A stretch of 64,000 nt of DNA from Bacillales bacterium UBA7278 (GCA_002472275.1 DKRQ01000026.1:25267-89266), one strand, 5' to 3'. Counted from the first letter of the stretch, positions 1-64,000 are shown. Notes: generated by a model from the sequence alone, not told the origin. Made by a program: numbers and translations.

Positions 1-571
1 AGCCATAGTGGAGCGCGTAGGAGAAGGAATCGCTAGGGAAGGGGCGGATCGAGGTGTAATAGGGCCAGATATGGGCTTCCGGATAGATGATCACGGCCTG
101 CTGCTTCTTGAAGCGCCTTTCGAGGGCGGCGTCGAAGTTCGGCTTGGCTTTTGGATCGTTGGGTAGGGGGATGCCTCCTAATAGGGGGACGAACTTACCG
201 ATACCCGGGATGGCCGTGTTATTGGGATGGACGATCGTATTGATATAGCGATTCGCAAAGAAGGCGGGGATGACCGCGTCGCCGATATCCTGGGTGTGGT
301 TGCCATAGAGCAGAATCGCGTTATGGCGATAGCGCTTTAGCTTCCACTTACCCACGATTTCGTGGTGGAATTTGGCCTTCAAATAGATTTTGGCGATTGG
401 TTTTGCTATGCAAAAGAAAAAGAAAAACCGCTTCATCTTGCCCCAAAGGGAGGCATCGCGTATGTAGCGGTAGTCTTCCCCGATTCGGGGCGTTTCGACC
501 TTCGTGGGCGAAAACTCGTCATGCAAAAGGTCGCTGTATTCAATAGTGTCCGGCAATTGGCTTTTGGACAT
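1..571 (-). CDS. lysophospholipid (1-acyl-sn-glycerol-3-phosphate type) acyltransferase family protein; 3' end lies outside the window
   Basis: My own minus-strand translation from the ATG (complement of 569-571) reads MSKSQLPDTIEYSDLLHDEF...LLYGNHTQDIGDAV...KKQQAVIIYPEAHIWPYYTSIRPFP. It has an NH(x)nD block and a YPEA block like PlsC-type acyltransferases. The frame stays open to nt 1, so it is missing from the ORF track. Confidence 0.55.
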   Translation of the reverse strand, partial: MSKSQLPDTIEYSDLLHDEFSPTKVETPRIGEDYRYIRDASLWGKMKRFFFFFCIAKPIAKIYLKAKFHHEIVGKWKLKRYRHNAILLYGNHTQDIGDAVIPAFFANRYINTIVHPNNTAIPGIGKFVPLLGGIPLPNDPKAKPNFDAALERRFKKQQAVIIYPEAHIWPYYTSIRPFPSDSFSYALHYG

Positions 572-591
572 GTCTAAATGAAATGCCTCTC

Positions 592-1617
592 TTAGGCATT
601 AACGTAGCGGATGCGGGAGACGAGGTCAACCATCTCTTGGTGCTGGCTGATAAGAGGCTGAGCGGTACGTTTCTTAGAAACGAGCGCCATGAAATTGTCC
701 TTGCGGTCGATTTCCTCTTGGCACATGGTGATGACTTTGGCGCCGACGGCCCTCTTGCTCTCCATCTCTTCGGGGGTAATGCGGGCGAATTCGGCTTTGA
801 TCTCCATAAAGTAGGGGGAAAGGGGAGCGTATTTCCAGAAATACTCGCTGTAGAGGCAGTTGATGTCATGCCAGGGTTTCAATCCGAAGTTGTAGTGGAT
901 GATACCGAGGTCATTCGGGTTAATGCCCCAAAGCTTGAGGGACTGGCAGTTCCACCTCTTGGAGAGGGGGTAAGTCTTGTTCTTGCAGATGACGTTGAGG
1001 TAGTCCTGATCTTGGGCGACGACAAAGTTGTAGAAGCCAACGAGTTGGATGAACTGACCGAGAACGTCATGCTCCCTCCATTGTTTGCAGTTGATGACGA
1101 TCATTCCGGCGTTGAAGTAGTACTCGGGACGGACGCCAAGGACCTTTTGAACATAGGCGGAAGCGACAGGGACGGTCGCGACGACGGCATCTTGGACAGC
1201 GGCGAGGTACTTGTTGCCGATGTTGATGTCGAAGAGTTTGGCGATGTCAGCGACGATCGCGGTGTCGGAGTCGACGTAGATGGCTTTGTCGTATTGCTTG
1301 AACTTGTCAGCGATGACGAAGCGGAAATAGGTGGAAAGAGAATAGTAGTCACGAACCGGGAGTTGGTCGACGATGTGGTGGAGGTCGGCTTCGACGTTAT
1401 CGAAGGCGATGGAGATGTTCTCGGTGGCCATCGCCTGGATGGTGCGCTGGTTCTCTTCGGTGATATCGGTGTGCAGGACGTGAATCTCATAATGACGGCG
1501 GGCAGATGCGTTCGCGATAAGGGAAACAAGCGCCACGGAAAGAAATTTCACGTATTTGTTGTCGCAGCCGAAGAAGACGGCGACGGGTTGTTTTTTCGAT
1601 TTGCTGTTATTTGGCAT
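592..1617 (-). CDS. glycosyltransferase family 8 protein
   Basis: ORF 592..1806 trimmed to the internal ATG at 1617, which is preceded by AAAGGAGG. VAVFFGCDNKY, YVDSDT (DxD), NAGMIVIN and HYNFGLKPW blocks are typical of GT8 (LgtC/GspA-like). Confidence 0.8.
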   Translation of the reverse strand: MPNNSKSKKQPVAVFFGCDNKYVKFLSVALVSLIANASARRHYEIHVLHTDITEENQRTIQAMATENISIAFDNVEADLHHIVDQLPVRDYYSLSTYFRFVIADKFKQYDKAIYVDSDTAIVADIAKLFDINIGNKYLAAVQDAVVATVPVASAYVQKVLGVRPEYYFNAGMIVINCKQWREHDVLGQFIQLVGFYNFVVAQDQDYLNVICKNKTYPLSKRWNCQSLKLWGINPNDLGIIHYNFGLKPWHDINCLYSEYFWKYAPLSPYFMEIKAEFARITPEEMESKRAVGAKVITMCQEEIDRKDNFMALVSKKRTAQPLISQHQEMVDLVSRIRYVNA

Positions 1618-1984
1618 GATCGTACCTCCTTTCGAGGTGCACTCATTGTTAGATTTTTCTAGGTTGTTTGTCACTCTCTCGTTTGGAAAGTGGCCACACA
1701 AATTATATCTCGCGAAATTAGAAGTCAAAGAATTATTCTCCAAAAAATAGAGAAACGGCATGGCATCGAATAAAAAAACGCGGTTTTTCGCGAGAATTGA
1801 AGCCAAGAAAAGTAAGGCATAAAGTGACGAAAAATGCGCAAGTGGTTTTTAATACTATGTTTGTTTTTGGCCTTTTCGTGGCATTCGTTTTCACATTCTT
1901 GAAAAATTTTTCATAGATTTTCTTATATATTCGGTGGTGTCAAAGTGCGCGCCTGGGCATATGATTTTTGGGCGGAGGAACCCT

Positions 1985-3247
1985 ATGAAACCGTCTGAAA
2001 GAGTCATCGCGAATCTCGCAAAGTCCCATTCCCAATACCACGCGGTCGCCCTAATGAAGGCCGCCTTTAAGGGCAAAGGCTACCAAAAGTTGGAAGAATC
2101 CGAACCTTGGATTCTCGTCCCTGGCGGTAAGTATTTCGTCACCCGTAACGGGACCAGCATCATCGGATTCGCCATTCCTGAATCCCCAATTCAGGGCTTC
2201 CAGATCGTTTCCACTCATAATGATTCCCCGTCCTTCAAAGTGAAGCCTTCCGCTTTCCTTCCCGGCCCCTATGGGACCAGGCTAAACGTGGAACCTTATG
2301 GCGGAATGATCATGTATTCCTGGCTCGATAGACCCCTTTCCTTCGCTGGCAGGGTTGTCGTCGAGGGCAAAAAAGGGCCTGAGGAGAAGCTTTTCGACCT
2401 CGAAGAAGACGCTTTGGTTATTCCTAGCCTGGCCATCCATCAGAACCGCGACATCAATTCGGGTCATGCCTTCAACGCCGCGGTCGATACCATTCCCCTT
2501 ATCTCCTTGGACAAAAAAGAAGGGGCCTTCAACGACTTCCTATCCGAGAAGCTTGGGACTGGCGAAAAAGTTCTAGCCCATGACCTATTCCTATATATAA
2601 GGGAAGAACCGAGGATCGTCGGGTTGGACAAAGATTTGCTTCTTTGTCCGCGCTTAGACGACCTATCCTCCGCCTATTCTTCTCTTGAGGCGATCCTTTC
2701 TATAGAAAAGAAAGAGGGGAAGATTCCCGTTTTTGCCTCTTTCGATAACGAAGAAGTCGGCTCCATGAGCAGGCAAGGCGCGATGAGCGATTTCCTCGTC
2801 GCCACTTTGTCGAGAATTCTTCTCGCCCTAGGAAAAGACGAGGCCCAACGTTACGAGGCCTTTGCTTCCTCAACAATCCTCTCGGTGGACAACGGCCACG
2901 CGAACCATCCCAATTTCCCCGCGGTCGCCGATCCGACCACGAGCGTGAAACTAAACGGTGGCGTCGTCATCAAATACAACGCCGGCGGACATTACACGAC
3001 CGATGCGCAGACCTCTGCCTATGTCAAAATGCTCGCCGCCAAATTGAAACAGCCCATCCAAGAATTCACCAATCGCTCCGATCTGCGTGGTGGTTCCACC
3101 TTGGGTAACATTTCCAATACCCAAGTCTCCATCCCGACCGCCGATATCGGCCTGCCTCAGCTTGCGATGCATTCCTCCGTTGAGCTATGCGGAATCGAGG
3201 ATATCAATAGGATGGTCGCGCTCCTAAAAGAGCATTATCTTGGCTAA
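1985..3247 (+). CDS. M18 family aminopeptidase
   Basis: Contains HNDSPSFKVKP, DNEEVGS, RGGSTLGNI and AMHSSVE blocks. Start moved to the ATG at 1985 behind GGAGGAA. Confidence 0.8.
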   Translation: MKPSERVIANLAKSHSQYHAVALMKAAFKGKGYQKLEESEPWILVPGGKYFVTRNGTSIIGFAIPESPIQGFQIVSTHNDSPSFKVKPSAFLPGPYGTRLNVEPYGGMIMYSWLDRPLSFAGRVVVEGKKGPEEKLFDLEEDALVIPSLAIHQNRDINSGHAFNAAVDTIPLISLDKKEGAFNDFLSEKLGTGEKVLAHDLFLYIREEPRIVGLDKDLLLCPRLDDLSSAYSSLEAILSIEKKEGKIPVFASFDNEEVGSMSRQGAMSDFLVATLSRILLALGKDEAQRYEAFASSTILSVDNGHANHPNFPAVADPTTSVKLNGGVVIKYNAGGHYTTDAQTSAYVKMLAAKLKQPIQEFTNRSDLRGGSTLGNISNTQVSIPTADIGLPQLAMHSSVELCGIEDINRMVALLKEHYLG

Positions 3248-3272
3248 AAAAGAGGGATTTTGCGAAGAAATT

Positions 3273-3911
3273 ATGCAAAAACCCGCTTTGATATTCGATT
3301 TGGACGGCACCTTGTGGGATGCCACGATACCCGTCGGGGAAGCCTGGCAGGAAGTCGGTAGAAAATGGGGGAATCCCTCCTTCATTTTCACCGCGGACGA
3401 CGCCAAATCGCTGATGGGCCTTACCATGACCGACATCGCGAAAAGGCTTTGTCCCGTTGGCTTGGACCCCAAGGACATTCCCGCTTTCTCCAAGGATTGC
3501 TTCGACTATGAAGTCCTTTATTTGACCAAACATCCTGGCCAACTTTTCCCGAAGGAATTGGAGACCCTTTTTGCCTTAAAAGAGCAGGGGTATCCGCTCT
3601 ATATCGTTTCCAATTGCCAAAAAGGATATATTGAGACCTTCCTGCCTCTAGTTCCCGTTGGTTTGTTCCTTGACTACATGTGCTTTGGGGACACCGGATT
3701 AAGCAAGGATGGAACGATTCGTCAGCTAATGAAACGAAACGGAATCGAATCCGCCATTTATGTCGGCGACACCGCGGGCGATGAGAAAGCCACTAGGGAC
3801 GCCGGCCTCCCATTCGTTTTTGCCTCCTATGGATTTGGGCAGGCGAAAGACCCCGATGTCATCGCCGCTTCTTTCGAGGAACTCCCGAAGGCTATTTCAC
3901 GAATCCTTTAG
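3273..3911 (+). CDS. HAD-superfamily hydrolase (phosphatase-like)
   Basis: HAD motifs IFDLDGTLWD (DxDxT), VSNC and YVGDTAGDEKA. The ATG at 3273 is preferred over the TTG at 3240. Confidence 0.7.
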   Translation: MQKPALIFDLDGTLWDATIPVGEAWQEVGRKWGNPSFIFTADDAKSLMGLTMTDIAKRLCPVGLDPKDIPAFSKDCFDYEVLYLTKHPGQLFPKELETLFALKEQGYPLYIVSNCQKGYIETFLPLVPVGLFLDYMCFGDTGLSKDGTIRQLMKRNGIESAIYVGDTAGDEKATRDAGLPFVFASYGFGQAKDPDVIAASFEELPKAISRIL

Positions 3912-3942
3912 TTTTTCCGTCTTTTTCGATAAAATCGAATCT

Positions 3943-4338
3943 ATGGAAGGCGAAATCAAGTATTGCGAACCTTTAGGGGAAGGGGAATATCTCTCCGAAG
4001 CCCAAATCGAGGTAGTCCGCAACAGATTCGACACGGACAAGCTCGAACTCACCGACCACATGGCCGTCATTTCGCTCGTGGATTCCTTCGTCAGGCAAAA
4101 CGGCAGGGCAACCTCCGAGTACGAAACCCTCTTTGACTTGGTCCAGAAATCCTCTTTGATGGCCTCGCCCTCGCTTGCTTATCCCGAAAGGGTCAAGGCG
4201 AGCGCCCCGTTCCTTTTGCTGCTTTGCGTTTACGACTATTTGATCCTCGTGGGGGTATTCAAGGAGGCCGATATCGAATCGATGAGGAAGGAAGCCCTGC
4301 GCCAGATGGGCTTGGGACCCGATATTCCCAAAGCCTAG
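3943..4338 (+). CDS. hypothetical protein, 131 aa
   Basis: ORF 3760..4338 trimmed to the ATG at 3943 (MEGEIKYCEPLGEG...). TAAAAT at 3930-3935 sits 7 nt upstream of the ATG. No family recognised. Confidence 0.5.
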   Translation: MEGEIKYCEPLGEGEYLSEAQIEVVRNRFDTDKLELTDHMAVISLVDSFVRQNGRATSEYETLFDLVQKSSLMASPSLAYPERVKASAPFLLLLCVYDYLILVGVFKEADIESMRKEALRQMGLGPDIPKA

Positions 4339-4344
4339 CAAGGC

Positions 4345-4373
4345 TTTATCTTTCGCGCCCGCAAAGCTAGAAT
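4345..4373 (+). promoter_or_regulatory. sigma70-type promoter TTTATC-17-TAGAAT ending 7 nt before the ATG at 4381 (leaderless arrangement)
   Basis: Hexamers read directly: TTTATC at 4345-4350 and TAGAAT at 4368-4373. No SD lies between the -10 box and the ATG. Confidence 0.4.
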
Positions 4374-4380
4374 AAGCAAA

Positions 4381-4659
4381 ATGGAAAACGACTTTGGTTA
4401 CCAAAAAGTGGCTCAGTTAAGCGTGGACCTCTCTAAGAGAGGAAACGCCCTAGCAAAAGCCGCCGACAGCGAGCAAGCCTCCAAAATGAAGGCTTATTTG
4501 GAATCGCAGCAAACGACCTTGGATAAGACCGAAGCGCTTTTGGCTACCTACAAAAAGAGCCTGACTAAGATCACCGAACGCGCCATGAACGCGGCCGGGG
4601 AGAAAGCGAGTAGGCGCATTTTGTCCGCCTATGAGCAATATGGCCTAAAGGAGGAGTGA
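4381..4659 (+). CDS. hypothetical small helical protein, 92 aa
   Basis: A/K/E/L/Q-rich heptad-like sequence. Tightly linked to the next ORF (stop at 4659, ATG at 4661). Confidence 0.55.
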   Translation: MENDFGYQKVAQLSVDLSKRGNALAKAADSEQASKMKAYLESQQTTLDKTEALLATYKKSLTKITERAMNAAGEKASRRILSAYEQYGLKEE

Positions 4660-4660
4660 G

Positions 4661-4996
4661 ATGGAGGAACAGAAAACCCTCGACCTTACCGCCCTTAAGG
4701 CCGAGCTAGACAATCAGCTCATCGAACTAAGCAAGACCGAATCCGAGAACATCCGCCTCGTGATGTCGGCCCCTTCTCTCGCCACGCAGAAATCCGCGGC
4801 GCTTCAAAACGATTTCAACAAGAAAATCGAGCAACTTAACGCCATAGCCAAGGAAAACACCGCCACGGAAGCTAGATCCATGGCGAGGTTCTCCTATGCG
4901 CTTAGCGGCTTTAACCAAACGGCCCTCTCCTTCGAAGCCTCTTTGGCGAAGGCGGTGACCGTGACTTTAGACGAGGCCAACGACGATGGAAAGTAA
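4661..4996 (+). CDS. hypothetical small helical protein, 111 aa
   Basis: AAGGAGGAG lies directly upstream. Overlaps the next ORF by 11 nt. Helical, low-complexity sequence. Confidence 0.55.
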   Translation: MEEQKTLDLTALKAELDNQLIELSKTESENIRLVMSAPSLATQKSAALQNDFNKKIEQLNAIAKENTATEARSMARFSYALSGFNQTALSFEASLAKAVTVTLDEANDDGK

Positions 4997-6890
4997 CGAA
5001 GCACTCGCCCTAAAAGCGCAGATCGAGCAGGCGAAGAAACAGACTTCCGCCGCCAAGGAAAAGGTCGACGATAGCAAAACTAGGCTCGCTAAAGTCGCCA
5101 ATGTTTCCTTATCCATCGACGAATCCTTCCCCCTCACCGAGGCGGTCCTCGTCAAAATCGTGGAGAACCAAAAGAAGATGGAGGCCTACCGCAACGAGAT
5201 GGAGGCCCTCCTTAGCTCTGCGGAAGCGGTGAACCAAGGGGTTGACGCGATCGCCAACTTCGCGGCACAGGTGGAAGCCGTTTTGCGCGGCGTCCGCCAC
5301 CTGGATAAACGCGGACATTATGATGAGGCTTTCGATTTGCTTGAAGCCATCCTCCAGCCCATCCTGGATTTCGATTACGGCATCGACCTCCCCATCAAGG
5401 AAGACGCTCATGACGTCTATCTTTGGACCAAAGCGGCCCTATTCGCCCATAAAGGCGAAGCCAACATCGAGCAAGATCTACCGCCCCTGACCCCCGAGGA
5501 AGAGAAGGAATACATCGAACTCGCCGGCTCCTTACCTTTATCGATTCGCGGTGAGCACGCCAAAAACTACCACATCGACAAAGCCAACGGTTTCGCCTTC
5601 CTCCTTTACGCCAAGGAAGAAAGCGAGAAGCCCCATACCAGGCAAACGTTTGAAGATCTTCTTGCCAAGATCGACCCGATTTACGCCCTCGAAGGGAAGA
5701 TGTCCTCCCTCACCGAAAGCAGGGCCGACGTCCTCAAACAATGTGCCATCGAGGAATTCAACGAGCTTTCCTATCGCTCCTTTGAGGAGACGAGGGATTT
5801 CGAAGAATGCCTTTTCTATTTCCGCAATAAGGACATCGTCGCCCATGACGACATCGTCCACATGGCCTATCGCGAGGCCAACGACGAAAGGCAGTTCAAA
5901 CTCTTCTTCCTCGAATCCGAAGCCATCAAAAACGGGGCCGAGCAATTCCGCATCGATTCCCGCGCCTTGGCCAGCGGAGAGATTGGAGAAGACGAATTCG
6001 ACCTCACCGTCTTGGCTCACTATTTCGCGTTGCGCGCTTTAGATCAAACCAAGTTTCAGATCCTCCTCGCCGAATTGAAGGCCCTCTCTTTTGAAAGATT
6101 GGTGGTGGTCGTCGGCAAGGCCTATGCGTTAGGCGCCGATGAAGCGAGGAAGGCGGCTGGTCTTGATCTTCTTGTCGCCCACAAAAAGAAAAAGGGCAAC
6201 ATCGAGGTCATGGCGGAGCATCTTATTTGCATCGAATCCTCGCTTGCCGAGGAAGGGAAGAAGCGGATGTCCGATATCATCCGCGACCTAATGCGCTCGC
6301 CCCATTCCAAGAAGGTTTGTGACAAATCGACGAACCCGAGTGCCCATCAATTACTATCGCAAAACCCCGCTGATTTCCCAAAACCGCTAGGAAAACCCAT
6401 CAAAAATCCGAAGGTCTCTTCTTGGGATTCCCTCGATAAATTCCTCTACATCGCCTTGGCGGTTGCCACCCCGATCATCGTCGCGGTCTTCCTTTTCGTC
6501 CTGATCTTTTTCTCGAAGTTCCCAAGCCCCGGCAGACTTCTTTATCTAGCCCCGTTTGCCATCGTCTTCCTCACCGTCGACCTCGCCATCGTCTACCGTT
6601 ATGGACGCGATGAGAGGAAGTCTGAAATAGTCCGCCGCGTGATCGGCTTCGACGCGTTTTGGAAAGCGGTGCTCGCGATGGCCTTCTTCCTCGCTCCTAA
6701 GGTATTGGCCCCGGTTGGCGAATTCGGCTATGCCCTCGCCGCCGCCGCGGCCATCGAGGGCCTATGGGGAATCCTCTTCTACAAAGACAGGAGCAAGGTG
6801 GCGGGATTCTTGTTCTATTTGCCGACCCTACTCATGGAAATCGTGACCGTCATCATGATCGTCGTCGACTCGGTCAACGGTTGGATTTGA
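4986..6890 (+). CDS. hypothetical membrane protein, 634 aa (N-terminal coiled coil, 4-5 C-terminal TM helices)
   Basis: Long ORF. N-terminus MESNEALALKAQIEQAKKQTSAAKEK... looks like coiled coil. C-terminal hydrophobic segments include FLYIALAVATPIIVAVFLFVLIFF, LLYLAPFAIVFLTVDLAIVY and FLFYLPTLLMEIVTVIMIVV. Confidence 0.7.
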   Translation: MESNEALALKAQIEQAKKQTSAAKEKVDDSKTRLAKVANVSLSIDESFPLTEAVLVKIVENQKKMEAYRNEMEALLSSAEAVNQGVDAIANFAAQVEAVLRGVRHLDKRGHYDEAFDLLEAILQPILDFDYGIDLPIKEDAHDVYLWTKAALFAHKGEANIEQDLPPLTPEEEKEYIELAGSLPLSIRGEHAKNYHIDKANGFAFLLYAKEESEKPHTRQTFEDLLAKIDPIYALEGKMSSLTESRADVLKQCAIEEFNELSYRSFEETRDFEECLFYFRNKDIVAHDDIVHMAYREANDERQFKLFFLESEAIKNGAEQFRIDSRALASGEIGEDEFDLTVLAHYFALRALDQTKFQILLAELKALSFERLVVVVGKAYALGADEARKAAGLDLLVAHKKKKGNIEVMAEHLICIESSLAEEGKKRMSDIIRDLMRSPHSKKVCDKSTNPSAHQLLSQNPADFPKPLGKPIKNPKVSSWDSLDKFLYIALAVATPIIVAVFLFVLIFFSKFPSPGRLLYLAPFAIVFLTVDLAIVYRYGRDERKSEIVRRVIGFDAFWKAVLAMAFFLAPKVLAPVGEFGYALAAAAAIEGLWGILFYKDRSKVAGFLFYLPTLLMEIVTVIMIVVDSVNGWI

Positions 6891-7004
6891 CCTCGTTTTG
6901 CACGTTTTTTTGAATAACTCAAACATAACGAGACAACTTTCACAAAGTGCTTTCTTTATTTTCCTACGCGCGTATATTATCATTTGATAAATTAGGAGAT
7001 TCCT

Positions 7005-8036
7005 ATGAAGAAAAACGAAAAGAAAAAAGTGGCTGTCACTTGGATCTTCGCCATCTTGTCCATCGCGGCAATCGCAGGCCTCGTCGTGTTTGCGCTCCTC
7101 TCCGCTGGACTGAAAGGCGTCGCATCCGATTTCACGCCCGAAGGCCCGGTTCTCAGCGCCGTGCTTGGAGGTTTGACCTTCAAATTCATCCAAGGATTCG
7201 CATTTCCTGGTTCGCTGCTTCCCCTTGCGGCGGCCATCGCGGTCTATCTTGGAGGTTTGCTCTTCCTGATCGGCCTCATCGTCATCATCGTGAAGAAGTC
7301 CCCGAGGTTTTTGATCCTCCCCTTTGTCGTTTTGCTCGCTTTCGTTGCCGCCGCGTATGGCTTCATCGTCTATGAGAACGCCGTGCCCGCCGCCGAAAGG
7401 ACCTTCGCCAACGTCAACCACACCCTCCCCGTGATTCTCGTCCCCGCTTTGGTCGTGCTTGCCATTGTCTGCTGCGTCTTCCAGTTTGCTTTCCCCAAGA
7501 AACTCAAGAAAGAAGCTGCTGAAGAAATCACTGAACCCAAAGCGGAAGAGCCCGCTCCCGTCGCCGAAGAAGCCCCCATCGAGGAAGCCAAACCCGAAGA
7601 GAAGCCCGCTCCCGAAGAAGAAAAGCCTGCCGAGAAGCCCGTCGAAAGTGGCTATCAATATGAACCCGCCGCTGCCGTTGCGGCTCCCGCCGAAGAGGCC
7701 AAACCCGAAGAGGAGCCCGCTCCCGCTCCGGAGAAGCCCGCGCCCGCTGCCAAGAAGCCTGCCCAGCGCAAGGTCCTCGTCGTCAAGAAGAACCAGCCCG
7801 CCGCTGCCCCGGCCCCCAAAGCCGCCAAGGCCGCTACCTTTAATGGCGGTGCCCGTGTTTATCACATCTCCAAGCATTCTTCCGGCCAGTGGCAGATCAA
7901 ACTCGCCACGAGCGACAAGGTCATCAAGGTCCTTCCGACTCAGGCCGAGGCCATTGCTTACGCCAAGGGTCTAGTCGAATCCCGCGGTGGTTCCGTCAGG
8001 GTCCACTCCGTCAAAGGCAAGATCAGGAAGGAATAA
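7005..8036 (+). CDS. 4-TM membrane protein with a P/A/E/K-rich linker and a C-terminal DUF2188-like domain
   Basis: AGGAGA SD upstream. The N-terminal TM domain contains KKSPRFLILPF. The linker carries EEAKPEEEPAP repeats. The C-terminus, YHISKHSSGQWQIKLATSDKVIKVLPTQAEAIAYAKGLVESRGGSVRVHSVKGKIRKE, fits the DUF2188 pattern as I remember it. Confidence 0.75.
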   Translation: MKKNEKKKVAVTWIFAILSIAAIAGLVVFALLSAGLKGVASDFTPEGPVLSAVLGGLTFKFIQGFAFPGSLLPLAAAIAVYLGGLLFLIGLIVIIVKKSPRFLILPFVVLLAFVAAAYGFIVYENAVPAAERTFANVNHTLPVILVPALVVLAIVCCVFQFAFPKKLKKEAAEEITEPKAEEPAPVAEEAPIEEAKPEEKPAPEEEKPAEKPVESGYQYEPAAAVAAPAEEAKPEEEPAPAPEKPAPAAKKPAQRKVLVVKKNQPAAAPAPKAAKAATFNGGARVYHISKHSSGQWQIKLATSDKVIKVLPTQAEAIAYAKGLVESRGGSVRVHSVKGKIRKE

Positions 8037-8048
8037 AAAGTTTGATTT

Positions 8049-8073
8049 AGGGGTTTCCACGCCCCTTTTCATT
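8049..8073 (+). terminator. weak hairpin plus T-run between the two paralogs
   Basis: AGGGG-tttccacg-CCCCT followed by TTTCATTT. The stem is only 5 bp. Confidence 0.3.
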
Positions 8074-8090
8074 TGAAAGGAAACAAAACA

Positions 8091-9716
8091 ATGGTTAAAA
8101 AACAAAAAGGAAAAATCGCCTGCGCCTGGATTATGTTCGTCCTCTCCGCAGCTGCGATCGGCGGCTTCATTGGCCTCCTAGCCGCCTTCAAATATTTGCA
8201 GCCCTTCATGGACGCGCTCGGCAAGGGCGAATTAGTTCAGATTCTGACCTTCCAGGGCCTTAGCACCTTGGGCTGGCCCGCCTACCTAACGCTCGGTGGC
8301 GTCTATGGTGGCGCCCTCTTCTTCCTGATCGGCATCATCTTGATCATCGCGAAGAAGTCGCCGAGGTTCCTAATCCTCCCGTTCCTCACCCTCATCGACC
8401 TCGCCGTCGCCGGCATCGCCTTCTACTATGCCTGGACCCTCATCCCCAACGCGGGCGATAAGACCGTCCCCCTCATCCTCATCGGCGTGATCGCCTTGCT
8501 TGGCCTCATCTGCCTTATCCTCTCCCTCGTCTTCCCCAAGAACCTGAAGAAGGCCGCCGCTGCTGCGGTTGCCGCTCCTAAGGAAGAAGAAGCCGCTCCC
8601 GCCGTGGAAGAAGCTCCCGCGGAAGAAGCCAAGCCCGAAGAAGAGCCCGCTCCCGTCGCTGCCGCTGCTGTGGCCGCTGCCCCCGTCGAAGAAGAGAAGC
8701 CCGAAGAAGAACCTGCTCCCGAAGAGGAGAAACCCGCGGAAGAACCCGTTGAGGAGAAACCCGCTGAGCAAAAACCCGCCAAGAAGAAAGTTCTTCTCGT
8801 CAAGAAAGAGAAAAAGGCCGAAAACGCCGCAAAACCGGCTCCAAAAGCTGTTAAGCCCGCGCCGAAAGTCGCCCCTGCGCCTAAAGCCGCTCCCGCACCT
8901 AAGGCCGCTCCTGCGCCGAAGGCTGCCCCCGTCGCTGCTGCTGCCCCCGTCGCCGCCGCTGCCCCGGCTGCCGCTCCAAAGGAAGCCAAGGTCGTTGGCA
9001 AATACGAAATCTACCCCGAAGCCGGATTCTTCAAATATCGTCTGAAAGCCAATAACGGCGAAATCCTCATCGTCTCCAACGGCTACAAGACCAAGGAATC
9101 CGCTCGCGCTGGTATCGATACCCTCAAGAAGAACGTTCCCCTTGGCAACCACAAGGTCGTCGAGGACAAGAACGGCTATGGCCAGTTCCGTATCTGGACC
9201 GCCAATGACACGAGGCTCGTTGCCGCTGGTGAAATCTATCCGAGCGTCGCCCGTGCCCAAAGCGCCCTAAACTCCGTCATCAAGTTCTACGAAGCCGAGA
9301 AGATCGTCATGCTCGACGACATCCCCGAAAGCGAACACAGGGAATGGCCGGCTGAACTAGGCGAAGTCAACCCGCTTCCTAACGGCAAGTTCGAAATCTT
9401 CGAAAGCGAGGAAAAGGACAAAGTCCAGGGCCGCTTGATCGCCTCTAACGGCGAGGTCCTCTTCACCACCTCGTCCTATTCCTCCAAGGCCGCCCTCCTT
9501 GCTGGCTACGACAAAGTCAAAGCTAGGATCGACGATGGCAACATCACCGTCGCCAGGGACAAACAGAACCGCTATCAGTTCCGCGTCTATAGCGACAACG
9601 GCATGCTCCTATTGATGGGCGAGACCTATCCGAGCAAGGATGGCGCCGTCAGTGCCGCCACCTCCGCCCGCAACTTCATCGACCAAGCCAAGGTCGTTGA
9701 GGCCGAAGCCGAGTAA
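8091..9716 (+). CDS. 4-TM membrane protein (paralog of 7005..8036) with a P/A/K linker and four YegP/DUF1508-like repeats
   Basis: Same N-terminal domain as the paralog (IIAKKSPRFLILPF). C-terminal repeats include FFKYRLKANNGEILIVSNGYKTKESARAGIDTLKKN, GQFRIWTANDTRLVAAGEIYPSVARAQSALNSV, GRLIASNGEVLFTTSSYSSKAALLAGYDKVKA and YQFRVYSDNGMLLLMGETYPSKDGAVSAATSARNFI. These resemble E. coli YegP repeats. The ATG at 8091 is preferred over the TTG at 8073. Confidence 0.75.
   Translation: MVKKQKGKIACAWIMFVLSAAAIGGFIGLLAAFKYLQPFMDALGKGELVQILTFQGLSTLGWPAYLTLGGVYGGALFFLIGIILIIAKKSPRFLILPFLTLIDLAVAGIAFYYAWTLIPNAGDKTVPLILIGVIALLGLICLILSLVFPKNLKKAAAAAVAAPKEEEAAPAVEEAPAEEAKPEEEPAPVAAAAVAAAPVEEEKPEEEPAPEEEKPAEEPVEEKPAEQKPAKKKVLLVKKEKKAENAAKPAPKAVKPAPKVAPAPKAAPAPKAAPAPKAAPVAAAAPVAAAAPAAAPKEAKVVGKYEIYPEAGFFKYRLKANNGEILIVSNGYKTKESARAGIDTLKKNVPLGNHKVVEDKNGYGQFRIWTANDTRLVAAGEIYPSVARAQSALNSVIKFYEAEKIVMLDDIPESEHREWPAELGEVNPLPNGKFEIFESEEKDKVQGRLIASNGEVLFTTSSYSSKAALLAGYDKVKARIDDGNITVARDKQNRYQFRVYSDNGMLLLMGETYPSKDGAVSAATSARNFIDQAKVVEAEAE
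8832..8978 (+). repeat. in-frame tandem 18-bp repeats encoding APAPKA/APVAAA units
   Basis: Units: gcccctgcgcctaaagcc, gctcccgcacctaaggcc, gctcctgcgccgaaggct, gcccccgtcgctgctgct, gcccccgtcgccgccgct. The peptide units are identical while wobble positions differ. Confidence 0.8.
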
Positions 9717-9717
9717 C

Positions 9718-10521
9718 ATGTCGTCCATCCCGTATTCGAAAACCTCGTTTCGCATCGCCCGTCCATGGGGCGAGATGAGGTGCGGATACTGGAAGCCGAA
9801 AAAGAGCGTTAACCCTCTCCCCGCCATAATTTGGATTCACGGGGGAGGGTTTTCTTCTGGCTCCATCGCTTTCCTTTTTAGGAGCATGCCGGCCTATTCC
9901 TCCAAAAGGATTCCCTTGGTCCTCATTTCCCCCTCTTATCGCCTGATGAAGGGGGAGGGGAGCGGATATCCTAACCAGTTGGAGGATTGCTACGCTTGCC
10001 TTTGCTACGTGAAGGAGCACGCGAAAGAACTAGGGATCGATCCTAGTCGCATCATCGTAGGTGGGGAATCCGCGGGTGGCAATCTTGCTGCCGCCACGGT
10101 CCTTAAGGCAACCGATGAAGGGATTCGCCTCATGGGGCAGATTCTCGCCTACCCGATGCTAGATTGCCGACATAGAGAGGCCCATAAGAAGGTTCATCCC
10201 TTGTTTTGGACCGACAAGATGAACCAGAAGGCATGGAAAGCTTATTTAGGCGATAAAGAACCTGACGCCTATGCTTCTCCCTCTTTGAGGGAGGATTTCT
10301 CTTCCCTCCCGCCGACCTACGCCTTCGTGCTCGACGAAGAGCTCTTCTACGAGGAAACGCTCGAATACGTGGAAAAGATGCGGGAAGCGGGCGTGCACGT
10401 GGATTTGGACGTATATAAAGGAAGGATACACGCCTTCGATCAATGGACTCCCTTCACCAAAAAGAGCAGGGTAGCAAAAAAGCGCTTTGCCAAATGGCTA
10501 GGCGCTTTCCTTGACGATTGA
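9718..10521 (+). CDS. alpha/beta hydrolase (esterase/lipase, HGGG-type)
   Basis: Contains IWIHGGGFSSGS and GGESAGGNLAAA (GxSxG). The ATG at 9718 is 2 nt after the stop of the preceding gene. The upstream extension in ORF 9640 overlaps that gene and is rejected. Confidence 0.75.
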   Translation: MSSIPYSKTSFRIARPWGEMRCGYWKPKKSVNPLPAIIWIHGGGFSSGSIAFLFRSMPAYSSKRIPLVLISPSYRLMKGEGSGYPNQLEDCYACLCYVKEHAKELGIDPSRIIVGGESAGGNLAAATVLKATDEGIRLMGQILAYPMLDCRHREAHKKVHPLFWTDKMNQKAWKAYLGDKEPDAYASPSLREDFSSLPPTYAFVLDEELFYEETLEYVEKMREAGVHVDLDVYKGRIHAFDQWTPFTKKSRVAKKRFAKWLGAFLDD

Positions 10522-11490
10522 TTATTGTTTCTTCTGATAGATCTTGAAGATAGAGGACAAAGGTGCGTCGTGGACGATGCGGTAGATGCACTCGGAGAGC
10601 ATCTCGGCCAGGCTGATGACCTTGACCTTCCCTAGCTTTTGGAATCTTTCGTCTAGGGGAATCGAGTCGGTGACGAGGATGCGGTCGAAGGCGCTTTCCT
10701 TGATCAAGTCGTAGCAGGGGTCGGAGAAGGTGGGGTGGACCGCGGCCATCTTGACCGATTTGGCACCGGCATCCTTAAGTGCTTTGGCGCCGACACAGGC
10801 GCTACGACCGGTGTCGATTATGTCGTCGATCATATAACAATCCTTGCCAGCGACTTCACCGATGATGTTCATGACCTCGGGTTCGAGGGTGGATTTGCGG
10901 CGTTTGTCGATGATGGCGATGGGGCAGTTGCCTAAGATGACGGCTAAGTCGCGTGCGCGATTGACGCCGCCATGGTCAGGCGAGACGACGACCACATTGC
11001 TTAGGTCCTTTTCCTCTTCGAGTATGGCAGAGCCTAGAAGAGGGACGGCCGAGAGGTCATCAACGAGGCAGGAGAAGAAGCCCTGAATCTGGGCGGCGTG
11101 GAGATTGACGGTCACGACGCGGTCGATGCCGGCGGTGGAGATAAGATGGGCCACCAAAGCGGAGGTGATCGGTTCCCTTGGTTTGGACTTGCGGTCTTGC
11201 CTGGCGTAACCGAAGTAGGGGACGATCAAGTTGATTTCCTTGGCGGATGCCCTGCGGCAGGCGTCGGCGAAGATCAGGACCTCCATGAGGTTGTCATTAA
11301 CGGGCGGGCAGGTGGATTGGATGATGAAGACCACCTTGCCGCGGACCGTTTCGACGGGCTCGCAAAGGATTTCCCCAGAGGGGAAACGCTTGATGACGTT
11401 TTCGGACACTTCGACGCCGAGGCGCTTGGCGATGTCCGCGGTGAGCTGTTTATTGGCTGATAAGGAGAAAATTACGGTGTTTTCGATCAT
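10522..11490 (-). CDS. prs: ribose-phosphate pyrophosphokinase
   Basis: Full-length PRPP synthetase pattern, including VVSPDHGGVNRA and MIDDIIDTGRS. Confidence 0.95.
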   Translation of the reverse strand: MIENTVIFSLSANKQLTADIAKRLGVEVSENVIKRFPSGEILCEPVETVRGKVVFIIQSTCPPVNDNLMEVLIFADACRRASAKEINLIVPYFGYARQDRKSKPREPITSALVAHLISTAGIDRVVTVNLHAAQIQGFFSCLVDDLSAVPLLGSAILEEEKDLSNVVVVSPDHGGVNRARDLAVILGNCPIAIIDKRRKSTLEPEVMNIIGEVAGKDCYMIDDIIDTGRSACVGAKALKDAGAKSVKMAAVHPTFSDPCYDLIKESAFDRILVTDSIPLDERFQKLGKVKVISLAEMLSECIYRIVHDAPLSSIFKIYQKKQ

Positions 11491-11601
11491 GGGCCAACTC
11501 CTGTTACCGCTCCATTATACAACGAAGACGAGAAGGGAAAATTCCGTTTTAAAAAATAACATTTTTTCCTGACCACTATAAGGCTATATAATAGCGAAAA
11601 C

Positions 11602-12162
11602 ATGAAAGAGATCGTTCTTAGCCAACAAGAGATTTCCGCTATCTGCAAAAGGCTCGGCAAGGAAATCACCCAAGCCCTCGCCTCGGATAAAGAAGCCCCC
11701 GTTCTTTGCTGCGTCATGAACGGCGCGGTCAATTTCATGGTGGACCTCATGAGGGAAATCGACGTCCCCGTCCTTTTCGATTACGTGCAGGTCTCCTCAT
11801 GGGAAGGCACCTCCTCCACGGGGGAAGTGAAATTCATCAAAGACCTCTCCCTCGATATCACGGGCAGGACCCTCGTCATCGTCGAGGACATCGTCGACAC
11901 GGGTTTGTCCATGCACGCGCTGCTTGAACATATCAATAAAACCAGGAAGCCCAAAAGAATCCTCGTCGCCACCCTCTTCGATAAAGCGGTGGCCAGGAAG
12001 GTCCCGGTCCAGGTGGACTTCGTGGGCATGAGGCTCACCGAGAACAAGTTCTTGGTTGGCTATGGTCTCGATTACAAAGGACTCCTAAGGAACGTCCCTT
12101 ACGTATATGTGCCAACGGAAGAGGAAATCGCTTCCTTTGACGAACTTGCCAAAATGAAATAA
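11602..12162 (+). CDS. hpt: hypoxanthine(-guanine) phosphoribosyltransferase
   Basis: LVIVEDIVDTGLS PRPP-binding motif. The size (186 aa) and the C-terminus GYGLDYKGLLRNVPYVY are typical of Hpt. Confidence 0.9.
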   Translation: MKEIVLSQQEISAICKRLGKEITQALASDKEAPVLCCVMNGAVNFMVDLMREIDVPVLFDYVQVSSWEGTSSTGEVKFIKDLSLDITGRTLVIVEDIVDTGLSMHALLEHINKTRKPKRILVATLFDKAVARKVPVQVDFVGMRLTENKFLVGYGLDYKGLLRNVPYVYVPTEEEIASFDELAKMK

Positions 12163-12188
12163 AAATCCGCAAAACGCGGATTTTTTTG
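12161..12188. terminator. bidirectional rho-independent terminator between hpt and upp
   Basis: AAAAATCCGC-aaaac-GCGGATTTTTTT: a hairpin flanked by an A-run and a T-run. Confidence 0.7.
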
Positions 12189-12203
12189 TGATTTGATCGA
12201 ATC

Positions 12204-12833
12204 TTATAAGGTTCCGAAGATCCTATCGCCGGCATCGCCAAGCCCAGGGATGATGTAGCAGTTTTCGTTGAGCTTTTCATCGAGGGCGCCGATATAGATC
12301 TTCACGTCGGGATAGGCTTCCGAAACCGCTTTGACGCCTTCGGGGGCGGCGATGATGGAGAGGAAGCGAATATCCTTGGCGCCATGTTCCTTCAGAAGCT
12401 TGATCGCGTCGAGGGCGGAACCGCCGGTGGCAAGCATCGGGTCAACGAGCAAGACGATGTCGTTTTCTAGCGAAGCGGGAAGGTTGCAATAGTAGGCGCT
12501 TGCTAGATGGGTGACCTCATCACGCCTCATGCCGATGTGGTGAACCTTCGCGCCGGGAAGAACGGCGGAGACGCCTTCCTGCATGCCAATGCCCGCGCGG
12601 AGGATCGGGACGATGACGATCTTATCCTCCTCGATGAAGGGCTTCGTGGTCTTTTGGATGGGGGTCTCGATTTCCTTATCGACCGTTTTGAAATCCTTCA
12701 TGGCTTCGTAGGTTTCCATGACCGCGATCTGCTTGACGTACTGGCGGAAGGTGGCGCAGGGGACCTCTTTCCCGCGGATCGAGGAGATCTTGTGGGTGAG
12801 GAGTGGGTTGTTGATGTAGACGACGTTGCTCAT
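12204..12833 (-). CDS. upp: uracil phosphoribosyltransferase
   Basis: Contains LLVDPMLATGGS and YIIPGLGDAGDRIFGT. Start trimmed to the ATG at 12833 behind AAGGAGAA. Confidence 0.9.
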   Translation of the reverse strand: MSNVVYINNPLLTHKISSIRGKEVPCATFRQYVKQIAVMETYEAMKDFKTVDKEIETPIQKTTKPFIEEDKIVIVPILRAGIGMQEGVSAVLPGAKVHHIGMRRDEVTHLASAYYCNLPASLENDIVLLVDPMLATGGSALDAIKLLKEHGAKDIRFLSIIAAPEGVKAVSEAYPDVKIYIGALDEKLNENCYIIPGLGDAGDRIFGTL

Positions 12834-12859
12834 ATGCTTCTCCTTAAAAAAGAAACCCC

Positions 12860-13378
12860 TCAATGGGGGTATTTGATAAGCGATTCGTAGGGGGCGGAAA
12901 TAGCTTCCTTCCCGTTGAGGTCGGTGAGCTCGATGAGGGTGATGACCCCGACGACCTTGGCTCCGACTTCCTCGAAGAGTTCGATAAGGGCCTCGATCGT
13001 TCCGCCGGTGGCGAGAAGATCATCGACCAAAACGACCCTGGTGCCCGGCTTGATCGCGAAGGCGGGGACTTCGATGGTGTCGGTCCCGTATTCGATGTCG
13101 TAGGTCTTCGAGAGGGTCTTGCCCGGGAGTTTGCCTTTCTTCCTGGCCATGACGAAGCCTTTGCCTAGCTTCTGGGCGAGAGGAAGGGCGAAGATGAAGC
13201 CACGGGCTTCGGGTCCCGCGAGGATGTCACAGTCCCATTTACGGACGATTTTGGCCATGTCTTCGATCGATTCGTCGAAGGCTTTGGGGTCCATGAGCAA
13301 AGGACAGATGTCCTTGAAGGAGATTCCCTTTTTGGGGAAGTCCTCGATGACCCTGATGCATTTTTCGTAGTTCTTCAT
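12860..13378 (-). CDS. apt: adenine phosphoribosyltransferase
   Basis: VVLVDDLLATGGT motif, 172 aa. FPKKGISFKDI at the N-terminus is typical of Apt. Confidence 0.9.
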   Translation of the reverse strand: MKNYEKCIRVIEDFPKKGISFKDICPLLMDPKAFDESIEDMAKIVRKWDCDILAGPEARGFIFALPLAQKLGKGFVMARKKGKLPGKTLSKTYDIEYGTDTIEVPAFAIKPGTRVVLVDDLLATGGTIEALIELFEEVGAKVVGVITLIELTDLNGKEAISAPYESLIKYPH

Positions 13379-13502
13379 AAGCCAGTTGATTTTAACCCTA
13401 ATCCGCGCGCCCGCAAATACATTAATGGAAAAGTTGGGGGTAAATCATGGAAACAAAGCCTCTTCTTGTATATGATGATTCGGACCCTTGGAGGACCTTT
13501 CC

Positions 13503-14054
13503 ATGGCAAAAAAACTTGATCCATTGACCAAACTCAAACTCGTCTACCTGATCGAACTGCTCATTTTCGTCGTTTTGTTCAGCGTTTTGGCTTCCCTTCT
13601 CGTGGCGAAGGTCATCCTCGTCGCGGATTGGAAGAGATATCTCTTCTCCTACGCGACCCTGATCGGAGGCGTTTGGATCATCATCGATTTCTTCTGGACT
13701 CTGAAATCCCCCAAGAAGAGAGTCAAATCCTCTTTGGTGGACAAAGTCGCTCTTTTGCCCGGGGCCATCGGTCTCATCGCCTTTGATATCTATGCCTTCT
13801 CGCAAAACCTCGTCCACATCCCCGAAGGACAGCCGACCGACATCATCTTCAACTACGCGTTAGCGATCGACTTCTATTACCTCGCCGCCGTCTATCTATT
13901 CGAATCCATCTATCACTGGTATAAACCCGTGCCCGCCCTCATGGAGGCCCTTGAGGTCGCAGAAGGTGAGCCCGAGGGCAAAGAACCAAAAGAGGAAACC
14001 CCGGAAGCGGTGGAAGAAAAAGAGGCCCCTTCCGACGAGGAGAAGCCTGAATAA
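13503..14054 (+). CDS. hypothetical 4-TM membrane protein with an acidic P/E-rich tail
   Basis: ATG at 13503 sits 7 nt after GGAGGA. Hydrophobic segments are followed by the tail EGEPEGKEPKEETPEAVEEKEAPSDEEKPE. Confidence 0.5.
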   Translation: MAKKLDPLTKLKLVYLIELLIFVVLFSVLASLLVAKVILVADWKRYLFSYATLIGGVWIIIDFFWTLKSPKKRVKSSLVDKVALLPGAIGLIAFDIYAFSQNLVHIPEGQPTDIIFNYALAIDFYYLAAVYLFESIYHWYKPVPALMEALEVAEGEPEGKEPKEETPEAVEEKEAPSDEEKPE

Positions 14055-14078
14055 AAGAAAAGCGCCGGAGCGCTATTC
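14053..14078. terminator. hairpin terminator shared by convergent genes
   Basis: AAAAGAAA-AGCGC-cgga-GCGCT. On the minus strand the hairpin is followed by TTTCTTTT. The XRE stop codon lies in the stem. Confidence 0.5.
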
Positions 14079-14513
14079 ACTTTCTAGGTCAGCCAAATCG
14101 ACTTTGTAGAAATCGAGGAAGGCCTGAACGAATTCGATGTTCGGGATGGCCTTCCCTTTTTCATACGAGCGGAGGGTCCTGCTCGTGACCCCGAGGGGCT
14201 CCGCGGCCTCGGTCTGGGTAATGTGCCTTTTTTTGCGGTGGAACCTAAGCTTGATCGCGAAGGTGGTCGCATCGAAAGTGCGGGGTTCAATTTGAGGATG
14301 AGTTTCCTCAGAAAGAGACAAAATGTCCTCTGGGGAAAGGCCGATCGCGGCGGATAGGGGATAAAGGGTAGAGATAAGCAAGATGGATTTTCCTTGCTCA
14401 ATCAGGGAGATGGCTTGCGGGGTGTAGCAAACCATGGCCGCGAGCTGAGCTTGGGTCATTTTCTTGGCTTTTCTAGCTTGGGAGATGTAGTGTCCGACCG
14501 CTTCTAGGTTCAT
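14073..14513 (-). CDS. XRE-family transcriptional regulator with two HTH domains
   Basis: Two HTH_3-like segments: KKMTQAQLAAMVCYTPQAISLIEQGK and RHITQTEAAEPLGVTSRTLRSYEKGK. Start trimmed to the ATG at 14513. Confidence 0.7.
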   Translation of the reverse strand: MNLEAVGHYISQARKAKKMTQAQLAAMVCYTPQAISLIEQGKSILLISTLYPLSAAIGLSPEDILSLSEETHPQIEPRTFDATTFAIKLRFHRKKRHITQTEAAEPLGVTSRTLRSYEKGKAIPNIEFVQAFLDFYKVDLADLESE

Positions 14514-14845
14514 CAATTTTTCAATGTAGCAACTAATTCCGTGGAATGTGAGCAAAACCGCCAAAACTCAAAACTATTTCCTTTTTTAGGTGGTTATTTG
14601 GCACTTTTAGGCAGTTTTCATCTTTTGCTTGGAGCTTTTCCTCAATCAGGGAATTTGCCTAAGGAAAGGGGAGACGATGATTTCGGCGTGAAGGGCCGGT
14701 GTCCGGTTTCCTTGTTATTGGCAATCAAAAGGAGGCCATAGGAAAAAAGGGCTTTGATTTGAGACAAATATGCAACGGAATGTTTCTTCTTGGCGAAAGG
14801 GCCAGTTTCCATTTTTCGGGGCTCTAATCAAGCGGTTTTCTCCTT

Positions 14846-14873
14846 TTGCCCAATGGCCTTCCGGAAGTAGAAT
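14846..14873 (+). promoter_or_regulatory. promoter TTGCCC-16-TAGAAT ending 6 nt before the ATG at 14880 (leaderless arrangement)
   Basis: Hexamers read directly. No SD before the ATG. Confidence 0.45.
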
Positions 14874-14879
14874 AAGAAA

Positions 14880-16055
14880 ATGAAAAACTTAGCCGAGATT
14901 TCATCGAATTGCCTTTCCTGCCCGATGCCTAAATGCGAGCCTTTTTGCCCGTGCGGCAATCACATCAGGGATTTCTTCCTAGCGGCGAAATCCGGCGACT
15001 ACGAATTAGCGGCCTCGATCCTGTATTCGGTGAACCCTTTCCCCGAACTTACCTCCGCCCTATGCGATCACGAAAGGCAGTGTCGCGGCCATTGCGTCAA
15101 AAATAGGATGGGCGCCCCCGTGGAAATCCCCTCCATGGAGGCCGCTTTGGGAAAAGCCTTCCCTAGGCCGACCGCGGTCAAAGGAATTAATGGCAAATCC
15201 GTCGCCATTATCGGCGCCGGTCCTGCCTCCCTTTCCGCCTCTTATTTCCTCGCCAAGGAGGGATATTCCGTCGAGGTATTTGAAAAGGAGCAGGGAATCG
15301 GAGGGGCGATCCTCACCGGCATTCCCGATTTCCGTTTCAATAAATCCGCGCTTTCTAGCATCGAAGCCGACTTAAGGAAGATGGGGGTCAAGTTCCATCT
15401 AGGGACGAAGGTCGAAAACGCCCTCGAACTAAAAAAGAGCCACGATTACGTCCTTGTCGCGGTTGGCGCTGAAAAAGAAAACAAAGCCTTCCTCCCCCAA
15501 GCCGAAGGAATCGTCGGCGGTTTGGATTACCTAAGAAATCCAGAAAAAGCGGGGGATGCCAAAACCGCCTATGTTTGGGGTGGGGGCAACGTCGCCATGG
15601 ATTGCGCGCGTACATTAATTAGAAAAGGGAAGAGGACGATTCTTATCTACCGTCGTTCCAGGGCGGAGATGCCCGCGGCGAAAGCTGAAATCGAAGAAGC
15701 CCTATCCGAGGGGGTGGAGCTTTGCGAACTCACCAACATCAAAGACGTTCACCTCTTAAATGGCAGAATCGATTCAATGACCCTTATCAAGATGAGGTTA
15801 GGGGAGCCTGACGAATCGGGGCGTGCCTCCTTCCACGAAATCGAGGGAAGCGAGGAAACGGTTCCTTGTGAGGCCCTGGTCTATGCGTTAGGGGAGAAGC
15901 CCGTCCTCGACCTCCTCATCGATGCAAGCATAGAGGAGGGGTATCAAACCTCCAAGCCCGGAATCTATCTTCTAGGCGATGCTAGGCTCGGCGCGAAGAA
16001 CATCGCTACCGCCATCAAAGAAGGGCGGCAGTGCGCCCAAGAAATCATCGGTTGA
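14880..16055 (+). CDS. GltD-like NAD(P)H-dependent FAD/Fe-S oxidoreductase (glutamate synthase small-subunit family)
   Basis: N-terminal Cys clusters CLSCPMPKCEPFCPC and CDHERQCRGHC. Dinucleotide fold VAIIGAGPASLSASYFLAKEGYSVEVFE, and a second fold VWGGGNVAMDCA. Confidence 0.75.
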   Translation: MKNLAEISSNCLSCPMPKCEPFCPCGNHIRDFFLAAKSGDYELAASILYSVNPFPELTSALCDHERQCRGHCVKNRMGAPVEIPSMEAALGKAFPRPTAVKGINGKSVAIIGAGPASLSASYFLAKEGYSVEVFEKEQGIGGAILTGIPDFRFNKSALSSIEADLRKMGVKFHLGTKVENALELKKSHDYVLVAVGAEKENKAFLPQAEGIVGGLDYLRNPEKAGDAKTAYVWGGGNVAMDCARTLIRKGKRTILIYRRSRAEMPAAKAEIEEALSEGVELCELTNIKDVHLLNGRIDSMTLIKMRLGEPDESGRASFHEIEGSEETVPCEALVYALGEKPVLDLLIDASIEEGYQTSKPGIYLLGDARLGAKNIATAIKEGRQCAQEIIG

Positions 16056-16063
16056 TTCCCATT

Positions 16064-16090
16064 TTAGCAGTCAACACTTGCGAGTGCTAA
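16064..16090 (+). promoter_or_regulatory. CIRCE operator (HrcA binding site)
   Basis: TTAGCAGTC-aacacttgc-GAGTGCTAA has 1 mismatch to the consensus TTAGCACTC-N9-GAGTGCTAA. It lies 59 nt upstream of the clpB ATG. Confidence 0.8.
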
Positions 16091-16105
16091 AATTTCGTTT
16101 AGAAT
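16078..16105 (+). promoter_or_regulatory. clpB promoter TTGCGA-16-TAGAAT overlapping CIRCE
   Basis: Hexamers read directly. AAGGAGG SD at 16134-16140. Confidence 0.5.
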
Positions 16106-16148
16106 AAGGTTGCCCCCGAAAGAGGGTTTTCGAAAGGAGGTAACCTTT

Positions 16149-18272
16149 ATGAACATTCAAGAAGGACCGATTGACTACAGTTCCGACCCGGAAGTTCTTT
16201 CCAAGTTCGGAAGAGATATAAACGAGACCGTGAAAGCCGGCAAGGTGGACCCGGTCATCGGCAGGGATGACGAAATCAGAAAAGTCATCCAGGTTTTGGC
16301 GCGAAAAACCAAAAATAACGTGGTTTTGCTGGGAGAACCCGGCGTTGGCAAGACCGCGATCATCGAGGGTTTGGCGGAACGTATCGTCAAAAACGACGTG
16401 CCCGCAACCCTTAAGGACAAGACGATTTACGAGCTCGACATGGGCGCGCTCGTGGCCGGGGCGAAATATCGAGGCGAGTTCGAGGAAAGGCTCAAAGCCG
16501 TCCTCAATAAAATCAAGGAAAGCAACGGGAAGATCATCCTGTTCATTGACGAGATTCACCTTATCGTCGGCGCTGGCAAAGCCGATGGGGCGATGGACGC
16601 GGGCAACTTGCTGAAGCCTCTATTGGCCAGGGGCGACATCGATTGCATCGGCGCGACCACGCTTAACGAGTATCGCGAATACATCGAAAAGGACAGGGCC
16701 CTCGAAAGAAGGTTCCAACCGATTCTAGTCGGCGAACCTAGCGTGTCCGAGACCATCTCCATCCTACGCGGCCTAAAGGAAAGGTTCGAATCCTTCCATG
16801 GCGTCAAGATCACCGACGGCGCTCTCATCGCCGCGGCCACGCTTTCCAACCGCTACATCACAAACCGCTTCCTTCCCGACAAGGCGATCGACCTCCTCGA
16901 CGAGGCCTGCGCCCACATCAAGGTCGAAATCGAATCGATGCCGACCGAACTCGATGAATCTAGCCGCAAGATCCGCCAACTCGAAATCGAGAAAGTGGCC
17001 CTTTCTAAAGAAAAAGACGAATCCTCCATTCGCCGTCTAACGGACTTGGAGAAGGAACTCTCTTTGGAGAAAGGCCGTTTTGACGAACTCGACAAGAGAT
17101 GGAAGGAGGAAAAGAAGGGATTAGGCGAAGAAAAACAGCTAAAAGCCGAACTCGAAAAGGCCAAATTCGACCTCTCCGTCTATTTCTCCAAAGCCGACTA
17201 CCAGCACGCGAGCGAACTCCAATATAAGGTAATCCCTGATTTGGAGGCGAAGCTGCTCGCCGCTTCCAAGAAGGGCAACCGCCTCGTCAACGAAGTGGTG
17301 GGGGAGGAAGAAATCGCCTCCATCGTCGCTAAGATGACCGGCATCCCCGTCTCCCGCATCGAAAAGGGCGACAAAGAGAAGGTCCTAATGCTAGAAGACA
17401 CACTTCGTCGCCGCGTCATCGGCCAAGACGAAGCGGTCCGACTCGTCAGCAACGCCATCAAAAGGCAGAGGTCAGGCATCAAAAACCCGAATCGGCCGAT
17501 TGGCTCGTTCCTCTTCCTCGGCCCGACCGGCGTAGGCAAAACCGAGGTATCCAAGGCTCTTGCCGAAGCCCTCTTCGACAACGAGAACAACATCATCCGC
17601 ATCGACATGTCCGAATACATGGAGAAATATTCCGTCTCCCGCCTTATCGGCGCGGCTCCTGGCTATGTCGGATATGAAGAAGGAGGGCAACTTACCGAGA
17701 AAGTAAGGCGCAACCCCTATTCCATCGTTTTGTTCGATGAAATCGAAAAGGCCGACCCCGAGGTCTTCAACTTGCTCTTGCAGGTTCTAGACGAAGGCAG
17801 GCTCACCGACTCACAAGGGCATGTCGTCGACTTCAAGAACACCGTCATAATCATGACGAGCAACCTTGGGTCCGAGTTCCTTCTAGGTGGCGCCAAGGAT
17901 AGGGTCGAAGGGCTCTTAAGGAAGACCTTCAAACCCGAGTTCCTCAACCGTATCGACGAGATCATCTACTTCAATCCGCTTGACCTGGAGACGCAGAAGA
18001 AGATCGCCGCGAAGCTGCTACGCGAACTTAGCGAAAGGCTCGAGGAGAACTACTTCAACGTTACCTTCGGGGAAAGCGTCGTGGACTATGTCATCGAAAA
18101 CGCCTTCACCCCGGAATTCGGCGCCAGACCGCTAAAGAGGTTCATCCAGGATAAGGTCGAGACCTCGTTTGCCGACCTAATCCTAAAGGGCGAGCTCGAG
18201 ACGATGACCAAGTATCGTTGCGAATTCGATAAGGAAAAAGGCCTTGTCGTGAACAAGGTCACCGAAGCCTAA
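16149..18272 (+). CDS. clpB: ClpB-type AAA+ disaggregase lacking the N-terminal domain
   Basis: Contains [39 protein letters not shown], a long coiled-coil middle domain, and a second Walker [14 protein letters not shown]. Start at the ATG at 16149 behind AAGGAGG. The product is 707 aa. Confidence 0.9.
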
Positions 18273-18276
18273 AAAC

Positions 18277-18318
18277 AAAACCGTATCCAAGGGTTTTCCT
18301 AAGGGTACGGTTTTTCTC
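18277..18318 (+). terminator. rho-independent terminator after clpB
   Basis: 8-bp stem CCGTATCC/GGGTACGG followed by TTTTT. Confidence 0.65.
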
Positions 18319-18339
18319 TTTTGTAGGGGTTTTGCGGTC

Positions 18340-18888
18340 TTATTTGACCAATTCCTCGTTCTTTTGCAGCCATTCGTCGATGACGTAGGGAGCCGAGGAC
18401 ATGTAGGGGGCCGCGATGGCAAAGCCTTCCTTGATGATGGCTTCGGGCGCCTCTTTCTTGATGGCCTCCAGGGAGTAGAGGAAGATCTGCCCGCCGTGGG
18501 TGACAAAGGGGATGATCGTCTTTCCCGCTGTGTCGTGGTCGCGAAGGAACGAGACGATGGGGGCGGGAAGAGTTCCCCACCAGTTCGGATAGCCTAGGAA
18601 GATGGTGTCATAGGCTTCGTAGCCATTAGGACCATCATTGATGAGCGGGGCAGCGCCGCTTTGGTATTCCTCGCGGGAACGGGCGAGCGTTTCCTCATAG
18701 CCGTGGCCATAGGGGATGAGCGGCTCGATTTCGAACAGGTTGCTTTTGATTTCCTTCTGAAGGAGTTTCTCGGAAAGGCACTTCGCGGCCTTCTTGGTGT
18801 TACCTTCTTCCCCGAGGTCGACGATTTGGTCATCGACGAGGTTTTCGCCTCCGTGGGAGAAATAGGCAATCAGGATTTTATGTGACAT
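18340..18888 (-). CDS. flavodoxin-family protein
   Basis: MSHKILIAYFSHGGEN... is a flavodoxin-like N-terminus. Start trimmed to the ATG at 18888 behind GAGGTAA. Confidence 0.7.
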   Translation of the reverse strand: MSHKILIAYFSHGGENLVDDQIVDLGEEGNTKKAAKCLSEKLLQKEIKSNLFEIEPLIPYGHGYEETLARSREEYQSGAAPLINDGPNGYEAYDTIFLGYPNWWGTLPAPIVSFLRDHDTAGKTIIPFVTHGGQIFLYSLEAIKKEAPEAIIKEGFAIAAPYMSSAPYVIDEWLQKNEELVK

Positions 18889-19054
18889 TTGGGTTACCTC
18901 AACGTGGACAATTCTATCGAACGCCGCCTTTTTAAGGAAGGGAGGACAATCCTTATTTTTTGCCACTTAGGACGGAAACGGGGGTGTATCCTCGCTTTAT
19001 CTATTTGATAATAAAGGCGTTAATGTCCCAAAATATGCCAAAGGTGTTTTTTCG

Positions 19055-21595
19055 ATGCAGATGAAAAAAGGCTGGATAATCTTCGCTAACGTTGCCATCG
19101 CGCTCGGCATCATGTCTTTCGTCGCGGTCTATTCGACCCTCGAAGCCAGAGCTTCCTCTAAGCTCCAGGTCGAGCACTTTGAGAGCACGACCATCACCAT
19201 GGAACGCGTGACCGAGAATTACCTCGAAGGCGAGCAGCGCATCTGCGACGTCTGGGCCCATTACATCAACAACAAGAACCTCACGATCGAGGAGGCGACC
19301 TCCTTCGTCCGCGTCTCCCACGTTCTCCCTAACGCCTCTGCCCACCTCCTCTATGCCGACACGCTTACCGGGTTATCCACGAGGCCTAGGGTCGATGACC
19401 CGACCGATTTCACCGTCACTTACAAGGGCATGGATTTCCTTAGCGACACGAGTTGGATTGACCCGATTGGCAAGTCGATCAACATCTCTCACGCATACAC
19501 GAATCCCTTAAACGGCGAGGATTCCATCGCCTTCTGCAACTTCATCAACGTCCGTGACGGGACTGCCTCAAAAAGCGCCCTCTTGCTCCGCGTCATGCCC
19601 GTGGCCGAACTCACGAGAACATGGGTTTTCCCTCAGGAGGAGTTCCAAGCCGCCGAACTTTCCATCATCGACCACAACGGCAACTACATCGTCAGGGGCA
19701 ATTCCTACCAAAACTCGAATTTCTTTGAATTCTATCGTTCCTATAACAAAATCGACCCCACCGAGGCGACGGCCTTCTTCGCCAAAATCACCTCCACCAC
19801 GGGCTCTTTCAACATGAACGATTCCTCTGGTAAGGAATGTATCCTTGCACACACGCCATTTGATGTGGCGGGTGGGTGGACGCTGCTAAACATGTTGCCG
19901 ACGACCTATCTAAAGGCGAGTTCCCAAAACTGGCTTCTCATCGGGGTCGTTTCCGCGGGTCTATTCGTCTTGTTCGTCTTTGACATGATCTTCATGATGT
20001 ACTTCAACAAGAAGCTGCAACTCGCCGCCAAGGAAGCCGAATCCGCCAACAAGGCCAAGACCGATTTCCTCTCCACCATGTCGCACGACATCCGAACCCC
20101 GATGAACGCGATCATCGGCCTCACGACCGTCGCGGAGCAAAACCTCGAAGACACGAAATCGGTCAAAGAGTGCCTCCGTAAGGTGTCTCTGGCGAGCAAT
20201 CACCTATTGACCCTCATCAACGACATCCTCGATATCTCCAAGGTCGAAAGCGGCAAGTTGACCCTTTCCCCGCAGACCTTCTCCATCGTCGAGACGGTGG
20301 ATAACCTCATGAATCTCTCGCAGCCGATGGTCAAGGAGAAGAACCTCGACTTCGCTTTCCGCATCAGCGGCATGGACAAGGAATACCTCTATGCCGACCA
20401 ACTCCGCCTCAACCAGATCTACATCAACCTCCTTTCCAACGCGATCAAATACACCGAGCCCGGCGGCTCCGTGAGCGTGGACATGAAGGAAGAGCCTAGC
20501 CAGAAGCCTGGGTGCGTGAAGCTGACTTACATCGTTTCCGACACGGGCATTGGCATGTCGCCCGAATTCATGGAGACCATGCTTTACCAGCCCTTCTCCC
20601 GCCAAACCGATAGCCGCGTCAATAGCATTCAAGGCACGGGCTTAGGACTTACGATCACCAAGAAAATGGTCGACCTCATGGAAGGCACCATCGATTGCCA
20701 AAGCGAGCTAGGCAAGGGCACGACCTTCACCGTGTCTCTTGATATCCCCCTCGCCGAGCAGCAGCCTTCCGAAATGAAGCTTGAGTCGATGGACGTTTTG
20801 ATCGCTGATGACGACGAAATCCTATTGAAAACCGCCTCTGAAACGCTTGAGTCCCTTGGGCCCCGTGTTGAAATAGCTCGTAATGGCATCGACGCCATCG
20901 AGATGATCAAGAAACGTCACCAGGAAGGGAAAGACTATCGCGTTGTGATCGTCGATTTGAAGATGCCCGACCTCGATGGCGTGGAGACGATCCGCCGCAT
21001 CCGAAAGGAAGTGGATTCGGCTTTGCCGATCCTTCTCATTTCCTCTTACGATTGGTCCGATGTGGAAAAAGAAGCCAAGGACGCGGGGGTCAACGGATTC
21101 CTTAGCAAACCCTTGTTCCGCTCCACCCTCTATCAAAAAATCAACGAGATCATTGGGAATAACGTCTCCGTGGCGGAAGCCGAAAGCGACTATTCCGATT
21201 TGCAGGGTCTAAACATCCTCATCGCTGAGGATAACGACATCAACTGGGAAATCATCTCCACCCTTCTTGATTCCTATGGAATCTCGACCGAACGTGCCGA
21301 AAACGGCCGCGTCGCCCTCGAAAAGATCAAGGAGGCGGAGAAAGGCAAATACCTGCTCGTTTTCATGGATATCCAGATGCCGGAGATGAACGGTCTCGAT
21401 GCGACCAGGGCCATTCGCGCCCTAGACGACCCTTGGGCCTCTACCATCCCCATCGTCGCCATGACGGCCGACGCGTTCTCGGAAAACATCACCGAGTGCC
21501 TCGAAGCCGGCATGAACGGCCATATCGCCAAACCCATCGACATCAAGCTCGTCATCAAGGAGATCCGCAGAATAAAAGAGGAATCCAAACGATAA
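19055..21595 (+). CDS. hybrid sensor histidine kinase (periplasmic-type sensor, HisKA, HATPase, two receiver domains)
   Basis: H-box [19 protein letters not shown]-box [11 protein letters not shown]-boxes DTGIGM and GTGLGL. REC1 has [12 protein letters not shown] and REC2 has [12 protein letters not shown]. Two TM segments flank a roughly 270-aa N-terminal domain. Confidence 0.9.
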
Positions 21596-21684
21596 AAAAC
21601 TACTTTGCTAGTAGGGGAGAGAAGACCGTCGAGGAAGCCCTCGCCAAATACGGAACCTTCGCCCGATAGCTCTTCTTGCTAGAT

Positions 21685-21715
21685 GAAGCCACTTGGAAAC
21701 AGGTGGCTTTTCCCT
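21685..21715 (+). terminator. possible terminator after the kinase gene
   Basis: 7-bp stem AAGCCAC/GTGGCTT followed by a weak T/C tract. Confidence 0.35.
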
Positions 21716-21726
21716 TCCCCTTAGCC

Positions 21727-21756
21727 TTGGAAAAAATGACAAAGACTTTATAAAAT
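21727..21756 (+). promoter_or_regulatory. promoter TTGGAA-18-TAAAAT upstream of the REC-EAL gene
   Basis: Hexamers read directly. AAGGAA SD at 21765-21770. Confidence 0.45.
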
Positions 21757-21774
21757 AAACAACCAAGGAATTCG

Positions 21775-23496
21775 ATGGCTATGAACAAAGGGATTTCCAA
21801 TTCTTCAAAAGGCATCTTCCGCATCAAGAAGACCGTCCTCATCGTCGACGATGAAGAGATCAACGTCGAGATCCTTTCCTCCATCCTCGAAGACGATTTC
21901 CACATCCTCAAGGCTTACGACGGCAAGGAAGCGCTGGATATCCTCATTTCGGGCGAGCAGAAAATCGATTTGGTCCTTCTGGACGTCTTCATGCCCTTTG
22001 ATGGGCGTGAGGTGTTGAAGGTCAGGAACGCGAATCCGAGTTTGAAGCGCATCCCCTTCATCGTCTGCACTAGCGACAAGAACATCGAGGAGGAGTGCTT
22101 CCGCCTTGGCGTCAACGACTTCATCAAGAAGCCCTATGAAAACCCCGACATCATCGTGGCCAGGGCCAAGAGGATGATCGAACTCTACGAGGATAGGTCC
22201 ATCCTCAAGGAAGTCGAAAGGGACAAACTCACCAATCTATATAACGTCGAATTCTTCAAAAAGTACGCCAAGCAATACGACGCGAACTTCCCCGATGTCC
22301 AAAAGGACATGCTTTTGGTTTCCCCCAATAGGCTCAGGCTCATCAACGAGCTCTATGGCAGGGACTACGGCGACAAGATCCTCCTTGCCATCGCCGCAGA
22401 ACTAAGCGAATTCGTCTCCGAATGCGGGGGCCTAGTCGGAAGAAACGGGGGAGGCAGTTCCTTCTTCCTCTATTGCGCCCATCATGAGGATTATGCCTCT
22501 CTTCTTAGCAAACTTAAGGAGGCGGCCAAGAAAGCGGTGGGGAGCGCCAATGTTTCCTTCCGTATCGCCGTCTATCCCTTCGTCGATCCATCTCTAGATA
22601 AGGAAATCGTCTTGGGCAGGACCAGGGCCACCGCGGATTCCCTAGGCGAGGACTACGCTAAGGAAATCGCCATTTATAGCCAGGAGAACCAAGAGAAGAC
22701 CCTCCACAAGGAAAAACTCATCGAGGCGTTCCCCGCGGCGCTTGAAAACGGGGAATTCAAACTCTTCTTCCAGCCTAAATACAACATCGTCGGGGATAAT
22801 CCCGTCCTTTCTAGCGCCGAGGTTTTGATCCGTTGGATCAGTCCCGAATTCGGTTTCGTATCCCCCGGGGATTTTATCCCCCTTTTCGAAGAAAACGGGC
22901 TCATCGGAAAACTCGACGCCTATATCTTCGAAAAGGCGGCAGGGTATATGCGTTGCTGGAAGGAAAGATACGGCTTCTACCTTCCTTTGTCGCTCAACCT
23001 CTCTAGAGTCGACATCTACCGTCCTAACCTCGTCGAGGAAATCATCGGCTACGTCGATTCTAATGGCATCCCTAGGGACAAATACTACGTTGAAATCACC
23101 GAGTCGGCCTTCGTCCTAGACGCGGGCGAGGTCATCCCCGTCATCCAAAAGATCCGCGACGCGGGCTTCAAAATCGAGATCGATGATTTCGGCAGCGGTT
23201 ATTCCTCCTTCGGCGCTTTGGCGGATCTTCCCTTCGACGTGCTCAAGATCGACATGGCCTTCATCCGCGCGATGGATAAGAACCCCAAGGTGAAGGACAT
23301 CATTAAGATGATCATCCAACTCGGCAAGACCCTCGACGCGGTCATCGTGACGGAAGGGGTGGAGACCATGGAACAATATCTCTTCCTAAAGGAAAGCGGA
23401 TGCGACGTCATCCAGGGCTACTATTTCTCCAAGCCCTTGCCTTTAGGCGAATTCGAGGAAAAGATCCAAAAGGAGTTTGTCGAACATGGACGTTAA
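21775..23496 (+). CDS. response regulator with a degenerate GGDEF domain and an intact-looking EAL (c-di-GMP phosphodiesterase) domain
   Basis: REC domain LVLLDVFMPFDG. GGDEF position reads GGSSF. EAL blocks: EVLIRW, LNLS, EITE, DDFGSGYSS, KIDMAF, EGVET, QGYYF. Confidence 0.85.
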   Translation: MAMNKGISNSSKGIFRIKKTVLIVDDEEINVEILSSILEDDFHILKAYDGKEALDILISGEQKIDLVLLDVFMPFDGREVLKVRNANPSLKRIPFIVCTSDKNIEEECFRLGVNDFIKKPYENPDIIVARAKRMIELYEDRSILKEVERDKLTNLYNVEFFKKYAKQYDANFPDVQKDMLLVSPNRLRLINELYGRDYGDKILLAIAAELSEFVSECGGLVGRNGGGSSFFLYCAHHEDYASLLSKLKEAAKKAVGSANVSFRIAVYPFVDPSLDKEIVLGRTRATADSLGEDYAKEIAIYSQENQEKTLHKEKLIEAFPAALENGEFKLFFQPKYNIVGDNPVLSSAEVLIRWISPEFGFVSPGDFIPLFEENGLIGKLDAYIFEKAAGYMRCWKERYGFYLPLSLNLSRVDIYRPNLVEEIIGYVDSNGIPRDKYYVEITESAFVLDAGEVIPVIQKIRDAGFKIEIDDFGSGYSSFGALADLPFDVLKIDMAFIRAMDKNPKVKDIIKMIIQLGKTLDAVIVTEGVETMEQYLFLKESGCDVIQGYYFSKPLPLGEFEEKIQKEFVEHGR

Positions 23497-23836
23497 GAAG
23501 TTTTACGAGGAAATCGGCGGCAGCTACCAAAACGCGGTCGCCATCATGATGAACGACGCCCTCATCGCCAGGATGCTAGGCAAGTTCATGACCGCCAATT
23601 CCTATGCGCAGATCGTTTCTAGTTATGAGCAAAAGGATTACCGCGCCGTTTTCGCCGCCTCCCATGCCCTTAAAGGCGTCGCCGGCAATTTGGCCTTGAC
23701 CCCGCTATATGAACTAGCAAGCGCCATCACCGAGGCAACCCGTCATAGCGACGACGTGAATCTCGATAAGGAAATCGAGGAGCTTAGGAAAGCCTATAAC
23801 CTCATCGAGATAAAATATTCCGAACACATCGCCTAA
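23477..23836 (+). CDS. HPt (histidine phosphotransfer) domain protein
   Basis: 119-aa helical protein with the SHALKGVAGNLAL phospho-His motif. Overlaps the upstream gene by 20 nt. Confidence 0.7.
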   Translation: MSNMDVKKFYEEIGGSYQNAVAIMMNDALIARMLGKFMTANSYAQIVSSYEQKDYRAVFAASHALKGVAGNLALTPLYELASAITEATRHSDDVNLDKEIEELRKAYNLIEIKYSEHIA

Positions 23837-23956
23837 TCTTCGAAATCGGCATAATCGCTCAATTTGGCCCGCAAAACCCGTTTGTTTTCCAAAAGAGCGA
23901 TTTTTATTTTCGGTTTTCGCTACCTACCCACAAGCGCGCTCGCCTATAATAAGGCC

Positions 23957-24964
23957 ATGATCACCAAGGAATTGCTCCAAAGGTCGCAGGACTCCCGCCC
24001 GCGTTATTCGATTGTCGCGCTAGGTTGGATTTCGCTCGTCATCGTGCTACTCACCGCCGGGTTGCAGGGCCTTTTGGTGCTTCCTAATTCCGCCCTTTTC
24101 GAGGAATGGTCCATCCATGGCTCGTTCATCCCTGACATGAACCTCGCCACGTTCATGGTCTATATCGGCGGACCCGTCATCGCCTTCCTTTTCGGAATCG
24201 TGCCCTTCGTCCTCATTAACCGCATGGCCAAATTCCGCCATCCCTATTTATGGCTATCGATTCCCGTTTGGTTCGTCTTCGTCCTTTATATCATCGCGAT
24301 GATCGCCATCTACGTCGTCATGTTCGTCCCCGGCGTCGGCGACCTGCTCTTCAAATACGTTCCGGTCGATTATTACTACCTGACCCTGAACATCTACATC
24401 TTCGTGCCCCTAGGTTACGATGCGTTGCTTCTAATCGGTGCCATCTTCGGCATCTTCTATAACGTGAACTATCCCGCCAAATACGAGGAGATCTACGCCC
24501 GCAGGAAAGCCAGGCTCAAAGCCTATCCTAACTACAAGGACAAGGATGCCTATAAGGCCCGCTTCTACGAGAACTATAGGGATGGCAACTGGGAGCAGAT
24601 GATGCTCGACCTCTTCTATGTCGACCTTCTCGACAAGGACGCGCCGATCAGCGAAGAGACGATGCTATTCATGGCCGAATACGGCGGATATGGCGAATCC
24701 AAGATCAAGAGGGCGGCCTTCAACGCCTATTGCAAGAGAGGCCAATTCCGCGAGGCCCGCGAGGACTTCATGAGGACCCTCAAGGCCAAAGAAGCCGTGG
24801 AGGGCGGCGCCAAGATCGTCTTCCCCGACGAGATCACCCCTCTCCCCGAGCCCGTCAAGCCCGTGAGGACCTATCCCTCCCCTTATGTGCCTCCCCTTCG
24901 TCCCGCGGAAGAATCGCGTCAGAAAGACCCAACCTCCACAAAGTGGAGACCCGAGGATATTTAA
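23957..24964 (+). CDS. hypothetical polytopic membrane protein with a Pro-rich C-terminal tail
   Basis: The ATG at 23957 is 6 nt after a perfect TATAAT (23945-23950), so the TTG at 23864 is rejected. There are several TM segments. The tail reads PLPEPVKPVRTYPSPYVPPLRPAEE. Confidence 0.55.
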   Translation: MITKELLQRSQDSRPRYSIVALGWISLVIVLLTAGLQGLLVLPNSALFEEWSIHGSFIPDMNLATFMVYIGGPVIAFLFGIVPFVLINRMAKFRHPYLWLSIPVWFVFVLYIIAMIAIYVVMFVPGVGDLLFKYVPVDYYYLTLNIYIFVPLGYDALLLIGAIFGIFYNVNYPAKYEEIYARRKARLKAYPNYKDKDAYKARFYENYRDGNWEQMMLDLFYVDLLDKDAPISEETMLFMAEYGGYGESKIKRAAFNAYCKRGQFREAREDFMRTLKAKEAVEGGAKIVFPDEITPLPEPVKPVRTYPSPYVPPLRPAEESRQKDPTSTKWRPEDI

Positions 24965-24995
24965 AAGGCACGGAACTTGAATCCGTGCCTTTTTC
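24963..24995. terminator. bidirectional terminator
   Basis: AAAA-GGCACGGA-acttgaa-TCCGTGCC-TTTTT, located between convergent genes. Confidence 0.75.
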
Positions 24996-25002
24996 TTATT
25001 CT

Positions 25003-26772
25003 TTATTCCAACTCGGCCTCGAGTTTATCGACGAGTTCTTCCATGCGCCTTACGACGGCGAGGAAGGGCTCCTTGCTCGTTAGGTCGACGCCGGCTTTCT
25101 TGACCTGATTTACCGGGAAGTCGGAGCCGCCGGAACGGAGCAATTCCACGTAGGAATCGAACGCGCCGGGTTCGCCTTTGTTGACCCTTTCGTAGATGAG
25201 CATAGAGGAAGTGAAGCTCGTCGCGTATTGGTAAACGTAGAAGGGCGAATAGAAGAGGTGGGGGATGTAGGCCCAGACTAGGGGTTTGAGTTTCTCCTCG
25301 GTGATGTCGATGCCATAGTACTGCTTATAGAGGTCCACCATGACGGAGGAGGACACCTCGTGGTTGATCGGTTCGCCTGCCTCGGCCTTTTGGGCGAGGA
25401 TGTACTCGTAATGGCCAAAGAGCGTTTGACGGTAGAAGGTGCCGACGATTTCATCGATGGCTTTTTGTAGAAGGAAAATGCGGTCGTTCTTCTCGAGCTT
25501 GCCCGAACCTAGGAGATAGTCGAGCAGGTTATGCTCGTTGAAGGTGGAGGCGATTTCTGCGACGAAGATCGTGTAGTCCTGCTTTAAGGAAGGCTGAGAC
25601 TCCTCGGCGAAGAGGGTATGGCCAGAATGGCCGGCTTCGTGGGCGAGGGTGAAGACGTCGTCTAGTTCTCCATTGAAGTTAAGCAGGATGTAGGGGTGGA
25701 GGTCATTTCCCCCATTGGAATAGGCGCCGGTGCGCTTACCTTCCGCGGGGTAGACATCCACATAGCCGTCTTTGGTGGCCTCGTGGGCCTTTTCCTGGAA
25801 GTAGGCGGGGAAACGTTCCACGGATTTATAGAAGATCTCCCTGGCTTCCTCGTAGGTGTATTTCTTATCGGACTTCGCGATTTGGAGGAACCTATCGTAG
25901 GAACGGTGCTTGGCTAGGCCGAGGGCCTTCGCGCGAACCCTATAGTATTTCTTTAGGGGCTCGCTGTGGGTGGAGGCGACCTCGATGAGGTTATGGAAGA
26001 CCTCCTCGGGGATCGCGTTGTCGTAAAGGTGCGATTCGAGGATCGAGGAATAGCCGCGGCTCTTTTTCACCGCGAGCTGGCTTTGGAGCCCCATCGAATA
26101 GATTTCGCCATAGGTGGACTTATGCTTGTCGTAATACTCATAGAGGCATTCGAAGATCGCCTGCCTGTCCTCGGGGGATTTGGTCTTGGCGATGAGGGAG
26201 GTCCAGTTCGACTGCGTGACCACGACTTCCTTGCCATCGCTTAAGGTGACTTTGCTAGGGTTTAAATCGGCTACGGTGAGGGCGCTATACATCTTCCCAG
26301 CCTCGCCTAGGATTGGCGAATAGGCGGAAAGGAGGGCTTCCTTATCGGCGCTAAGAACATGGCTTTGCCCGCGGAAAAGCTTCTCAAAAATGAAGGAATA
26401 CTCCGCAAATTCGGGGTTATTTGCCAAAAAAGTGTCGATTTTATCCTTACCGATCCCGATGATTTCCGGATAGAAGAAAGAGGTTGCCTCGCTGGCTTCG
26501 TGCATCGCGAGCTGAACTTTGGAAAGGGCGGTCGCGTTGGCCACGTCCTTCTTGTTGAGGTCGCTTCTCATCGAGGCGAAGTAGTAGAGGCGGACAAGAA
26601 GATCGGTGCTCTTTTTGTCTAGCCTAAGATAGTCGGCTAACTTGCCTTCTTCGGAAAGTTTCCCTTCATAGGAAGCAGCTTCCTTGGATAGAGACTTGAA
26701 TGATTCGAGGTCTTTGTTGAAGTCCTCTTCGTTTGAATATAGGGGGGTGAGGTCCCATTTGGTGATTGCCAT
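25003..26772 (-). CDS. pepF: oligoendopeptidase F (M3B)
   Basis: HEAGHSGH zinc motif. The length and overall pattern fit M3B PepF. Confidence 0.9.
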   Translation of the reverse strand: MAITKWDLTPLYSNEEDFNKDLESFKSLSKEAASYEGKLSEEGKLADYLRLDKKSTDLLVRLYYFASMRSDLNKKDVANATALSKVQLAMHEASEATSFFYPEIIGIGKDKIDTFLANNPEFAEYSFIFEKLFRGQSHVLSADKEALLSAYSPILGEAGKMYSALTVADLNPSKVTLSDGKEVVVTQSNWTSLIAKTKSPEDRQAIFECLYEYYDKHKSTYGEIYSMGLQSQLAVKKSRGYSSILESHLYDNAIPEEVFHNLIEVASTHSEPLKKYYRVRAKALGLAKHRSYDRFLQIAKSDKKYTYEEAREIFYKSVERFPAYFQEKAHEATKDGYVDVYPAEGKRTGAYSNGGNDLHPYILLNFNGELDDVFTLAHEAGHSGHTLFAEESQPSLKQDYTIFVAEIASTFNEHNLLDYLLGSGKLEKNDRIFLLQKAIDEIVGTFYRQTLFGHYEYILAQKAEAGEPINHEVSSSVMVDLYKQYYGIDITEEKLKPLVWAYIPHLFYSPFYVYQYATSFTSSMLIYERVNKGEPGAFDSYVELLRSGGSDFPVNQVKKAGVDLTSKEPFLAVVRRMEELVDKLEAELE

Positions 26773-26809
26773 AAAAAACTCCTAACCCGAATAGTGTATC
26801 GGCTAGGAG
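26773..26809 (-). terminator. hairpin plus T-run between the patatin gene and pepF; its 3' arm contains the pepF SD
   Basis: Minus strand reads CTCCTAGCC-gatacactattcg-GGTTAGGAG-TTTTTT-ATG. Confidence 0.5.
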
Positions 26810-26827
26810 CTTTCTGTAAAGAAAGGG

Positions 26828-27988
26828 TTAAAGGGATTCGATGAAACGGAGATAGGGGAGATGCTTCTCGTTCACTTTCTTCGGGGAACCTTTATAGGCC
26901 TCGCGGAGGAAGGCGGAGAAGCCTGTCTTCCCTTTGAGGCTTGGCAGGGCTTTCTTGATCAGGTCGAGGGTATCCTTCAAGGTCCTTTCCTCGAGGAAGG
27001 GGATCTCGCACTCCTCCATCACGTCTTCCATCAAAAGGAGATAGAGGAGGCTTTCGTCCTCTTTCACCCCTTGGATCACGATGTCCTTTTTCTTCTTCTC
27101 AACCGTCTTGGCGTAAAGGACGGGGTCTTTCTGGACAAAGCTTTTATAGAAGGCGCGCGTGGTTTTCCTAAAGAAGGCGTCTTCCTTAAGGAAGGAACGG
27201 ATGCCGCGGTATTCGCCAAAACGCTTTTTCGCGTCCATATAGCCTAGGAGGATGTTCATCTGAATCGCGTTCTGCTTGAAGGAGAGGAAGCTGCCTTCGG
27301 GCAAAGAGGGGCGGATCAGGGTGACGTTAGGCAAATCGAAGAGCTCTTGCTTTTGGGCGACGGGGAGGGAGTTGAGCATGACGGCGATGACTTGCTCGGC
27401 GCCGAGTTCGAGGCAATAGTCGATCGGCAGGTTATTCCGCCACCCGCCATCGACGAAGGAACCCTTTTTGTTATGCCTGACCGGGAAGACGGGCCAGCAG
27501 GAGGCGGAGCAAATAAGTTCCTCCACGACCTCATCGTCTTTGAGTTTGTTGACGAGGACCTTGACCTCCTTCATGCCGGGGAAGGTGCATTTGATGATGC
27601 CTAGCTTCGGCTTTTTGAGGTGGTTGACCCTTAGGGGAGGGATATATTCCTGAAGCATCTTCTCAAGGGGTTCGGTGTTCGCCCCCTTGTTCTTGATGTA
27701 GCTATTGACGAAGGTCTTCCATTTGGAGCCCTTCTTTAAATCGATCTCCCCGATCAGATCCCTATCGAAGTTGATGCCGTTTTTCATGATGTCTTCCACG
27801 GTGACGTGGTCCCACATCTTCTTGGCGACCTCGTAGCCGTCGGCGGCGATCATCGTCCCGTTAATGGCCCCGATCGAGGTACCCGTGATGACGTCGAAAC
27901 GAAAATCCCTTTCCCTAAGATAGGCCCAAACGCCCATCTCATAGGCCCCGAGGGAACCGCCGCCACATAACGCGAGTCCTTGCTTCAT
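26828..27988 (-). CDS. patatin-like phospholipase
   Basis: GGGSLGAYEMG oxyanion motif, GTSIGA (GxSxG), and a DGG-type block (FVDGGW). Confidence 0.85.
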   Translation of the reverse strand: MKQGLALCGGGSLGAYEMGVWAYLRERDFRFDVITGTSIGAINGTMIAADGYEVAKKMWDHVTVEDIMKNGINFDRDLIGEIDLKKGSKWKTFVNSYIKNKGANTEPLEKMLQEYIPPLRVNHLKKPKLGIIKCTFPGMKEVKVLVNKLKDDEVVEELICSASCWPVFPVRHNKKGSFVDGGWRNNLPIDYCLELGAEQVIAVMLNSLPVAQKQELFDLPNVTLIRPSLPEGSFLSFKQNAIQMNILLGYMDAKKRFGEYRGIRSFLKEDAFFRKTTRAFYKSFVQKDPVLYAKTVEKKKKDIVIQGVKEDESLLYLLLMEDVMEECEIPFLEERTLKDTLDLIKKALPSLKGKTGFSAFLREAYKGSPKKVNEKHLPYLRFIESL

Positions 27989-28064
27989 GGCTAAATTATT
28001 CCTTCCTTTTTAGCAAAAAGAAAGGAGGGGACGTGGTTTTGTGGGATATGCTATAGTGGTGCCT

Positions 28065-28499
28065 ATGGAAAAGAACCTGCTCGCGATCGATTTGGGAAAA
28101 GGGTCCGTCGGACTCGCGATTTCCCGTTCGGGCATGTTCGTGACCCCTCTTCCCGAAGCCCGTTTCGAAGCGGGCCATTACGAGGCTGCGATCCTCGCCA
28201 TCAAGAAGACGATGGAGGAGGAAAAGGTCGAGACATTCGTCATTGGCTACCCTCTTTTCCCATCGGGGGATCCCTGCGAGATGACCCCGATCGTCGAACG
28301 CTTCATCAAGATGCTTAACGATTCCTTCCCCTCGATTCCCGTCAAAAAGCAAGACGAGAGGAATAGCACGGTCGAGGCCGCTTCCTTGATGCATGAAGGC
28401 GGAAAGAAAGCCAAGAAGCAAAGGAAGAACATCGATTCCGCCGCCGCGGCGGTCATCTTAAGCCGTTATCTGAAATCCATCGGTCAGGACGCCGATTAG
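28065..28499 (+). CDS. ruvX: Holliday junction resolvase-like nuclease RuvX/YqgF
   Basis: LLAIDLGKGSVGLAIS N-terminus, roughly 144 aa. The ATG at 28065 is 7 nt after TGcTATAGT. Confidence 0.8.
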   Translation: MEKNLLAIDLGKGSVGLAISRSGMFVTPLPEARFEAGHYEAAILAIKKTMEEEKVETFVIGYPLFPSGDPCEMTPIVERFIKMLNDSFPSIPVKKQDERNSTVEAASLMHEGGKKAKKQRKNIDSAAAAVILSRYLKSIGQDAD

Positions 28500-31400
28500 G
28501 GTTTGGCGTACCAACCAGCATTCGTATACGCGGAGTTCGCGCTGGTTTTTCCCCACGCCCCGTTCCATAAGCCTTCGGCCGAGCCGACGAGGTCTTCGTA
28601 GTAATAGTAGGTGTTCGTCACGGTGATGGTATGGAACCAAGACCATTCCTCTTCCTCAACCTGGACGCTATTAGCGCGGTAGATGGAAGCGCCATTGGCC
28701 TTGTTCCAGGCATTGTAATAGGTGCCGTCGCTGACGTTTTGGATGCTGAAGTCGAGGGAGGCGACGATGTTGAGGATGGCGATCGAGATGGTCGTGCCGC
28801 CGGTGAGGCGATAGAGGGTGTTCTTGGAATAGGTTTTGTTGGCCTCGTCCGTATAAGTGACCTTCTTGCCCTCGATATTGGCGGTCAAGGTGCCCAAAAG
28901 GCTCGTGTGCGCCAAGGCGCCTAACCCGATGTCGAGCTTCCATTTGGGCGCGTTCAAAGAGGAGTTGGTGACCGAGACGCCTTCGACGATGTCCTCGCCG
29001 TGGAATGCCTGACCCGCACTGGAAGTCGCGCCATCGAGGTTATCGGTGACGATGGAACCGAGGTTGAGGATATATTTCGCAAGCCAATCGACCATGTTCG
29101 CGCCGAAATCCTTGCCCGTTACCTTCCTGTGGTCGACGTTAGGCGTATCCTTGCTGCGGTTGTTATAGGGGTTGATGCCCGTCAAACGGGTGAGATAGAG
29201 GGTGCCGGAGGTATCGCTGCCGTCGGTCTCGTAGAAGATGTTCGTCATCGTGTCCTCTGGGATGACCTTGACGAGGCCAGCCAGCGCGGTGGTCTTCGGC
29301 GAGAAGACGCGCCCGATGATCTTGAGGTTGGTGCCCGACATCAAAAGGTAGATGTCGAGGGTGATGTGGACGTCTTTGACGGTCCACTTGCTGCCGAGTT
29401 TGATCTCGAGGGTGACGCTGCCATGGATATGGTAGGTGGTGTCGGACCTTAGGTCGGTCGCGCCAAGGGTGATGGTATCAAGGGCGAATTGGAGCAAGGT
29501 CTTCAAAGAGGAATAGTCGACGAAGCCGCTGCTATGGCTAGCGAAGACAAAGGGGAAGCTATCGAAGGAAGTGGAGCCGAGGGTGATCTTGGCGTAGACG
29601 TCCGTATTGGTCTCCCCTTCTAGGGTGAGCCACACCTCGATCGTGGAGGGTTTGCCGTCGTTAAGGTAACCGATTTTGATGGTGAGTCCGGTGGTCGGCT
29701 GGAGGAATCCAGGTGCGATTTCGAAAGTGGTGGAATTGTCCAAAATCTCCGCAGAAGTGATCAATTTTGTGGCCAAAAGCTCGAAATATTGGCCGGAAAG
29801 AAGCTTCATGAGCAACGTCTCCGCGGTGATCGACGAGATGAGGTTCGTGATCCTTTTGAAACGGGGGTCGGTCGAATCGGTGAGCTGCCTGATGACGTCG
29901 ATGACGCCGTTAAGGGAGTGGACGGAGAAAGAACCCTTCAAGGGGTTATTGCTCGGCTCGGAACGGTTTTCGGCGTTATAGGTGGAACTGTCGCCGCTTT
30001 TGGTGACCGTGGTGTTCTTCGAGTTGTATTCGAAGTACATCGCGTTGTGGTTGCCGCTGCCCTTCATGTCGTTTTCGTCGCTATCGTCTTCGCCCGCCTC
30101 GCCGGTTACGTCGATCTTGAGGCTATGGTCGTTGACGTAATTCTCCTTGAGGTCGAGGAAGGTCATTTGGCCCGTGCCGAGTTTGTTCTTCAAATCGAAG
30201 GCGAGGGAGCCATGGAACGCCATGCCCTGTTCCTTCCTGCCGACTTTGGCGACGGGATCGTAGACGTAGGCGTTCGCGGTTTTGGTGGAAACCTTGGACA
30301 CGGTCCCTTCCTTAAGCGCATAGCCATCGAGTTGCACCTGGAGCTGGTCGCGTTCGGCGATCGCGTCGATTTCCTCGGTCCAGTGGGGGAGGTGGGTCAT
30401 CGTGATGTAGCCGGAACGGTCGAATTCGGGCTGCTCGTAATGCCTTAGGTCAAGGTGCCCGGAAAGATGGAAGGCGGTCTCGGTGGAGTTGGAGCCGGTG
30501 ATGCCGACGTTATCTAGGCTCAAGGAGGCGAGGGCGATGTTGCCGCCACGTCCATCGAGGACGATGGTCGCATACCCATCCATCGAAGCGAAGGAAAGGT
30601 CGAGTTTGGCGATAAGCTTGTTATCTTCCGCCTTAAGCTCGCAGATCGTGGAGACGATGTCCTCGTAATGGGATTCGGAGATGTCGCGGTAGATGCTCGA
30701 GCTCTTGATGACCTCGATCGCATTGGCGATGGCCTCGATCGTGGAAAGGACGCTTTGGATGAGCTTTATGATGAGCTCGTTTTGGATGGTCGGATCCGAC
30801 AACGCGTCGATCAAAGAAGCCAAAAGGGCCGACACCACGTCGACCGGGGTATGAACCTTCAAGATGTCATTGAGGTTCAAATAGGCGTTCACCAAGGAGC
30901 CGTCCTCGGCTTCCTCGGCTTCCTTTTCGATGCGAAGCCTCAAATCCTGGCTCGTGGAGCCGGAGGCGAAGTTTAGCCTCGCGTCCACCTCGCCAAAGAG
31001 GGAGGAGGAGAAGTCGCAGTCGGCGGCGACGCCGATCGTGGCCTCCTCATAGACCGCTTCCTTCTCGAACTGGGTGTCGCTTCCTTCGACCGCGGCCTCG
31101 CTATGGGTGAGGGTAAAGGAGCCGTCCAACCCGAAGGATTTCGTGTTCGCCATCGAGGCGATTTCGCGGTAAAGGTCGAGCGAATCCTCGATTTCGATGT
31201 AGGAGGCTTCGGGTAGGGGGAGGTTCCAATCCAAATCGCCTTCCTGAGAACTGATCGAGGCGACGATCTTTAGCTCCACGTTGTCGTTAACCGCGAAACG
31301 GGAAGACGAATCGGCGGGGAAGGAGATGCCACTGAGGTTATTATGGCCATCCGCGTGGATGCCGATTGGGAAGATATCCTCGCCGATCGGGAGGTCCCAG

Positions 31401-32092
31401 CGGTAATCAAGGCCGTTGAGGCATTCGATGCTATTGACCGAATCCAAAACGGAATCCCAATCGATTTCAGTCTTGGAGACATCGGTCTCCTTGCCTAGGG
31501 AAATTGCGTTGATCCCAAGGGTGGACAAAATCACGGAGAGGAAGTGATCGAGCTGGCCGTATTCGAAATAGGAGACGCCGCCGGTCCTCGAATCGATGCC
31601 TTCCCCGTCGTCGAAAGAGGAAAGGGAGGCTTTGTAGTTCACGTCGTAATCGACCCCGGCGGTGCCGCCATCGCCAAGGGAGACATAAAGGGCGTCGTTT
31701 TGTAGATTTAGCGAAAGGGAACGCGAAACCCCGTTATAGGAAAGGGGGGCGTTAAGGGCGAAAGACAAAGAATGAAGCGAAAGCCCATCCACCTTGAATT
31801 GGCCATGGGAACCGCTAAGGTCGAACACGTTATCGACCTTGCCTTCCTCCTTTGCGGGAATCGCGATTTCAAGGGCGTCGAAATCGAGGCGGAGTCCGCC
31901 GCGGATGCCCTCGAGGAGTTGTTCCTTGATGGGGGTTCTGTTGGTCGGCTTCTCGTCGAGAGGGACGTAAGAGGAAGTGGATTCCTCCTCCTTTTTCCCT
32001 TCGGCGTGAACAGGGGCGAAGGAGCACGAGAAAAGCAGGCTCAATAGAGCTCCGGTCAACATCGATTTCCTGAAAGCGCTGTTCTTTTTCAT
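28496..32092 (-). CDS. 1198-aa acidic surface lipoprotein of unknown family (paralog of 32935..36900)
   Basis: Uninterrupted ORF. Signal peptide MKKNSAFRKSMLTGALLSLLFSC carries a lipobox-like LFSC. Collinear similarity to the 1321-aa protein. No motif recognised. Confidence 0.8.
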   Translation of the reverse strand: MKKNSAFRKSMLTGALLSLLFSCSFAPVHAEGKKEEESTSSYVPLDEKPTNRTPIKEQLLEGIRGGLRLDFDALEIAIPAKEEGKVDNVFDLSGSHGQFKVDGLSLHSLSFALNAPLSYNGVSRSLSLNLQNDALYVSLGDGGTAGVDYDVNYKASLSSFDDGEGIDSRTGGVSYFEYGQLDHFLSVILSTLGINAISLGKETDVSKTEIDWDSVLDSVNSIECLNGLDYRWDLPIGEDIFPIGIHADGHNNLSGISFPADSSSRFAVNDNVELKIVASISSQEGDLDWNLPLPEASYIEIEDSLDLYREIASMANTKSFGLDGSFTLTHSEAAVEGSDTQFEKEAVYEEATIGVAADCDFSSSLFGEVDARLNFASGSTSQDLRLRIEKEAEEAEDGSLVNAYLNLNDILKVHTPVDVVSALLASLIDALSDPTIQNELIIKLIQSVLSTIEAIANAIEVIKSSSIYRDISESHYEDIVSTICELKAEDNKLIAKLDLSFASMDGYATIVLDGRGGNIALASLSLDNVGITGSNSTETAFHLSGHLDLRHYEQPEFDRSGYITMTHLPHWTEEIDAIAERDQLQVQLDGYALKEGTVSKVSTKTANAYVYDPVAKVGRKEQGMAFHGSLAFDLKNKLGTGQMTFLDLKENYVNDHSLKIDVTGEAGEDDSDENDMKGSGNHNAMYFEYNSKNTTVTKSGDSSTYNAENRSEPSNNPLKGSFSVHSLNGVIDVIRQLTDSTDPRFKRITNLISSITAETLLMKLLSGQYFELLATKLITSAEILDNSTTFEIAPGFLQPTTGLTIKIGYLNDGKPSTIEVWLTLEGETNTDVYAKITLGSTSFDSFPFVFASHSSGFVDYSSLKTLLQFALDTITLGATDLRSDTTYHIHGSVTLEIKLGSKWTVKDVHITLDIYLLMSGTNLKIIGRVFSPKTTALAGLVKVIPEDTMTNIFYETDGSDTSGTLYLTRLTGINPYNNRSKDTPNVDHRKVTGKDFGANMVDWLAKYILNLGSIVTDNLDGATSSAGQAFHGEDIVEGVSVTNSSLNAPKWKLDIGLGALAHTSLLGTLTANIEGKKVTYTDEANKTYSKNTLYRLTGGTTISIAILNIVASLDFSIQNVSDGTYYNAWNKANGASIYRANSVQVEEEEWSWFHTITVTNTYYYYEDLVGSAEGLWNGAWGKTSANSAYTNAGWYAKP

Positions 32093-32118
32093 CGTGTGTG
32101 CATACCCGTAAAGGGCTA

Positions 32119-32133
32119 CTGCATTATATGCAG
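32119..32133 (-). promoter_or_regulatory. 15-bp palindrome CTGCAT-ATA-ATGCAG containing a perfect TATAAT, 30 nt upstream of the 1198-aa gene
   Basis: Read directly on the minus strand. TATAAT is the complement of 32123-32128. Confidence 0.35.
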
Positions 32134-32168
32134 TACAACCAAAAGGCCGCTTTCCAAAGTGGGGAAAC

Positions 32169-32198
32169 CATTCTCCGATTCGTAGAATCGAAGAAAAA
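32169..32198 (-). promoter_or_regulatory. shared promoter/operator module, copy 1: TTTTTC-17-GAGAAT containing the 20-mer ATTCTACGAATCGGAGAATG
   Basis: The 20-mer at 32169-32188 is identical to 37954-37973. It has an internal palindrome, GATTC-TAC-GAATC. Confidence 0.6.
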
Positions 32199-32217
32199 AC
32201 CCTCTTGTTATCGAGGG
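32194..32217 (-). terminator. terminator of the XRE-TM gene
   Basis: Minus strand reads CCCTC-gataacaa-GAGGG-TTTTTT. The stop codon lies in the loop. Confidence 0.5.
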
Positions 32218-32864
32218 AATTTCTTCTTGGGTTTTAGGTTCATTCCTAGCATCAGGATCAGAATGACCTGGATGGGGATGCCGACCACGAGGATGTACCA
32301 GATGTTCTCGCTTGGGTCGTTCCAATATTGGAACTGAATCGCGAAGGATATGAGGATCGTCCATATGAAGCAGGAGGCGATGGATACGTTAGCGATCTTG
32401 TTGTGCCAGAAGTGGCGCACCTCGAAGAAGACTAGTAGCAGGGTGACGGGCACCATCCACACAAAGAGAACCCACAGCGATTTGCGGTTTTGCTCGGGCG
32501 CGGGATTATGGGCGAAGGGGCTATAGTAGCCAGAGAAGAAGACGCAGATGACGACGAGCAGGACGAAGGCCACGGTCATCGCGATGATGAGGCCGCGGTT
32601 GACATTCTTTTGCCTCGTCCCTTTGCTAGCGACGGTCTCTAGGTCCTCTTGCTTTTGCTCGGCCACGAGGTAATCGATGCTGACCCCATAGAACTCGGCG
32701 AAGTCCTTAAGGACGTCGACGCCGGGGACGGAATAGCCAAGCTCCCATTTGGAGATGGATTTGTCCGAATAGTTGATCTTCTCGGCGAGGTCCTGCTGGG
32801 TGAGCCCGCGCGCTTTGCGAAGGCTCGCGAGGTTCTTACCGACGATTTCCGCTAGGTTTTCCAT
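32208..32864 (-). CDS. membrane-bound XRE-family regulator (N-terminal HTH plus 4 TM helices; BcrR-like architecture)
   Basis: HTH segment RGLTQQDLAEKINYSDKSISKWELG, then 4 hydrophobic helices. The ATG at 32864 is 6 nt after CATAAT. Confidence 0.8.
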   Translation of the reverse strand: MENLAEIVGKNLASLRKARGLTQQDLAEKINYSDKSISKWELGYSVPGVDVLKDFAEFYGVSIDYLVAEQKQEDLETVASKGTRQKNVNRGLIIAMTVAFVLLVVICVFFSGYYSPFAHNPAPEQNRKSLWVLFVWMVPVTLLLVFFEVRHFWHNKIANVSIASCFIWTILISFAIQFQYWNDPSENIWYILVVGIPIQVILILMLGMNLKPKKKFPR

Positions 32865-32896
32865 GAGGCTATTATGCGCTTTTCGCAAATCGGGCA

Positions 32897-32927
32897 AAAG
32901 AAAAAGACACCCGCTTGCGCGAGTGCC
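32897..32927 (-). terminator. rho-independent terminator after the 1321-aa gene
   Basis: Minus strand reads CACTCGC-gcaa-GCGGGTG (one G-U pair) followed by TCTTTTTCTTTT. Confidence 0.6.
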
Positions 32928-32934
32928 TTTGGTT

Positions 32935-35900
32935 TTAGAGGTAGAGGCAGCCGACCGGACCCTCGTAGGCGAGGGAGTAGTACATCATCTGCCTGACGAA
33001 CTGCTGTTGCTGCACTTCCTCGTTGACCTTGACGTTTAGGGTCTCAACCTTCCAGTCGACGAAGTAGTTGGTAGCATCCGCGGCGGTCTGGTTGACGGAG
33101 GCGTTGCTAGAACGGGTCGCATCGTAGAGGGCGCCTTTGGCGGATTGTCCGATCACACCGGAATCGTCGACGTCGCCGACGAAGTTCGCCGCGTATTCGG
33201 GCGCATCGAGCCAGACGTTCTTCATAACGCCGCCATCGATGTTGTTGAGGGCGAGCCTTACCTTGGCGGAGGCGACGTTCATCGTGTTGGTGACCGCTCC
33301 TTCGGAGTCATGGCCGACCAAGCCGATCTTAAGTCCCGCCTCAAGGGAGGTGAGGGTCTTGAAGGAGGTGGAGTTGCCATGGCCATCGTCCTGGGTGACC
33401 TTTTCGCCGGAGATGCTCACGCCGACCTCGCCTAGCGGGGAGATGCCAAGGAGTTCGCCTAGGTTCATCGTGATGTCCCAGACGGGGGCGTTGGAGTTGC
33501 CATTATAGGCGTAGTGGAGGCAAGCGTCGTCGAAATGGATGGCCTTGGTAGCGGTAGAGGAAGAAGAGCTTGCCGCCGGGGTTTCGGATTCCTCGAAGAA
33601 TTCGTCGAGGACGCCTAGTCCATACTGGACGAGGTAGCCTAGCGGGTTGGCGTTCATCTGCTTTCCGGTGAAGCGCATCGCGTCGTAGACGTTGCGGACT
33701 TTGCCGTAGGAGGAGTCGCGGGTGATGAGGTATTCGCCGGTCGGGTCGATGCCGTTGGCGTAGTAATAGATGTCGGTATCACGGACGCCTTCGGCTTCGC
33801 TCGGACGGAAATAGGCGCTGCTATCGGGCGCGTTCACGCCGCGGATGACGGGGATGTCATGGAGGCGGGCGTAGGCTTTGGTCTCGGCCCCTTCGACGGA
33901 GGCGTAGGCATCGAAGCCATAGACGTCGATGTCGTAGCCGGCGATGTTGAGGGAGACGTCGCCATCGATGCCGTAGTAGGAGACGCCAGTAACCGGGGTC
34001 TCGATGGTCTTGGATGGATCTTCGGGATCCTCTTCCTCGATGAAGCGGACGCCGGAAACGGTGCCGACGGCATAGGAAGCGAGCTCGCCGATCGAGGAGA
34101 TGTCGCTAAGGGCATCCTTATCCTCGATGGAGGAAAGTTCGGTGTTCTCCTGTTTGGCTTTGATGCCGGAGACCGTGAAGTCGATGGAGTGGGCGGTTTC
34201 GTCCTCGCCGACATAGTCGATGTCGATCACAAGGCTAGAAAGTCCCTTTTCCTCGGTGCTCGTCAAGGCTTCGTCGAATTCGGCCCTGATGAGGAAGGTC
34301 GCGCCTTCGGGGAGGCCGAGTTCGCTGCCGTTGAGAGTGATCTCGATGGACTCGTTGCCGAGTTCGATCGGGTTCACGTACTTGCTGGCCTGGAGGGAGA
34401 GCAAGGAGAAGTAATTGCCGGAGGTGATGTCGGAGATGACGCCGGTGGATTCTTCCTTGGCGAGGCTAGAGATGAGCCTGCCGAAGCGATCGTCCACGTC
34501 GAAGATGCCGTTAAGGGAGGGCTTAACGAGGTCGAGCAAGGTGGAAACGCCTAGCTTCGCCCCGATGCCGTTTTGGTTCTTCGGGTTGCTGGAGTGGGGG
34601 ACGTTCGCGTCGTTGATGGAGTCGTAATGGAGGGCGACGGAATCGAGTTCGTCGTAGAGATCCATGGCGATGTTATGCTGCTGATAATAGCCTTCGCTCC
34701 TTTGGAGGAGTTTGGCGTTAACCGTGCCTTTACCTTGCTCGGAGGAGAGGTCGAAGGCCGCTTTGGCGTTGATATCAAGGCCGGTGGTCGGCTCTCCATT
34801 CGCATCGAGGACGCCGTCCTTGGTGGAGGTGACGTGGCCTTCGATGTTGGCTTCAAAGGACTTCGCGTCGACGATCGCGCCGATTTGATCCTTCAGGCCA
34901 TAGACGTGGGAGAGGGGCTTAAGGTCCTCGAAGCCCGCGGGCATCGCGATATTGGCGATTTCGGCGAGGTTAAGGCCGAGGTGGCCGCGGAGAGTGAACG
35001 ACATGAACTTGATATCGTTGAAGTCGATGCCGATCAACTGGTTGCTGGAAATGGAGAGGGTGGCTCCGCCTTCAAGCCCGATCGGGGCGAAGGTGAGCTC
35101 GACGGTGAGGCTCGAATCGCCGCCTTCGATGGTTTTGACAAAGTCAAGCGCGGAGTCGTAGACGCCTTTGCCTAGGCCTTTGACGAAGTCGGAGTCGGTG
35201 ATGGACTTGATCGCGTTGCCCAAAGAGGGGAGGAACTTGGCGATCTGATCGACCGTGTTGGCTTCCTCGGCCTGCTCGGTCTTTTCGGCGGTCACGGATT
35301 CCTCTTTGGCGAAGAGGGAGCCCATGAGCTCGTCGAGATAGAGCCTGCTGGTCTTGGCTTCGACGAGGCCGTTGAGGTTGACGTAGGCGTCATAGTCCTG
35401 GAAAGGCTCGCCGCCTTTTTCGGTCTCGGAGCCTTTGACGTATCTGGCTTGGATCCTATGGGTGGTGTTGGGGACGACTTCCCACTCGGCGCCGCCGTTA
35501 GGCTGGATCTGCGAGAGGTTCACGTCGGCGGAAACGCCTTCGAAGTCGAACTTGAAGTCCTGATGGAGTTCTTCCTTCTTGGAGAAATTCGCGGTCATAT
35601 CGGACTTGAAGTCGCCGTTAACGGCGATCCTCATGCCATCGTTGACCTCGTCTTTGGCGAGGACGGTACGGGAGCCTTCGACGCCATCTTGGTGATTCAT
35701 GAGGTCGAGGCTTAGGTCGAAGGAGGCTTCGGGCCTGGCAAAGAGGGTGGCCACGGACTCGAAGAGGGCGGCCGAGTTGCGAAGATCCTTATAGGAAGAG
35801 AGGTCGCCGGGCATGAAGGAGGCGAAGTCGACGCTTTCTTGCTCAGCGGGGACCACGAGCGGGGTGATCGAGGCAGAGGCTTTGATCCTCATGGTCGGGT

Positions 35901-36900
35901 TGCCTTGCTCGTCTTCTTTGAAGTTGAAGTAATCCTGGGTTTCGGAGAGGACCGCGGGGAAATCCACGCCCGCGAAATCATAATTATCACCTTTCGCGCG
36001 GAAACCTAAGGGCAAGGTGGTCTCGCCTAAGGGGAGATTCCAAACAAAGTAGTGGTCCCTAACTTCCTCCATGGAGGCGAGGGAATCGGTGATACCATCG
36101 AGGTCGATGCCGCCTGCTTCACTTTCTTCGGAGGAGGAGGGGCTCGCGATGGAATCCTTGACCGTGTCGATGAGGGTGCCAAAATCCAGGCCCTTGATTC
36201 CGCCGTCAGAGATGATGCCGAGCATGTCGTCGAGGAGCCAGTCCAAGTCGCCGTATTCGTAGTAGGGGACGCCGCCGGTGACCGGATCGATCGCGGTCTC
36301 GACGCCGGAGATGATGTCGGTCTTTTCCAAAGAAACCTTGTACTTGAGGTCCCATTTGTCTGCGTCGCCCGTGGAATCGAGGTTAACGAGGTTCACGTAG
36401 GCGTGCTCATCGAATAGGCCAAGGGCGACCTGCCTCTTCTTGCCGTTATATTCGACGGGGAGGTTGGCCACCATCGAGATATCGTGGATCGAAAGGCCGT
36501 TCATCGCGAACTGGACGAAGGCCCTTTCCCCGTTGGCGTAGCCGCCTTGGGCGTCGGTGATGTAGTCGCCGTTAGCGTCCTTGGCGTTAGGGGTCTTGAT
36601 GACGTTGCCCTCGATATTGCCTTCGCTATCGGCGAATTGGAATTCGAGGCCGTCGATCGTGATCTCCATGCCTTTGGTCGCGGAGTCCGCCATATTGGCG
36701 ATGAGCCTATCGCGTCCGGTCAACACGTTGTCACTAGGGACGAGGTTGGAATCGCCGCCTTTTTCGATGATGACGTGTTGGGGAAGGACGAAATAAGTAG
36801 TGGCCGCGGTGGCGCCGAAGATGCCGATGAAGGCGAGGCCGGTCAGCCATGAGGATGAACGGAGTTTCTTGCCGTCGTTATGTTTTTTGAAGAGTTTCAT
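32935..36900 (-). CDS. 1321-aa acidic surface protein with an N-terminal signal-anchor, unknown family (paralog of 28496..32092)
   Basis: Uninterrupted ORF. AGGAGGAA SD upstream. N-terminal TM segment WLTGLAFIGIFGATAATTYFVL. No motif recognised. Confidence 0.8.
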   Translation of the reverse strand: MKLFKKHNDGKKLRSSSWLTGLAFIGIFGATAATTYFVLPQHVIIEKGGDSNLVPSDNVLTGRDRLIANMADSATKGMEITIDGLEFQFADSEGNIEGNVIKTPNAKDANGDYITDAQGGYANGERAFVQFAMNGLSIHDISMVANLPVEYNGKKRQVALGLFDEHAYVNLVNLDSTGDADKWDLKYKVSLEKTDIISGVETAIDPVTGGVPYYEYGDLDWLLDDMLGIISDGGIKGLDFGTLIDTVKDSIASPSSSEESEAGGIDLDGITDSLASMEEVRDHYFVWNLPLGETTLPLGFRAKGDNYDFAGVDFPAVLSETQDYFNFKEDEQGNPTMRIKASASITPLVVPAEQESVDFASFMPGDLSSYKDLRNSAALFESVATLFARPEASFDLSLDLMNHQDGVEGSRTVLAKDEVNDGMRIAVNGDFKSDMTANFSKKEELHQDFKFDFEGVSADVNLSQIQPNGGAEWEVVPNTTHRIQARYVKGSETEKGGEPFQDYDAYVNLNGLVEAKTSRLYLDELMGSLFAKEESVTAEKTEQAEEANTVDQIAKFLPSLGNAIKSITDSDFVKGLGKGVYDSALDFVKTIEGGDSSLTVELTFAPIGLEGGATLSISSNQLIGIDFNDIKFMSFTLRGHLGLNLAEIANIAMPAGFEDLKPLSHVYGLKDQIGAIVDAKSFEANIEGHVTSTKDGVLDANGEPTTGLDINAKAAFDLSSEQGKGTVNAKLLQRSEGYYQQHNIAMDLYDELDSVALHYDSINDANVPHSSNPKNQNGIGAKLGVSTLLDLVKPSLNGIFDVDDRFGRLISSLAKEESTGVISDITSGNYFSLLSLQASKYVNPIELGNESIEITLNGSELGLPEGATFLIRAEFDEALTSTEEKGLSSLVIDIDYVGEDETAHSIDFTVSGIKAKQENTELSSIEDKDALSDISSIGELASYAVGTVSGVRFIEEEDPEDPSKTIETPVTGVSYYGIDGDVSLNIAGYDIDVYGFDAYASVEGAETKAYARLHDIPVIRGVNAPDSSAYFRPSEAEGVRDTDIYYYANGIDPTGEYLITRDSSYGKVRNVYDAMRFTGKQMNANPLGYLVQYGLGVLDEFFEESETPAASSSSSTATKAIHFDDACLHYAYNGNSNAPVWDITMNLGELLGISPLGEVGVSISGEKVTQDDGHGNSTSFKTLTSLEAGLKIGLVGHDSEGAVTNTMNVASAKVRLALNNIDGGVMKNVWLDAPEYAANFVGDVDDSGVIGQSAKGALYDATRSSNASVNQTAADATNYFVDWKVETLNVKVNEEVQQQQFVRQMMYYSLAYEGPVGCLYL

Positions 36901-36915
36901 GATGATTCCTCCTGA

Positions 36916-37869
36916 TTATTCGAGTGATTCCGGATAGGCCGGTAGTTTGCTTCCCACTTCCGGGAAGCCGAAGTCGGGTGCCCCGACGTGGAATTCGGTT
37001 ACGAGGGTTCCCTCGCAGCTTGACCCGACTCCCGCGCTCGTGGTCGCGAAGTATTTCTCGTGGCTCTTGAGCTTTCTTAGGGTCAGGTCCTTGTCCATCG
37101 TCACCGTGAGGTGGCAATAGTCGAAGGTCGGTTTGTATTTGAGGCTTGAGATGGTTTGCATCTGGCATTGGTAACGGAGCACCCCGGTTTTGGGGTTGAG
37201 CTCTGCCTCGACGACGTATTGGCCATCCACTTCCTTGATAGCCGATTCCCCATCTCCCGAGGGCGGGGTTCCGCTAAGCATGGTGGCGGGGGAGACCAGG
37301 TAGACGAGCGATTCGGCGACGTTGCGACCCATCATGGTCTTGTATTCGTCGTTGCTCATCGTCTTCTTCGTGTGGTTCTCGTAATCGTCGCGTTCGCCCC
37401 AATAGGTCGTGGTGACGTCCCCTTCGCGGAACATGCGGTCGTGGATGTTGATGAGGGAGGAGGAGGCGTTGGATTCCTCGAAGAACCTTTCCCCCATCTT
37501 GACCGAACGGGTCTGGATGCCTTGCCTGACCATCGCGGCCTGGGTGAACCCGACCCCGATGCTCCAGCAGTTCTCGCTTTGGTCGAAGCGGGCGAACGAG
37601 GCGACGATGATCTCATCCACGGTGAGGGCCTTGTCGAAGGGGGTTCCCGCCTTCTCGGCTTTGGCGGCCTTGGCTAGGACCGCTTCCACGTTAGGCGCGT
37701 AATCGTCGAGCCCCGCCACGAATTGGTAGGCGTCGGGCTTGAGCATCTGCGCGACTTGGAAGCCGGCGAACATGCCTCCGCCCATCCCGACCACCAGAAG
37801 CGTCGGCAAAAGGAAGGCGTTTGCCTGGAAGTGGCGTTTCGTTTTTGCTTTGGCGACGCTAGGTTCCAT
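36916..37869 (-). CDS. 317-aa membrane-anchored extracytoplasmic protein of unknown family; first gene of the operon
   Basis: GGAGGAAGGAA SD upstream. N-terminal TM segment AFLLPTLLVVGMGGGMFAGF. The stop is 15 nt upstream of the 1321-aa gene. Confidence 0.7.
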   Translation of the reverse strand: MEPSVAKAKTKRHFQANAFLLPTLLVVGMGGGMFAGFQVAQMLKPDAYQFVAGLDDYAPNVEAVLAKAAKAEKAGTPFDKALTVDEIIVASFARFDQSENCWSIGVGFTQAAMVRQGIQTRSVKMGERFFEESNASSSLINIHDRMFREGDVTTTYWGERDDYENHTKKTMSNDEYKTMMGRNVAESLVYLVSPATMLSGTPPSGDGESAIKEVDGQYVVEAELNPKTGVLRYQCQMQTISSLKYKPTFDYCHLTVTMDKDLTLRKLKSHEKYFATTSAGVGSSCEGTLVTEFHVGAPDFGFPEVGSKLPAYPESLE

Positions 37870-37953
37870 TTCCTTCCTCCTGTGGCCGGGCTAATCCTAC
37901 CGAATACGTGCGTATAGGCCTATCTACACGCACCTCTATTTCTTGAAGATAGG

Positions 37954-37983
37954 CATTCTCCGATTCGTAGAATTGCCGATAAA
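37954..37983 (-). promoter_or_regulatory. shared promoter/operator module, copy 2: TTTATC-17-GAGAAT containing the 20-mer ATTCTACGAATCGGAGAATG
   Basis: Identical 20-mer to 32169-32188, with a similar T-rich -35 at the same spacing. Confidence 0.6.
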
Positions 37984-38060
37984 ATGGGCAAAAATACCGG
38001 GGCTCATTGCTTTTTTATGCGTAAATGACTTGTCAATATATCATTCGATTCATCCATGGC

Positions 38061-38135
38061 AAATTTTCATTGAAATTTTCATGGATTTTCATTTTCGATT
38101 GAATTTCCTCGATGGAATCAAATGAATTTCATATG
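38061..38135. repeat. A/T-rich phased direct repeats (ATTTTCAT x3, TGAATTTC x2) in a divergent intergenic region
   Basis: ATTTTCAT occurs at 38063, 38075 and 38085. TGAATTTC occurs at 38100 and 38123. Confidence 0.6.
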
Positions 38136-38175
38136 TAAAAAACTAATTGACCTTTTTGATTTCCCATTTTGTTTT

Positions 38176-38204
38176 TTGAAAGATCGTTGCAAAGTGGTTA
38201 AAAT
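38176..38204 (+). promoter_or_regulatory. promoter TTGAAA-17-TAAAAT for the carD-like gene
   Basis: Hexamers read directly. AAAGGAGGA SD lies before the GTG at 38255. Confidence 0.5.
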
Positions 38205-38254
38205 ATCAGTGTCAGCCTATTTTCACATCCTAGACAGAAAGGAGGACAGGGGGA

Positions 38255-38743
38255 GTGTACGCGAAAGACTCTTATGTGTTTCACACCCATTGCGGTGTCT
38301 GCCAAGTCGTCGACGTGGCGCCTCTTTCCGGCGACCCTTCCGGCAGTCTTTATTATGTCCTCCGACCCCTCTATGGAGACGATGGCAGCAACATCGTCCG
38401 CGTCCCCTTCGATAACCCCGCTTCGCTAAGAAGGCCCCTCGACAAAGCCCTCGCCGAGGAGCTCATCGAGAACTGGCCCGACGTGAAAACCGACCTCTAT
38501 ATCTCCGATTCGAAAAAGAGGAAGCTCTCCTATGAGACCGCGCTTCGCTCGGGCATGGTGGAGGATCTCGCCGTGCTCCTAGAAGGGGCGATGCAAAGGA
38601 AGGCCAGGGATGGCCACCTCAACTCGATGGACGCCCAATTCGTCAATAGGGCCGCCCCGATCGTCTATGGGGAATTAGGGTTCGCCCTAGGCATGTCCGT
38701 GGAGGACACCAAGGCCTACGTAGCAAGCAGGACGGGACGTTAA
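38255..38743 (+). CDS. CarD/CdnL/TRCF-domain family transcriptional regulator
   Basis: N-terminus YVFHTHCGVCQVVDV...YYVLRPLYGDD...VRVPFDN resembles the CarD_CdnL_TRCF RNAP-interaction domain. GTG start with a strong SD. Confidence 0.7.
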   Translation: MYAKDSYVFHTHCGVCQVVDVAPLSGDPSGSLYYVLRPLYGDDGSNIVRVPFDNPASLRRPLDKALAEELIENWPDVKTDLYISDSKKRKLSYETALRSGMVEDLAVLLEGAMQRKARDGHLNSMDAQFVNRAAPIVYGELGFALGMSVEDTKAYVASRTGR

Positions 38744-38753
38744 TTAGACAAAG

Positions 38754-38790
38754 AAAAAAGGTCAGCCGATTCGCAGGCTGACCTTTCTTT
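38754..38790. terminator. bidirectional terminator
   Basis: AAAAAA-GGTCAGCC-gattcgca-GGCTGACC-TTTCTTTT. Confidence 0.75.
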
Positions 38791-38802
38791 TACCTTGATG
38801 CC

Positions 38803-39258
38803 TTAGGCCTTGGAGACGCGGTAGGCGCCATATAGTCCGAGGAGGGCGCCGATGAATCCGAACACGGCGGTGAGGATCGTTCCGGTGCCGTTGGTGGGGA
38901 TTTCGGTGGTGATCGCGTTGGCTTGCACGTAGAAGGTGGGGGCCATGAGGAACAGGACGGACCCGGCGGCGAGGCAGATGCCCGCGATGCCTAGGCCGAA
39001 CATGGAGATCTTGCCGGGCATGATGCAGGCGATGAGGGCCAAGAGGATGGCGACGGCCTGGAGGACGAAGGCGATCACGAGGGGAACGACGACGACCCTG
39101 CCTTGATAACCGAACATGACCTGGAAGCCATTGCCGCGGGTGGAGGCGACGCCATAGGTGCTATCGGATCCGAAGGCGGTGGAGAAGAGAACGAGGATTG
39201 CGATGAGGGCCGCCGCGGAGACGAGGAGGCCGAATATGAGATTGATTTTTCTATTCAT
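38803..39258 (-). CDS. hypothetical small polytopic membrane protein
   Basis: 151 aa with four hydrophobic segments. No family recognised. Confidence 0.55.
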   Translation of the reverse strand: MNRKINLIFGLLVSAAALIAILVLFSTAFGSDSTYGVASTRGNGFQVMFGYQGRVVVVPLVIAFVLQAVAILLALIACIMPGKISMFGLGIAGICLAAGSVLFLMAPTFYVQANAITTEIPTNGTGTILTAVFGFIGALLGLYGAYRVSKA

Positions 39259-39337
39259 GGTTAAAACCTACCAGCGATAAATATACCCTTAGGGGCACCG
39301 ATGGGCAATAAGGGATTTAGGCGCTCACTACGTGGGG

Positions 39338-40747
39338 TTATTCCTGGGATTCCTGGGAGACCTGGGGGAGTTTCTTGGCGATTTGCCTCGATTTGACGTG
39401 GAGCCAGATGACGGGGAGCAAAGCCAAAGCCGCGGCCACCAAAGTGACGAGGAACATGACGCGGTCGGGCGCTTTCTCGACGATCGTGTAGGCATCGGCC
39501 CCATGGCCATAGGTCGTGGTTTTCGTCTTGGTGAAGAAGGCGCTCGAGATGGAGGAGCCTAGGATCATCGGGATCATGACGACGAACACCATCCTGACGG
39601 CCTGATAGGCACCGGCGTCATCCTTAGGAGTCCTATCCCTGATTTCGGCGCCGAGGGCGGCCGTACCTAAAAGATAACCGGTCATCAAAAGCGCGCCGCT
39701 AAGGATGACCAAACCGAAATCGGATCCTAGGAAGTAGAAGCAAATGGAGCCGGCGATCATGAGGCCGATTGCTGGGTAAAGCACCTTGAATTTGCCGATC
39801 TTTTCCATGAAGGCCCCGATGCCGAGGACGATGAGCGAGGCGGTGCCCATGATCGCGGCCATCGCCAGGATGAAGCCGTTGCCGCCCATGGTCGGCATGT
39901 CTTGGATGTAGACCATGATGTAGGGCATGAAGCTATCGACGGCGATGTTGAAGAAGAGGAAGGCGAGCAAGGCGATATAGAAGAGGGGGTTGCTCTTCAC
40001 CGACTTCGGGGTGAAGCCTTTGGCCATGTGGCGGAGATAGGCCTCCTCGCGGTTAGGGATGGCTTTGTCCTTAGGAAGGAGGAAGAAAGCAATGATGCCA
40101 ACCGCGGTGGTCAAAGCGCCGAAAACGAGGAAGAAGATGAACCATCTGGGCGCGGCTTCTTCGGGGGAGAGGCTATTCTCGGGGACGCCGAGGATTAAAC
40201 CGATGCCGAGCATCATCGCCATCGCTAGAAGCGGCATGATCGAGAGGACCGATTCGACAAAGGGGCGGTTCTTCGGGTTTGTTTCGTCCGTGACGAAGGC
40301 ATTGAAGCAAGCGTCGTTTCCGGTGGAGCCGAAGAAGGTCATGACGCAGTCGACCACGACGTTCATGATGCCTACGAGCAACACGGCTTTCCCGATGTCG
40401 CCGCCGGTCAGGTTCTTCATATTGGTAAGAGACATGACCCCGAAAAGGAACACCGTGATGCCCCAAATGGAGTAGCCGGCCGCGATGAAGACCTTCCTTT
40501 TGCCAAGGCGATCCGAAAGCGCGCCCATGAAGAAGGTCGTGAGCGTGGCAACGACCGCCGAGGCGATCGTCATCCAGGTGATATGGTCTGAGTTATGCGA
40601 TTGGGAATAGACCCAAAGGTTGATGTAATTGTTCTCGATGGCCCAGGCTACCTGCCCGATTAGACCCACCAAGACGAAAGCCGCCCACCTTCGAGCGCCG
40701 AGTTTCTTTTCGTTGTCCATATTTGCATTGTAACGCTTTTTTGTCAT
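39338..40747 (-). CDS. MFS transporter
   Basis: About 12 TM segments. The ALSDRLGKRK loop after TM2 is typical of MFS. The start is uncertain: ATG at 40747 or at 40720. Confidence 0.75.
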   Translation of the reverse strand: MTKKRYNANMDNEKKLGARRWAAFVLVGLIGQVAWAIENNYINLWVYSQSHNSDHITWMTIASAVVATLTTFFMGALSDRLGKRKVFIAAGYSIWGITVFLFGVMSLTNMKNLTGGDIGKAVLLVGIMNVVVDCVMTFFGSTGNDACFNAFVTDETNPKNRPFVESVLSIMPLLAMAMMLGIGLILGVPENSLSPEEAAPRWFIFFLVFGALTTAVGIIAFFLLPKDKAIPNREEAYLRHMAKGFTPKSVKSNPLFYIALLAFLFFNIAVDSFMPYIMVYIQDMPTMGGNGFILAMAAIMGTASLIVLGIGAFMEKIGKFKVLYPAIGLMIAGSICFYFLGSDFGLVILSGALLMTGYLLGTAALGAEIRDRTPKDDAGAYQAVRMVFVVMIPMILGSSISSAFFTKTKTTTYGHGADAYTIVEKAPDRVMFLVTLVAAALALLPVIWLHVKSRQIAKKLPQVSQESQE

Positions 40748-40770
40748 AACGCACTCGGCGGACGTAAAAT
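40741..40770 (+). promoter_or_regulatory. promoter TTGTCA-18-TAAAAT ending 7 nt before the ATG at 40778 (leaderless arrangement)
   Basis: Hexamers read directly. The -35 overlaps the divergent MFS start codon. Confidence 0.45.
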
Positions 40771-40777
40771 AAGAAAG

Positions 40778-41458
40778 ATGATCGATTTCGCTTCGATTCC
40801 CGTCGTCACATACGTCTTTCTCGGCGTTTTCGTAGTCGTGAGCGGAATCCACCTCTATTTCTGCTTCGTCGAGAACGAACTCGCCAGGAAAATCACCAAG
40901 CCGATGACGACCGGCGCTTTGCTCGTCGCCGCGATGGTCATGAACATCCAGGCCGTCACGATTTACCTGGCCCTTTTCTGCGGCTTCCTGGGGGACGTGT
41001 TCCTATTGAAAAAGCATAAGGTCCTGCCTTTCGTGCTAGGCATGCTCGCCTTCATGGGCAACCACATCCTCAACATCGCTTCGGTCTGCATCCTTGTCAA
41101 GCCGGAATGGCCCTATTACGTCGGTGGGGCGCTCTTCCTGATTCTTTTCTCCTTCATCGGCTACCACTTCGTCAGCAAATTCGTGCATCAAAAGAAACTG
41201 GCCTTTGGCGGCACGGTGTATCTAGGACTCATCGTCCTTTCCTTCATCGCGGCGGTAGTGGCCTGCGCAAGAGGCTATTCCAATTACATGCTCTTAGCGG
41301 CCTTTGGCGGGGTCAGCTTCATCGTAAGCGACCTATTCCTCGCCAAATCCTCTTTCATCAGGAACTTCAAAAGGAGGGACTTCTTCATCATGTCCACTTA
41401 CCTTTTGGCGCAGCTGCTTATCGTTTCGGGCTTCCTGCTTACTTGGATGATCCGTTGA
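40778..41458 (+). CDS. YhhN-family (lysoplasmalogenase-like) membrane protein
   Basis: Eight hydrophobic segments. The GFLGDVFLL and FIVSDLFLA blocks resemble YhhN/TMEM86 motifs. Confidence 0.65.
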   Translation: MIDFASIPVVTYVFLGVFVVVSGIHLYFCFVENELARKITKPMTTGALLVAAMVMNIQAVTIYLALFCGFLGDVFLLKKHKVLPFVLGMLAFMGNHILNIASVCILVKPEWPYYVGGALFLILFSFIGYHFVSKFVHQKKLAFGGTVYLGLIVLSFIAAVVACARGYSNYMLLAAFGGVSFIVSDLFLAKSSFIRNFKRRDFFIMSTYLLAQLLIVSGFLLTWMIR

Positions 41459-42041
41459 TCGCCAGGAAGATCTTCAGTTTCGCGATCGCCTTGCTCCTAT
41501 GGGAAAAGGCGTTTTTTGTTTCCTCGTCGACGGTGCCGAAGTCGGCATTGGCCTCGGTCGAATGGAAAATGGGGTCATAACCAAAACCGTTGGAACCATG
41601 GGCTTTTTCCAAGAGATATCCAGGGCAGATTCCTTCAAAATAGAGGGGTTTTGCGGCGGAATTCTCCAAATAGCAGATGCAGCAACGGAACTGGGCCGAG
41701 CGGTCTTCCTTACCCTCTAGGCGGCGGTTGAGTTCCTCATAGGCCGCGGGGTAGCCGCCGCAAGAATCGGCAAAGCGGGAGGAGAACAATCCGGGGAATC
41801 CCCCGAGGGCGTTCACCTCCAAACCCGAGTCGTCGGCGATGACGGGGTAGGGGACTTTCTTTGATAAGGCGAGAGCCTTGATGTAGGCGTTCTCGCGGTA
41901 GGTCTCGGCGGTCTCCTCGGGGTCGGATTCGATGCCGATGTCGGAAGGGGAATAGATGAGGAAGCCCATGGGGGCGAGGATCTCGCGGTACTCGCGGAGC
42001 TTCCCTTTGTTATTGGTGGCGAGGCAGATTTCGATGTTCAT
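41439..42041 (-). CDS. rdgB: dITP/XTP pyrophosphatase (RdgB/HAM1 family)
   Basis: Contains LATNNKGKLREYREIL, DDSGLEVNALGGFPG and FGYDPIF. Start trimmed to the ATG at 42041. Confidence 0.85.
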   Translation of the reverse strand: MNIEICLATNNKGKLREYREILAPMGFLIYSPSDIGIESDPEETAETYRENAYIKALALSKKVPYPVIADDSGLEVNALGGFPGLFSSRFADSCGGYPAAYEELNRRLEGKEDRSAQFRCCICYLENSAAKPLYFEGICPGYLLEKAHGSNGFGYDPIFHSTEANADFGTVDEETKNAFSHRSKAIAKLKIFLAINGSSK

Positions 42042-42109
42042 GGTGCCCACTATAGCAAAAGAAGGGATCCGGAAAAAGAAAAATGCCGACTCAATCGGCA
42101 CTTCTAGGA

Positions 42110-42183
42110 TGGAGCAGGTGACGGGAATCGGACCCGCGTAACCAGCTTGGAAGGCTGGTGTTCTACCATTGAACTACACCTGC
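42110..42183 (-). tRNA. tRNA-Gly (anticodon UCC), CCA encoded
   Basis: Hand-folded: acceptor GCAGGTG/CACCTGC, D stem GTTC/GAAC, anticodon arm CCAGC-CTTCCAA-GCTGG, T arm GCGGG-TCCGATT-CCCGT. 74 nt. Confidence 0.85.
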
Positions 42184-42185
42184 GC

Positions 42186-42262
42186 TGGCGGACCATACGA
42201 GATTCGAACTCGTGATCTCTTCCGTGACAGGGAAGCATGTTAGGCCGCTACACCAATGGTCC
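42186..42262 (-). tRNA. tRNA-Asp (anticodon GUC), CCA encoded
   Basis: Hand-folded: acceptor GGACCAT/ATGGTCC, anticodon arm CTTCC-CTGTCAC-GGAAG, T arm ACGAG-TTCGAAT-CTCGT. 77 nt. Confidence 0.9.
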
Positions 42263-42273
42263 GAGCGGACATA

Positions 42274-42302
42274 ACTATATCATAGGCGGCGCGAGTGTCC
42301 AA
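42274..42302 (-). promoter_or_regulatory. tRNA promoter TTGGAC-17-TATAGT (with TGn extension)
   Basis: Minus strand reads TTGGACactcgcgccgcctaTGaTATAGT, 11 nt upstream of the tRNA-Asp 5' end. Confidence 0.55.
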
Positions 42303-42311
42303 ACCTTTTTG

Positions 42312-42337
42312 GCAAAAGAAAACACCCCTAAGGGTGC
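42312..42337 (-). terminator. terminator after trxA
   Basis: Minus strand reads CACCC-ttag-GGGTG followed by TTTTCTTTTGCC. Confidence 0.45.
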
Positions 42338-42342
42338 TTCTT

Positions 42343-42648
42343 TCATTCGTTGATGAATTTGGCGAGGGCGGCTTTGGGGGAATAGCCAAGCCTCTTCCTC
42401 ATTTCCTGACCGTTTTCGAAGTAGATGAGGGTGGGGATGGAATAGACCTGGTATTTGGCCGCGACCGCGGGGAGCTCGTCGACGTCGACTTTGATGAACT
42501 TGACGTCGGGCATTTCCTTTTCCAGTTCCTCGATGACGGGGCTAAGCATGTTGCAGGGCCCGCACCAAGTGGCGAAGAAGTCTAGCAGGACCTTGCCCGA
42601 GGCGATTTCCTTCTCGAATTCCTCGGCGGTTTTGATGTGGATCGGCAT
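42343..42648 (-). CDS. trxA: thioredoxin
   Basis: WCGPC active site, 101 aa, AAAGGAGG SD upstream. Confidence 0.9.
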   Translation of the reverse strand: MPIHIKTAEEFEKEIASGKVLLDFFATWCGPCNMLSPVIEELEKEMPDVKFIKVDVDELPAVAAKYQVYSIPTLIYFENGQEMRKRLGYSPKAALAKFINE

Positions 42649-42672
42649 GTCGTTGCCTCCTTTCGGTAGAAA

Positions 42673-43581
42673 CTATAGCCCGAAAATCAATATCAGTAAA
42701 AGCATATGCACCGGATAGTAGAGGTAGGAGAAAACACGGAACCATTTCGCGTCGTAACCCCTCTTTCCGGAATAGAGCAGGATCGGGATGATCGCCAATA
42801 GGCAATAGGACTCAAACGACATCTGCAGGGGGTCATAGGGCCTATTCCCTTCGCCAGCGCCGATATAGGAGGCGCCCCAGAAGGCAAGGACGATCACGAA
42901 AAAGGTGAGGCAGGAGAGGATGTTGACGAGTTTGCGGTGGGGGGGAGTGTCCTCATAGGAAGCGTAGTCCTGCCCGATGGCGGTAAGGTATTGCGAACTC
43001 GCAAGCTTCGATAGGGGCCTCGCCAAATAGAAGCCGAGGGCAATCGCTAGACCTAGAAGCGAATATCCGGGGCGGAGATAGGTCGGCCACCAAAGGACGT
43101 TCATGCTATTCACGTTTTCATATAGGTAGACGCCAAAGCTAAGGCCGACGACCGCGACGGGGATGATGAGGAATACCTTCCTCCAGCCCTTGAGGCTAAG
43201 GCAATAGAAGAAGCCCGCGATGATAAGAAGGTCGGCAAAGGCGTTTTCGATTCGCTGAAAGGCGAGGTAACGATTCCCTGGAACGGCGTAGATGTAGATG
43301 GTCTCGACCAAGGCGATGGAGACGAAGAAGATGGCGATGCGCAGAAAATACTTCAGCGGGGAGCGCGTGTAACGGAATCCCTCCACCATTAAGAAGGCGA
43401 ATAGGGGGAAGGCGATGCGCCCGATGGCGCGGAAAACGTAGCCCGTGGTGTATAGGGGCGACTCCTGGACGTTGAACATCAAAAAGACGCCGATGTGGTC
43501 GAGCGTCATGAAGATCATCGCCATGACCTTGATGACGAATCCAGACAGGATTTGCGCGGATTTCTGCCCTTCCATGGTCAT
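42673..43581 (-). CDS. TraX-family membrane protein
   Basis: N-terminus LSGFVIKVMAMIFMTLDHIG is typical of TraX, and the protein is polytopic. The ATG overlaps the upstream stop (ATGA). Confidence 0.65.
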   Translation of the reverse strand: MTMEGQKSAQILSGFVIKVMAMIFMTLDHIGVFLMFNVQESPLYTTGYVFRAIGRIAFPLFAFLMVEGFRYTRSPLKYFLRIAIFFVSIALVETIYIYAVPGNRYLAFQRIENAFADLLIIAGFFYCLSLKGWRKVFLIIPVAVVGLSFGVYLYENVNSMNVLWWPTYLRPGYSLLGLAIALGFYLARPLSKLASSQYLTAIGQDYASYEDTPPHRKLVNILSCLTFFVIVLAFWGASYIGAGEGNRPYDPLQMSFESYCLLAIIPILLYSGKRGYDAKWFRVFSYLYYPVHMLLLILIFGL

Positions 43582-44456
43582 TGTTTGCCACTTGCCGTGA
43601 GGGCGAGGGAGATGAGGTTGTTGGCGGTGTGGGCCATGAAGGAGGCCGCGAATCCATAACGGTCATAAAGGAATCCGAAGGCGATGCCTGCAAAGATGTA
43701 GGGTGGGATGTTGGCCAGCTCGTCGAAGAAGGCATCGGTGCCGATGGTTCTCCAGCCGAAATGGATGAAGCCGAAAATCAAAGCGGTCAAAACATAGGCC
43801 CAGATCCTGCCTAGGCGAGAAAGGAAGCCGAATAGGCCGACGCGGTAGGTCATCTCCTCGCAGAAGGGACCGACCACGCCGAAGACGATGAGGGCGAGGG
43901 CGGGGCTCATGACGGTCATCTCTCGAAGCGCCCTTTCGTTGCCGTTGACCCCAGGCAAGGGCCTTCCCGCTGCCCCATAGATTCCCTGGAGCAAAAGGCT
44001 GTAGAGGACGCCAAAGCCATAGAGGACGCCTAGCCCGACGAGGGCGGCGACGTAGGGTTTCCAGCCGAGGAAGCTCTTGCCGACTTGCTTCCAATTCACC
44101 CATAGGAGCAACCCGAAAATAGCGAAGAGGGCTATGTAACTAATCGAGGACACCCCGAGGTTGATGCCAGGAGTCGACATATAGTCAATGAGTTCGGCTT
44201 GGCTCATGCCGGGGTTATTGGAAATGGCGACCACCTCGAAGATGATCGTGGCGATGAGGTTCAAAAGCAAAAGGCCGGCCAATCCGATGCCGAAGAAAAC
44301 GAGCTGGCGGATGGGTCCGATGCGGACGTGATGGCCAAAGAGGGCATCGAGTTCTGGCTCATCGTTACGGTGATGGCAGTTGGGGCATTCAGGGGCCGCG
44401 ATATCGTAGCTCATGCGGCACTCGGGGCAGGTTTTCCTTCCAAAGTAGGTTTTCAT
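43578..44456 (-). CDS. CPBP-family intramembrane glutamic endopeptidase with an N-terminal zinc ribbon
   Basis: Zinc ribbon CPECRMSYDIAAPECPNCHH. CPBP motifs EEMTYR (EExxxR) and FGFIH (FxxxH). Confidence 0.75.
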   Translation of the reverse strand: MKTYFGRKTCPECRMSYDIAAPECPNCHHRNDEPELDALFGHHVRIGPIRQLVFFGIGLAGLLLLNLIATIIFEVVAISNNPGMSQAELIDYMSTPGINLGVSSISYIALFAIFGLLLWVNWKQVGKSFLGWKPYVAALVGLGVLYGFGVLYSLLLQGIYGAAGRPLPGVNGNERALREMTVMSPALALIVFGVVGPFCEEMTYRVGLFGFLSRLGRIWAYVLTALIFGFIHFGWRTIGTDAFFDELANIPPYIFAGIAFGFLYDRYGFAASFMAHTANNLISLALTASGKQ

Positions 44457-44511
44457 CGTCGGTAACTATACCATAGCCGCCGTTTTTTACTTCCTAGTTT
44501 CGCACCCATAA

Positions 44512-44540
44512 TTGCAAGTGCGGCCGCGTGCAAATAGAAT
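44512..44540 (+). promoter_or_regulatory. near-consensus promoter TTGCAA-17-TAGAAT ending 6 nt before the ATG at 44547 (leaderless arrangement)
   Basis: Hexamers read directly. No SD. Confidence 0.55.
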
Positions 44541-44546
44541 TTGGCC

Positions 44547-45152
44547 ATGGCGAAAATCCCGCTTCGGAACCTAGAGGGCGAGTCCAAGGTGCTTGGATCC
44601 TCCTTTCAAGCCGAGGTTTTTCCTTTGAAGGACCCAGCCGATTTCAAAGCGGAGTACGAAGCGTTCCGGAAAAGACACCCAAAAGCCGACCATTACCCCT
44701 ATGCCTATCGCCTTGGGGGAATCACGAAGAGCTCCGATGACGGGGAACCCGGTTCGACGGCGGGGGTGCCTTTGCTCACCCTTTTGGAGAGGAACGACAT
44801 CGAAGGAGCGGTGGTGGTCGCCCGTTATTTCGGCGGGACCAAACTCGGCATCCCTAGGTTACGCCGCGCCTTCCTTTCGGCGGCCGAAGAGGCGATAAGC
44901 GGTGGTGGCCTAGGCGAAATCGTTACCAAGAAAGCCTACCGCCTCGAGGTCGACTATTCGACTTACCACACCTTGGAAAGCAACGCGGCAAGGTATGGAT
45001 ATTCGCTAAAAGACGTCGTTTTCGATGTAAATGTGAAACTATTTTTGCTTAGCGGTGCTAGCATAGATGAGCCTTGGGAAAAGATGGGCCTCCCAATAAG
45101 GGAGCTCCCTGTTCCAGAAACCCAGGATTGCGTTGAGGAGATTAGACAATGA
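44547..45152 (+). CDS. YigZ/IMPACT-family protein
   Basis: The DDGEPGSTAGVPLL and VVVARYFGGTKLG blocks are typical of UPF0029/YigZ. Confidence 0.7.
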   Translation: MAKIPLRNLEGESKVLGSSFQAEVFPLKDPADFKAEYEAFRKRHPKADHYPYAYRLGGITKSSDDGEPGSTAGVPLLTLLERNDIEGAVVVARYFGGTKLGIPRLRRAFLSAAEEAISGGGLGEIVTKKAYRLEVDYSTYHTLESNAARYGYSLKDVVFDVNVKLFLLSGASIDEPWEKMGLPIRELPVPETQDCVEEIRQ

Positions 45153-46417
45153 TCAAAGCGGAAGAATATAGGGAAAGAAGAAAGAAGTTTTTCAGCAAGA
45201 TGGAGAACGACTCGGTCGCGATCCTTTTCGCCGGCGTCCCCGTGCATTGCTCGGCGGACGAAAGTTATCCCTTCGAGGTGAACCGCAACTTCTATTACCT
45301 GACTGGCATCGATCAGGAAGGCACCTCCTTGCTCCTTGTCAAAAGCGATGGCGAGGAACGCGAATACCTACTCATCGCGCCCTTTGATCCCGTCAAGGAG
45401 AAGTGGTATGGCAAGAAGCTGACCGTGGATGAGGCCTCCGAGAAATCTGGCATCCGCAACGTTCTGCTTAATTCCGCCCTCACCGCGAGGGTCGATAGCG
45501 TCCTCACCGGCAACTATTCCGATTTCGGCCGCCTTTCCACCGTCTACCTCGACATGGAAAAGGGCAACAAGGTCGCCGAAGACACCTATCCCGAAGACTA
45601 CAAGAAGTCCCTTGAGGTCGCCTATCAGGGCCTTAAGTTCCTAGATGCCTATCCTATTATCGCCGCGTTAAGGAAAGTGAAATCCGACGCCGAAATCGCG
45701 GAGTTCCGCGAAGCGATCGAAGCCACCAAGATCGGCATCGGGGCGGCCATGGCCCGCATCAGGCCGGGCGTCAGGGAATACGAGGTGGCCGACGAATTCC
45801 ACCACGTGATCAACGACGTCTCCGGATATCAGGGGACCGCTTTCCCGACGATTCTCGCCTCTGGCGTCCACACGACCTGCCTCCATTACCCGACCCCGAC
45901 CGATCTCATCAAGAACGGCGATTTGGTTCTCATGGACCTAGGTTCCCGCCATGGCTATTACTGCGCCGACGTGAGCAGGACGGTTCCAGCTAACGGCAAA
46001 TTCACCGACCTGCAAAAGACCATCTACGAAATCGTCCTTAGTTGCAATAAGGCGGTCGCAAATTACGCAAAACCAGGCCTAACCATCAAGGATTTGCAGA
46101 GTTTTACCGTTGAATTCCTCGCCTCGGAATGTCTTGCCAAGAAGCTCATCTCGAGCAAAGAGGAAATCAAGAACTACTATTTCCACGGGGTGTCTCATTT
46201 CATCGGCCTTGACACTCATGACGTCGGCAGCCGCGAGGAGCCACTTGCCCCCGGCAACGTGATCTCCGACGAGCCCGGCCTCTATTTCAAGGACCTCAAG
46301 ATCGGCGTGAGAATCGAAGACGACCTTCTCATCACTGAGAACGGGGCCGAGGTTCTCACCAAGGACATCATCAAGGAAGTCTCCGAGATCGAGGATTTCT
46401 ATTCCCACGCCAAATAA
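45149..46417 (+). CDS. pepP: Xaa-Pro aminopeptidase (M24B)
   Basis: Contains DLGSRHGYYCADVSRT, HGVSHFIGLDTHD and EPGLY...GVRIED metal-ligand blocks. ATGA overlap with yigZ. Confidence 0.85.
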   Translation: MIKAEEYRERRKKFFSKMENDSVAILFAGVPVHCSADESYPFEVNRNFYYLTGIDQEGTSLLLVKSDGEEREYLLIAPFDPVKEKWYGKKLTVDEASEKSGIRNVLLNSALTARVDSVLTGNYSDFGRLSTVYLDMEKGNKVAEDTYPEDYKKSLEVAYQGLKFLDAYPIIAALRKVKSDAEIAEFREAIEATKIGIGAAMARIRPGVREYEVADEFHHVINDVSGYQGTAFPTILASGVHTTCLHYPTPTDLIKNGDLVLMDLGSRHGYYCADVSRTVPANGKFTDLQKTIYEIVLSCNKAVANYAKPGLTIKDLQSFTVEFLASECLAKKLISSKEEIKNYYFHGVSHFIGLDTHDVGSREEPLAPGNVISDEPGLYFKDLKIGVRIEDDLLITENGAEVLTKDIIKEVSEIEDFYSHAK

Positions 46418-46435
46418 AGCGCCGTTTCCGAGAAA

Positions 46436-46451
46436 CCTTGTTTAAACAAGG
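46436..46451. promoter_or_regulatory. perfect 16-bp palindrome CCTTGTTTAAACAAGG over the -35 region of the glpK promoter
   Basis: Read directly. TATACT at 46464-46469 lies 6 nt before the glpK ATG. Confidence 0.45.
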
Positions 46452-46475
46452 GGATAAAAGGCTTATACTCAGGCC

Positions 46476-47969
46476 ATGAAAAAATACATCTTGGCCATTG
46501 ACCAAGGCACGACGTCCACACGTGCCATTTTGATTTCCAAAAAAGGGGAGGCCCTTTTCAAGGCGCAACGCCCCGTAGACTGTCTCTTCCCAAAACCCGG
46601 TTGGGTTGAGGTCGATCCCGACCGCATCTGGATTTCCGTCATCGACGTCATCAACGAATTGATGGTCGTTTCGGGTGCCTCCATGGAGGAGGTGGCCGCG
46701 ATCGGCATCACCAACCAACGTGAGACCACGGTCGTCTGGGATAGAAAGACCGGCAAATCCGTTTGCAACGCCATCGTCTGGCAATCCAAGCAGACCCAGG
46801 AACTTTGCGATGCCAGAATGCACAAGATGGATTACATCCAATCCAAGACGGGCCTAAGGATGAACCCTTATTTCTCCGCCTCCAAGATCCGTTACATCCT
46901 CGACCAAGTCCCCGATGGGCAGAAGAAGGCCGAGAAGGGACAGCTTGCCTTTGGCACGATCGATTCCTGGCTCATCTACAAGATGACCAAAGGGGCTTCC
47001 CATTGCACCGACGTCAGCAACGCGTCCAGGACGATGCTTTTCAACATCTTCACCATGAAATACGACGAGTCCCTTTGCAAAATCTGGGACATCCCGATGA
47101 AGATGCTCCCCAAGGTCATGGATAACTCCGCCGATTATGGCGAAGCCTCCTTCTTCCCTGGCGGCGTCCATATCTATGGCGTGGCGGGCGACCAGCAGGC
47201 TGCCCTGTTTGGCCAATGCTGCTTCCGCAAAGGCGATTCCAAGAACACCTATGGCACCGGCTGCTTCATGCTCATGAACATCGGCGATAAACCCGTCATC
47301 TCCTCACAAGGGCTCCTCACCACGGTCGCCTGGCGCGAAAACGGAGTTACCACCTACGCCTTCGAAGGCTCGGTCTTCGTAGGCGGGGCCATCGTCCAAT
47401 GGCTCCGCGACCAAACCCGCTGGTTCGAGGACTCGGTGGACTCTGAATACTACGCGAGCAAAGTCAAAGACACGGCAGGGGTCTATTTCGTCCCCGCCTT
47501 CGTTGGTCTAGGCACCCCATGGTGGGACGACGAATGCCGCGGCGCGATCTTCGGATTGACCCGTGGCTCTGACCGTCACCATATCACGAGGGCCGCCCTC
47601 GAATCCGTCGCCTATCAAAGCAAGGACGTCATCGAATCCATGAAGAAGGAAGCGGGGCTCAGCCTGCCTTCCCTCAAAGTCGATGGCGGCGCCTCCGCCA
47701 ACGGCCTCCTCATGCAGTTCCAGGCCGACATCCTCCAATGCAAAGTGCAGCTTCCCTCATGCTTAGAGACGACCGCCTTGGGCGCTGGCTTCTTCGCCGG
47801 CCTAGGATGCGGGTTCTGGAAGAGCAAGAAGGACATCGAGGAATGCCATGGCATCGCGGTGACCTATAGGCCGAAGATGGCCAAGAAGGAAGCTGACGAG
47901 CTTTACGAAGGTTGGATCTGCGCCGTCGAGGCCGCCCGTTGCTTCAAACCGAAACCGAAGGGAAGATGA
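46476..47969 (+). CDS. glpK: glycerol kinase
   Basis: Contains ILAIDQGTTSTRA, GDQQAALFGQ and DGGASAN blocks. 497 aa. Confidence 0.95.
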   Translation: MKKYILAIDQGTTSTRAILISKKGEALFKAQRPVDCLFPKPGWVEVDPDRIWISVIDVINELMVVSGASMEEVAAIGITNQRETTVVWDRKTGKSVCNAIVWQSKQTQELCDARMHKMDYIQSKTGLRMNPYFSASKIRYILDQVPDGQKKAEKGQLAFGTIDSWLIYKMTKGASHCTDVSNASRTMLFNIFTMKYDESLCKIWDIPMKMLPKVMDNSADYGEASFFPGGVHIYGVAGDQQAALFGQCCFRKGDSKNTYGTGCFMLMNIGDKPVISSQGLLTTVAWRENGVTTYAFEGSVFVGGAIVQWLRDQTRWFEDSVDSEYYASKVKDTAGVYFVPAFVGLGTPWWDDECRGAIFGLTRGSDRHHITRAALESVAYQSKDVIESMKKEAGLSLPSLKVDGGASANGLLMQFQADILQCKVQLPSCLETTALGAGFFAGLGCGFWKSKKDIEECHGIAVTYRPKMAKKEADELYEGWICAVEAARCFKPKPKGR

Positions 47970-50323
47970 GGAAGAAGGATCTTTACGACAACGCTATCCT
48001 GATCGCGCCCCCTTCCATGAAGAGGGCCCTTCTTTCCTATCGGGCCGAATATCCTGAGCAAAACTTCTCCATCTACTCCGTCGAGGAAATCGAATCGGCT
48101 TTTTCCTACCATCATGACGACCGCCTGATCATCGACCTCATCAAGAAGGGGTATGGGCATTTGGAGGCCACCGAAATTGCGAGCGTCCTCGACCATATGA
48201 AGGAGAAAAAGGACGGCTATAAATCAAAAAAACTGCGGGATTTGCAGCCGTTATTCGAGGAATATAGGAGAAACGAATACCTTTTCAAACTCGAATATCC
48301 AGAGAAAACATTTGGGAATCGGCAATATGTTCTCCTTGGGTATTACTCAGGGAAACGAATCTCAGCCGCCCTTTCCGAAATGCCCAATATCGGAGTCGTT
48401 TGGGATGGGATGGTTTCCCCTAGGGAAGACAAGGTCGAACTCCATTCATTCGCGGACGTCCATGGCGAATTCCACTACGTATGCAACCGGGTCGCCAAAC
48501 TCATCGATGAAGGGGTGGACCCCGAGGATATCTACCTCATCGGCCTAGACGAACCCTCCTATTTCGAATTCTCCCTGATGGCGGAATCCTATGGTTTCGG
48601 CATCGACGCGGAACCCTCGATTTCCCTCAAGGACACGGAAATTGGCATCCGCTTCCTAAGGGCTTTTGGCCGCAATGGAAATCTCGACGAGGCCCTCAAT
48701 GAATGCGAGGAGGATTCGGACAATTACCGTTCCATCTATTTGAAAAGCAAAACGTATTCGATCCCAGAGCTTTCGAAAGAAAGGCAACTCGCCGTGTTCG
48801 AGGCGGTCTTAGGCGATTCCAAAGTTGCCCAAAAGAAGAAAACCGGCGCCGTTCAGATCACATCATCGAGGTATGTTCCTGAGGGAAGCCATGCGTTTTT
48901 AATGTCCTTCGCCTTAGGCAAATGCCCTAGGATCCATCGGGACAACGAATACATCGGCGATTCGGAGAAGAAGGAGCTTGGGCTGCCGACCTCCATCGAA
49001 TTGAACCTGCAGGACGAAACGGAGGTTTTGGGGCTCCTTAGGAAAAAAGAGCTCGAAGCCGTTACTTTCTCCTCTAGACATGGGCAAGAGGATTTCCATC
49101 TATCGCCATTACTTAAAAACAAAGAGGCCAACATCAAGGCAAACGCATCCAACGACCTTCCTTATGAATATTCCAAAGACCTCATCTCCGTTTGGCTTAC
49201 CCATCTTGAGGATAGGAAGGAAAAATACTCTTCCTCCGACCCAAGGCTCGATTTGATCAAAAGGAAAACCGGATTGGCCGCTTCCCCCAAACTTGACCCA
49301 TCCTTTGTTCCCTTCGAAGGGGACAAGCCGAAGACTTCGGGCCACCTAAGCGCGTCCTCGGTCACCTCTTTTTTCCAGTGCCCGTTCCATTATTACTGCG
49401 CCCAAGTCCTGAAGATCGACGATTCCGATTACGCCTTTAGCGGGCGAGTGGGCACCTTGTTCCACGATGCGCTGCAGGACATCTACCAAAATAAGGCCGA
49501 TCCCAGGAAATCCCTGCAAAACCAAATCCAAATAGCCAAGGAAGAGAAGCCTTTCACCGAGATGGAAACCCTGTTGCTCGATCGGCTTTGCGAGCGGTTC
49601 CTCGTGGTACTTGAATTCACCAAAAGCGGGGAAAGCCGCATGAAGAACCCCGAATTCATCTGCGAGGAGTGGCTCACCTATAAACTCGGGGATAACCGCG
49701 AGATCATCGGCCGAGCCGATAAGATTATCCTCACGGGCGATAACCACGAGTTTATCTCCATTGTCGATTACAAAAGCGGGGGAACCAAATTTGAGGAAGA
49801 CGAGATGGAATTCGGGCTTTCCCTCCAACTCCCGACCTACGATTTGCTCCGCCATGGCAACAAGAACCTGAAAGACAAAAAGCTCGCGGGTCTATTCATC
49901 GCCCCGATCCTTCCACCGGTGGCAAAGCGGGATGACAACCAATCCGAGACGAAGACGATCAAAGACAACGTCAAACTGGCCGGGATTTTCTCCGCCGACC
50001 TCGAAAGGATGGCCACCCTCGATCCTAACGTCGCCGGTTCCGATTACATCGAGGGCCTCAAGCAACTAAAGGATGGTGGCTTTGCCGCCAATAACCGCCG
50101 CCCGAAATCCGACGAACAATTCGCTGCTTATTTGGACCTTACCAAAAAGAAATACGAAGAGGCGTTCGAGCGCATAGAAAGAGGGGAATTCGAAATCGCA
50201 CCTTTGGTGGTGGACGGGGCCAATCGGGCATGCTCGTATTGCCCCTTTGCCGACGTTTGTTTCCATAATCCGCGTATGAATCGCGAAGTCCATCTTCCGA
50301 AAAAGGAGAACAAAAATGGCTGA
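47966..50323 (+). CDS. addB: AddB/RexB-like PD-(D/E)XK nuclease subunit with a C-terminal Fe-S cysteine motif (compact, 785 aa)
   Basis: Nuclease block GRADKIIL...ISIVDYKSG. Cysteines at FFQCPFHYYC and CSYCPFADVC (CxxCx5C). ATGA overlap with the glpK stop. Confidence 0.7.
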   Translation: MRKKDLYDNAILIAPPSMKRALLSYRAEYPEQNFSIYSVEEIESAFSYHHDDRLIIDLIKKGYGHLEATEIASVLDHMKEKKDGYKSKKLRDLQPLFEEYRRNEYLFKLEYPEKTFGNRQYVLLGYYSGKRISAALSEMPNIGVVWDGMVSPREDKVELHSFADVHGEFHYVCNRVAKLIDEGVDPEDIYLIGLDEPSYFEFSLMAESYGFGIDAEPSISLKDTEIGIRFLRAFGRNGNLDEALNECEEDSDNYRSIYLKSKTYSIPELSKERQLAVFEAVLGDSKVAQKKKTGAVQITSSRYVPEGSHAFLMSFALGKCPRIHRDNEYIGDSEKKELGLPTSIELNLQDETEVLGLLRKKELEAVTFSSRHGQEDFHLSPLLKNKEANIKANASNDLPYEYSKDLISVWLTHLEDRKEKYSSSDPRLDLIKRKTGLAASPKLDPSFVPFEGDKPKTSGHLSASSVTSFFQCPFHYYCAQVLKIDDSDYAFSGRVGTLFHDALQDIYQNKADPRKSLQNQIQIAKEEKPFTEMETLLLDRLCERFLVVLEFTKSGESRMKNPEFICEEWLTYKLGDNREIIGRADKIILTGDNHEFISIVDYKSGGTKFEEDEMEFGLSLQLPTYDLLRHGNKNLKDKKLAGLFIAPILPPVAKRDDNQSETKTIKDNVKLAGIFSADLERMATLDPNVAGSDYIEGLKQLKDGGFAANNRRPKSDEQFAAYLDLTKKKYEEAFERIERGEFEIAPLVVDGANRACSYCPFADVCFHNPRMNREVHLPKKENKNG

Positions 50324-53300
50324 TAGCCCAACTCCAGATCAGTTGAAAGCCATTGCCCATAACGAAGGCAATTGCCTTGTTTCGGCCGGAGCCGGCGCTG
50401 GCAAGACCAAGGTTTTGACACAGCGCATCTCCCGTTTGGTCGCAGAAAAGGAGGCCAAACTTGGCGAGCTTTTGGTTTTGACCTTCACCAACAAGGCGGC
50501 GTTCGAGATCAAGGACAGGGTTCGCACCGCGATCGCCACTCATCCTCTCCCCGAGGTTCGCGCCCAAAGCCCGGAAGTGGAAGGGGCCTCCATCACCACC
50601 TTCGACTCCTTTGCCTTGGATTTGGTGACCCGTTACCATTACCGGCTTGGCATCGACAAGGAGATTTCCTTGGTTCCGCAAAGCCTCATCGACACGCAGA
50701 AAAAACTGACGATAGAGCGAATCCTTGAGGAAAGGGGCGCGCTGGCCAATCAAGGGAAAGACCAAAGATTCAAGGAATTCGTCGGCCGTTATTGCGTGAA
50801 AAGCACGGATTCCGTCATCAAACTGATCATCGCCATCGACAAGGAAGCGGACCTAAAGAAAGACAAGAAAGCCTTCTTGAAAACCTTTGTGGAAGAAAAT
50901 TTCTCCGACGCTTTCTTTGAAAACGGCATCCAGACCTGCTACCAAAAGGCGATCGCCATCCTCGAAAAGGCTTGTGACTTAATCCGTTCCGAATACGAAA
51001 ACACCGAATACGCCGACCTTGATGGGCAATTGCTCCAAGGGCTGCTTTCCTGCAAAACCTATGACGACCTTTATAGCGCCGGAATTCAGTTCGTGGCCGC
51101 GAAAAAGAACGCCCTCACCGACCAGGACAAATCCGCCAGGGCAAAGGTCAAGGAAATGGTCGCTTTGGCCAAGTCCTATCTTGTTGCCCCGAAAGCCGAA
51201 TCGTATCGGAAGCACATGGAACTCAAGGACGACGCGGATTTGCTTTTCGGGATCGTCCGCGAATTGAATAGCCGCCTCGACGAGTGGAAGAAAGCGAATG
51301 CGTCCTATTCCTTCGCCGACATCGCTTCCTTGGCGAGGGACCTCGTCCAGGATGACCAAGTGGCCGCGGAACTAAGGGCGAAATACAAATTCGCCATGAT
51401 CGATGAATATCAGGATACCTCGGACTTGCAGGACCAGCTGATCGAGAGGATCAACGACAAATGCCTATTCATGGTGGGTGATATCAAACAATCCATCTAT
51501 CGTTTCCGCAACGCCAACCCCAAGAACTTCAAGGCCAAAATGGATGCCTATTCCTTAGAGCAAGGCGGAAAGCTCATCACGATGGCGGAGAATTTCCGTT
51601 CCAGGGAGCAGGTCATCGACGCGGTCAACGCGATTTTCGGGAAGATCATGACGGAGGAGCTTGGCGGCGTCGACTATTCCAAGAATCAAGCTTTGCTTTA
51701 CGGTAACAAAGCCTATGACCAAACCAAGAATATGGAGCCTTATGGCTACCGCGTCTATCGCTATGCCCGCGGCGGGAAAGGGCAGGCCGAGGACGAAGCC
51801 GAAGCCATCGCCCGTGACATCGCCTCCAAGATCGTTTCCGGGTATAAGGTCCAAGACTGGAGCAAACCCAAAGGGGATCCCGAACCCTACCGTCCATGCG
51901 ATTACGGCGACTTCGCCATTTTGATCCGCAAGAAAGACGACTTCCCGATCTATGAAAGGAAGTTCCGCGACTATGGCATCCCCATCTCCATCGCCAATCC
52001 GAAGAAGAAGGACGAAAAGACCATCAAGATCGTCTTGAAGACCCTGCTTCGCTTGGCCCTTGAGGTCAAGGCGGGATTGACCGATTCCATCTCCTTAAGG
52101 CACCTATACGTATCCCTAAAAAGGAGTTTCGCCCAAGCGGAAAAAGACGAAGCAATCTATGCCTCTTTGACCTCTGGCGAATATCTAAAAGACCCGATTT
52201 TCCAGCAAATCCACGATGTTTTGGAAAAATCGGAATCCATTGGAGACCTCGCGAGAAACCTCGTGAAATCCTTTGATTTGGCAAGGAAATTGCCTCTAAT
52301 CGGAGACGTGAAAGAGAACTTCGAAGTCATCCAATCGTGGATTTCCTATCTGGAATCCCTATCCAAATTCACCTGGGACCTTCAGGACGTCATCCAGTAT
52401 TACGACGACCTCGATAAGACCGGCGTCGAGGAAGAGGATGATCAAGCGCCGTCCGAATCCGAAGCGGTCCGCCTCATGTCGATCCACGCTTCCAAAGGCC
52501 TCGAATTCCCAATCGTCTATTTGCCTCAACTAGACAAGCCAATCAGCAGGGACAAGGTCAACTTTACCTTTTCCCGTAACTGGGGGATTCTCCTGCCCAA
52601 TCAAAACGAGGCGTATTTGATCGCGGAAGGTCCGTTCCACGTTTTGGCCCAATCCGAGGAATACGACGAATCCCTTTCCGAGATGATGCGTCTATTCTAC
52701 GTCGCCCTTACTAGGGCCAAGGAGAACCTCGTTTTCCTTCTTCCGAAGCCAGAAAAGGAAATCTCCCTTCCCGCGTTCCCAAAATCCTTTGAGCATTTCC
52801 TCCTTTTCGCCGACGCCGAAAAAGGGCACGAGTTCGACGCGGATACTTTGCCACCGGTGAATAAGGCGGCCTTAAAAGAAACCGCGCTTAAGAGAAAAGA
52901 GGAAGAAGCAGGACGGGAAGATTCGGAAAACGAGGCAAGGATAAAGGAAGGCCTCCTCCATTTCTTGGAGCAAGACCTCCGTCGCATATCTTCCCTTCCT
53001 AAAGAAGTCGATGCCAAACGCGCTTCCAAAGAAGTTGAGGGACCCGTTGATCAAGGGAAACTCCGCTATGGCGAAAAACTCCACCGCTTGATGGAACTCA
53101 CCGATGTCTCCAGCAAAGACGTTTCTTGGATCGAGGATGAAAAACTCCGTTCGAAGATCGAGCGGGTTTTGGCGCTCCCTTGCTTCAAAGACTCCGCCAA
53201 AGCGAGGCAATTCCACGAGTACTCCTTCCTTGGACCGGAAGGGCAAGAGGGCATCATCGACCTCTTCCTCCTTTACGAGGACCACGTCGATTTGATCGAC

Positions 53301-53444
53301 TTCAAAGCCGCCCAAATCGACGATCCCGCCTACGCATCGCAGCTACGTTTCTACGCGGAATTCCTGGAAAAATCCTTCAAGAGGCCCGTTTTCGCTTACC
53401 TCGTTTCGATTTCACAAGGAAGTCAGGTTAGGGTAGAGTTATGA
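50316..53444 (+). CDS. addA: AddA/UvrD-family helicase-nuclease subunit
   Basis: Walker A GAGAGKTKVLTQRI. MIDEYQDTS (DExx) and VGDIKQSIYRFRNA helicase motifs. C-terminal nuclease block GIIDLFLLYEDHVDLIDFKA. Confidence 0.85.
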   Translation: MADSPTPDQLKAIAHNEGNCLVSAGAGAGKTKVLTQRISRLVAEKEAKLGELLVLTFTNKAAFEIKDRVRTAIATHPLPEVRAQSPEVEGASITTFDSFALDLVTRYHYRLGIDKEISLVPQSLIDTQKKLTIERILEERGALANQGKDQRFKEFVGRYCVKSTDSVIKLIIAIDKEADLKKDKKAFLKTFVEENFSDAFFENGIQTCYQKAIAILEKACDLIRSEYENTEYADLDGQLLQGLLSCKTYDDLYSAGIQFVAAKKNALTDQDKSARAKVKEMVALAKSYLVAPKAESYRKHMELKDDADLLFGIVRELNSRLDEWKKANASYSFADIASLARDLVQDDQVAAELRAKYKFAMIDEYQDTSDLQDQLIERINDKCLFMVGDIKQSIYRFRNANPKNFKAKMDAYSLEQGGKLITMAENFRSREQVIDAVNAIFGKIMTEELGGVDYSKNQALLYGNKAYDQTKNMEPYGYRVYRYARGGKGQAEDEAEAIARDIASKIVSGYKVQDWSKPKGDPEPYRPCDYGDFAILIRKKDDFPIYERKFRDYGIPISIANPKKKDEKTIKIVLKTLLRLALEVKAGLTDSISLRHLYVSLKRSFAQAEKDEAIYASLTSGEYLKDPIFQQIHDVLEKSESIGDLARNLVKSFDLARKLPLIGDVKENFEVIQSWISYLESLSKFTWDLQDVIQYYDDLDKTGVEEEDDQAPSESEAVRLMSIHASKGLEFPIVYLPQLDKPISRDKVNFTFSRNWGILLPNQNEAYLIAEGPFHVLAQSEEYDESLSEMMRLFYVALTRAKENLVFLLPKPEKEISLPAFPKSFEHFLLFADAEKGHEFDADTLPPVNKAALKETALKRKEEEAGREDSENEARIKEGLLHFLEQDLRRISSLPKEVDAKRASKEVEGPVDQGKLRYGEKLHRLMELTDVSSKDVSWIEDEKLRSKIERVLALPCFKDSAKARQFHEYSFLGPEGQEGIIDLFLLYEDHVDLIDFKAAQIDDPAYASQLRFYAEFLEKSFKRPVFAYLVSISQGSQVRVEL

Positions 53445-54541
53445 GCATGAACCCAAGCAAAGAGGAATTCTATTCGTTCATGGACTCGCTCCAGCTCCCC
53501 AGGGAGTTGGACCGCGATTTTCTTTTCGATTGCCTCGCGACGGCGATGGAAGGTGGGGAGAACCTTTCGGCGGTGAACCCGAGGTTCTCGTCTTTCATGA
53601 TCAACCCGGCGTTCTTAGCGATGTATCTCATCAACGAGCACATCTTCTATCTTTCCTGCCATCCCGAAGTGAAGGAGGCGGATGCGATCGCCAAGGATGG
53701 ATATCGTGACATTTTGATCTCCGTATCTTTAGATAAGTACTACACGAACGAGCACCTGGCCTACCAAATGGGTTCGTTCACCTCGCGTTTCTCGCCGACC
53801 CTATCGACGATCGACCTCTATCTGAACTTCATCTTGGGGATGCTTTCTCGTTATAAGAAAAACGAACCAGAACAAACCCTTCTCACCGACATCATGATGA
53901 AGGGATTTCAGATGGCCAACTGCGTTTGCCGTCTTCTGGAGGGCGGCTTCGAGACCGAGGCCTTCTCCACCTGGAGGACCCTCCATGAGAACGAATGCAT
54001 TCTGCAAGTTCTAATCAAGCACGGCAAACCCGTGATCGACGCCTATTTGAAGCACATCGGATACGGCATCGCCTTCCGCGGCGGCTATTCGAGCAAGGAG
54101 AAGACGGACGAGGTGTTCGTCGAGATCAAGGAGAAGATGAGGAAGGCCGACCTTAAGTCCAAGGACATGAAGAGGTTCATCGAATATGGTTGGCTTCTAG
54201 CGATCGACAAGGTCACCGAGATCGAAGGCTTCAAGCTGAACTTCCGCGATGGCGTCCAGCGCGTCGCGGGGCTAAGCAACTATTCCAAGGTCTATGAGAT
54301 GTCCTCGGAGATCGCCCATAGCTCCCCGCTTCTTATCTATTCCGAAAAGAACTATTTCTACCACATCACGATCCTGAACCTTTATGAATCCTTCTTCCGC
54401 CTGGAGAAGATATTCGCCTCCATCTATATGTCGACGGTAGGGGAGGAAGAGAGGCAAAGATACCTCTCGATGAGAAGCCTTTACTCCGGTGAGCTGCTCG
54501 CTTCCTACAACATGAAAAAGGCCGAATTCACGAGGAATTAA
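53441..54541 (+). CDS. hypothetical all-helical protein, 366 aa, translationally coupled to addA
   Basis: ATGA overlap with the addA stop. No motif recognised with confidence. Confidence 0.65.
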   Translation: MSMNPSKEEFYSFMDSLQLPRELDRDFLFDCLATAMEGGENLSAVNPRFSSFMINPAFLAMYLINEHIFYLSCHPEVKEADAIAKDGYRDILISVSLDKYYTNEHLAYQMGSFTSRFSPTLSTIDLYLNFILGMLSRYKKNEPEQTLLTDIMMKGFQMANCVCRLLEGGFETEAFSTWRTLHENECILQVLIKHGKPVIDAYLKHIGYGIAFRGGYSSKEKTDEVFVEIKEKMRKADLKSKDMKRFIEYGWLLAIDKVTEIEGFKLNFRDGVQRVAGLSNYSKVYEMSSEIAHSSPLLIYSEKNYFYHITILNLYESFFRLEKIFASIYMSTVGEEERQRYLSMRSLYSGELLASYNMKKAEFTRN

Positions 54542-54554
54542 GCCTGGGAAAAAC

Positions 54555-54586
54555 AAAAATAGCCCCGCAAATCGGGGCTATTTTCG
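54555..54586. terminator. bidirectional terminator
   Basis: AAAATAGCCCCG-caaat-CGGGGCTATTTT. Confidence 0.75.
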
Positions 54587-54596
54587 TGATTTCGAA

Positions 54597-56246
54597 TCAA
54601 ACGTCGGCGTAGCAGGAGCCGCCGATGAATTCCCTCATCAAGGAGTTGGAGGGGACCCAATCGTCTTCCATGTCGAGGAAGAACTTCAACGTCCTCTGCA
54701 ACCTCATCGAGACGGGGAACCAGGGGCTCTCGGAGTCGATGCTGCGAAGCAAGGGAAGCGCGTATTTCTTCAAGACGGGGAGCTCATAGGAGATCATCGA
54801 GTTGTAGACGTAGTCGCAGCCTTCCTGGCAGGGGTAGATCCAACGGAATTCGCCATAGCGGACAGAACCCCACATGTTGATCGTCTCCTCGGCCGAGGCG
54901 TTGCGGAACTTGTAGTCGCGCACAATGCGGCGGATGAGGCGCAAATCGGTGAGGGAGACCGGGGTGTGGTCGTCGATGTTGAGCTGGGCCTGTGGCGAGA
55001 TGAAGATCTTGAATTTGGCGGACTTCGGGATATTGGCGGTCATCCTGTCGTTGAGGGCGTGAATGCCTTCGATGATGATGGGCTCGTTCTTTCCGACCTT
55101 AAGGGTCCTGCCGGGCACCCTATGGCCGAGCTGGAAGTCGAATTTGGGGAGGGTGACCTCCTCGCCGTTAATGAGGTCGAGCATGTTCTGGTTGAAGAGT
55201 TCGATGTCGAGGGCCTCGATGTGCTCGAGGTCGGGATTGCCTTTTTCGTCCTTGGGGCATTGGTCCTTGGGAAGATAGTAGTCGTCGAGGGAGATGCGGA
55301 CGGGGTTGATGCCACGGGAAAGCAGCTCAATCCTCAAACGGTTCGCGAAAGTGGTCTTGCCAGAGGAAGAGGGGCCGGCGATGCAGATGAGGGAGATCTC
55401 GTCGATCTGGTCTTCGATGAGCTGGCCGAGTTCGCAGAGCATGCGGTTATGCCTTGCTTCGCAAAGGTTGATGAATTCAATCGGCCCGCGCTTGCGGATG
55501 GCTTCGTTGATCCCGCCGACGCTGTCGCTGCCGACGATGGCGGCCCAGTCGTGGGCTTCCTTCAGGGCGCGGTTGAAGGTCGGGTCGTCCTGGAAGGGAG
55601 GGATTTCGCCGTTGCACTCGGCGCGGGGGTATTGAAGCATGAAGCCAGGGGCGTAGAGCCTCAGCTTGTAGTCCTTGATGAAGCCGGTCGAGGGCACCAT
55701 GTGGGAATAGGTGTAGTCGAGGTATTCGGCGCAGGAATAGAAGTGGACCGTCTTCTCGGGACGGGTGAGGAGCAAGGCGGCCTTGTCCTCGAAACCGCGT
55801 TCGGCATAGACCTTAGCGGCCTCCTCTTTGCTGACGAGGAACCTCTTCATGGGGAGGTCGGCGGCGATGATGTTCTCGATCTCGTGGTTGATGCGGATGA
55901 GCATCGCGGTGGTGGCGGTCACGCCGCTATTGAGGATATGGACGCCGATAGCGCGGGAAACGTTGTAGGAAAAGCGGATCTTAAGATCGGGGTAGACCCT
56001 GGAAAAGGCCATGGCCACGATGTAGCGGAGGGAGGCCTCGTAGATCCTGCACGCGTCGCGGTCGGTTAGGGTCAGGGGTTCGATCACCGCATCATAGGCA
56101 AACTCATAGGTGAGTTCGCGGGTGCGGTTGTTGATACGGGCGGCGATGCATTTCCTTTCAGGATCGCGATCGCCGATGGCCTCGAGCATCGAGATTTTGT
56201 GGTCGAACGTCTTGGATCGACCCATGCAGTGGACGGTAAACGACAT
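54597..56246 (-). CDS. long-form nucleoside (uridine-type) kinase with an N-terminal TGS/ThrRS-like extension
   Basis: P-loop IAGPSSSGKTTFANRL in the C-terminal half. The roughly 280-aa N-terminal extension is as in the clostridial long Udk-like proteins. Confidence 0.7.
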   Translation of the reverse strand: MSFTVHCMGRSKTFDHKISMLEAIGDRDPERKCIAARINNRTRELTYEFAYDAVIEPLTLTDRDACRIYEASLRYIVAMAFSRVYPDLKIRFSYNVSRAIGVHILNSGVTATTAMLIRINHEIENIIAADLPMKRFLVSKEEAAKVYAERGFEDKAALLLTRPEKTVHFYSCAEYLDYTYSHMVPSTGFIKDYKLRLYAPGFMLQYPRAECNGEIPPFQDDPTFNRALKEAHDWAAIVGSDSVGGINEAIRKRGPIEFINLCEARHNRMLCELGQLIEDQIDEISLICIAGPSSSGKTTFANRLRIELLSRGINPVRISLDDYYLPKDQCPKDEKGNPDLEHIEALDIELFNQNMLDLINGEEVTLPKFDFQLGHRVPGRTLKVGKNEPIIIEGIHALNDRMTANIPKSAKFKIFISPQAQLNIDDHTPVSLTDLRLIRRIVRDYKFRNASAEETINMWGSVRYGEFRWIYPCQEGCDYVYNSMISYELPVLKKYALPLLRSIDSESPWFPVSMRLQRTLKFFLDMEDDWVPSNSLMREFIGGSCYADV

Positions 56247-56457
56247 TTGGTTCTTTCTCCTTAGGAAGAAGCAGTCAATCTTATATGAAAGCCCTTACAT
56301 TAGCAAGAAAAGTTTCGCTGAAAACAGGCAATATTTCTAGTGTTTTCGCTCGTTCCTGCGCGTATTTACAAAAATAAGTTGAGTGGAGTAGGGGAAACTA
56401 GGATAATTCTAGGCGTCTAATCACAGGGACTTATAGTCCGCGAAAGGAGACTCACCC

Positions 56458-57660
56458 ATGGCAAAAGCAATGGTTTACCTGCAATCCGGCGGCCCGACCG
56501 CCGTCATCAACTCCTCCCTCTATGGGGCGATCATCGAGGCCAAGAAGCACTCTGAAATCAGTGGCATCTACGGCTCCCTTAACGGCGTCGAGGGCCTCAT
56601 CCAAGACGAACTCATCGACCTCCGCGAGGAAGAGGAAGACACCATCGAACTGCTAAAGCAGACCCCGGGCGCCATCCTCGGCACCGCCCGTTATAAGATG
56701 CCTTCCGACCTCGGCGACCTCCGTTACGAGGCCATCTGCCAGACGATCCTCAACCACAATATCGGCTATGTCTTCGTCAACGGCGGCAACGATTCCATGG
56801 ATACCTGCGCCAAACTGGCCAAGCTCTTCGCGCAGCAAAAGATCGATTGCAAGGTCATGGGCGTTCCCAAAACCGTCGATAACGACCTCGCCATCACCGA
56901 CCACTGCAACGGCTATGGTTCGGCGGCCAAGTACGTCATCAACATCACCAAGGACATCTGCATGGACGCCAAGTGCTACAAAAAGGGCAAGGTGTTCATC
57001 ATCGAGATCATGGGCCGCAACGCCGGCTGGCTCACCGCCGCGGTCGACCTGCTTCCCTACACGAACCGTCCCGACCTCATCTACCTCCCCGAGGACTCCT
57101 TCGAGATGGATACGTTCCTCAAGGACCTTAAGTCCATCTATGACCTAAAAGGTCACGTCATCATCGCGATTTCCGAGGGCATCGTCTTCGAACGCGACAC
57201 CTCGACCGCCCGCATCGACGCCTTCGGCCACATCCAACTCGGTGGCGCCGCCGACGCCCTTGCGACCATCGTCGAGAAGAAGCTCGGTCTCCCGACCCGC
57301 TCCGTCGAGCTCTCGCTCCCCCAGCGTGCCGACCCGATCCTCATCTCCAAGGTCGACCAGGACGAGGCCATCGCCTGCGGCGCCTTCGCCGTCAAGAAGG
57401 CCCTCGAAGGCGAGACCGCCAAGATGGTCATCATCAAGCGCGTCTCCAATAGCCCGTACAAAGCCGAGCTCGCCCTCGCTCCCGTTGACCAGGTCGCCAA
57501 CGCCGAGAAGAAGGTTCCGACCTCGATGATCGTCGGCAAGACCCACATGGATCCTTCCTTCCGCGAATATCTCGCCCCCCTCATCCAGGGCGAGGTCTAC
57601 CCCCGTTTCAAAAACGGCATCTACGAAACCGCGGTCCTCAAGAAGGTCAAAGCCCGCTAA
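56458..57660 (+). CDS. pfp: 6-phosphofructokinase, probably PPi-dependent
   Basis: Contains FVNGGNDSMDT and MGVPKTVDNDL. Asp and Lys occupy the positions of E. coli PfkA G104 and G124. AAAGGAGA SD upstream. Confidence 0.85.
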   Translation: MAKAMVYLQSGGPTAVINSSLYGAIIEAKKHSEISGIYGSLNGVEGLIQDELIDLREEEEDTIELLKQTPGAILGTARYKMPSDLGDLRYEAICQTILNHNIGYVFVNGGNDSMDTCAKLAKLFAQQKIDCKVMGVPKTVDNDLAITDHCNGYGSAAKYVINITKDICMDAKCYKKGKVFIIEIMGRNAGWLTAAVDLLPYTNRPDLIYLPEDSFEMDTFLKDLKSIYDLKGHVIIAISEGIVFERDTSTARIDAFGHIQLGGAADALATIVEKKLGLPTRSVELSLPQRADPILISKVDQDEAIACGAFAVKKALEGETAKMVIIKRVSNSPYKAELALAPVDQVANAEKKVPTSMIVGKTHMDPSFREYLAPLIQGEVYPRFKNGIYETAVLKKVKAR

Positions 57661-57673
57661 AAACGCAAAGAAC

Positions 57674-57712
57674 ACCCGCCAAAGCGCATCGCCTTAAGGC
57701 GGGTTTTCTTAT
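57674..57712 (+). terminator. rho-independent terminator after pfp
   Basis: ACCCGCC-(17 nt)-GGCGGGT followed by TTTTCTTATT. Confidence 0.6.
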
Positions 57713-57778
57713 TCCTCTTGTCCAAAACGGTTCTTTGTCCTTAAAATGATAGTCGTATCACTAAGTGATAGGTTTTTT

Positions 57779-58321
57779 ATGAGACTGGCTGAACGTTATG
57801 TAAGATGGAGCGATGAGGGCAAGAACCTCTTCATTTTGATTTGCGTCGCCCTTTTTGGGGCCCTGGTCTCGGTCGTTTTCATCTTTCTCGATAACGTCGG
57901 TGTACTCCTTGGCTGGCTGCTAGGCTCGGCCATCAACATCATCGCCTACGTATCGATGGTCAAGGGTTCGAAATCCCTCCTCAAATCGGCCCGTGAAGGA
58001 AGCGGCAAGACCGCCTCTTTCGCCGCCCTTTTCTTCCTGATGCGCCTTTTCCTTTACGCGGCCGGACTTGTGCTCGCGGCGTTTTGCACCTTCCGCTGGG
58101 GCACCTTTGAGCATGGGTATTGCAACTTGCTCGCCCTCGCCCTTGCCTACATGCCGACTTGGATCACACTCGTCGTGGTCGCCTTGATCCGCGGTGGCAA
58201 GAAGCAGCCTACGCCCGCCAAACTCGACAAAGCGGCGGAAATCGAGAAAAAGAAAGCCGAACTTGCCAAGATGCAGGCCGAACTCGAGGCTCTTGAAAAC
58301 CAGCAGAAGGAGGGCGAATGA
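57779..58321 (+). CDS. atpI: AtpI-like small membrane protein with a K/E-rich C-terminal helix
   Basis: It is the first gene of the atp operon, has 4 hydrophobic segments, and its stop overlaps the atpB start. The start is uncertain: ATG at 57746 lies inside the putative -10 TAAAAT, so 57779 is preferred. Confidence 0.45.
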   Translation: MRLAERYVRWSDEGKNLFILICVALFGALVSVVFIFLDNVGVLLGWLLGSAINIIAYVSMVKGSKSLLKSAREGSGKTASFAALFFLMRLFLYAAGLVLAAFCTFRWGTFEHGYCNLLALALAYMPTWITLVVVALIRGGKKQPTPAKLDKAAEIEKKKAELAKMQAELEALENQQKEGE

Positions 58322-59187
58322 AAATGCCTCTTCTCTCTGGTAACCCCCTTCAGGACATGATCGAGTCCTTCAAGAAGATCACTTGGCAGGACTATTGGAC
58401 CAACTTCCGCATGAGCGGGACTTTGCTGTCCTCGTTGCTCGTCATGGTCATCATCATGATTCTGGCCACGATCGTCGGCATCCAAGCCAAGCGCCAGGAT
58501 CCGATGAAGCCTAGCCGCGGCCTTTTGGCTTTTGCCGAGATGGGCGTGGACAAACTCCAGAATTGGACTCGCGCGATGATGGGTGGCCGCGAGCCGGGGA
58601 ACTGGCCCGCCTATTTCCTTTGCCTCGCCGTCTACCTCTTCATGGCGTTCACCTGGTCGCTTACGGGCCTTCCCTCGATCATCGATACCCTGATCTTCCC
58701 CTTGTCCCTATCCGTGGTCATGTTCATCCTGATCCACGCGACCGCGGTCCGTTACCAGAAATGGAAATACTTCCATCGCTACATCGAGCCGATTCCAATC
58801 TTCCTGCCGATCAACCTGATCACCATGTGGACCCCGATCATCTCCACGGCCCTCCGTATGTTCGGCAACGCCCTTTCGGGTTCCGTCGTCATCGGCTTGC
58901 TCAACTGGGCGTTGAAAAACGTTTCCATCTCCATCTTCTCCGAGTGGGCCTCTTCCTATATGGCCGCGACCGGGGGAGCCCGTCTATTGGATACGCCGGC
59001 GGCGATTTGGCTTAGCCCTTTGCCGATTGGCGTCCTCAATCTCTACTTTGGCTTGTTCTCCGGGTTCATCCAGACCCTGGTTTTCGCTTCCCTTAACGCG
59101 TGTTGGATCACGGCAGAAATGCCCGAGACCAACGCGATGGGGACCGAGCGTCAGGTCACAAGGCCCGGCCCGAGCAAGGCCCAATAG
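58318..59187 (+). CDS. atpB: F0 ATP synthase subunit a
   Basis: The LRMFGNALSG block contains the essential Arg. Polytopic. Confidence 0.9.
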   Translation: MKMPLLSGNPLQDMIESFKKITWQDYWTNFRMSGTLLSSLLVMVIIMILATIVGIQAKRQDPMKPSRGLLAFAEMGVDKLQNWTRAMMGGREPGNWPAYFLCLAVYLFMAFTWSLTGLPSIIDTLIFPLSLSVVMFILIHATAVRYQKWKYFHRYIEPIPIFLPINLITMWTPIISTALRMFGNALSGSVVIGLLNWALKNVSISIFSEWASSYMAATGGARLLDTPAAIWLSPLPIGVLNLYFGLFSGFIQTLVFASLNACWITAEMPETNAMGTERQVTRPGPSKAQ

Positions 59188-59206
59188 TACCTAAGGAGGT
59201 AAATTC

Positions 59207-59503
59207 ATGGGTATTTCCAACGTCTTGACCGTCTTCGCCGGAGCGGGAACGGTCGCCAACAACAACCTTGGCCTGATCGCCTTGGCCGCCGCCATCTCCA
59301 TCCTTGTCGGCGCCGCCGCCGCGTTAGGCGAATCCTGGATCGCGTGCCACGCCCTCGATGGCATGACCCGCAACCCGGAAATGGAGTCGAAACTCCGCTC
59401 GACGATGATCTTGGCCATCGCTCTCGACGAGTCCACCTCGATCTACGCCCTCATCGTTTCGATTCTGCTTATCTTCATCCTCGGGGCACCGCTCGTAGGC
59501 TAA
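59207..59503 (+). CDS. atpE: F0 ATP synthase subunit c
   Basis: Helical hairpin with an RNPE loop and ALDESTSIYALIV in helix 2. AAGGAGG SD upstream. Confidence 0.9.
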   Translation: MGISNVLTVFAGAGTVANNNLGLIALAAAISILVGAAAALGESWIACHALDGMTRNPEMESKLRSTMILAIALDESTSIYALIVSILLIFILGAPLVG

Positions 59504-59568
59504 GAAGATGAGCCTGGTTTCGCTACAAGCGAAATTCGGACAAAGTCGCCGCCAAAGGAGGAAAGCGC

Positions 59569-60189
59569 ATGGATAGAAGACGCAAGTTAAGGTTCCTGCC
59601 CATCGTTTTGGGTGTTTTCCTGCTTGCCTCCTGCCAGGAGAATCCTTTCGGCCCCGACTCGCAAGCCGCCACGGACAGTTTCGTCAACAAGGTCTTCCCT
59701 AACGGCATCTGGGACTTCGTCATCCAGCTCCTCGCCTTCGTCGTCCTACTGGTCTTCGTCTTCCTCATCGGTTACAAACCGGTCAAGAAGATGCTCAACA
59801 AGAGGAAAGAGGGCGTCCAGAAGATGGTGGATGACGCCAAAGCCAATCAGGAAGTGGCCAAGCGCGCCGCCGACAATGCCTCGGTTACCATCGAGGAAGG
59901 AAAGCAGCAAGCCGCCGCCATCGTTGAGGAGGCCAAACGACAAGCCGCTTTGGAACGCGCCGCGATGATCGCGAGCGCCCAAGACGAGGTCGCCGCCATG
60001 AAGAAGCGCGCCGACCAAGACATCGAGGCCGCCAAGGTCGCCTCCAGGGAGGAAGTCCGTTCCGAGATCGTGGACGTGGCTCTTCTCGCCTCGGAGAAGA
60101 TCCTAGGCCGCGAAGTCTCGAGTTCCGACAACAAGAGGCTCGTGTCCGATTTCGTCAAGCAGATGAATGAGAAGGAAGGGGAGGAGTGA
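59569..60189 (+). CDS. atpF: F0 ATP synthase subunit b with an N-terminal lipoprotein signal
   Basis: MDRRRKLRFLPIVLGVFLLASC lipobox, then the canonical b-subunit TM and a long A/E/K-rich helix. Confidence 0.85.
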   Translation: MDRRRKLRFLPIVLGVFLLASCQENPFGPDSQAATDSFVNKVFPNGIWDFVIQLLAFVVLLVFVFLIGYKPVKKMLNKRKEGVQKMVDDAKANQEVAKRAADNASVTIEEGKQQAAAIVEEAKRQAALERAAMIASAQDEVAAMKKRADQDIEAAKVASREEVRSEIVDVALLASEKILGREVSSSDNKRLVSDFVKQMNEKEGEE

Positions 60190-60191
60190 GC

Positions 60192-60737
60192 ATGGACGAA
60201 CTAAGTGAAAACTACGCCAATGCCCTCTTCTCCTTGCTTTCATCCAAGGACAGGCCGATTTACGCAACCGCTTTGAAGGAAATCCGCGCCGATTTGGCAA
60301 ACGAGGGGGATTTCCTTCGCCTGCTTTGCTCCAGGTCGCTCGACTTTGAGGAGAAGGAGAAGATACTCGATAGGGTCTATGGGAAGAAATACGAGAAGCT
60401 TCCCCATTTGCTACCGACCCTCAAAGTGATCTGCTCCCATCATCGATTCAATCGCTTCAACGCGATCGTCGATGCGTATAACTCCCTATGCAACGAGGAA
60501 CTTGGGATCAAAGAAGGCATCGCGTTCTCGGCGGAGAAACTGAGCCCCGCCGAAATGACCGCCATCGAGAAGGCTTTAGAGAAAAAGCTCGGCTCGAAGG
60601 TGGCCCTCACCAACATGGTTGACCACACCCTATTAGGAGGGGTGAAGGTCAGCATCGACGACAAAGTGTTCGACGGAACCCTCAAAGGCCGTCTGAACGA
60701 ATTAGCGAAGAACCTTCGAGGAGGACATGTCCAATGA
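60192..60737 (+). CDS. atpH: F1 ATP synthase subunit delta (OSCP)
   Basis: Position within the operon, and the [21 protein letters not shown]-terminal block. ATG at 60192 behind GGGGAGGAG. Confidence 0.85.
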
Positions 60738-62236
60738 AAATCAATTCCAGCGAGATCTCCGCTCTCATCAAAGAGCAGATCAAAGGCTATGAGGCGGACC
60801 TAGAGACCGATGACGTTGGTACCGTCATCTCGGTAGGGGACGGCATCGCGATTTGCTATGGCCTTCAAAAAGCCATGCTCGGCGAGCTTTTGGTTTTCCC
60901 TAATGACGTCTACGGCATGGTCCTCAACCTCGATACCGATGACGTCGGCGCCGTTTTGTTAGGACCCGATAAGAAAATTCAGGAAGGCGACACCGTAAAA
61001 AGGACCAAGAAGGTCATCGAGGTCCCCGTTGGGGACGGTTTGCTAGGCAGGGTGGTCAACGCCCTTGGCGAGCCTCTAGACGAAAGAGGACCCGTCTCCT
61101 ACAAGAAAACCCGCCCCATCGAGCGTATCGCCCCGGGCGTCATGACCAGGAAATCGGTCTCGGTTCCTCTAGAAACCGGACTTAAGGCGGTTGATGCGAT
61201 CATCCCGATCGGCCGCGGCCAAAGGGAACTCATCATCGGCGATAGGCAAACGGGCAAAACCGCGATCGCCCTCGACGCGATCATCAACCAAAAGGGCAAA
61301 GACGTGAAATGCGTCTACGTCGCGATTGGCCAGAAGAACTCCTCCGTGGCCTCCCTCGTCGAGAAGCTACGCGAACTCGATTGCATGGATTACGTGGTTG
61401 TCGTCTCTTCTAGCGCCTCCGAATCCGCGCCCAACCAATACATCGCCCCCTTCGCCGGCATGGCGATCGCCGAGGAATGGATGGAGCAGGGGCAGGACGT
61501 CCTCATCGTCTTGGACGACCTTTCCAAGCACGCGGTCAGCTACCGTACCCTCTCTCTTCTATTGAAGAGGGCCCCGGGCCGCGAAGCCTATCCCGGCGAC
61601 ATCTTCTACCTGCATTCTAGACTCCTCGAAAGGGCGTGCCGTTTGGCACCAGAATTCGGCGGGGGTTCTATCACGGCGCTCCCGATCGTCGAGACGCAGG
61701 CTGGCGACATCTCCGCCTACATCCCGACCAACATCATCTCCATCACCGACGGACAGATCTTCCTGATCACCGACTACTTCGCCTCGGGTCAGCGCCCCGC
61801 GGTGGACGTCGGCTTCTCGGTTTCCCGCGTTGGCTCGTCCGCGCAGGTGAAGGCCATGAAGCAGGTTGCCTCCTCCATCAAAATTGAGCTCGCCAACTAT
61901 AGGGAAATGCTTTCCTTCTCCCAGTTTGGCAGCGACCTCGACGCCTCCACCAAGAAGGTCCTCGCTCACGGCGCCGTCCTCATGGAGACCCTCAAGCAAA
62001 AGCAATACAACCCCTATCCGCAATGGAGGCAGATCCTCGAACTCTTCGCCGTCAAAAACGGCTATTTGGACGAGATTCCTCCCGCGAAAGTGGGCGAAAC
62101 CCTCGCAAATCTCATCTCTTTTTTGACTTCCACCCATCAAGACGTCATCGACGAACTGAACGATAAGAAGGCCTTCGACGATGCCCTCACGATTAAAGTC
62201 AGGAATTCCATCGAGGACTTTTTCCAGAAGAGGTAA
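60734..62236 (+). CDS. atpA: F1 ATP synthase subunit alpha
   Basis: Walker [12 protein letters not shown]. Also [11 protein letters not shown] and [20 protein letters not shown]. Confidence 0.97.
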
Positions 62237-62243
62237 CCCCTAG

Positions 62244-64000
<1,757 letters not shown>

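Follow-up and report, generated by a model that had tools for sequence, protein, structure and literature searches.

What do two giant exported proteins, a small membrane-anchored partner and an adjoining regulator do together? This question was raised by a locus in the window analysed here, a 64,000-nucleotide stretch of DNA from Bacillales bacterium UBA7278, where an original prediction made from the sequence alone had read three large ORFs as an undescribed, regulated surface apparatus. All three minus-strand ORFs, here termed giant A, giant B and p317, were found where they had been placed, and the peptides quoted from them are all present in the translations (Table 1). p317 is the first gene of the cassette, and its stop codon lies 15 nt from the start of giant B. 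A word-indexed search returned 3, 20 and 22 database relatives for giant A, giant B and p317, respectively, and an exhaustive HMM search placed the giants in a family of at least 221 clusters; the cassette ORFs are therefore genuine genes and not chance reading frames. A 141-aa minus-strand ORF just downstream (27996..28421) was rejected as spurious, the true gene at that position being the convergent RuvX on the plus strand.

Table 1 Genes and candidate regulatory features of the cassette, in positions of the window.
Feature	Position	Strand	Description
Giant A	28496..32092	-	1198 aa, lipoprotein-type paralogue of giant B (ORF and translation)
Giant A candidate promoter region	32117..32135	-	Perfect -10 TATAAT (32123..32128), read from sequence
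Operator copy 2, ATTCTACGAATCGGAGAATG	32169..32188	-	77-96 nt upstream of giant A ATG
Terminator-like hairpin	32200..32217	-	After XRE gene
XRE-HTH regulator	32208..32864	-	Four C-terminal TM helices (Pfam HTH_3 and translation)
Terminator-like hairpin	32903..32930	-	12-bp stem and T-run, directly after giant B
Giant B	32935..36900	-	1321 aa, signal-anchored (TM), beta-rich, modular surface protein
p317	36916..37869	-	317 aa, N-terminal TM anchor, extracytoplasmic
Operator copy 1, ATTCTACGAATCGGAGAATG	37954..37973	-	85-104 nt upstream of p317 ATG; TTCT(A/C)C-N5-G(G/T)AGAA type
Tentative sigma-70-like promoter	38035..38062	-	TTGCCA-16-TATATT, divergent intergenic region upstream of p317

The host lineage belongs to the class Bacilli and is monoderm. 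Ca. Enteromonas is a member of the RFN20 family CAG-826 (PMC8035907), which is predicted to lack peptidoglycan (PMC10868615), and a wall-less host for the cassette is therefore plausible. Among GTDB species representatives, the cassette is syntenic in ~30 species-level MAGs of the Ca. Enteromonas/Alloenteromonas type (order RFN20). Every sufficiently long locus in these ~30 species has the order p317, TM-anchored giant, second giant, with the XRE gene between or after the giants; XRE orthologues lie within or next to every RFN20 cassette, and the flanks are conserved (CarD-like, RuvX, patatin and PepF). The order of p317 followed by a giant is seen again in distant low-GC lineages, at five loci (31-44% GC); four of these have an XRE-4TM gene next to the pair or within a few kb of it, and none was called in the fifth (L036). 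The synteny of the trio with the XRE-TM gene, which had been named as the feature to look for in relatives, is thus conserved. Relatives whose neighbours include EzrA or teichoic-acid-type genes occur in lineages that are probably walled, so that wall-lessness is no strict condition for the cassette. The organisms that carry it are uncultured and come from gut and rumen habitats. This distribution shows that the four genes form an ancient module, fixed in the chromosomes of gut and rumen Bacilli of RFN20 and related low-GC lineages.

Genes of lipid metabolism were observed post hoc to adjoin family members in four separate lineages. A patatin phospholipase gene is present in the window and in 8 RFN20 loci, a Lipase_3 gene begins 14 nt after a 4042-aa member of the giant family, and LPG_synthase_TM and GT4 genes stand beside a family member in one lineage. 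In another, genes for PAP2, GT2 and a PlsC-type acyltransferase follow a family member directly on the same strand.

The export signals that had been proposed for the three proteins were all confirmed in the translations. Giant A begins with MKKNSAFRKSMLTGALLSLLFSC, which meets the lipobox rule, and the lipobox is retained in most of its orthologues. In giant B, WLTGLAFIGIFGATAATTYFVL comes after a basic N-terminus, and this TM anchor is present in all B-type orthologues, among which an F(F/L)xxPQ motif is also conserved. p317 carries an N-terminal TM segment. The split between a TM anchor (B) and a lipobox (A) is conserved between the two giant types, and is retained in the distant loci L036 and L040. 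By these signals, p317 and both giants are predicted to be exported and to sit on the outside of the cell's single membrane.

Giants A and B had been described as collinear from end to end, and BLASTP aligns them over residues 35-1129 and 46-1230 at 24% identity (E=7e-50), which makes them full-length paralogues. Their composition is as first noted: both are acidic (pI 4.63 and 4.35), nearly Cys-free (4 and 2 Cys) and rich in G+S+T+N (29-32%). Giant A consists of an N-domain (~53-294), two central repeats, R1 (295-572) and R2 (573-865), and a C-domain (866-1198), and hhalign supports the R1/R2 internal duplication with a probability of 96.9% (E 2e-10). The same layout of N-domain, internally duplicated central block and C-domain runs through the giant family, in which length is set by the number of blocks, longer members having the central block multiplied. 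The 4042-aa member additionally carries eight inserted CBM5/12 carbohydrate-binding modules. The N-terminal, membrane-proximal region is best conserved and the rest evolves fast; identity among relatives is ~30% for the giants, versus ~50% for p317 and 63-71% for PepF. This comparison shows that the giants are fast-evolving paralogues with a conserved N-domain, a multipliable duplicated centre and a C-domain.

The trio had been thought to belong to no known family, and for the giants this stood. Neither giant was assigned to a family in Pfam, NCBIfam, PHROGs or PADLOC, and sequence and profile searches of the PDB were empty. Models for AsmA, AsmA_2, TamB (DUF490) and Chorein_N found no match in the giants of the window (Pfam and NCBIfam, E<=1), nor did models of the AsmA/TamB/Chorein_N type in 30 distant family members (Pfam, E<=0.1). 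Pfam likewise detected no SLH or other S-layer lattice or anchor domain in the giants, and no adhesin, Ig-like, lectin or known repeat domain was found in 30 or more family members. The AF2 model of giant A is weak (pLDDT 61.6, pTM 0.43) and displays, at low confidence, blocks of 5-7 strands alternating with helices. Its top Foldseek match in the PDB was TbpB (E 2e-6, probability 0.98, 8% identity); on superposition, the low-confidence query gave TM-scores of 0.08/0.14 with an rmsd of 29-33 Å, and this match was discarded as not usable. The Foldseek top 50 for this weak model held no AsmA/TamB, S-layer or adhesin structure, and no VPS13, ATG2, P116 or TULIP lipid-transfer fold. The matches obtained were generic barrels, and the strand/helix periodicity is compatible with a beta-taco groove while being non-diagnostic. 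Foldseek against BFVD returned nothing usable. The original prediction had singled out a confident HMM or structure match to an adhesin, S-layer or AsmA/TamB-like family as evidence against novelty, and none was found in these searches.

For p317, the claim held at the level of sequence and gave way at that of fold class. Sequence and profile searches of the PDB were empty, and LolA, LolB, LppX_LprAFG or related Pfam models were matched neither by p317 nor by any of 17 homologues (E<=1). The AF2 model is confident (pLDDT 86.5, pTM 0.80) outside a low-pLDDT stretch at 1-48 that contains the TM segment, and DSSP assigns 11 strands (100-295) and helices at 61-97, 173-180 and 231-240. Foldseek matched this model to LprG, LolB, the ApoB100 barrel, lipovitellin and EPD-BCP1 (ependymin-type), all of them open-beta-barrel lipid binders, with probabilities of 0.98-1.0 for LprG, LolB, the ApoB100 barrel and the ependymin-type protein. 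Superposition on these structures is poor (TM-scores 0.3-0.5, rmsd 7-8 Å), and the modelled p317 resembles LolA/LprG at the level of fold class only. Its 22 homologues share ~50% identity; more distant homologues (E 1e-47 to 1e-75) always lie immediately upstream of a giant. An invariant motif set, FEES/R/Y-QM/E-Y, comprises FEES, R145, Y233, Q236, E271 and Y273. A p317-like domain is also found as a free-standing lipoprotein, which indicates that this domain has a function of its own.

The expectation that the cassette has its own regulator was borne out by the XRE gene, whose product matches Pfam HTH_3 (1.5e-16), HTH_19 and HTH_31 and contains four hydrophobic stretches of ~20 residues each, as inspected by eye in the translation. 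Distant XRE regulators share 36% identity over the full length, TM domain included. The two operator copies are an exact 20-nt match, with 0.02 expected by chance, and the centre of copy 2 lies ~60 nt upstream of the putative transcription start of giant A. Across 716 kb of related loci, the palindrome TTCT(A/C)C-N5-G(G/T)AGAA occurs 32 times against 1.45 expected; for 21 of the 32, a called start of p317 or giant A follows 50-120 nt downstream, and for 1-2 more it would do so if misplaced ORF starts are allowed. The site upstream of giant A is also present in other loci that have the XRE gene between the giants. Diverged palindromes precede the p317 homologues of the distant loci L036-L038, L040 and L041, and half-sites are retained ~85-96 nt upstream in distant lineages. 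The -10 element of giant A is embedded in a further palindrome, TACTGCAT-ATA-ATGCAGTA, and giant A has no clear Shine-Dalgarno sequence. Sigma-70-like matches in the p317 upstream region, from a consensus scan only, did not exceed shuffle expectation. These sites show that one conserved palindrome stands ahead of both transcription units at a near-constant distance, and this shared putative operator strengthens the case for regulation. The analysis as a whole supports an undescribed regulated surface apparatus. Judged by sequence, the giants are an undescribed protein family and the cassette is a conserved, presumably co-regulated unit of probably wall-less gut bacteria. What is new is its synteny and recurrence, the size and layout of the giant family, the fold model of p317 and the shared palindrome.

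As to function, we consider it quite possible, though short of probable, that the cassette works at the cell surface to capture and handle a hydrophobic ligand of lipid type; of the roles weighed here, this is the likeliest. The membrane-embedded XRE regulator would bind the palindrome and, by analogy with BcrR-type regulators, turn the module on upon a signal sensed in the membrane. p317 and the membrane-proximal N-domains of both giants would form a heteromeric complex, from which the giants would extend outward as elongated scaffolds, with the LolA/LprG-like p317 as the ligand-binding element beside the membrane. Membrane lipids might in this way be scavenged or delivered for a reduced-genome, probably wall-less cell. 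This proposal is favoured by the match of p317's confident model to lipid binders, by the p317-like domain that stands alone and by the lipid genes observed, post hoc, to adjoin the family. There is also precedent in Mycoplasma pneumoniae, which is wall-less and lipid-dependent and extracts lipids with P116, a large surface protein anchored in its membrane (PMC10023570). Against it, the p317 fold match is at class level only, with no LolA-clan Pfam match in 17 members, and the weak model of giant A matched no lipid-transfer fold. The many invariant polar residues of p317 are less in keeping with a generic lipid carrier than with an enzyme or a receptor of defined specificity, and the eight CBM5/12 modules of one member point to polysaccharide binding rather than lipid.

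The giants could instead be an abundant structural or protective layer, or a spacer, shielding a cell whose wall is scant or absent, with p317 as a membrane-proximal assembly or anchoring factor and the regulator tuning the coat to envelope stress. Many S-layer proteins are, like the giants, acidic, Cys-poor and beta-rich. The conserved N-terminal region beside a fast-evolving remainder, and the variation in length by added central blocks, would also be in keeping with a coat, as would a core, single-copy, syntenic module in a lineage for which the absence of peptidoglycan is predicted (PMC10868615, PMC8035907). However, a dedicated sensor-regulator with its operator argues for conditional rather than constitutively high expression, and a coat is also disfavoured by the lack of a clear Shine-Dalgarno sequence ahead of giant A, by the relatives in probably walled lineages and by the lack of SLH domains or any other domain known to anchor or build a lattice. 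A function directed at a ligand is suggested by the conserved polar motif of p317 and by the lipoprotein in which its domain stands alone, and we regard the coat as rather doubtful. An adhesin complex, in which the giants are fibrillar stalks whose distal C-terminal domain binds host mucosa, feed particles or other microbes and p317 is a base or accessory subunit, appears clearly unlikely. A membrane anchor, a stalk of variable repeat number and a single C-terminal domain would fit such a design, as would the CBM5/12 modules, the rapid evolution of the exposed parts relative to p317 and PepF, and the gut and rumen habitats. Yet no adhesin-type domain was found in the members searched, the synteny is strictly single-copy, and the strict pairing of TM and lipoprotein paralogues with a tightly coupled small partner looks machine-like. 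Typical mollicute adhesin families differ, being marked by phase variation and paralogue expansion, neither of which is a feature of the cassette.

It is highly improbable that the locus is a mobile-element, phage-derived or defence/toxin-delivery system that encodes large exported proteins by chance. Giant proteins next to XRE genes are common in islands, and the regulator HTH gives generic PADLOC matches to XRE-type defence components, but p317 and the giants have no PHROG or PADLOC match, and the BFVD search was equally uninformative. Constant chromosomal flanks, an even GC content and a neighbourhood in which no integrase or transposase was found also speak against it, and the conserved housekeeping synteny effectively refutes this explanation.

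Among known systems, the AsmA-like/RBG proteins (TamB, YhdP, VPS13) share with giant B an N-terminal TM anchor followed by ~1000 or more residues of beta-rich repeats, and with both giants a best-conserved N-terminal region and a length set by repeat number; the blocks of ~5-7 strands then helices predicted by the low-confidence model are similar too. The giants differ in lacking AsmA, DUF490 and Chorein_N HMM matches or such structures in Foldseek, the monoderm host has no second membrane of its own to span, and one paralogue is lipid-anchored instead of TM-anchored. TbpB is likewise a surface lipoprotein of successive beta-barrel/handle-like antiparallel modules, but superposition of its two lobes (handle and 8-stranded barrel) on giant A fails, and TbpB belongs to diderm, Slam-dependent systems.

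LolA, LolB and LprG (LppX_LprAFG) resemble the p317 model in its 11 antiparallel strands and helices and in being extracytoplasmic and membrane-tethered, some p317 homologues being lipoproteins like LprG and LolB. In contrast to these carriers, p317 has no sequence or HMM similarity to them and superposes at the low TM-scores given above, its domain is larger (~250 aa), its invariant polar motif set is absent from them, and it is coupled to giants rather than to a Lol ABC transporter or an MFS pump. BcrR-type proteins are transmembrane XRE one-component regulators (PMC10269533). Compared by architecture, the cassette regulator likewise has an XRE HTH at its N-terminus, a four-helix membrane domain at its C-terminus and no large extracytoplasmic domain. 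Its gene adjoins the presumed target genes, upstream of which lie inverted-repeat sites that the regulator would presumably bind; it differs in that these targets encode giant surface proteins instead of an ABC exporter. P116 differs from the giants, which match no PDB chain by sequence, are far more beta-rich and occur as a heterotypic pair, accompanied by p317 and by a regulator of their own; P116 itself was outside the Foldseek top 50. Nevertheless, this membrane-anchored protein is likewise large (~1000 aa) and exposed on the surface of a bacterium that has a reduced genome and no wall; it arose through the internal duplication of a module in which a five-stranded antiparallel sheet is combined with amphipathic helices (PMC10023570), and we propose it as a functional analogy for lipid scavenging by this cassette.

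The cassette consists of the partner protein p317, the TM-anchored giant B, an XRE-family regulator with four C-terminal TM helices (XRE-4TM) and giant A, the lipobox paralogue of giant B. All three exported ORFs of the original prediction were recovered on the minus strand at the positions it gave, together with every peptide it quoted and the export signals it named: a lipobox in giant A, a TM anchor in giant B and an N-terminal TM segment in p317. BLASTP aligned the giants over nearly their complete length with 24% identity (E=7e-50), bearing out the end-to-end paralogy seen by eye, and both are indeed acidic (pI 4.63 for A, 4.35 for B) and nearly Cys-free (4 and 2 residues, respectively). 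The dedicated regulator was also found, as an HTH_3 ORF lying between the giants. No known family could be assigned to the exported trio, as the prediction had held: neither giants nor p317 matched Pfam, NCBIfam, PHROGs, PADLOC or PDB sequences, PDB sequence and profile searches with the exported proteins were empty, and a Pfam scan of 17 p317 homologues and 30 distant giants gave no recurrent match. A RuvX (YqgF-like) gene at 28041-28499 (+) converges on giant A, its ORF end overlapping the giant A stop codon by 4 nt; a 141-aa minus-strand ORF downstream of giant A (27996-28421) was rejected as a spurious shadow of this gene.

Coordinates of the cassette genes and of its regulatory elements in the window
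Feature	Position	Strand	Description
Giant A	28496..32092	minus	1198-aa ORF; basic stretch, then LLSLLFSC lipobox at N-terminus
Giant A -10 hexamer	32123..32128	minus	perfect TATAAT; candidate promoter
Operator copy (putative)	32169..32188		exact 20-nt match, 77-96 nt upstream of giant A ATG
XRE regulator ORF	32208..32864	minus	between giants; Pfam HTH_3 (1.5e-16), then four hydrophobic helices
Giant B	32935..36900	minus	1321-aa ORF; basic N-terminus, then TM anchor
p317	36916..37869	minus	317-aa ORF; N-terminal TM segment
Operator copy (putative)	37954..37973		exact 20-nt match, 85-104 nt upstream of p317 ATG

The surrounding window is ordinary chromosome of uniform GC (about 0.50-0.58), which also holds genes for an AddAB-type helicase/nuclease, a Clp ATPase, the F-ATPase, glycerol kinase, PepF, a patatin-like phospholipase, tRNAs, and two-component and c-di-GMP proteins. 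Among the last, a hybrid histidine kinase that carries two receiver domains lies ahead of a receiver-GGDEF-EAL protein (19055-23496, +), forming a c-di-GMP signalling pair within a reduced genome. Elsewhere lie a 547-aa protein whose sole match is a DUF1508 domain (8073-9716, +) and a 634-aa ORF with no Pfam match (4986-6890, +).

When the giant alignment was used to scan GTDB species, each represented by one genome, 30 loci came back, every one from a MAG labelled Ca. Enteromonas, Ca. Alloenteromonas, 'Bacilli bacterium' or 'uncultured Erysipelotrichaceae', with rumen, chicken and other guts as sources. Ca. Enteromonas is known in GTDB as UBA733, a genus of family CAG-826 in order RFN20; its genomes measure about 1.2 Mb and have a GC content of about 57% (PMC8035907). 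Across all loci, tblastn placed p317, a TM-anchored giant and a second giant in constant order wherever the contig was long enough, with the XRE-TM gene either between the giants, as in the window, or beyond the second. The flanks are conserved as well: upstream lies a CarD-like gene in divergent orientation, and RuvX, patatin and PepF lie downstream. In the window the former encodes a 162-aa CarD_TRCF_RID-like protein (38255-38743, +), divergent from p317; the gene occupies the equivalent position in most RFN20 loci and also lies near the longest giant-family member found, at locus L039. B-type giants carry the TM anchor and an F(F/L)xxPQ motif in all orthologues, and most A-type giants a lipobox. 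p317 is the best-conserved component, at about 50% identity among homologues against about 30% for the giants and 63-71% for PepF. Judged from these comparisons, the module is inherited vertically and is not mobile.

Searched exhaustively against 1.84 billion cluster representatives, an HMM profile from a trimmed member set extended the giant family to 221 clusters at E<=1e-3 (196 at E<=1e-10), annotated 'hypothetical protein' throughout and under no other name; no Pfam or NCBIfam model covers giants or p317. It includes a second tier of giants of about 970-1450 aa, low-GC-looking and with a like N-terminal anchor or lipobox, and a profile built from these alone matches both window giants (1e-102 and 1e-91). 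A metagenome scan with the distant giants gave no confirmed matches. Residues 295-572 of giant A are homologous to residues 573-865 (hhalign probability 96.9%, E 2e-10, 195 columns), and longer members (1400-4042 aa) have one N-domain, one C-domain and a multiplied central block, which together indicate a layout of anchor, conserved N-domain, length-tunable repeats and C-domain. One such protein, the 4042-aa lipoprotein of L039 (8001-21597), carries eight CBM5/12 modules besides its multiplied central block, with a Lipase_3 gene 14 nt downstream.

Contig look-ups for the second-tier giants revealed five loci of 31-44% GC with the p317 + giant module; in a sixth, L039 (GC 40%), the giant stands alone. 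In L036, a 359-aa p317 homologue is accompanied by a TM giant, a lipobox giant and a further lipoprotein. L037 begins with an XRE-4TM gene in divergent orientation, after which come a p317 homologue, two giants and a lipoprotein. L038 and L041 each have XRE-4TM and a p317 homologue with a single giant (1447 aa in L038). L040 combines a p317 homologue with one lipobox and one TM giant, its XRE gene lying at a distance of 3.4 kb. Against the p317 profile the small proteins score 1e-47 to 1e-75. Over their full length, membrane domain included, the regulators of L037 and L038 share 36% identity with that of the window, and those of L040 and L041 show the HTH + four-TM architecture by inspection. 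The grouping of p317 with giants, proposed for checking together with XRE-TM, is thus found both in RFN20 relatives and in five distant loci, four of which also have an XRE gene adjacent or a few kb away, so that the association is ancient; by the same comparison, the duplication into TM and lipoprotein giants is older than the split of these lineages. The additional lipoproteins of L036 (13183-14679, 498 aa) and L037 (14357-15781, 474 aa) follow the second giant, have no Pfam match, and may be a fourth structural component missing from the window cassette. In L041 (9577-12371) three membrane-lipid genes come after the single giant on its strand, encoding a PAP2 phosphatase, a GT2 glycosyltransferase and a PlsC-type acyltransferase. 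A free-standing p317-like lipoprotein (288 aa, with a lipobox) was seen at L034 (10001-10867), adjoining FeoAB genes and with no giant nearby.

Upstream of both p317 and giant A we found an exact 20-nt element, ATTCTACGAATCGGAGAATG, in two copies, where 0.02 matches are expected by chance. Its internal palindrome, TTCT(A/C)C-N5-G(G/T)AGAA, occurs 32 times in the window plus 716 kb of related loci, as compared to 1.45 in shuffles. Counting giant A starts only in loci where the XRE gene separates the giants, 21 of the 32 copies lie 50-120 nt upstream of a called p317 or giant A start, and one or two more would do so if their ORF starts were called in the wrong place. Loci in which giant A comes directly after giant B have one site only, upstream of p317. 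In L036, L037, L038 and L040, diverged sites with the half-sites preserved precede the p317 homologue by about 85-96 nt, and L041 has a related site, TTCTCA-N5-TGAGAG. Strong terminator-like hairpins after giant B and after the XRE gene divide the window cassette into three units (p317 + giant B, XRE, and giant A), of which the first and last share the operator. We regard TTCTACGAATCGGAGAA as a predicted 17-bp operator to which the XRE HTH domain may bind, XRE-4TM of the cassette itself being the obvious candidate. Relative to the giant A TATAAT the operator would lie near position -60, an activator-like placement. A perfect palindrome, TACTGCAT-ATA-ATGCAGTA (32117-32135, minus), overlaps this hexamer and may act as a repressor site or as a hairpin in the 5' RNA. 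Three of the window's five copies of ATTTTCAT lie 12 and 10 nt apart, helix-phased, in the divergent intergenic region from p317 to the CarD-like gene (38063-38092), and could represent a second regulator site or an UP-like element.

The p317 model was confident (pLDDT 86.5, pTM 0.80; 17 sequences), with two N-terminal helices followed by 11 antiparallel strands and two inserted helices. Foldseek against PDB returned LprG, the ApoB100 beta-barrel, LolB, an ependymin-type protein, SAOUHSC_02783 and lipovitellin (probability 0.75-1.0), all open-barrel lipid binders, at TM-scores of only 0.3-0.5; p317 would accordingly resemble such proteins at the level of fold class, not of membership. Residues invariant across lineages (G107, I118, F130-E131-E132-S133, R145, G158, Y176, G181, Y190, Y233, Q236-M237, L243, P247, F249, E271, Y273, A275, G282 and P303) point to a specific binding or catalytic site. 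By hhalign p317 has no detectable kinship to any giant region, and the idea that it is a detached module of the giants was rejected (probability 0.1%). The giant A model was weak (pLDDT 61.6, pTM 0.43; 19 sequences), and at this low confidence displays blocks of 5-7 long strands alternating with helices. Its Foldseek matches in PDB (TbpB, outer-membrane barrels, ApoB100; TM<=0.15) were rejected as a generic beta-meander signal and BFVD gave none, leaving giant A without a structural match of the kind that would have refuted the original prediction. Giant conservation peaks at residues 101-250, including a DPxTGGxxxYEYGDLDWL motif of low confidence in the AlphaFold model; a segment both conserved and poorly modelled may be of the partner-binding type.

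Taken together, these analyses establish a conserved, co-regulated, extracytoplasmic and membrane-tethered module, composed of an undescribed giant family, a LolA/LprG-like partner and a membrane-bound XRE regulator. As to what it does, we tentatively favour a role in handling a hydrophobic ligand of lipid type on the cell surface, because of the p317 fold class, the existence of a p317-like lipoprotein outside the module, the sensor embedded in the membrane, the precedent of Mycoplasma P116 (PMC10023570), and the lipid-metabolism genes that, post hoc, repeatedly adjoin the module in four lineages (patatin; Lipase_3 14 nt downstream; LPG_synthase_TM/GT4; PAP2-GT2-PlsC-type acyltransferase). 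Weighing against it, the p317 match is class-level only and its conserved residues are polar, giant A matched no lipid-transfer fold by Foldseek, and one family member bears CBM modules. A protective or structural coat is possible but rather doubtful, and an adhesin unlikely. Peptidoglycan deficiency is predicted for CAG-826 (PMC10868615), which makes the wall-less host envisaged in the original prediction plausible for this lineage; however, EzrA near the module in L036 and L040, and teichoic-acid-type genes in L038, suggest that some carriers are walled, so that the system is not strictly a wall substitute. That the cassette is a mobile or defence element is contradicted by its synteny and is extremely improbable.

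A bolder form of the lipid reading, which we consider distinctly improbable, would make the module a monoderm lipid-scavenging conduit of origin independent of the AsmA/VPS13 and P116 families. The paired giants would serve as a long hydrophobic track of adjustable length that connects the bacterial membrane with the surface of a host, prey or particle, lipid would be loaded or unloaded by LolA-like p317 where the track meets the membrane, and the membrane-embedded XRE sensor would turn the system on by membrane lipid state. Such a conduit, if true, would add a third way of transferring lipid in bulk, unrelated to the other two, and would be a key to the life of reduced-genome gut Bacilli; lipid handling, if true, would bear on lipid acquisition by wall-less, lipid-dependent bacteria outside Mycoplasma. 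Nothing of relevance came from literature searches on LolA-like proteins in Mollicutes or on AsmA-like proteins in monoderms.

RFN20 and related bacteria are common in gut and rumen microbiota and are uncultured; the cassette accounts for nearly 1% of such a ~1.2-Mb genome, being present in all members examined and in distant lineages too. A conserved, self-regulated surface machine of this kind is likely to play a central part in building or feeding the envelope of these cells. The module is ancient, clearly delimited and open to testing, whilst its function is what we infer: its parts now include a confidently modelled p317 with an invariant polar motif, a predicted 17-bp operator and a membrane-bound regulator, and a family alignment of >200 clusters should permit good domain-level structure prediction. 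Some of these parts are of known kinds, namely the LolA-like fold, giant anchored surface proteins and the transmembrane XRE regulator, whose architecture is that of the BcrR-type transmembrane one-component regulators (PMC10269533); the giant family and the combination of parts are undescribed.
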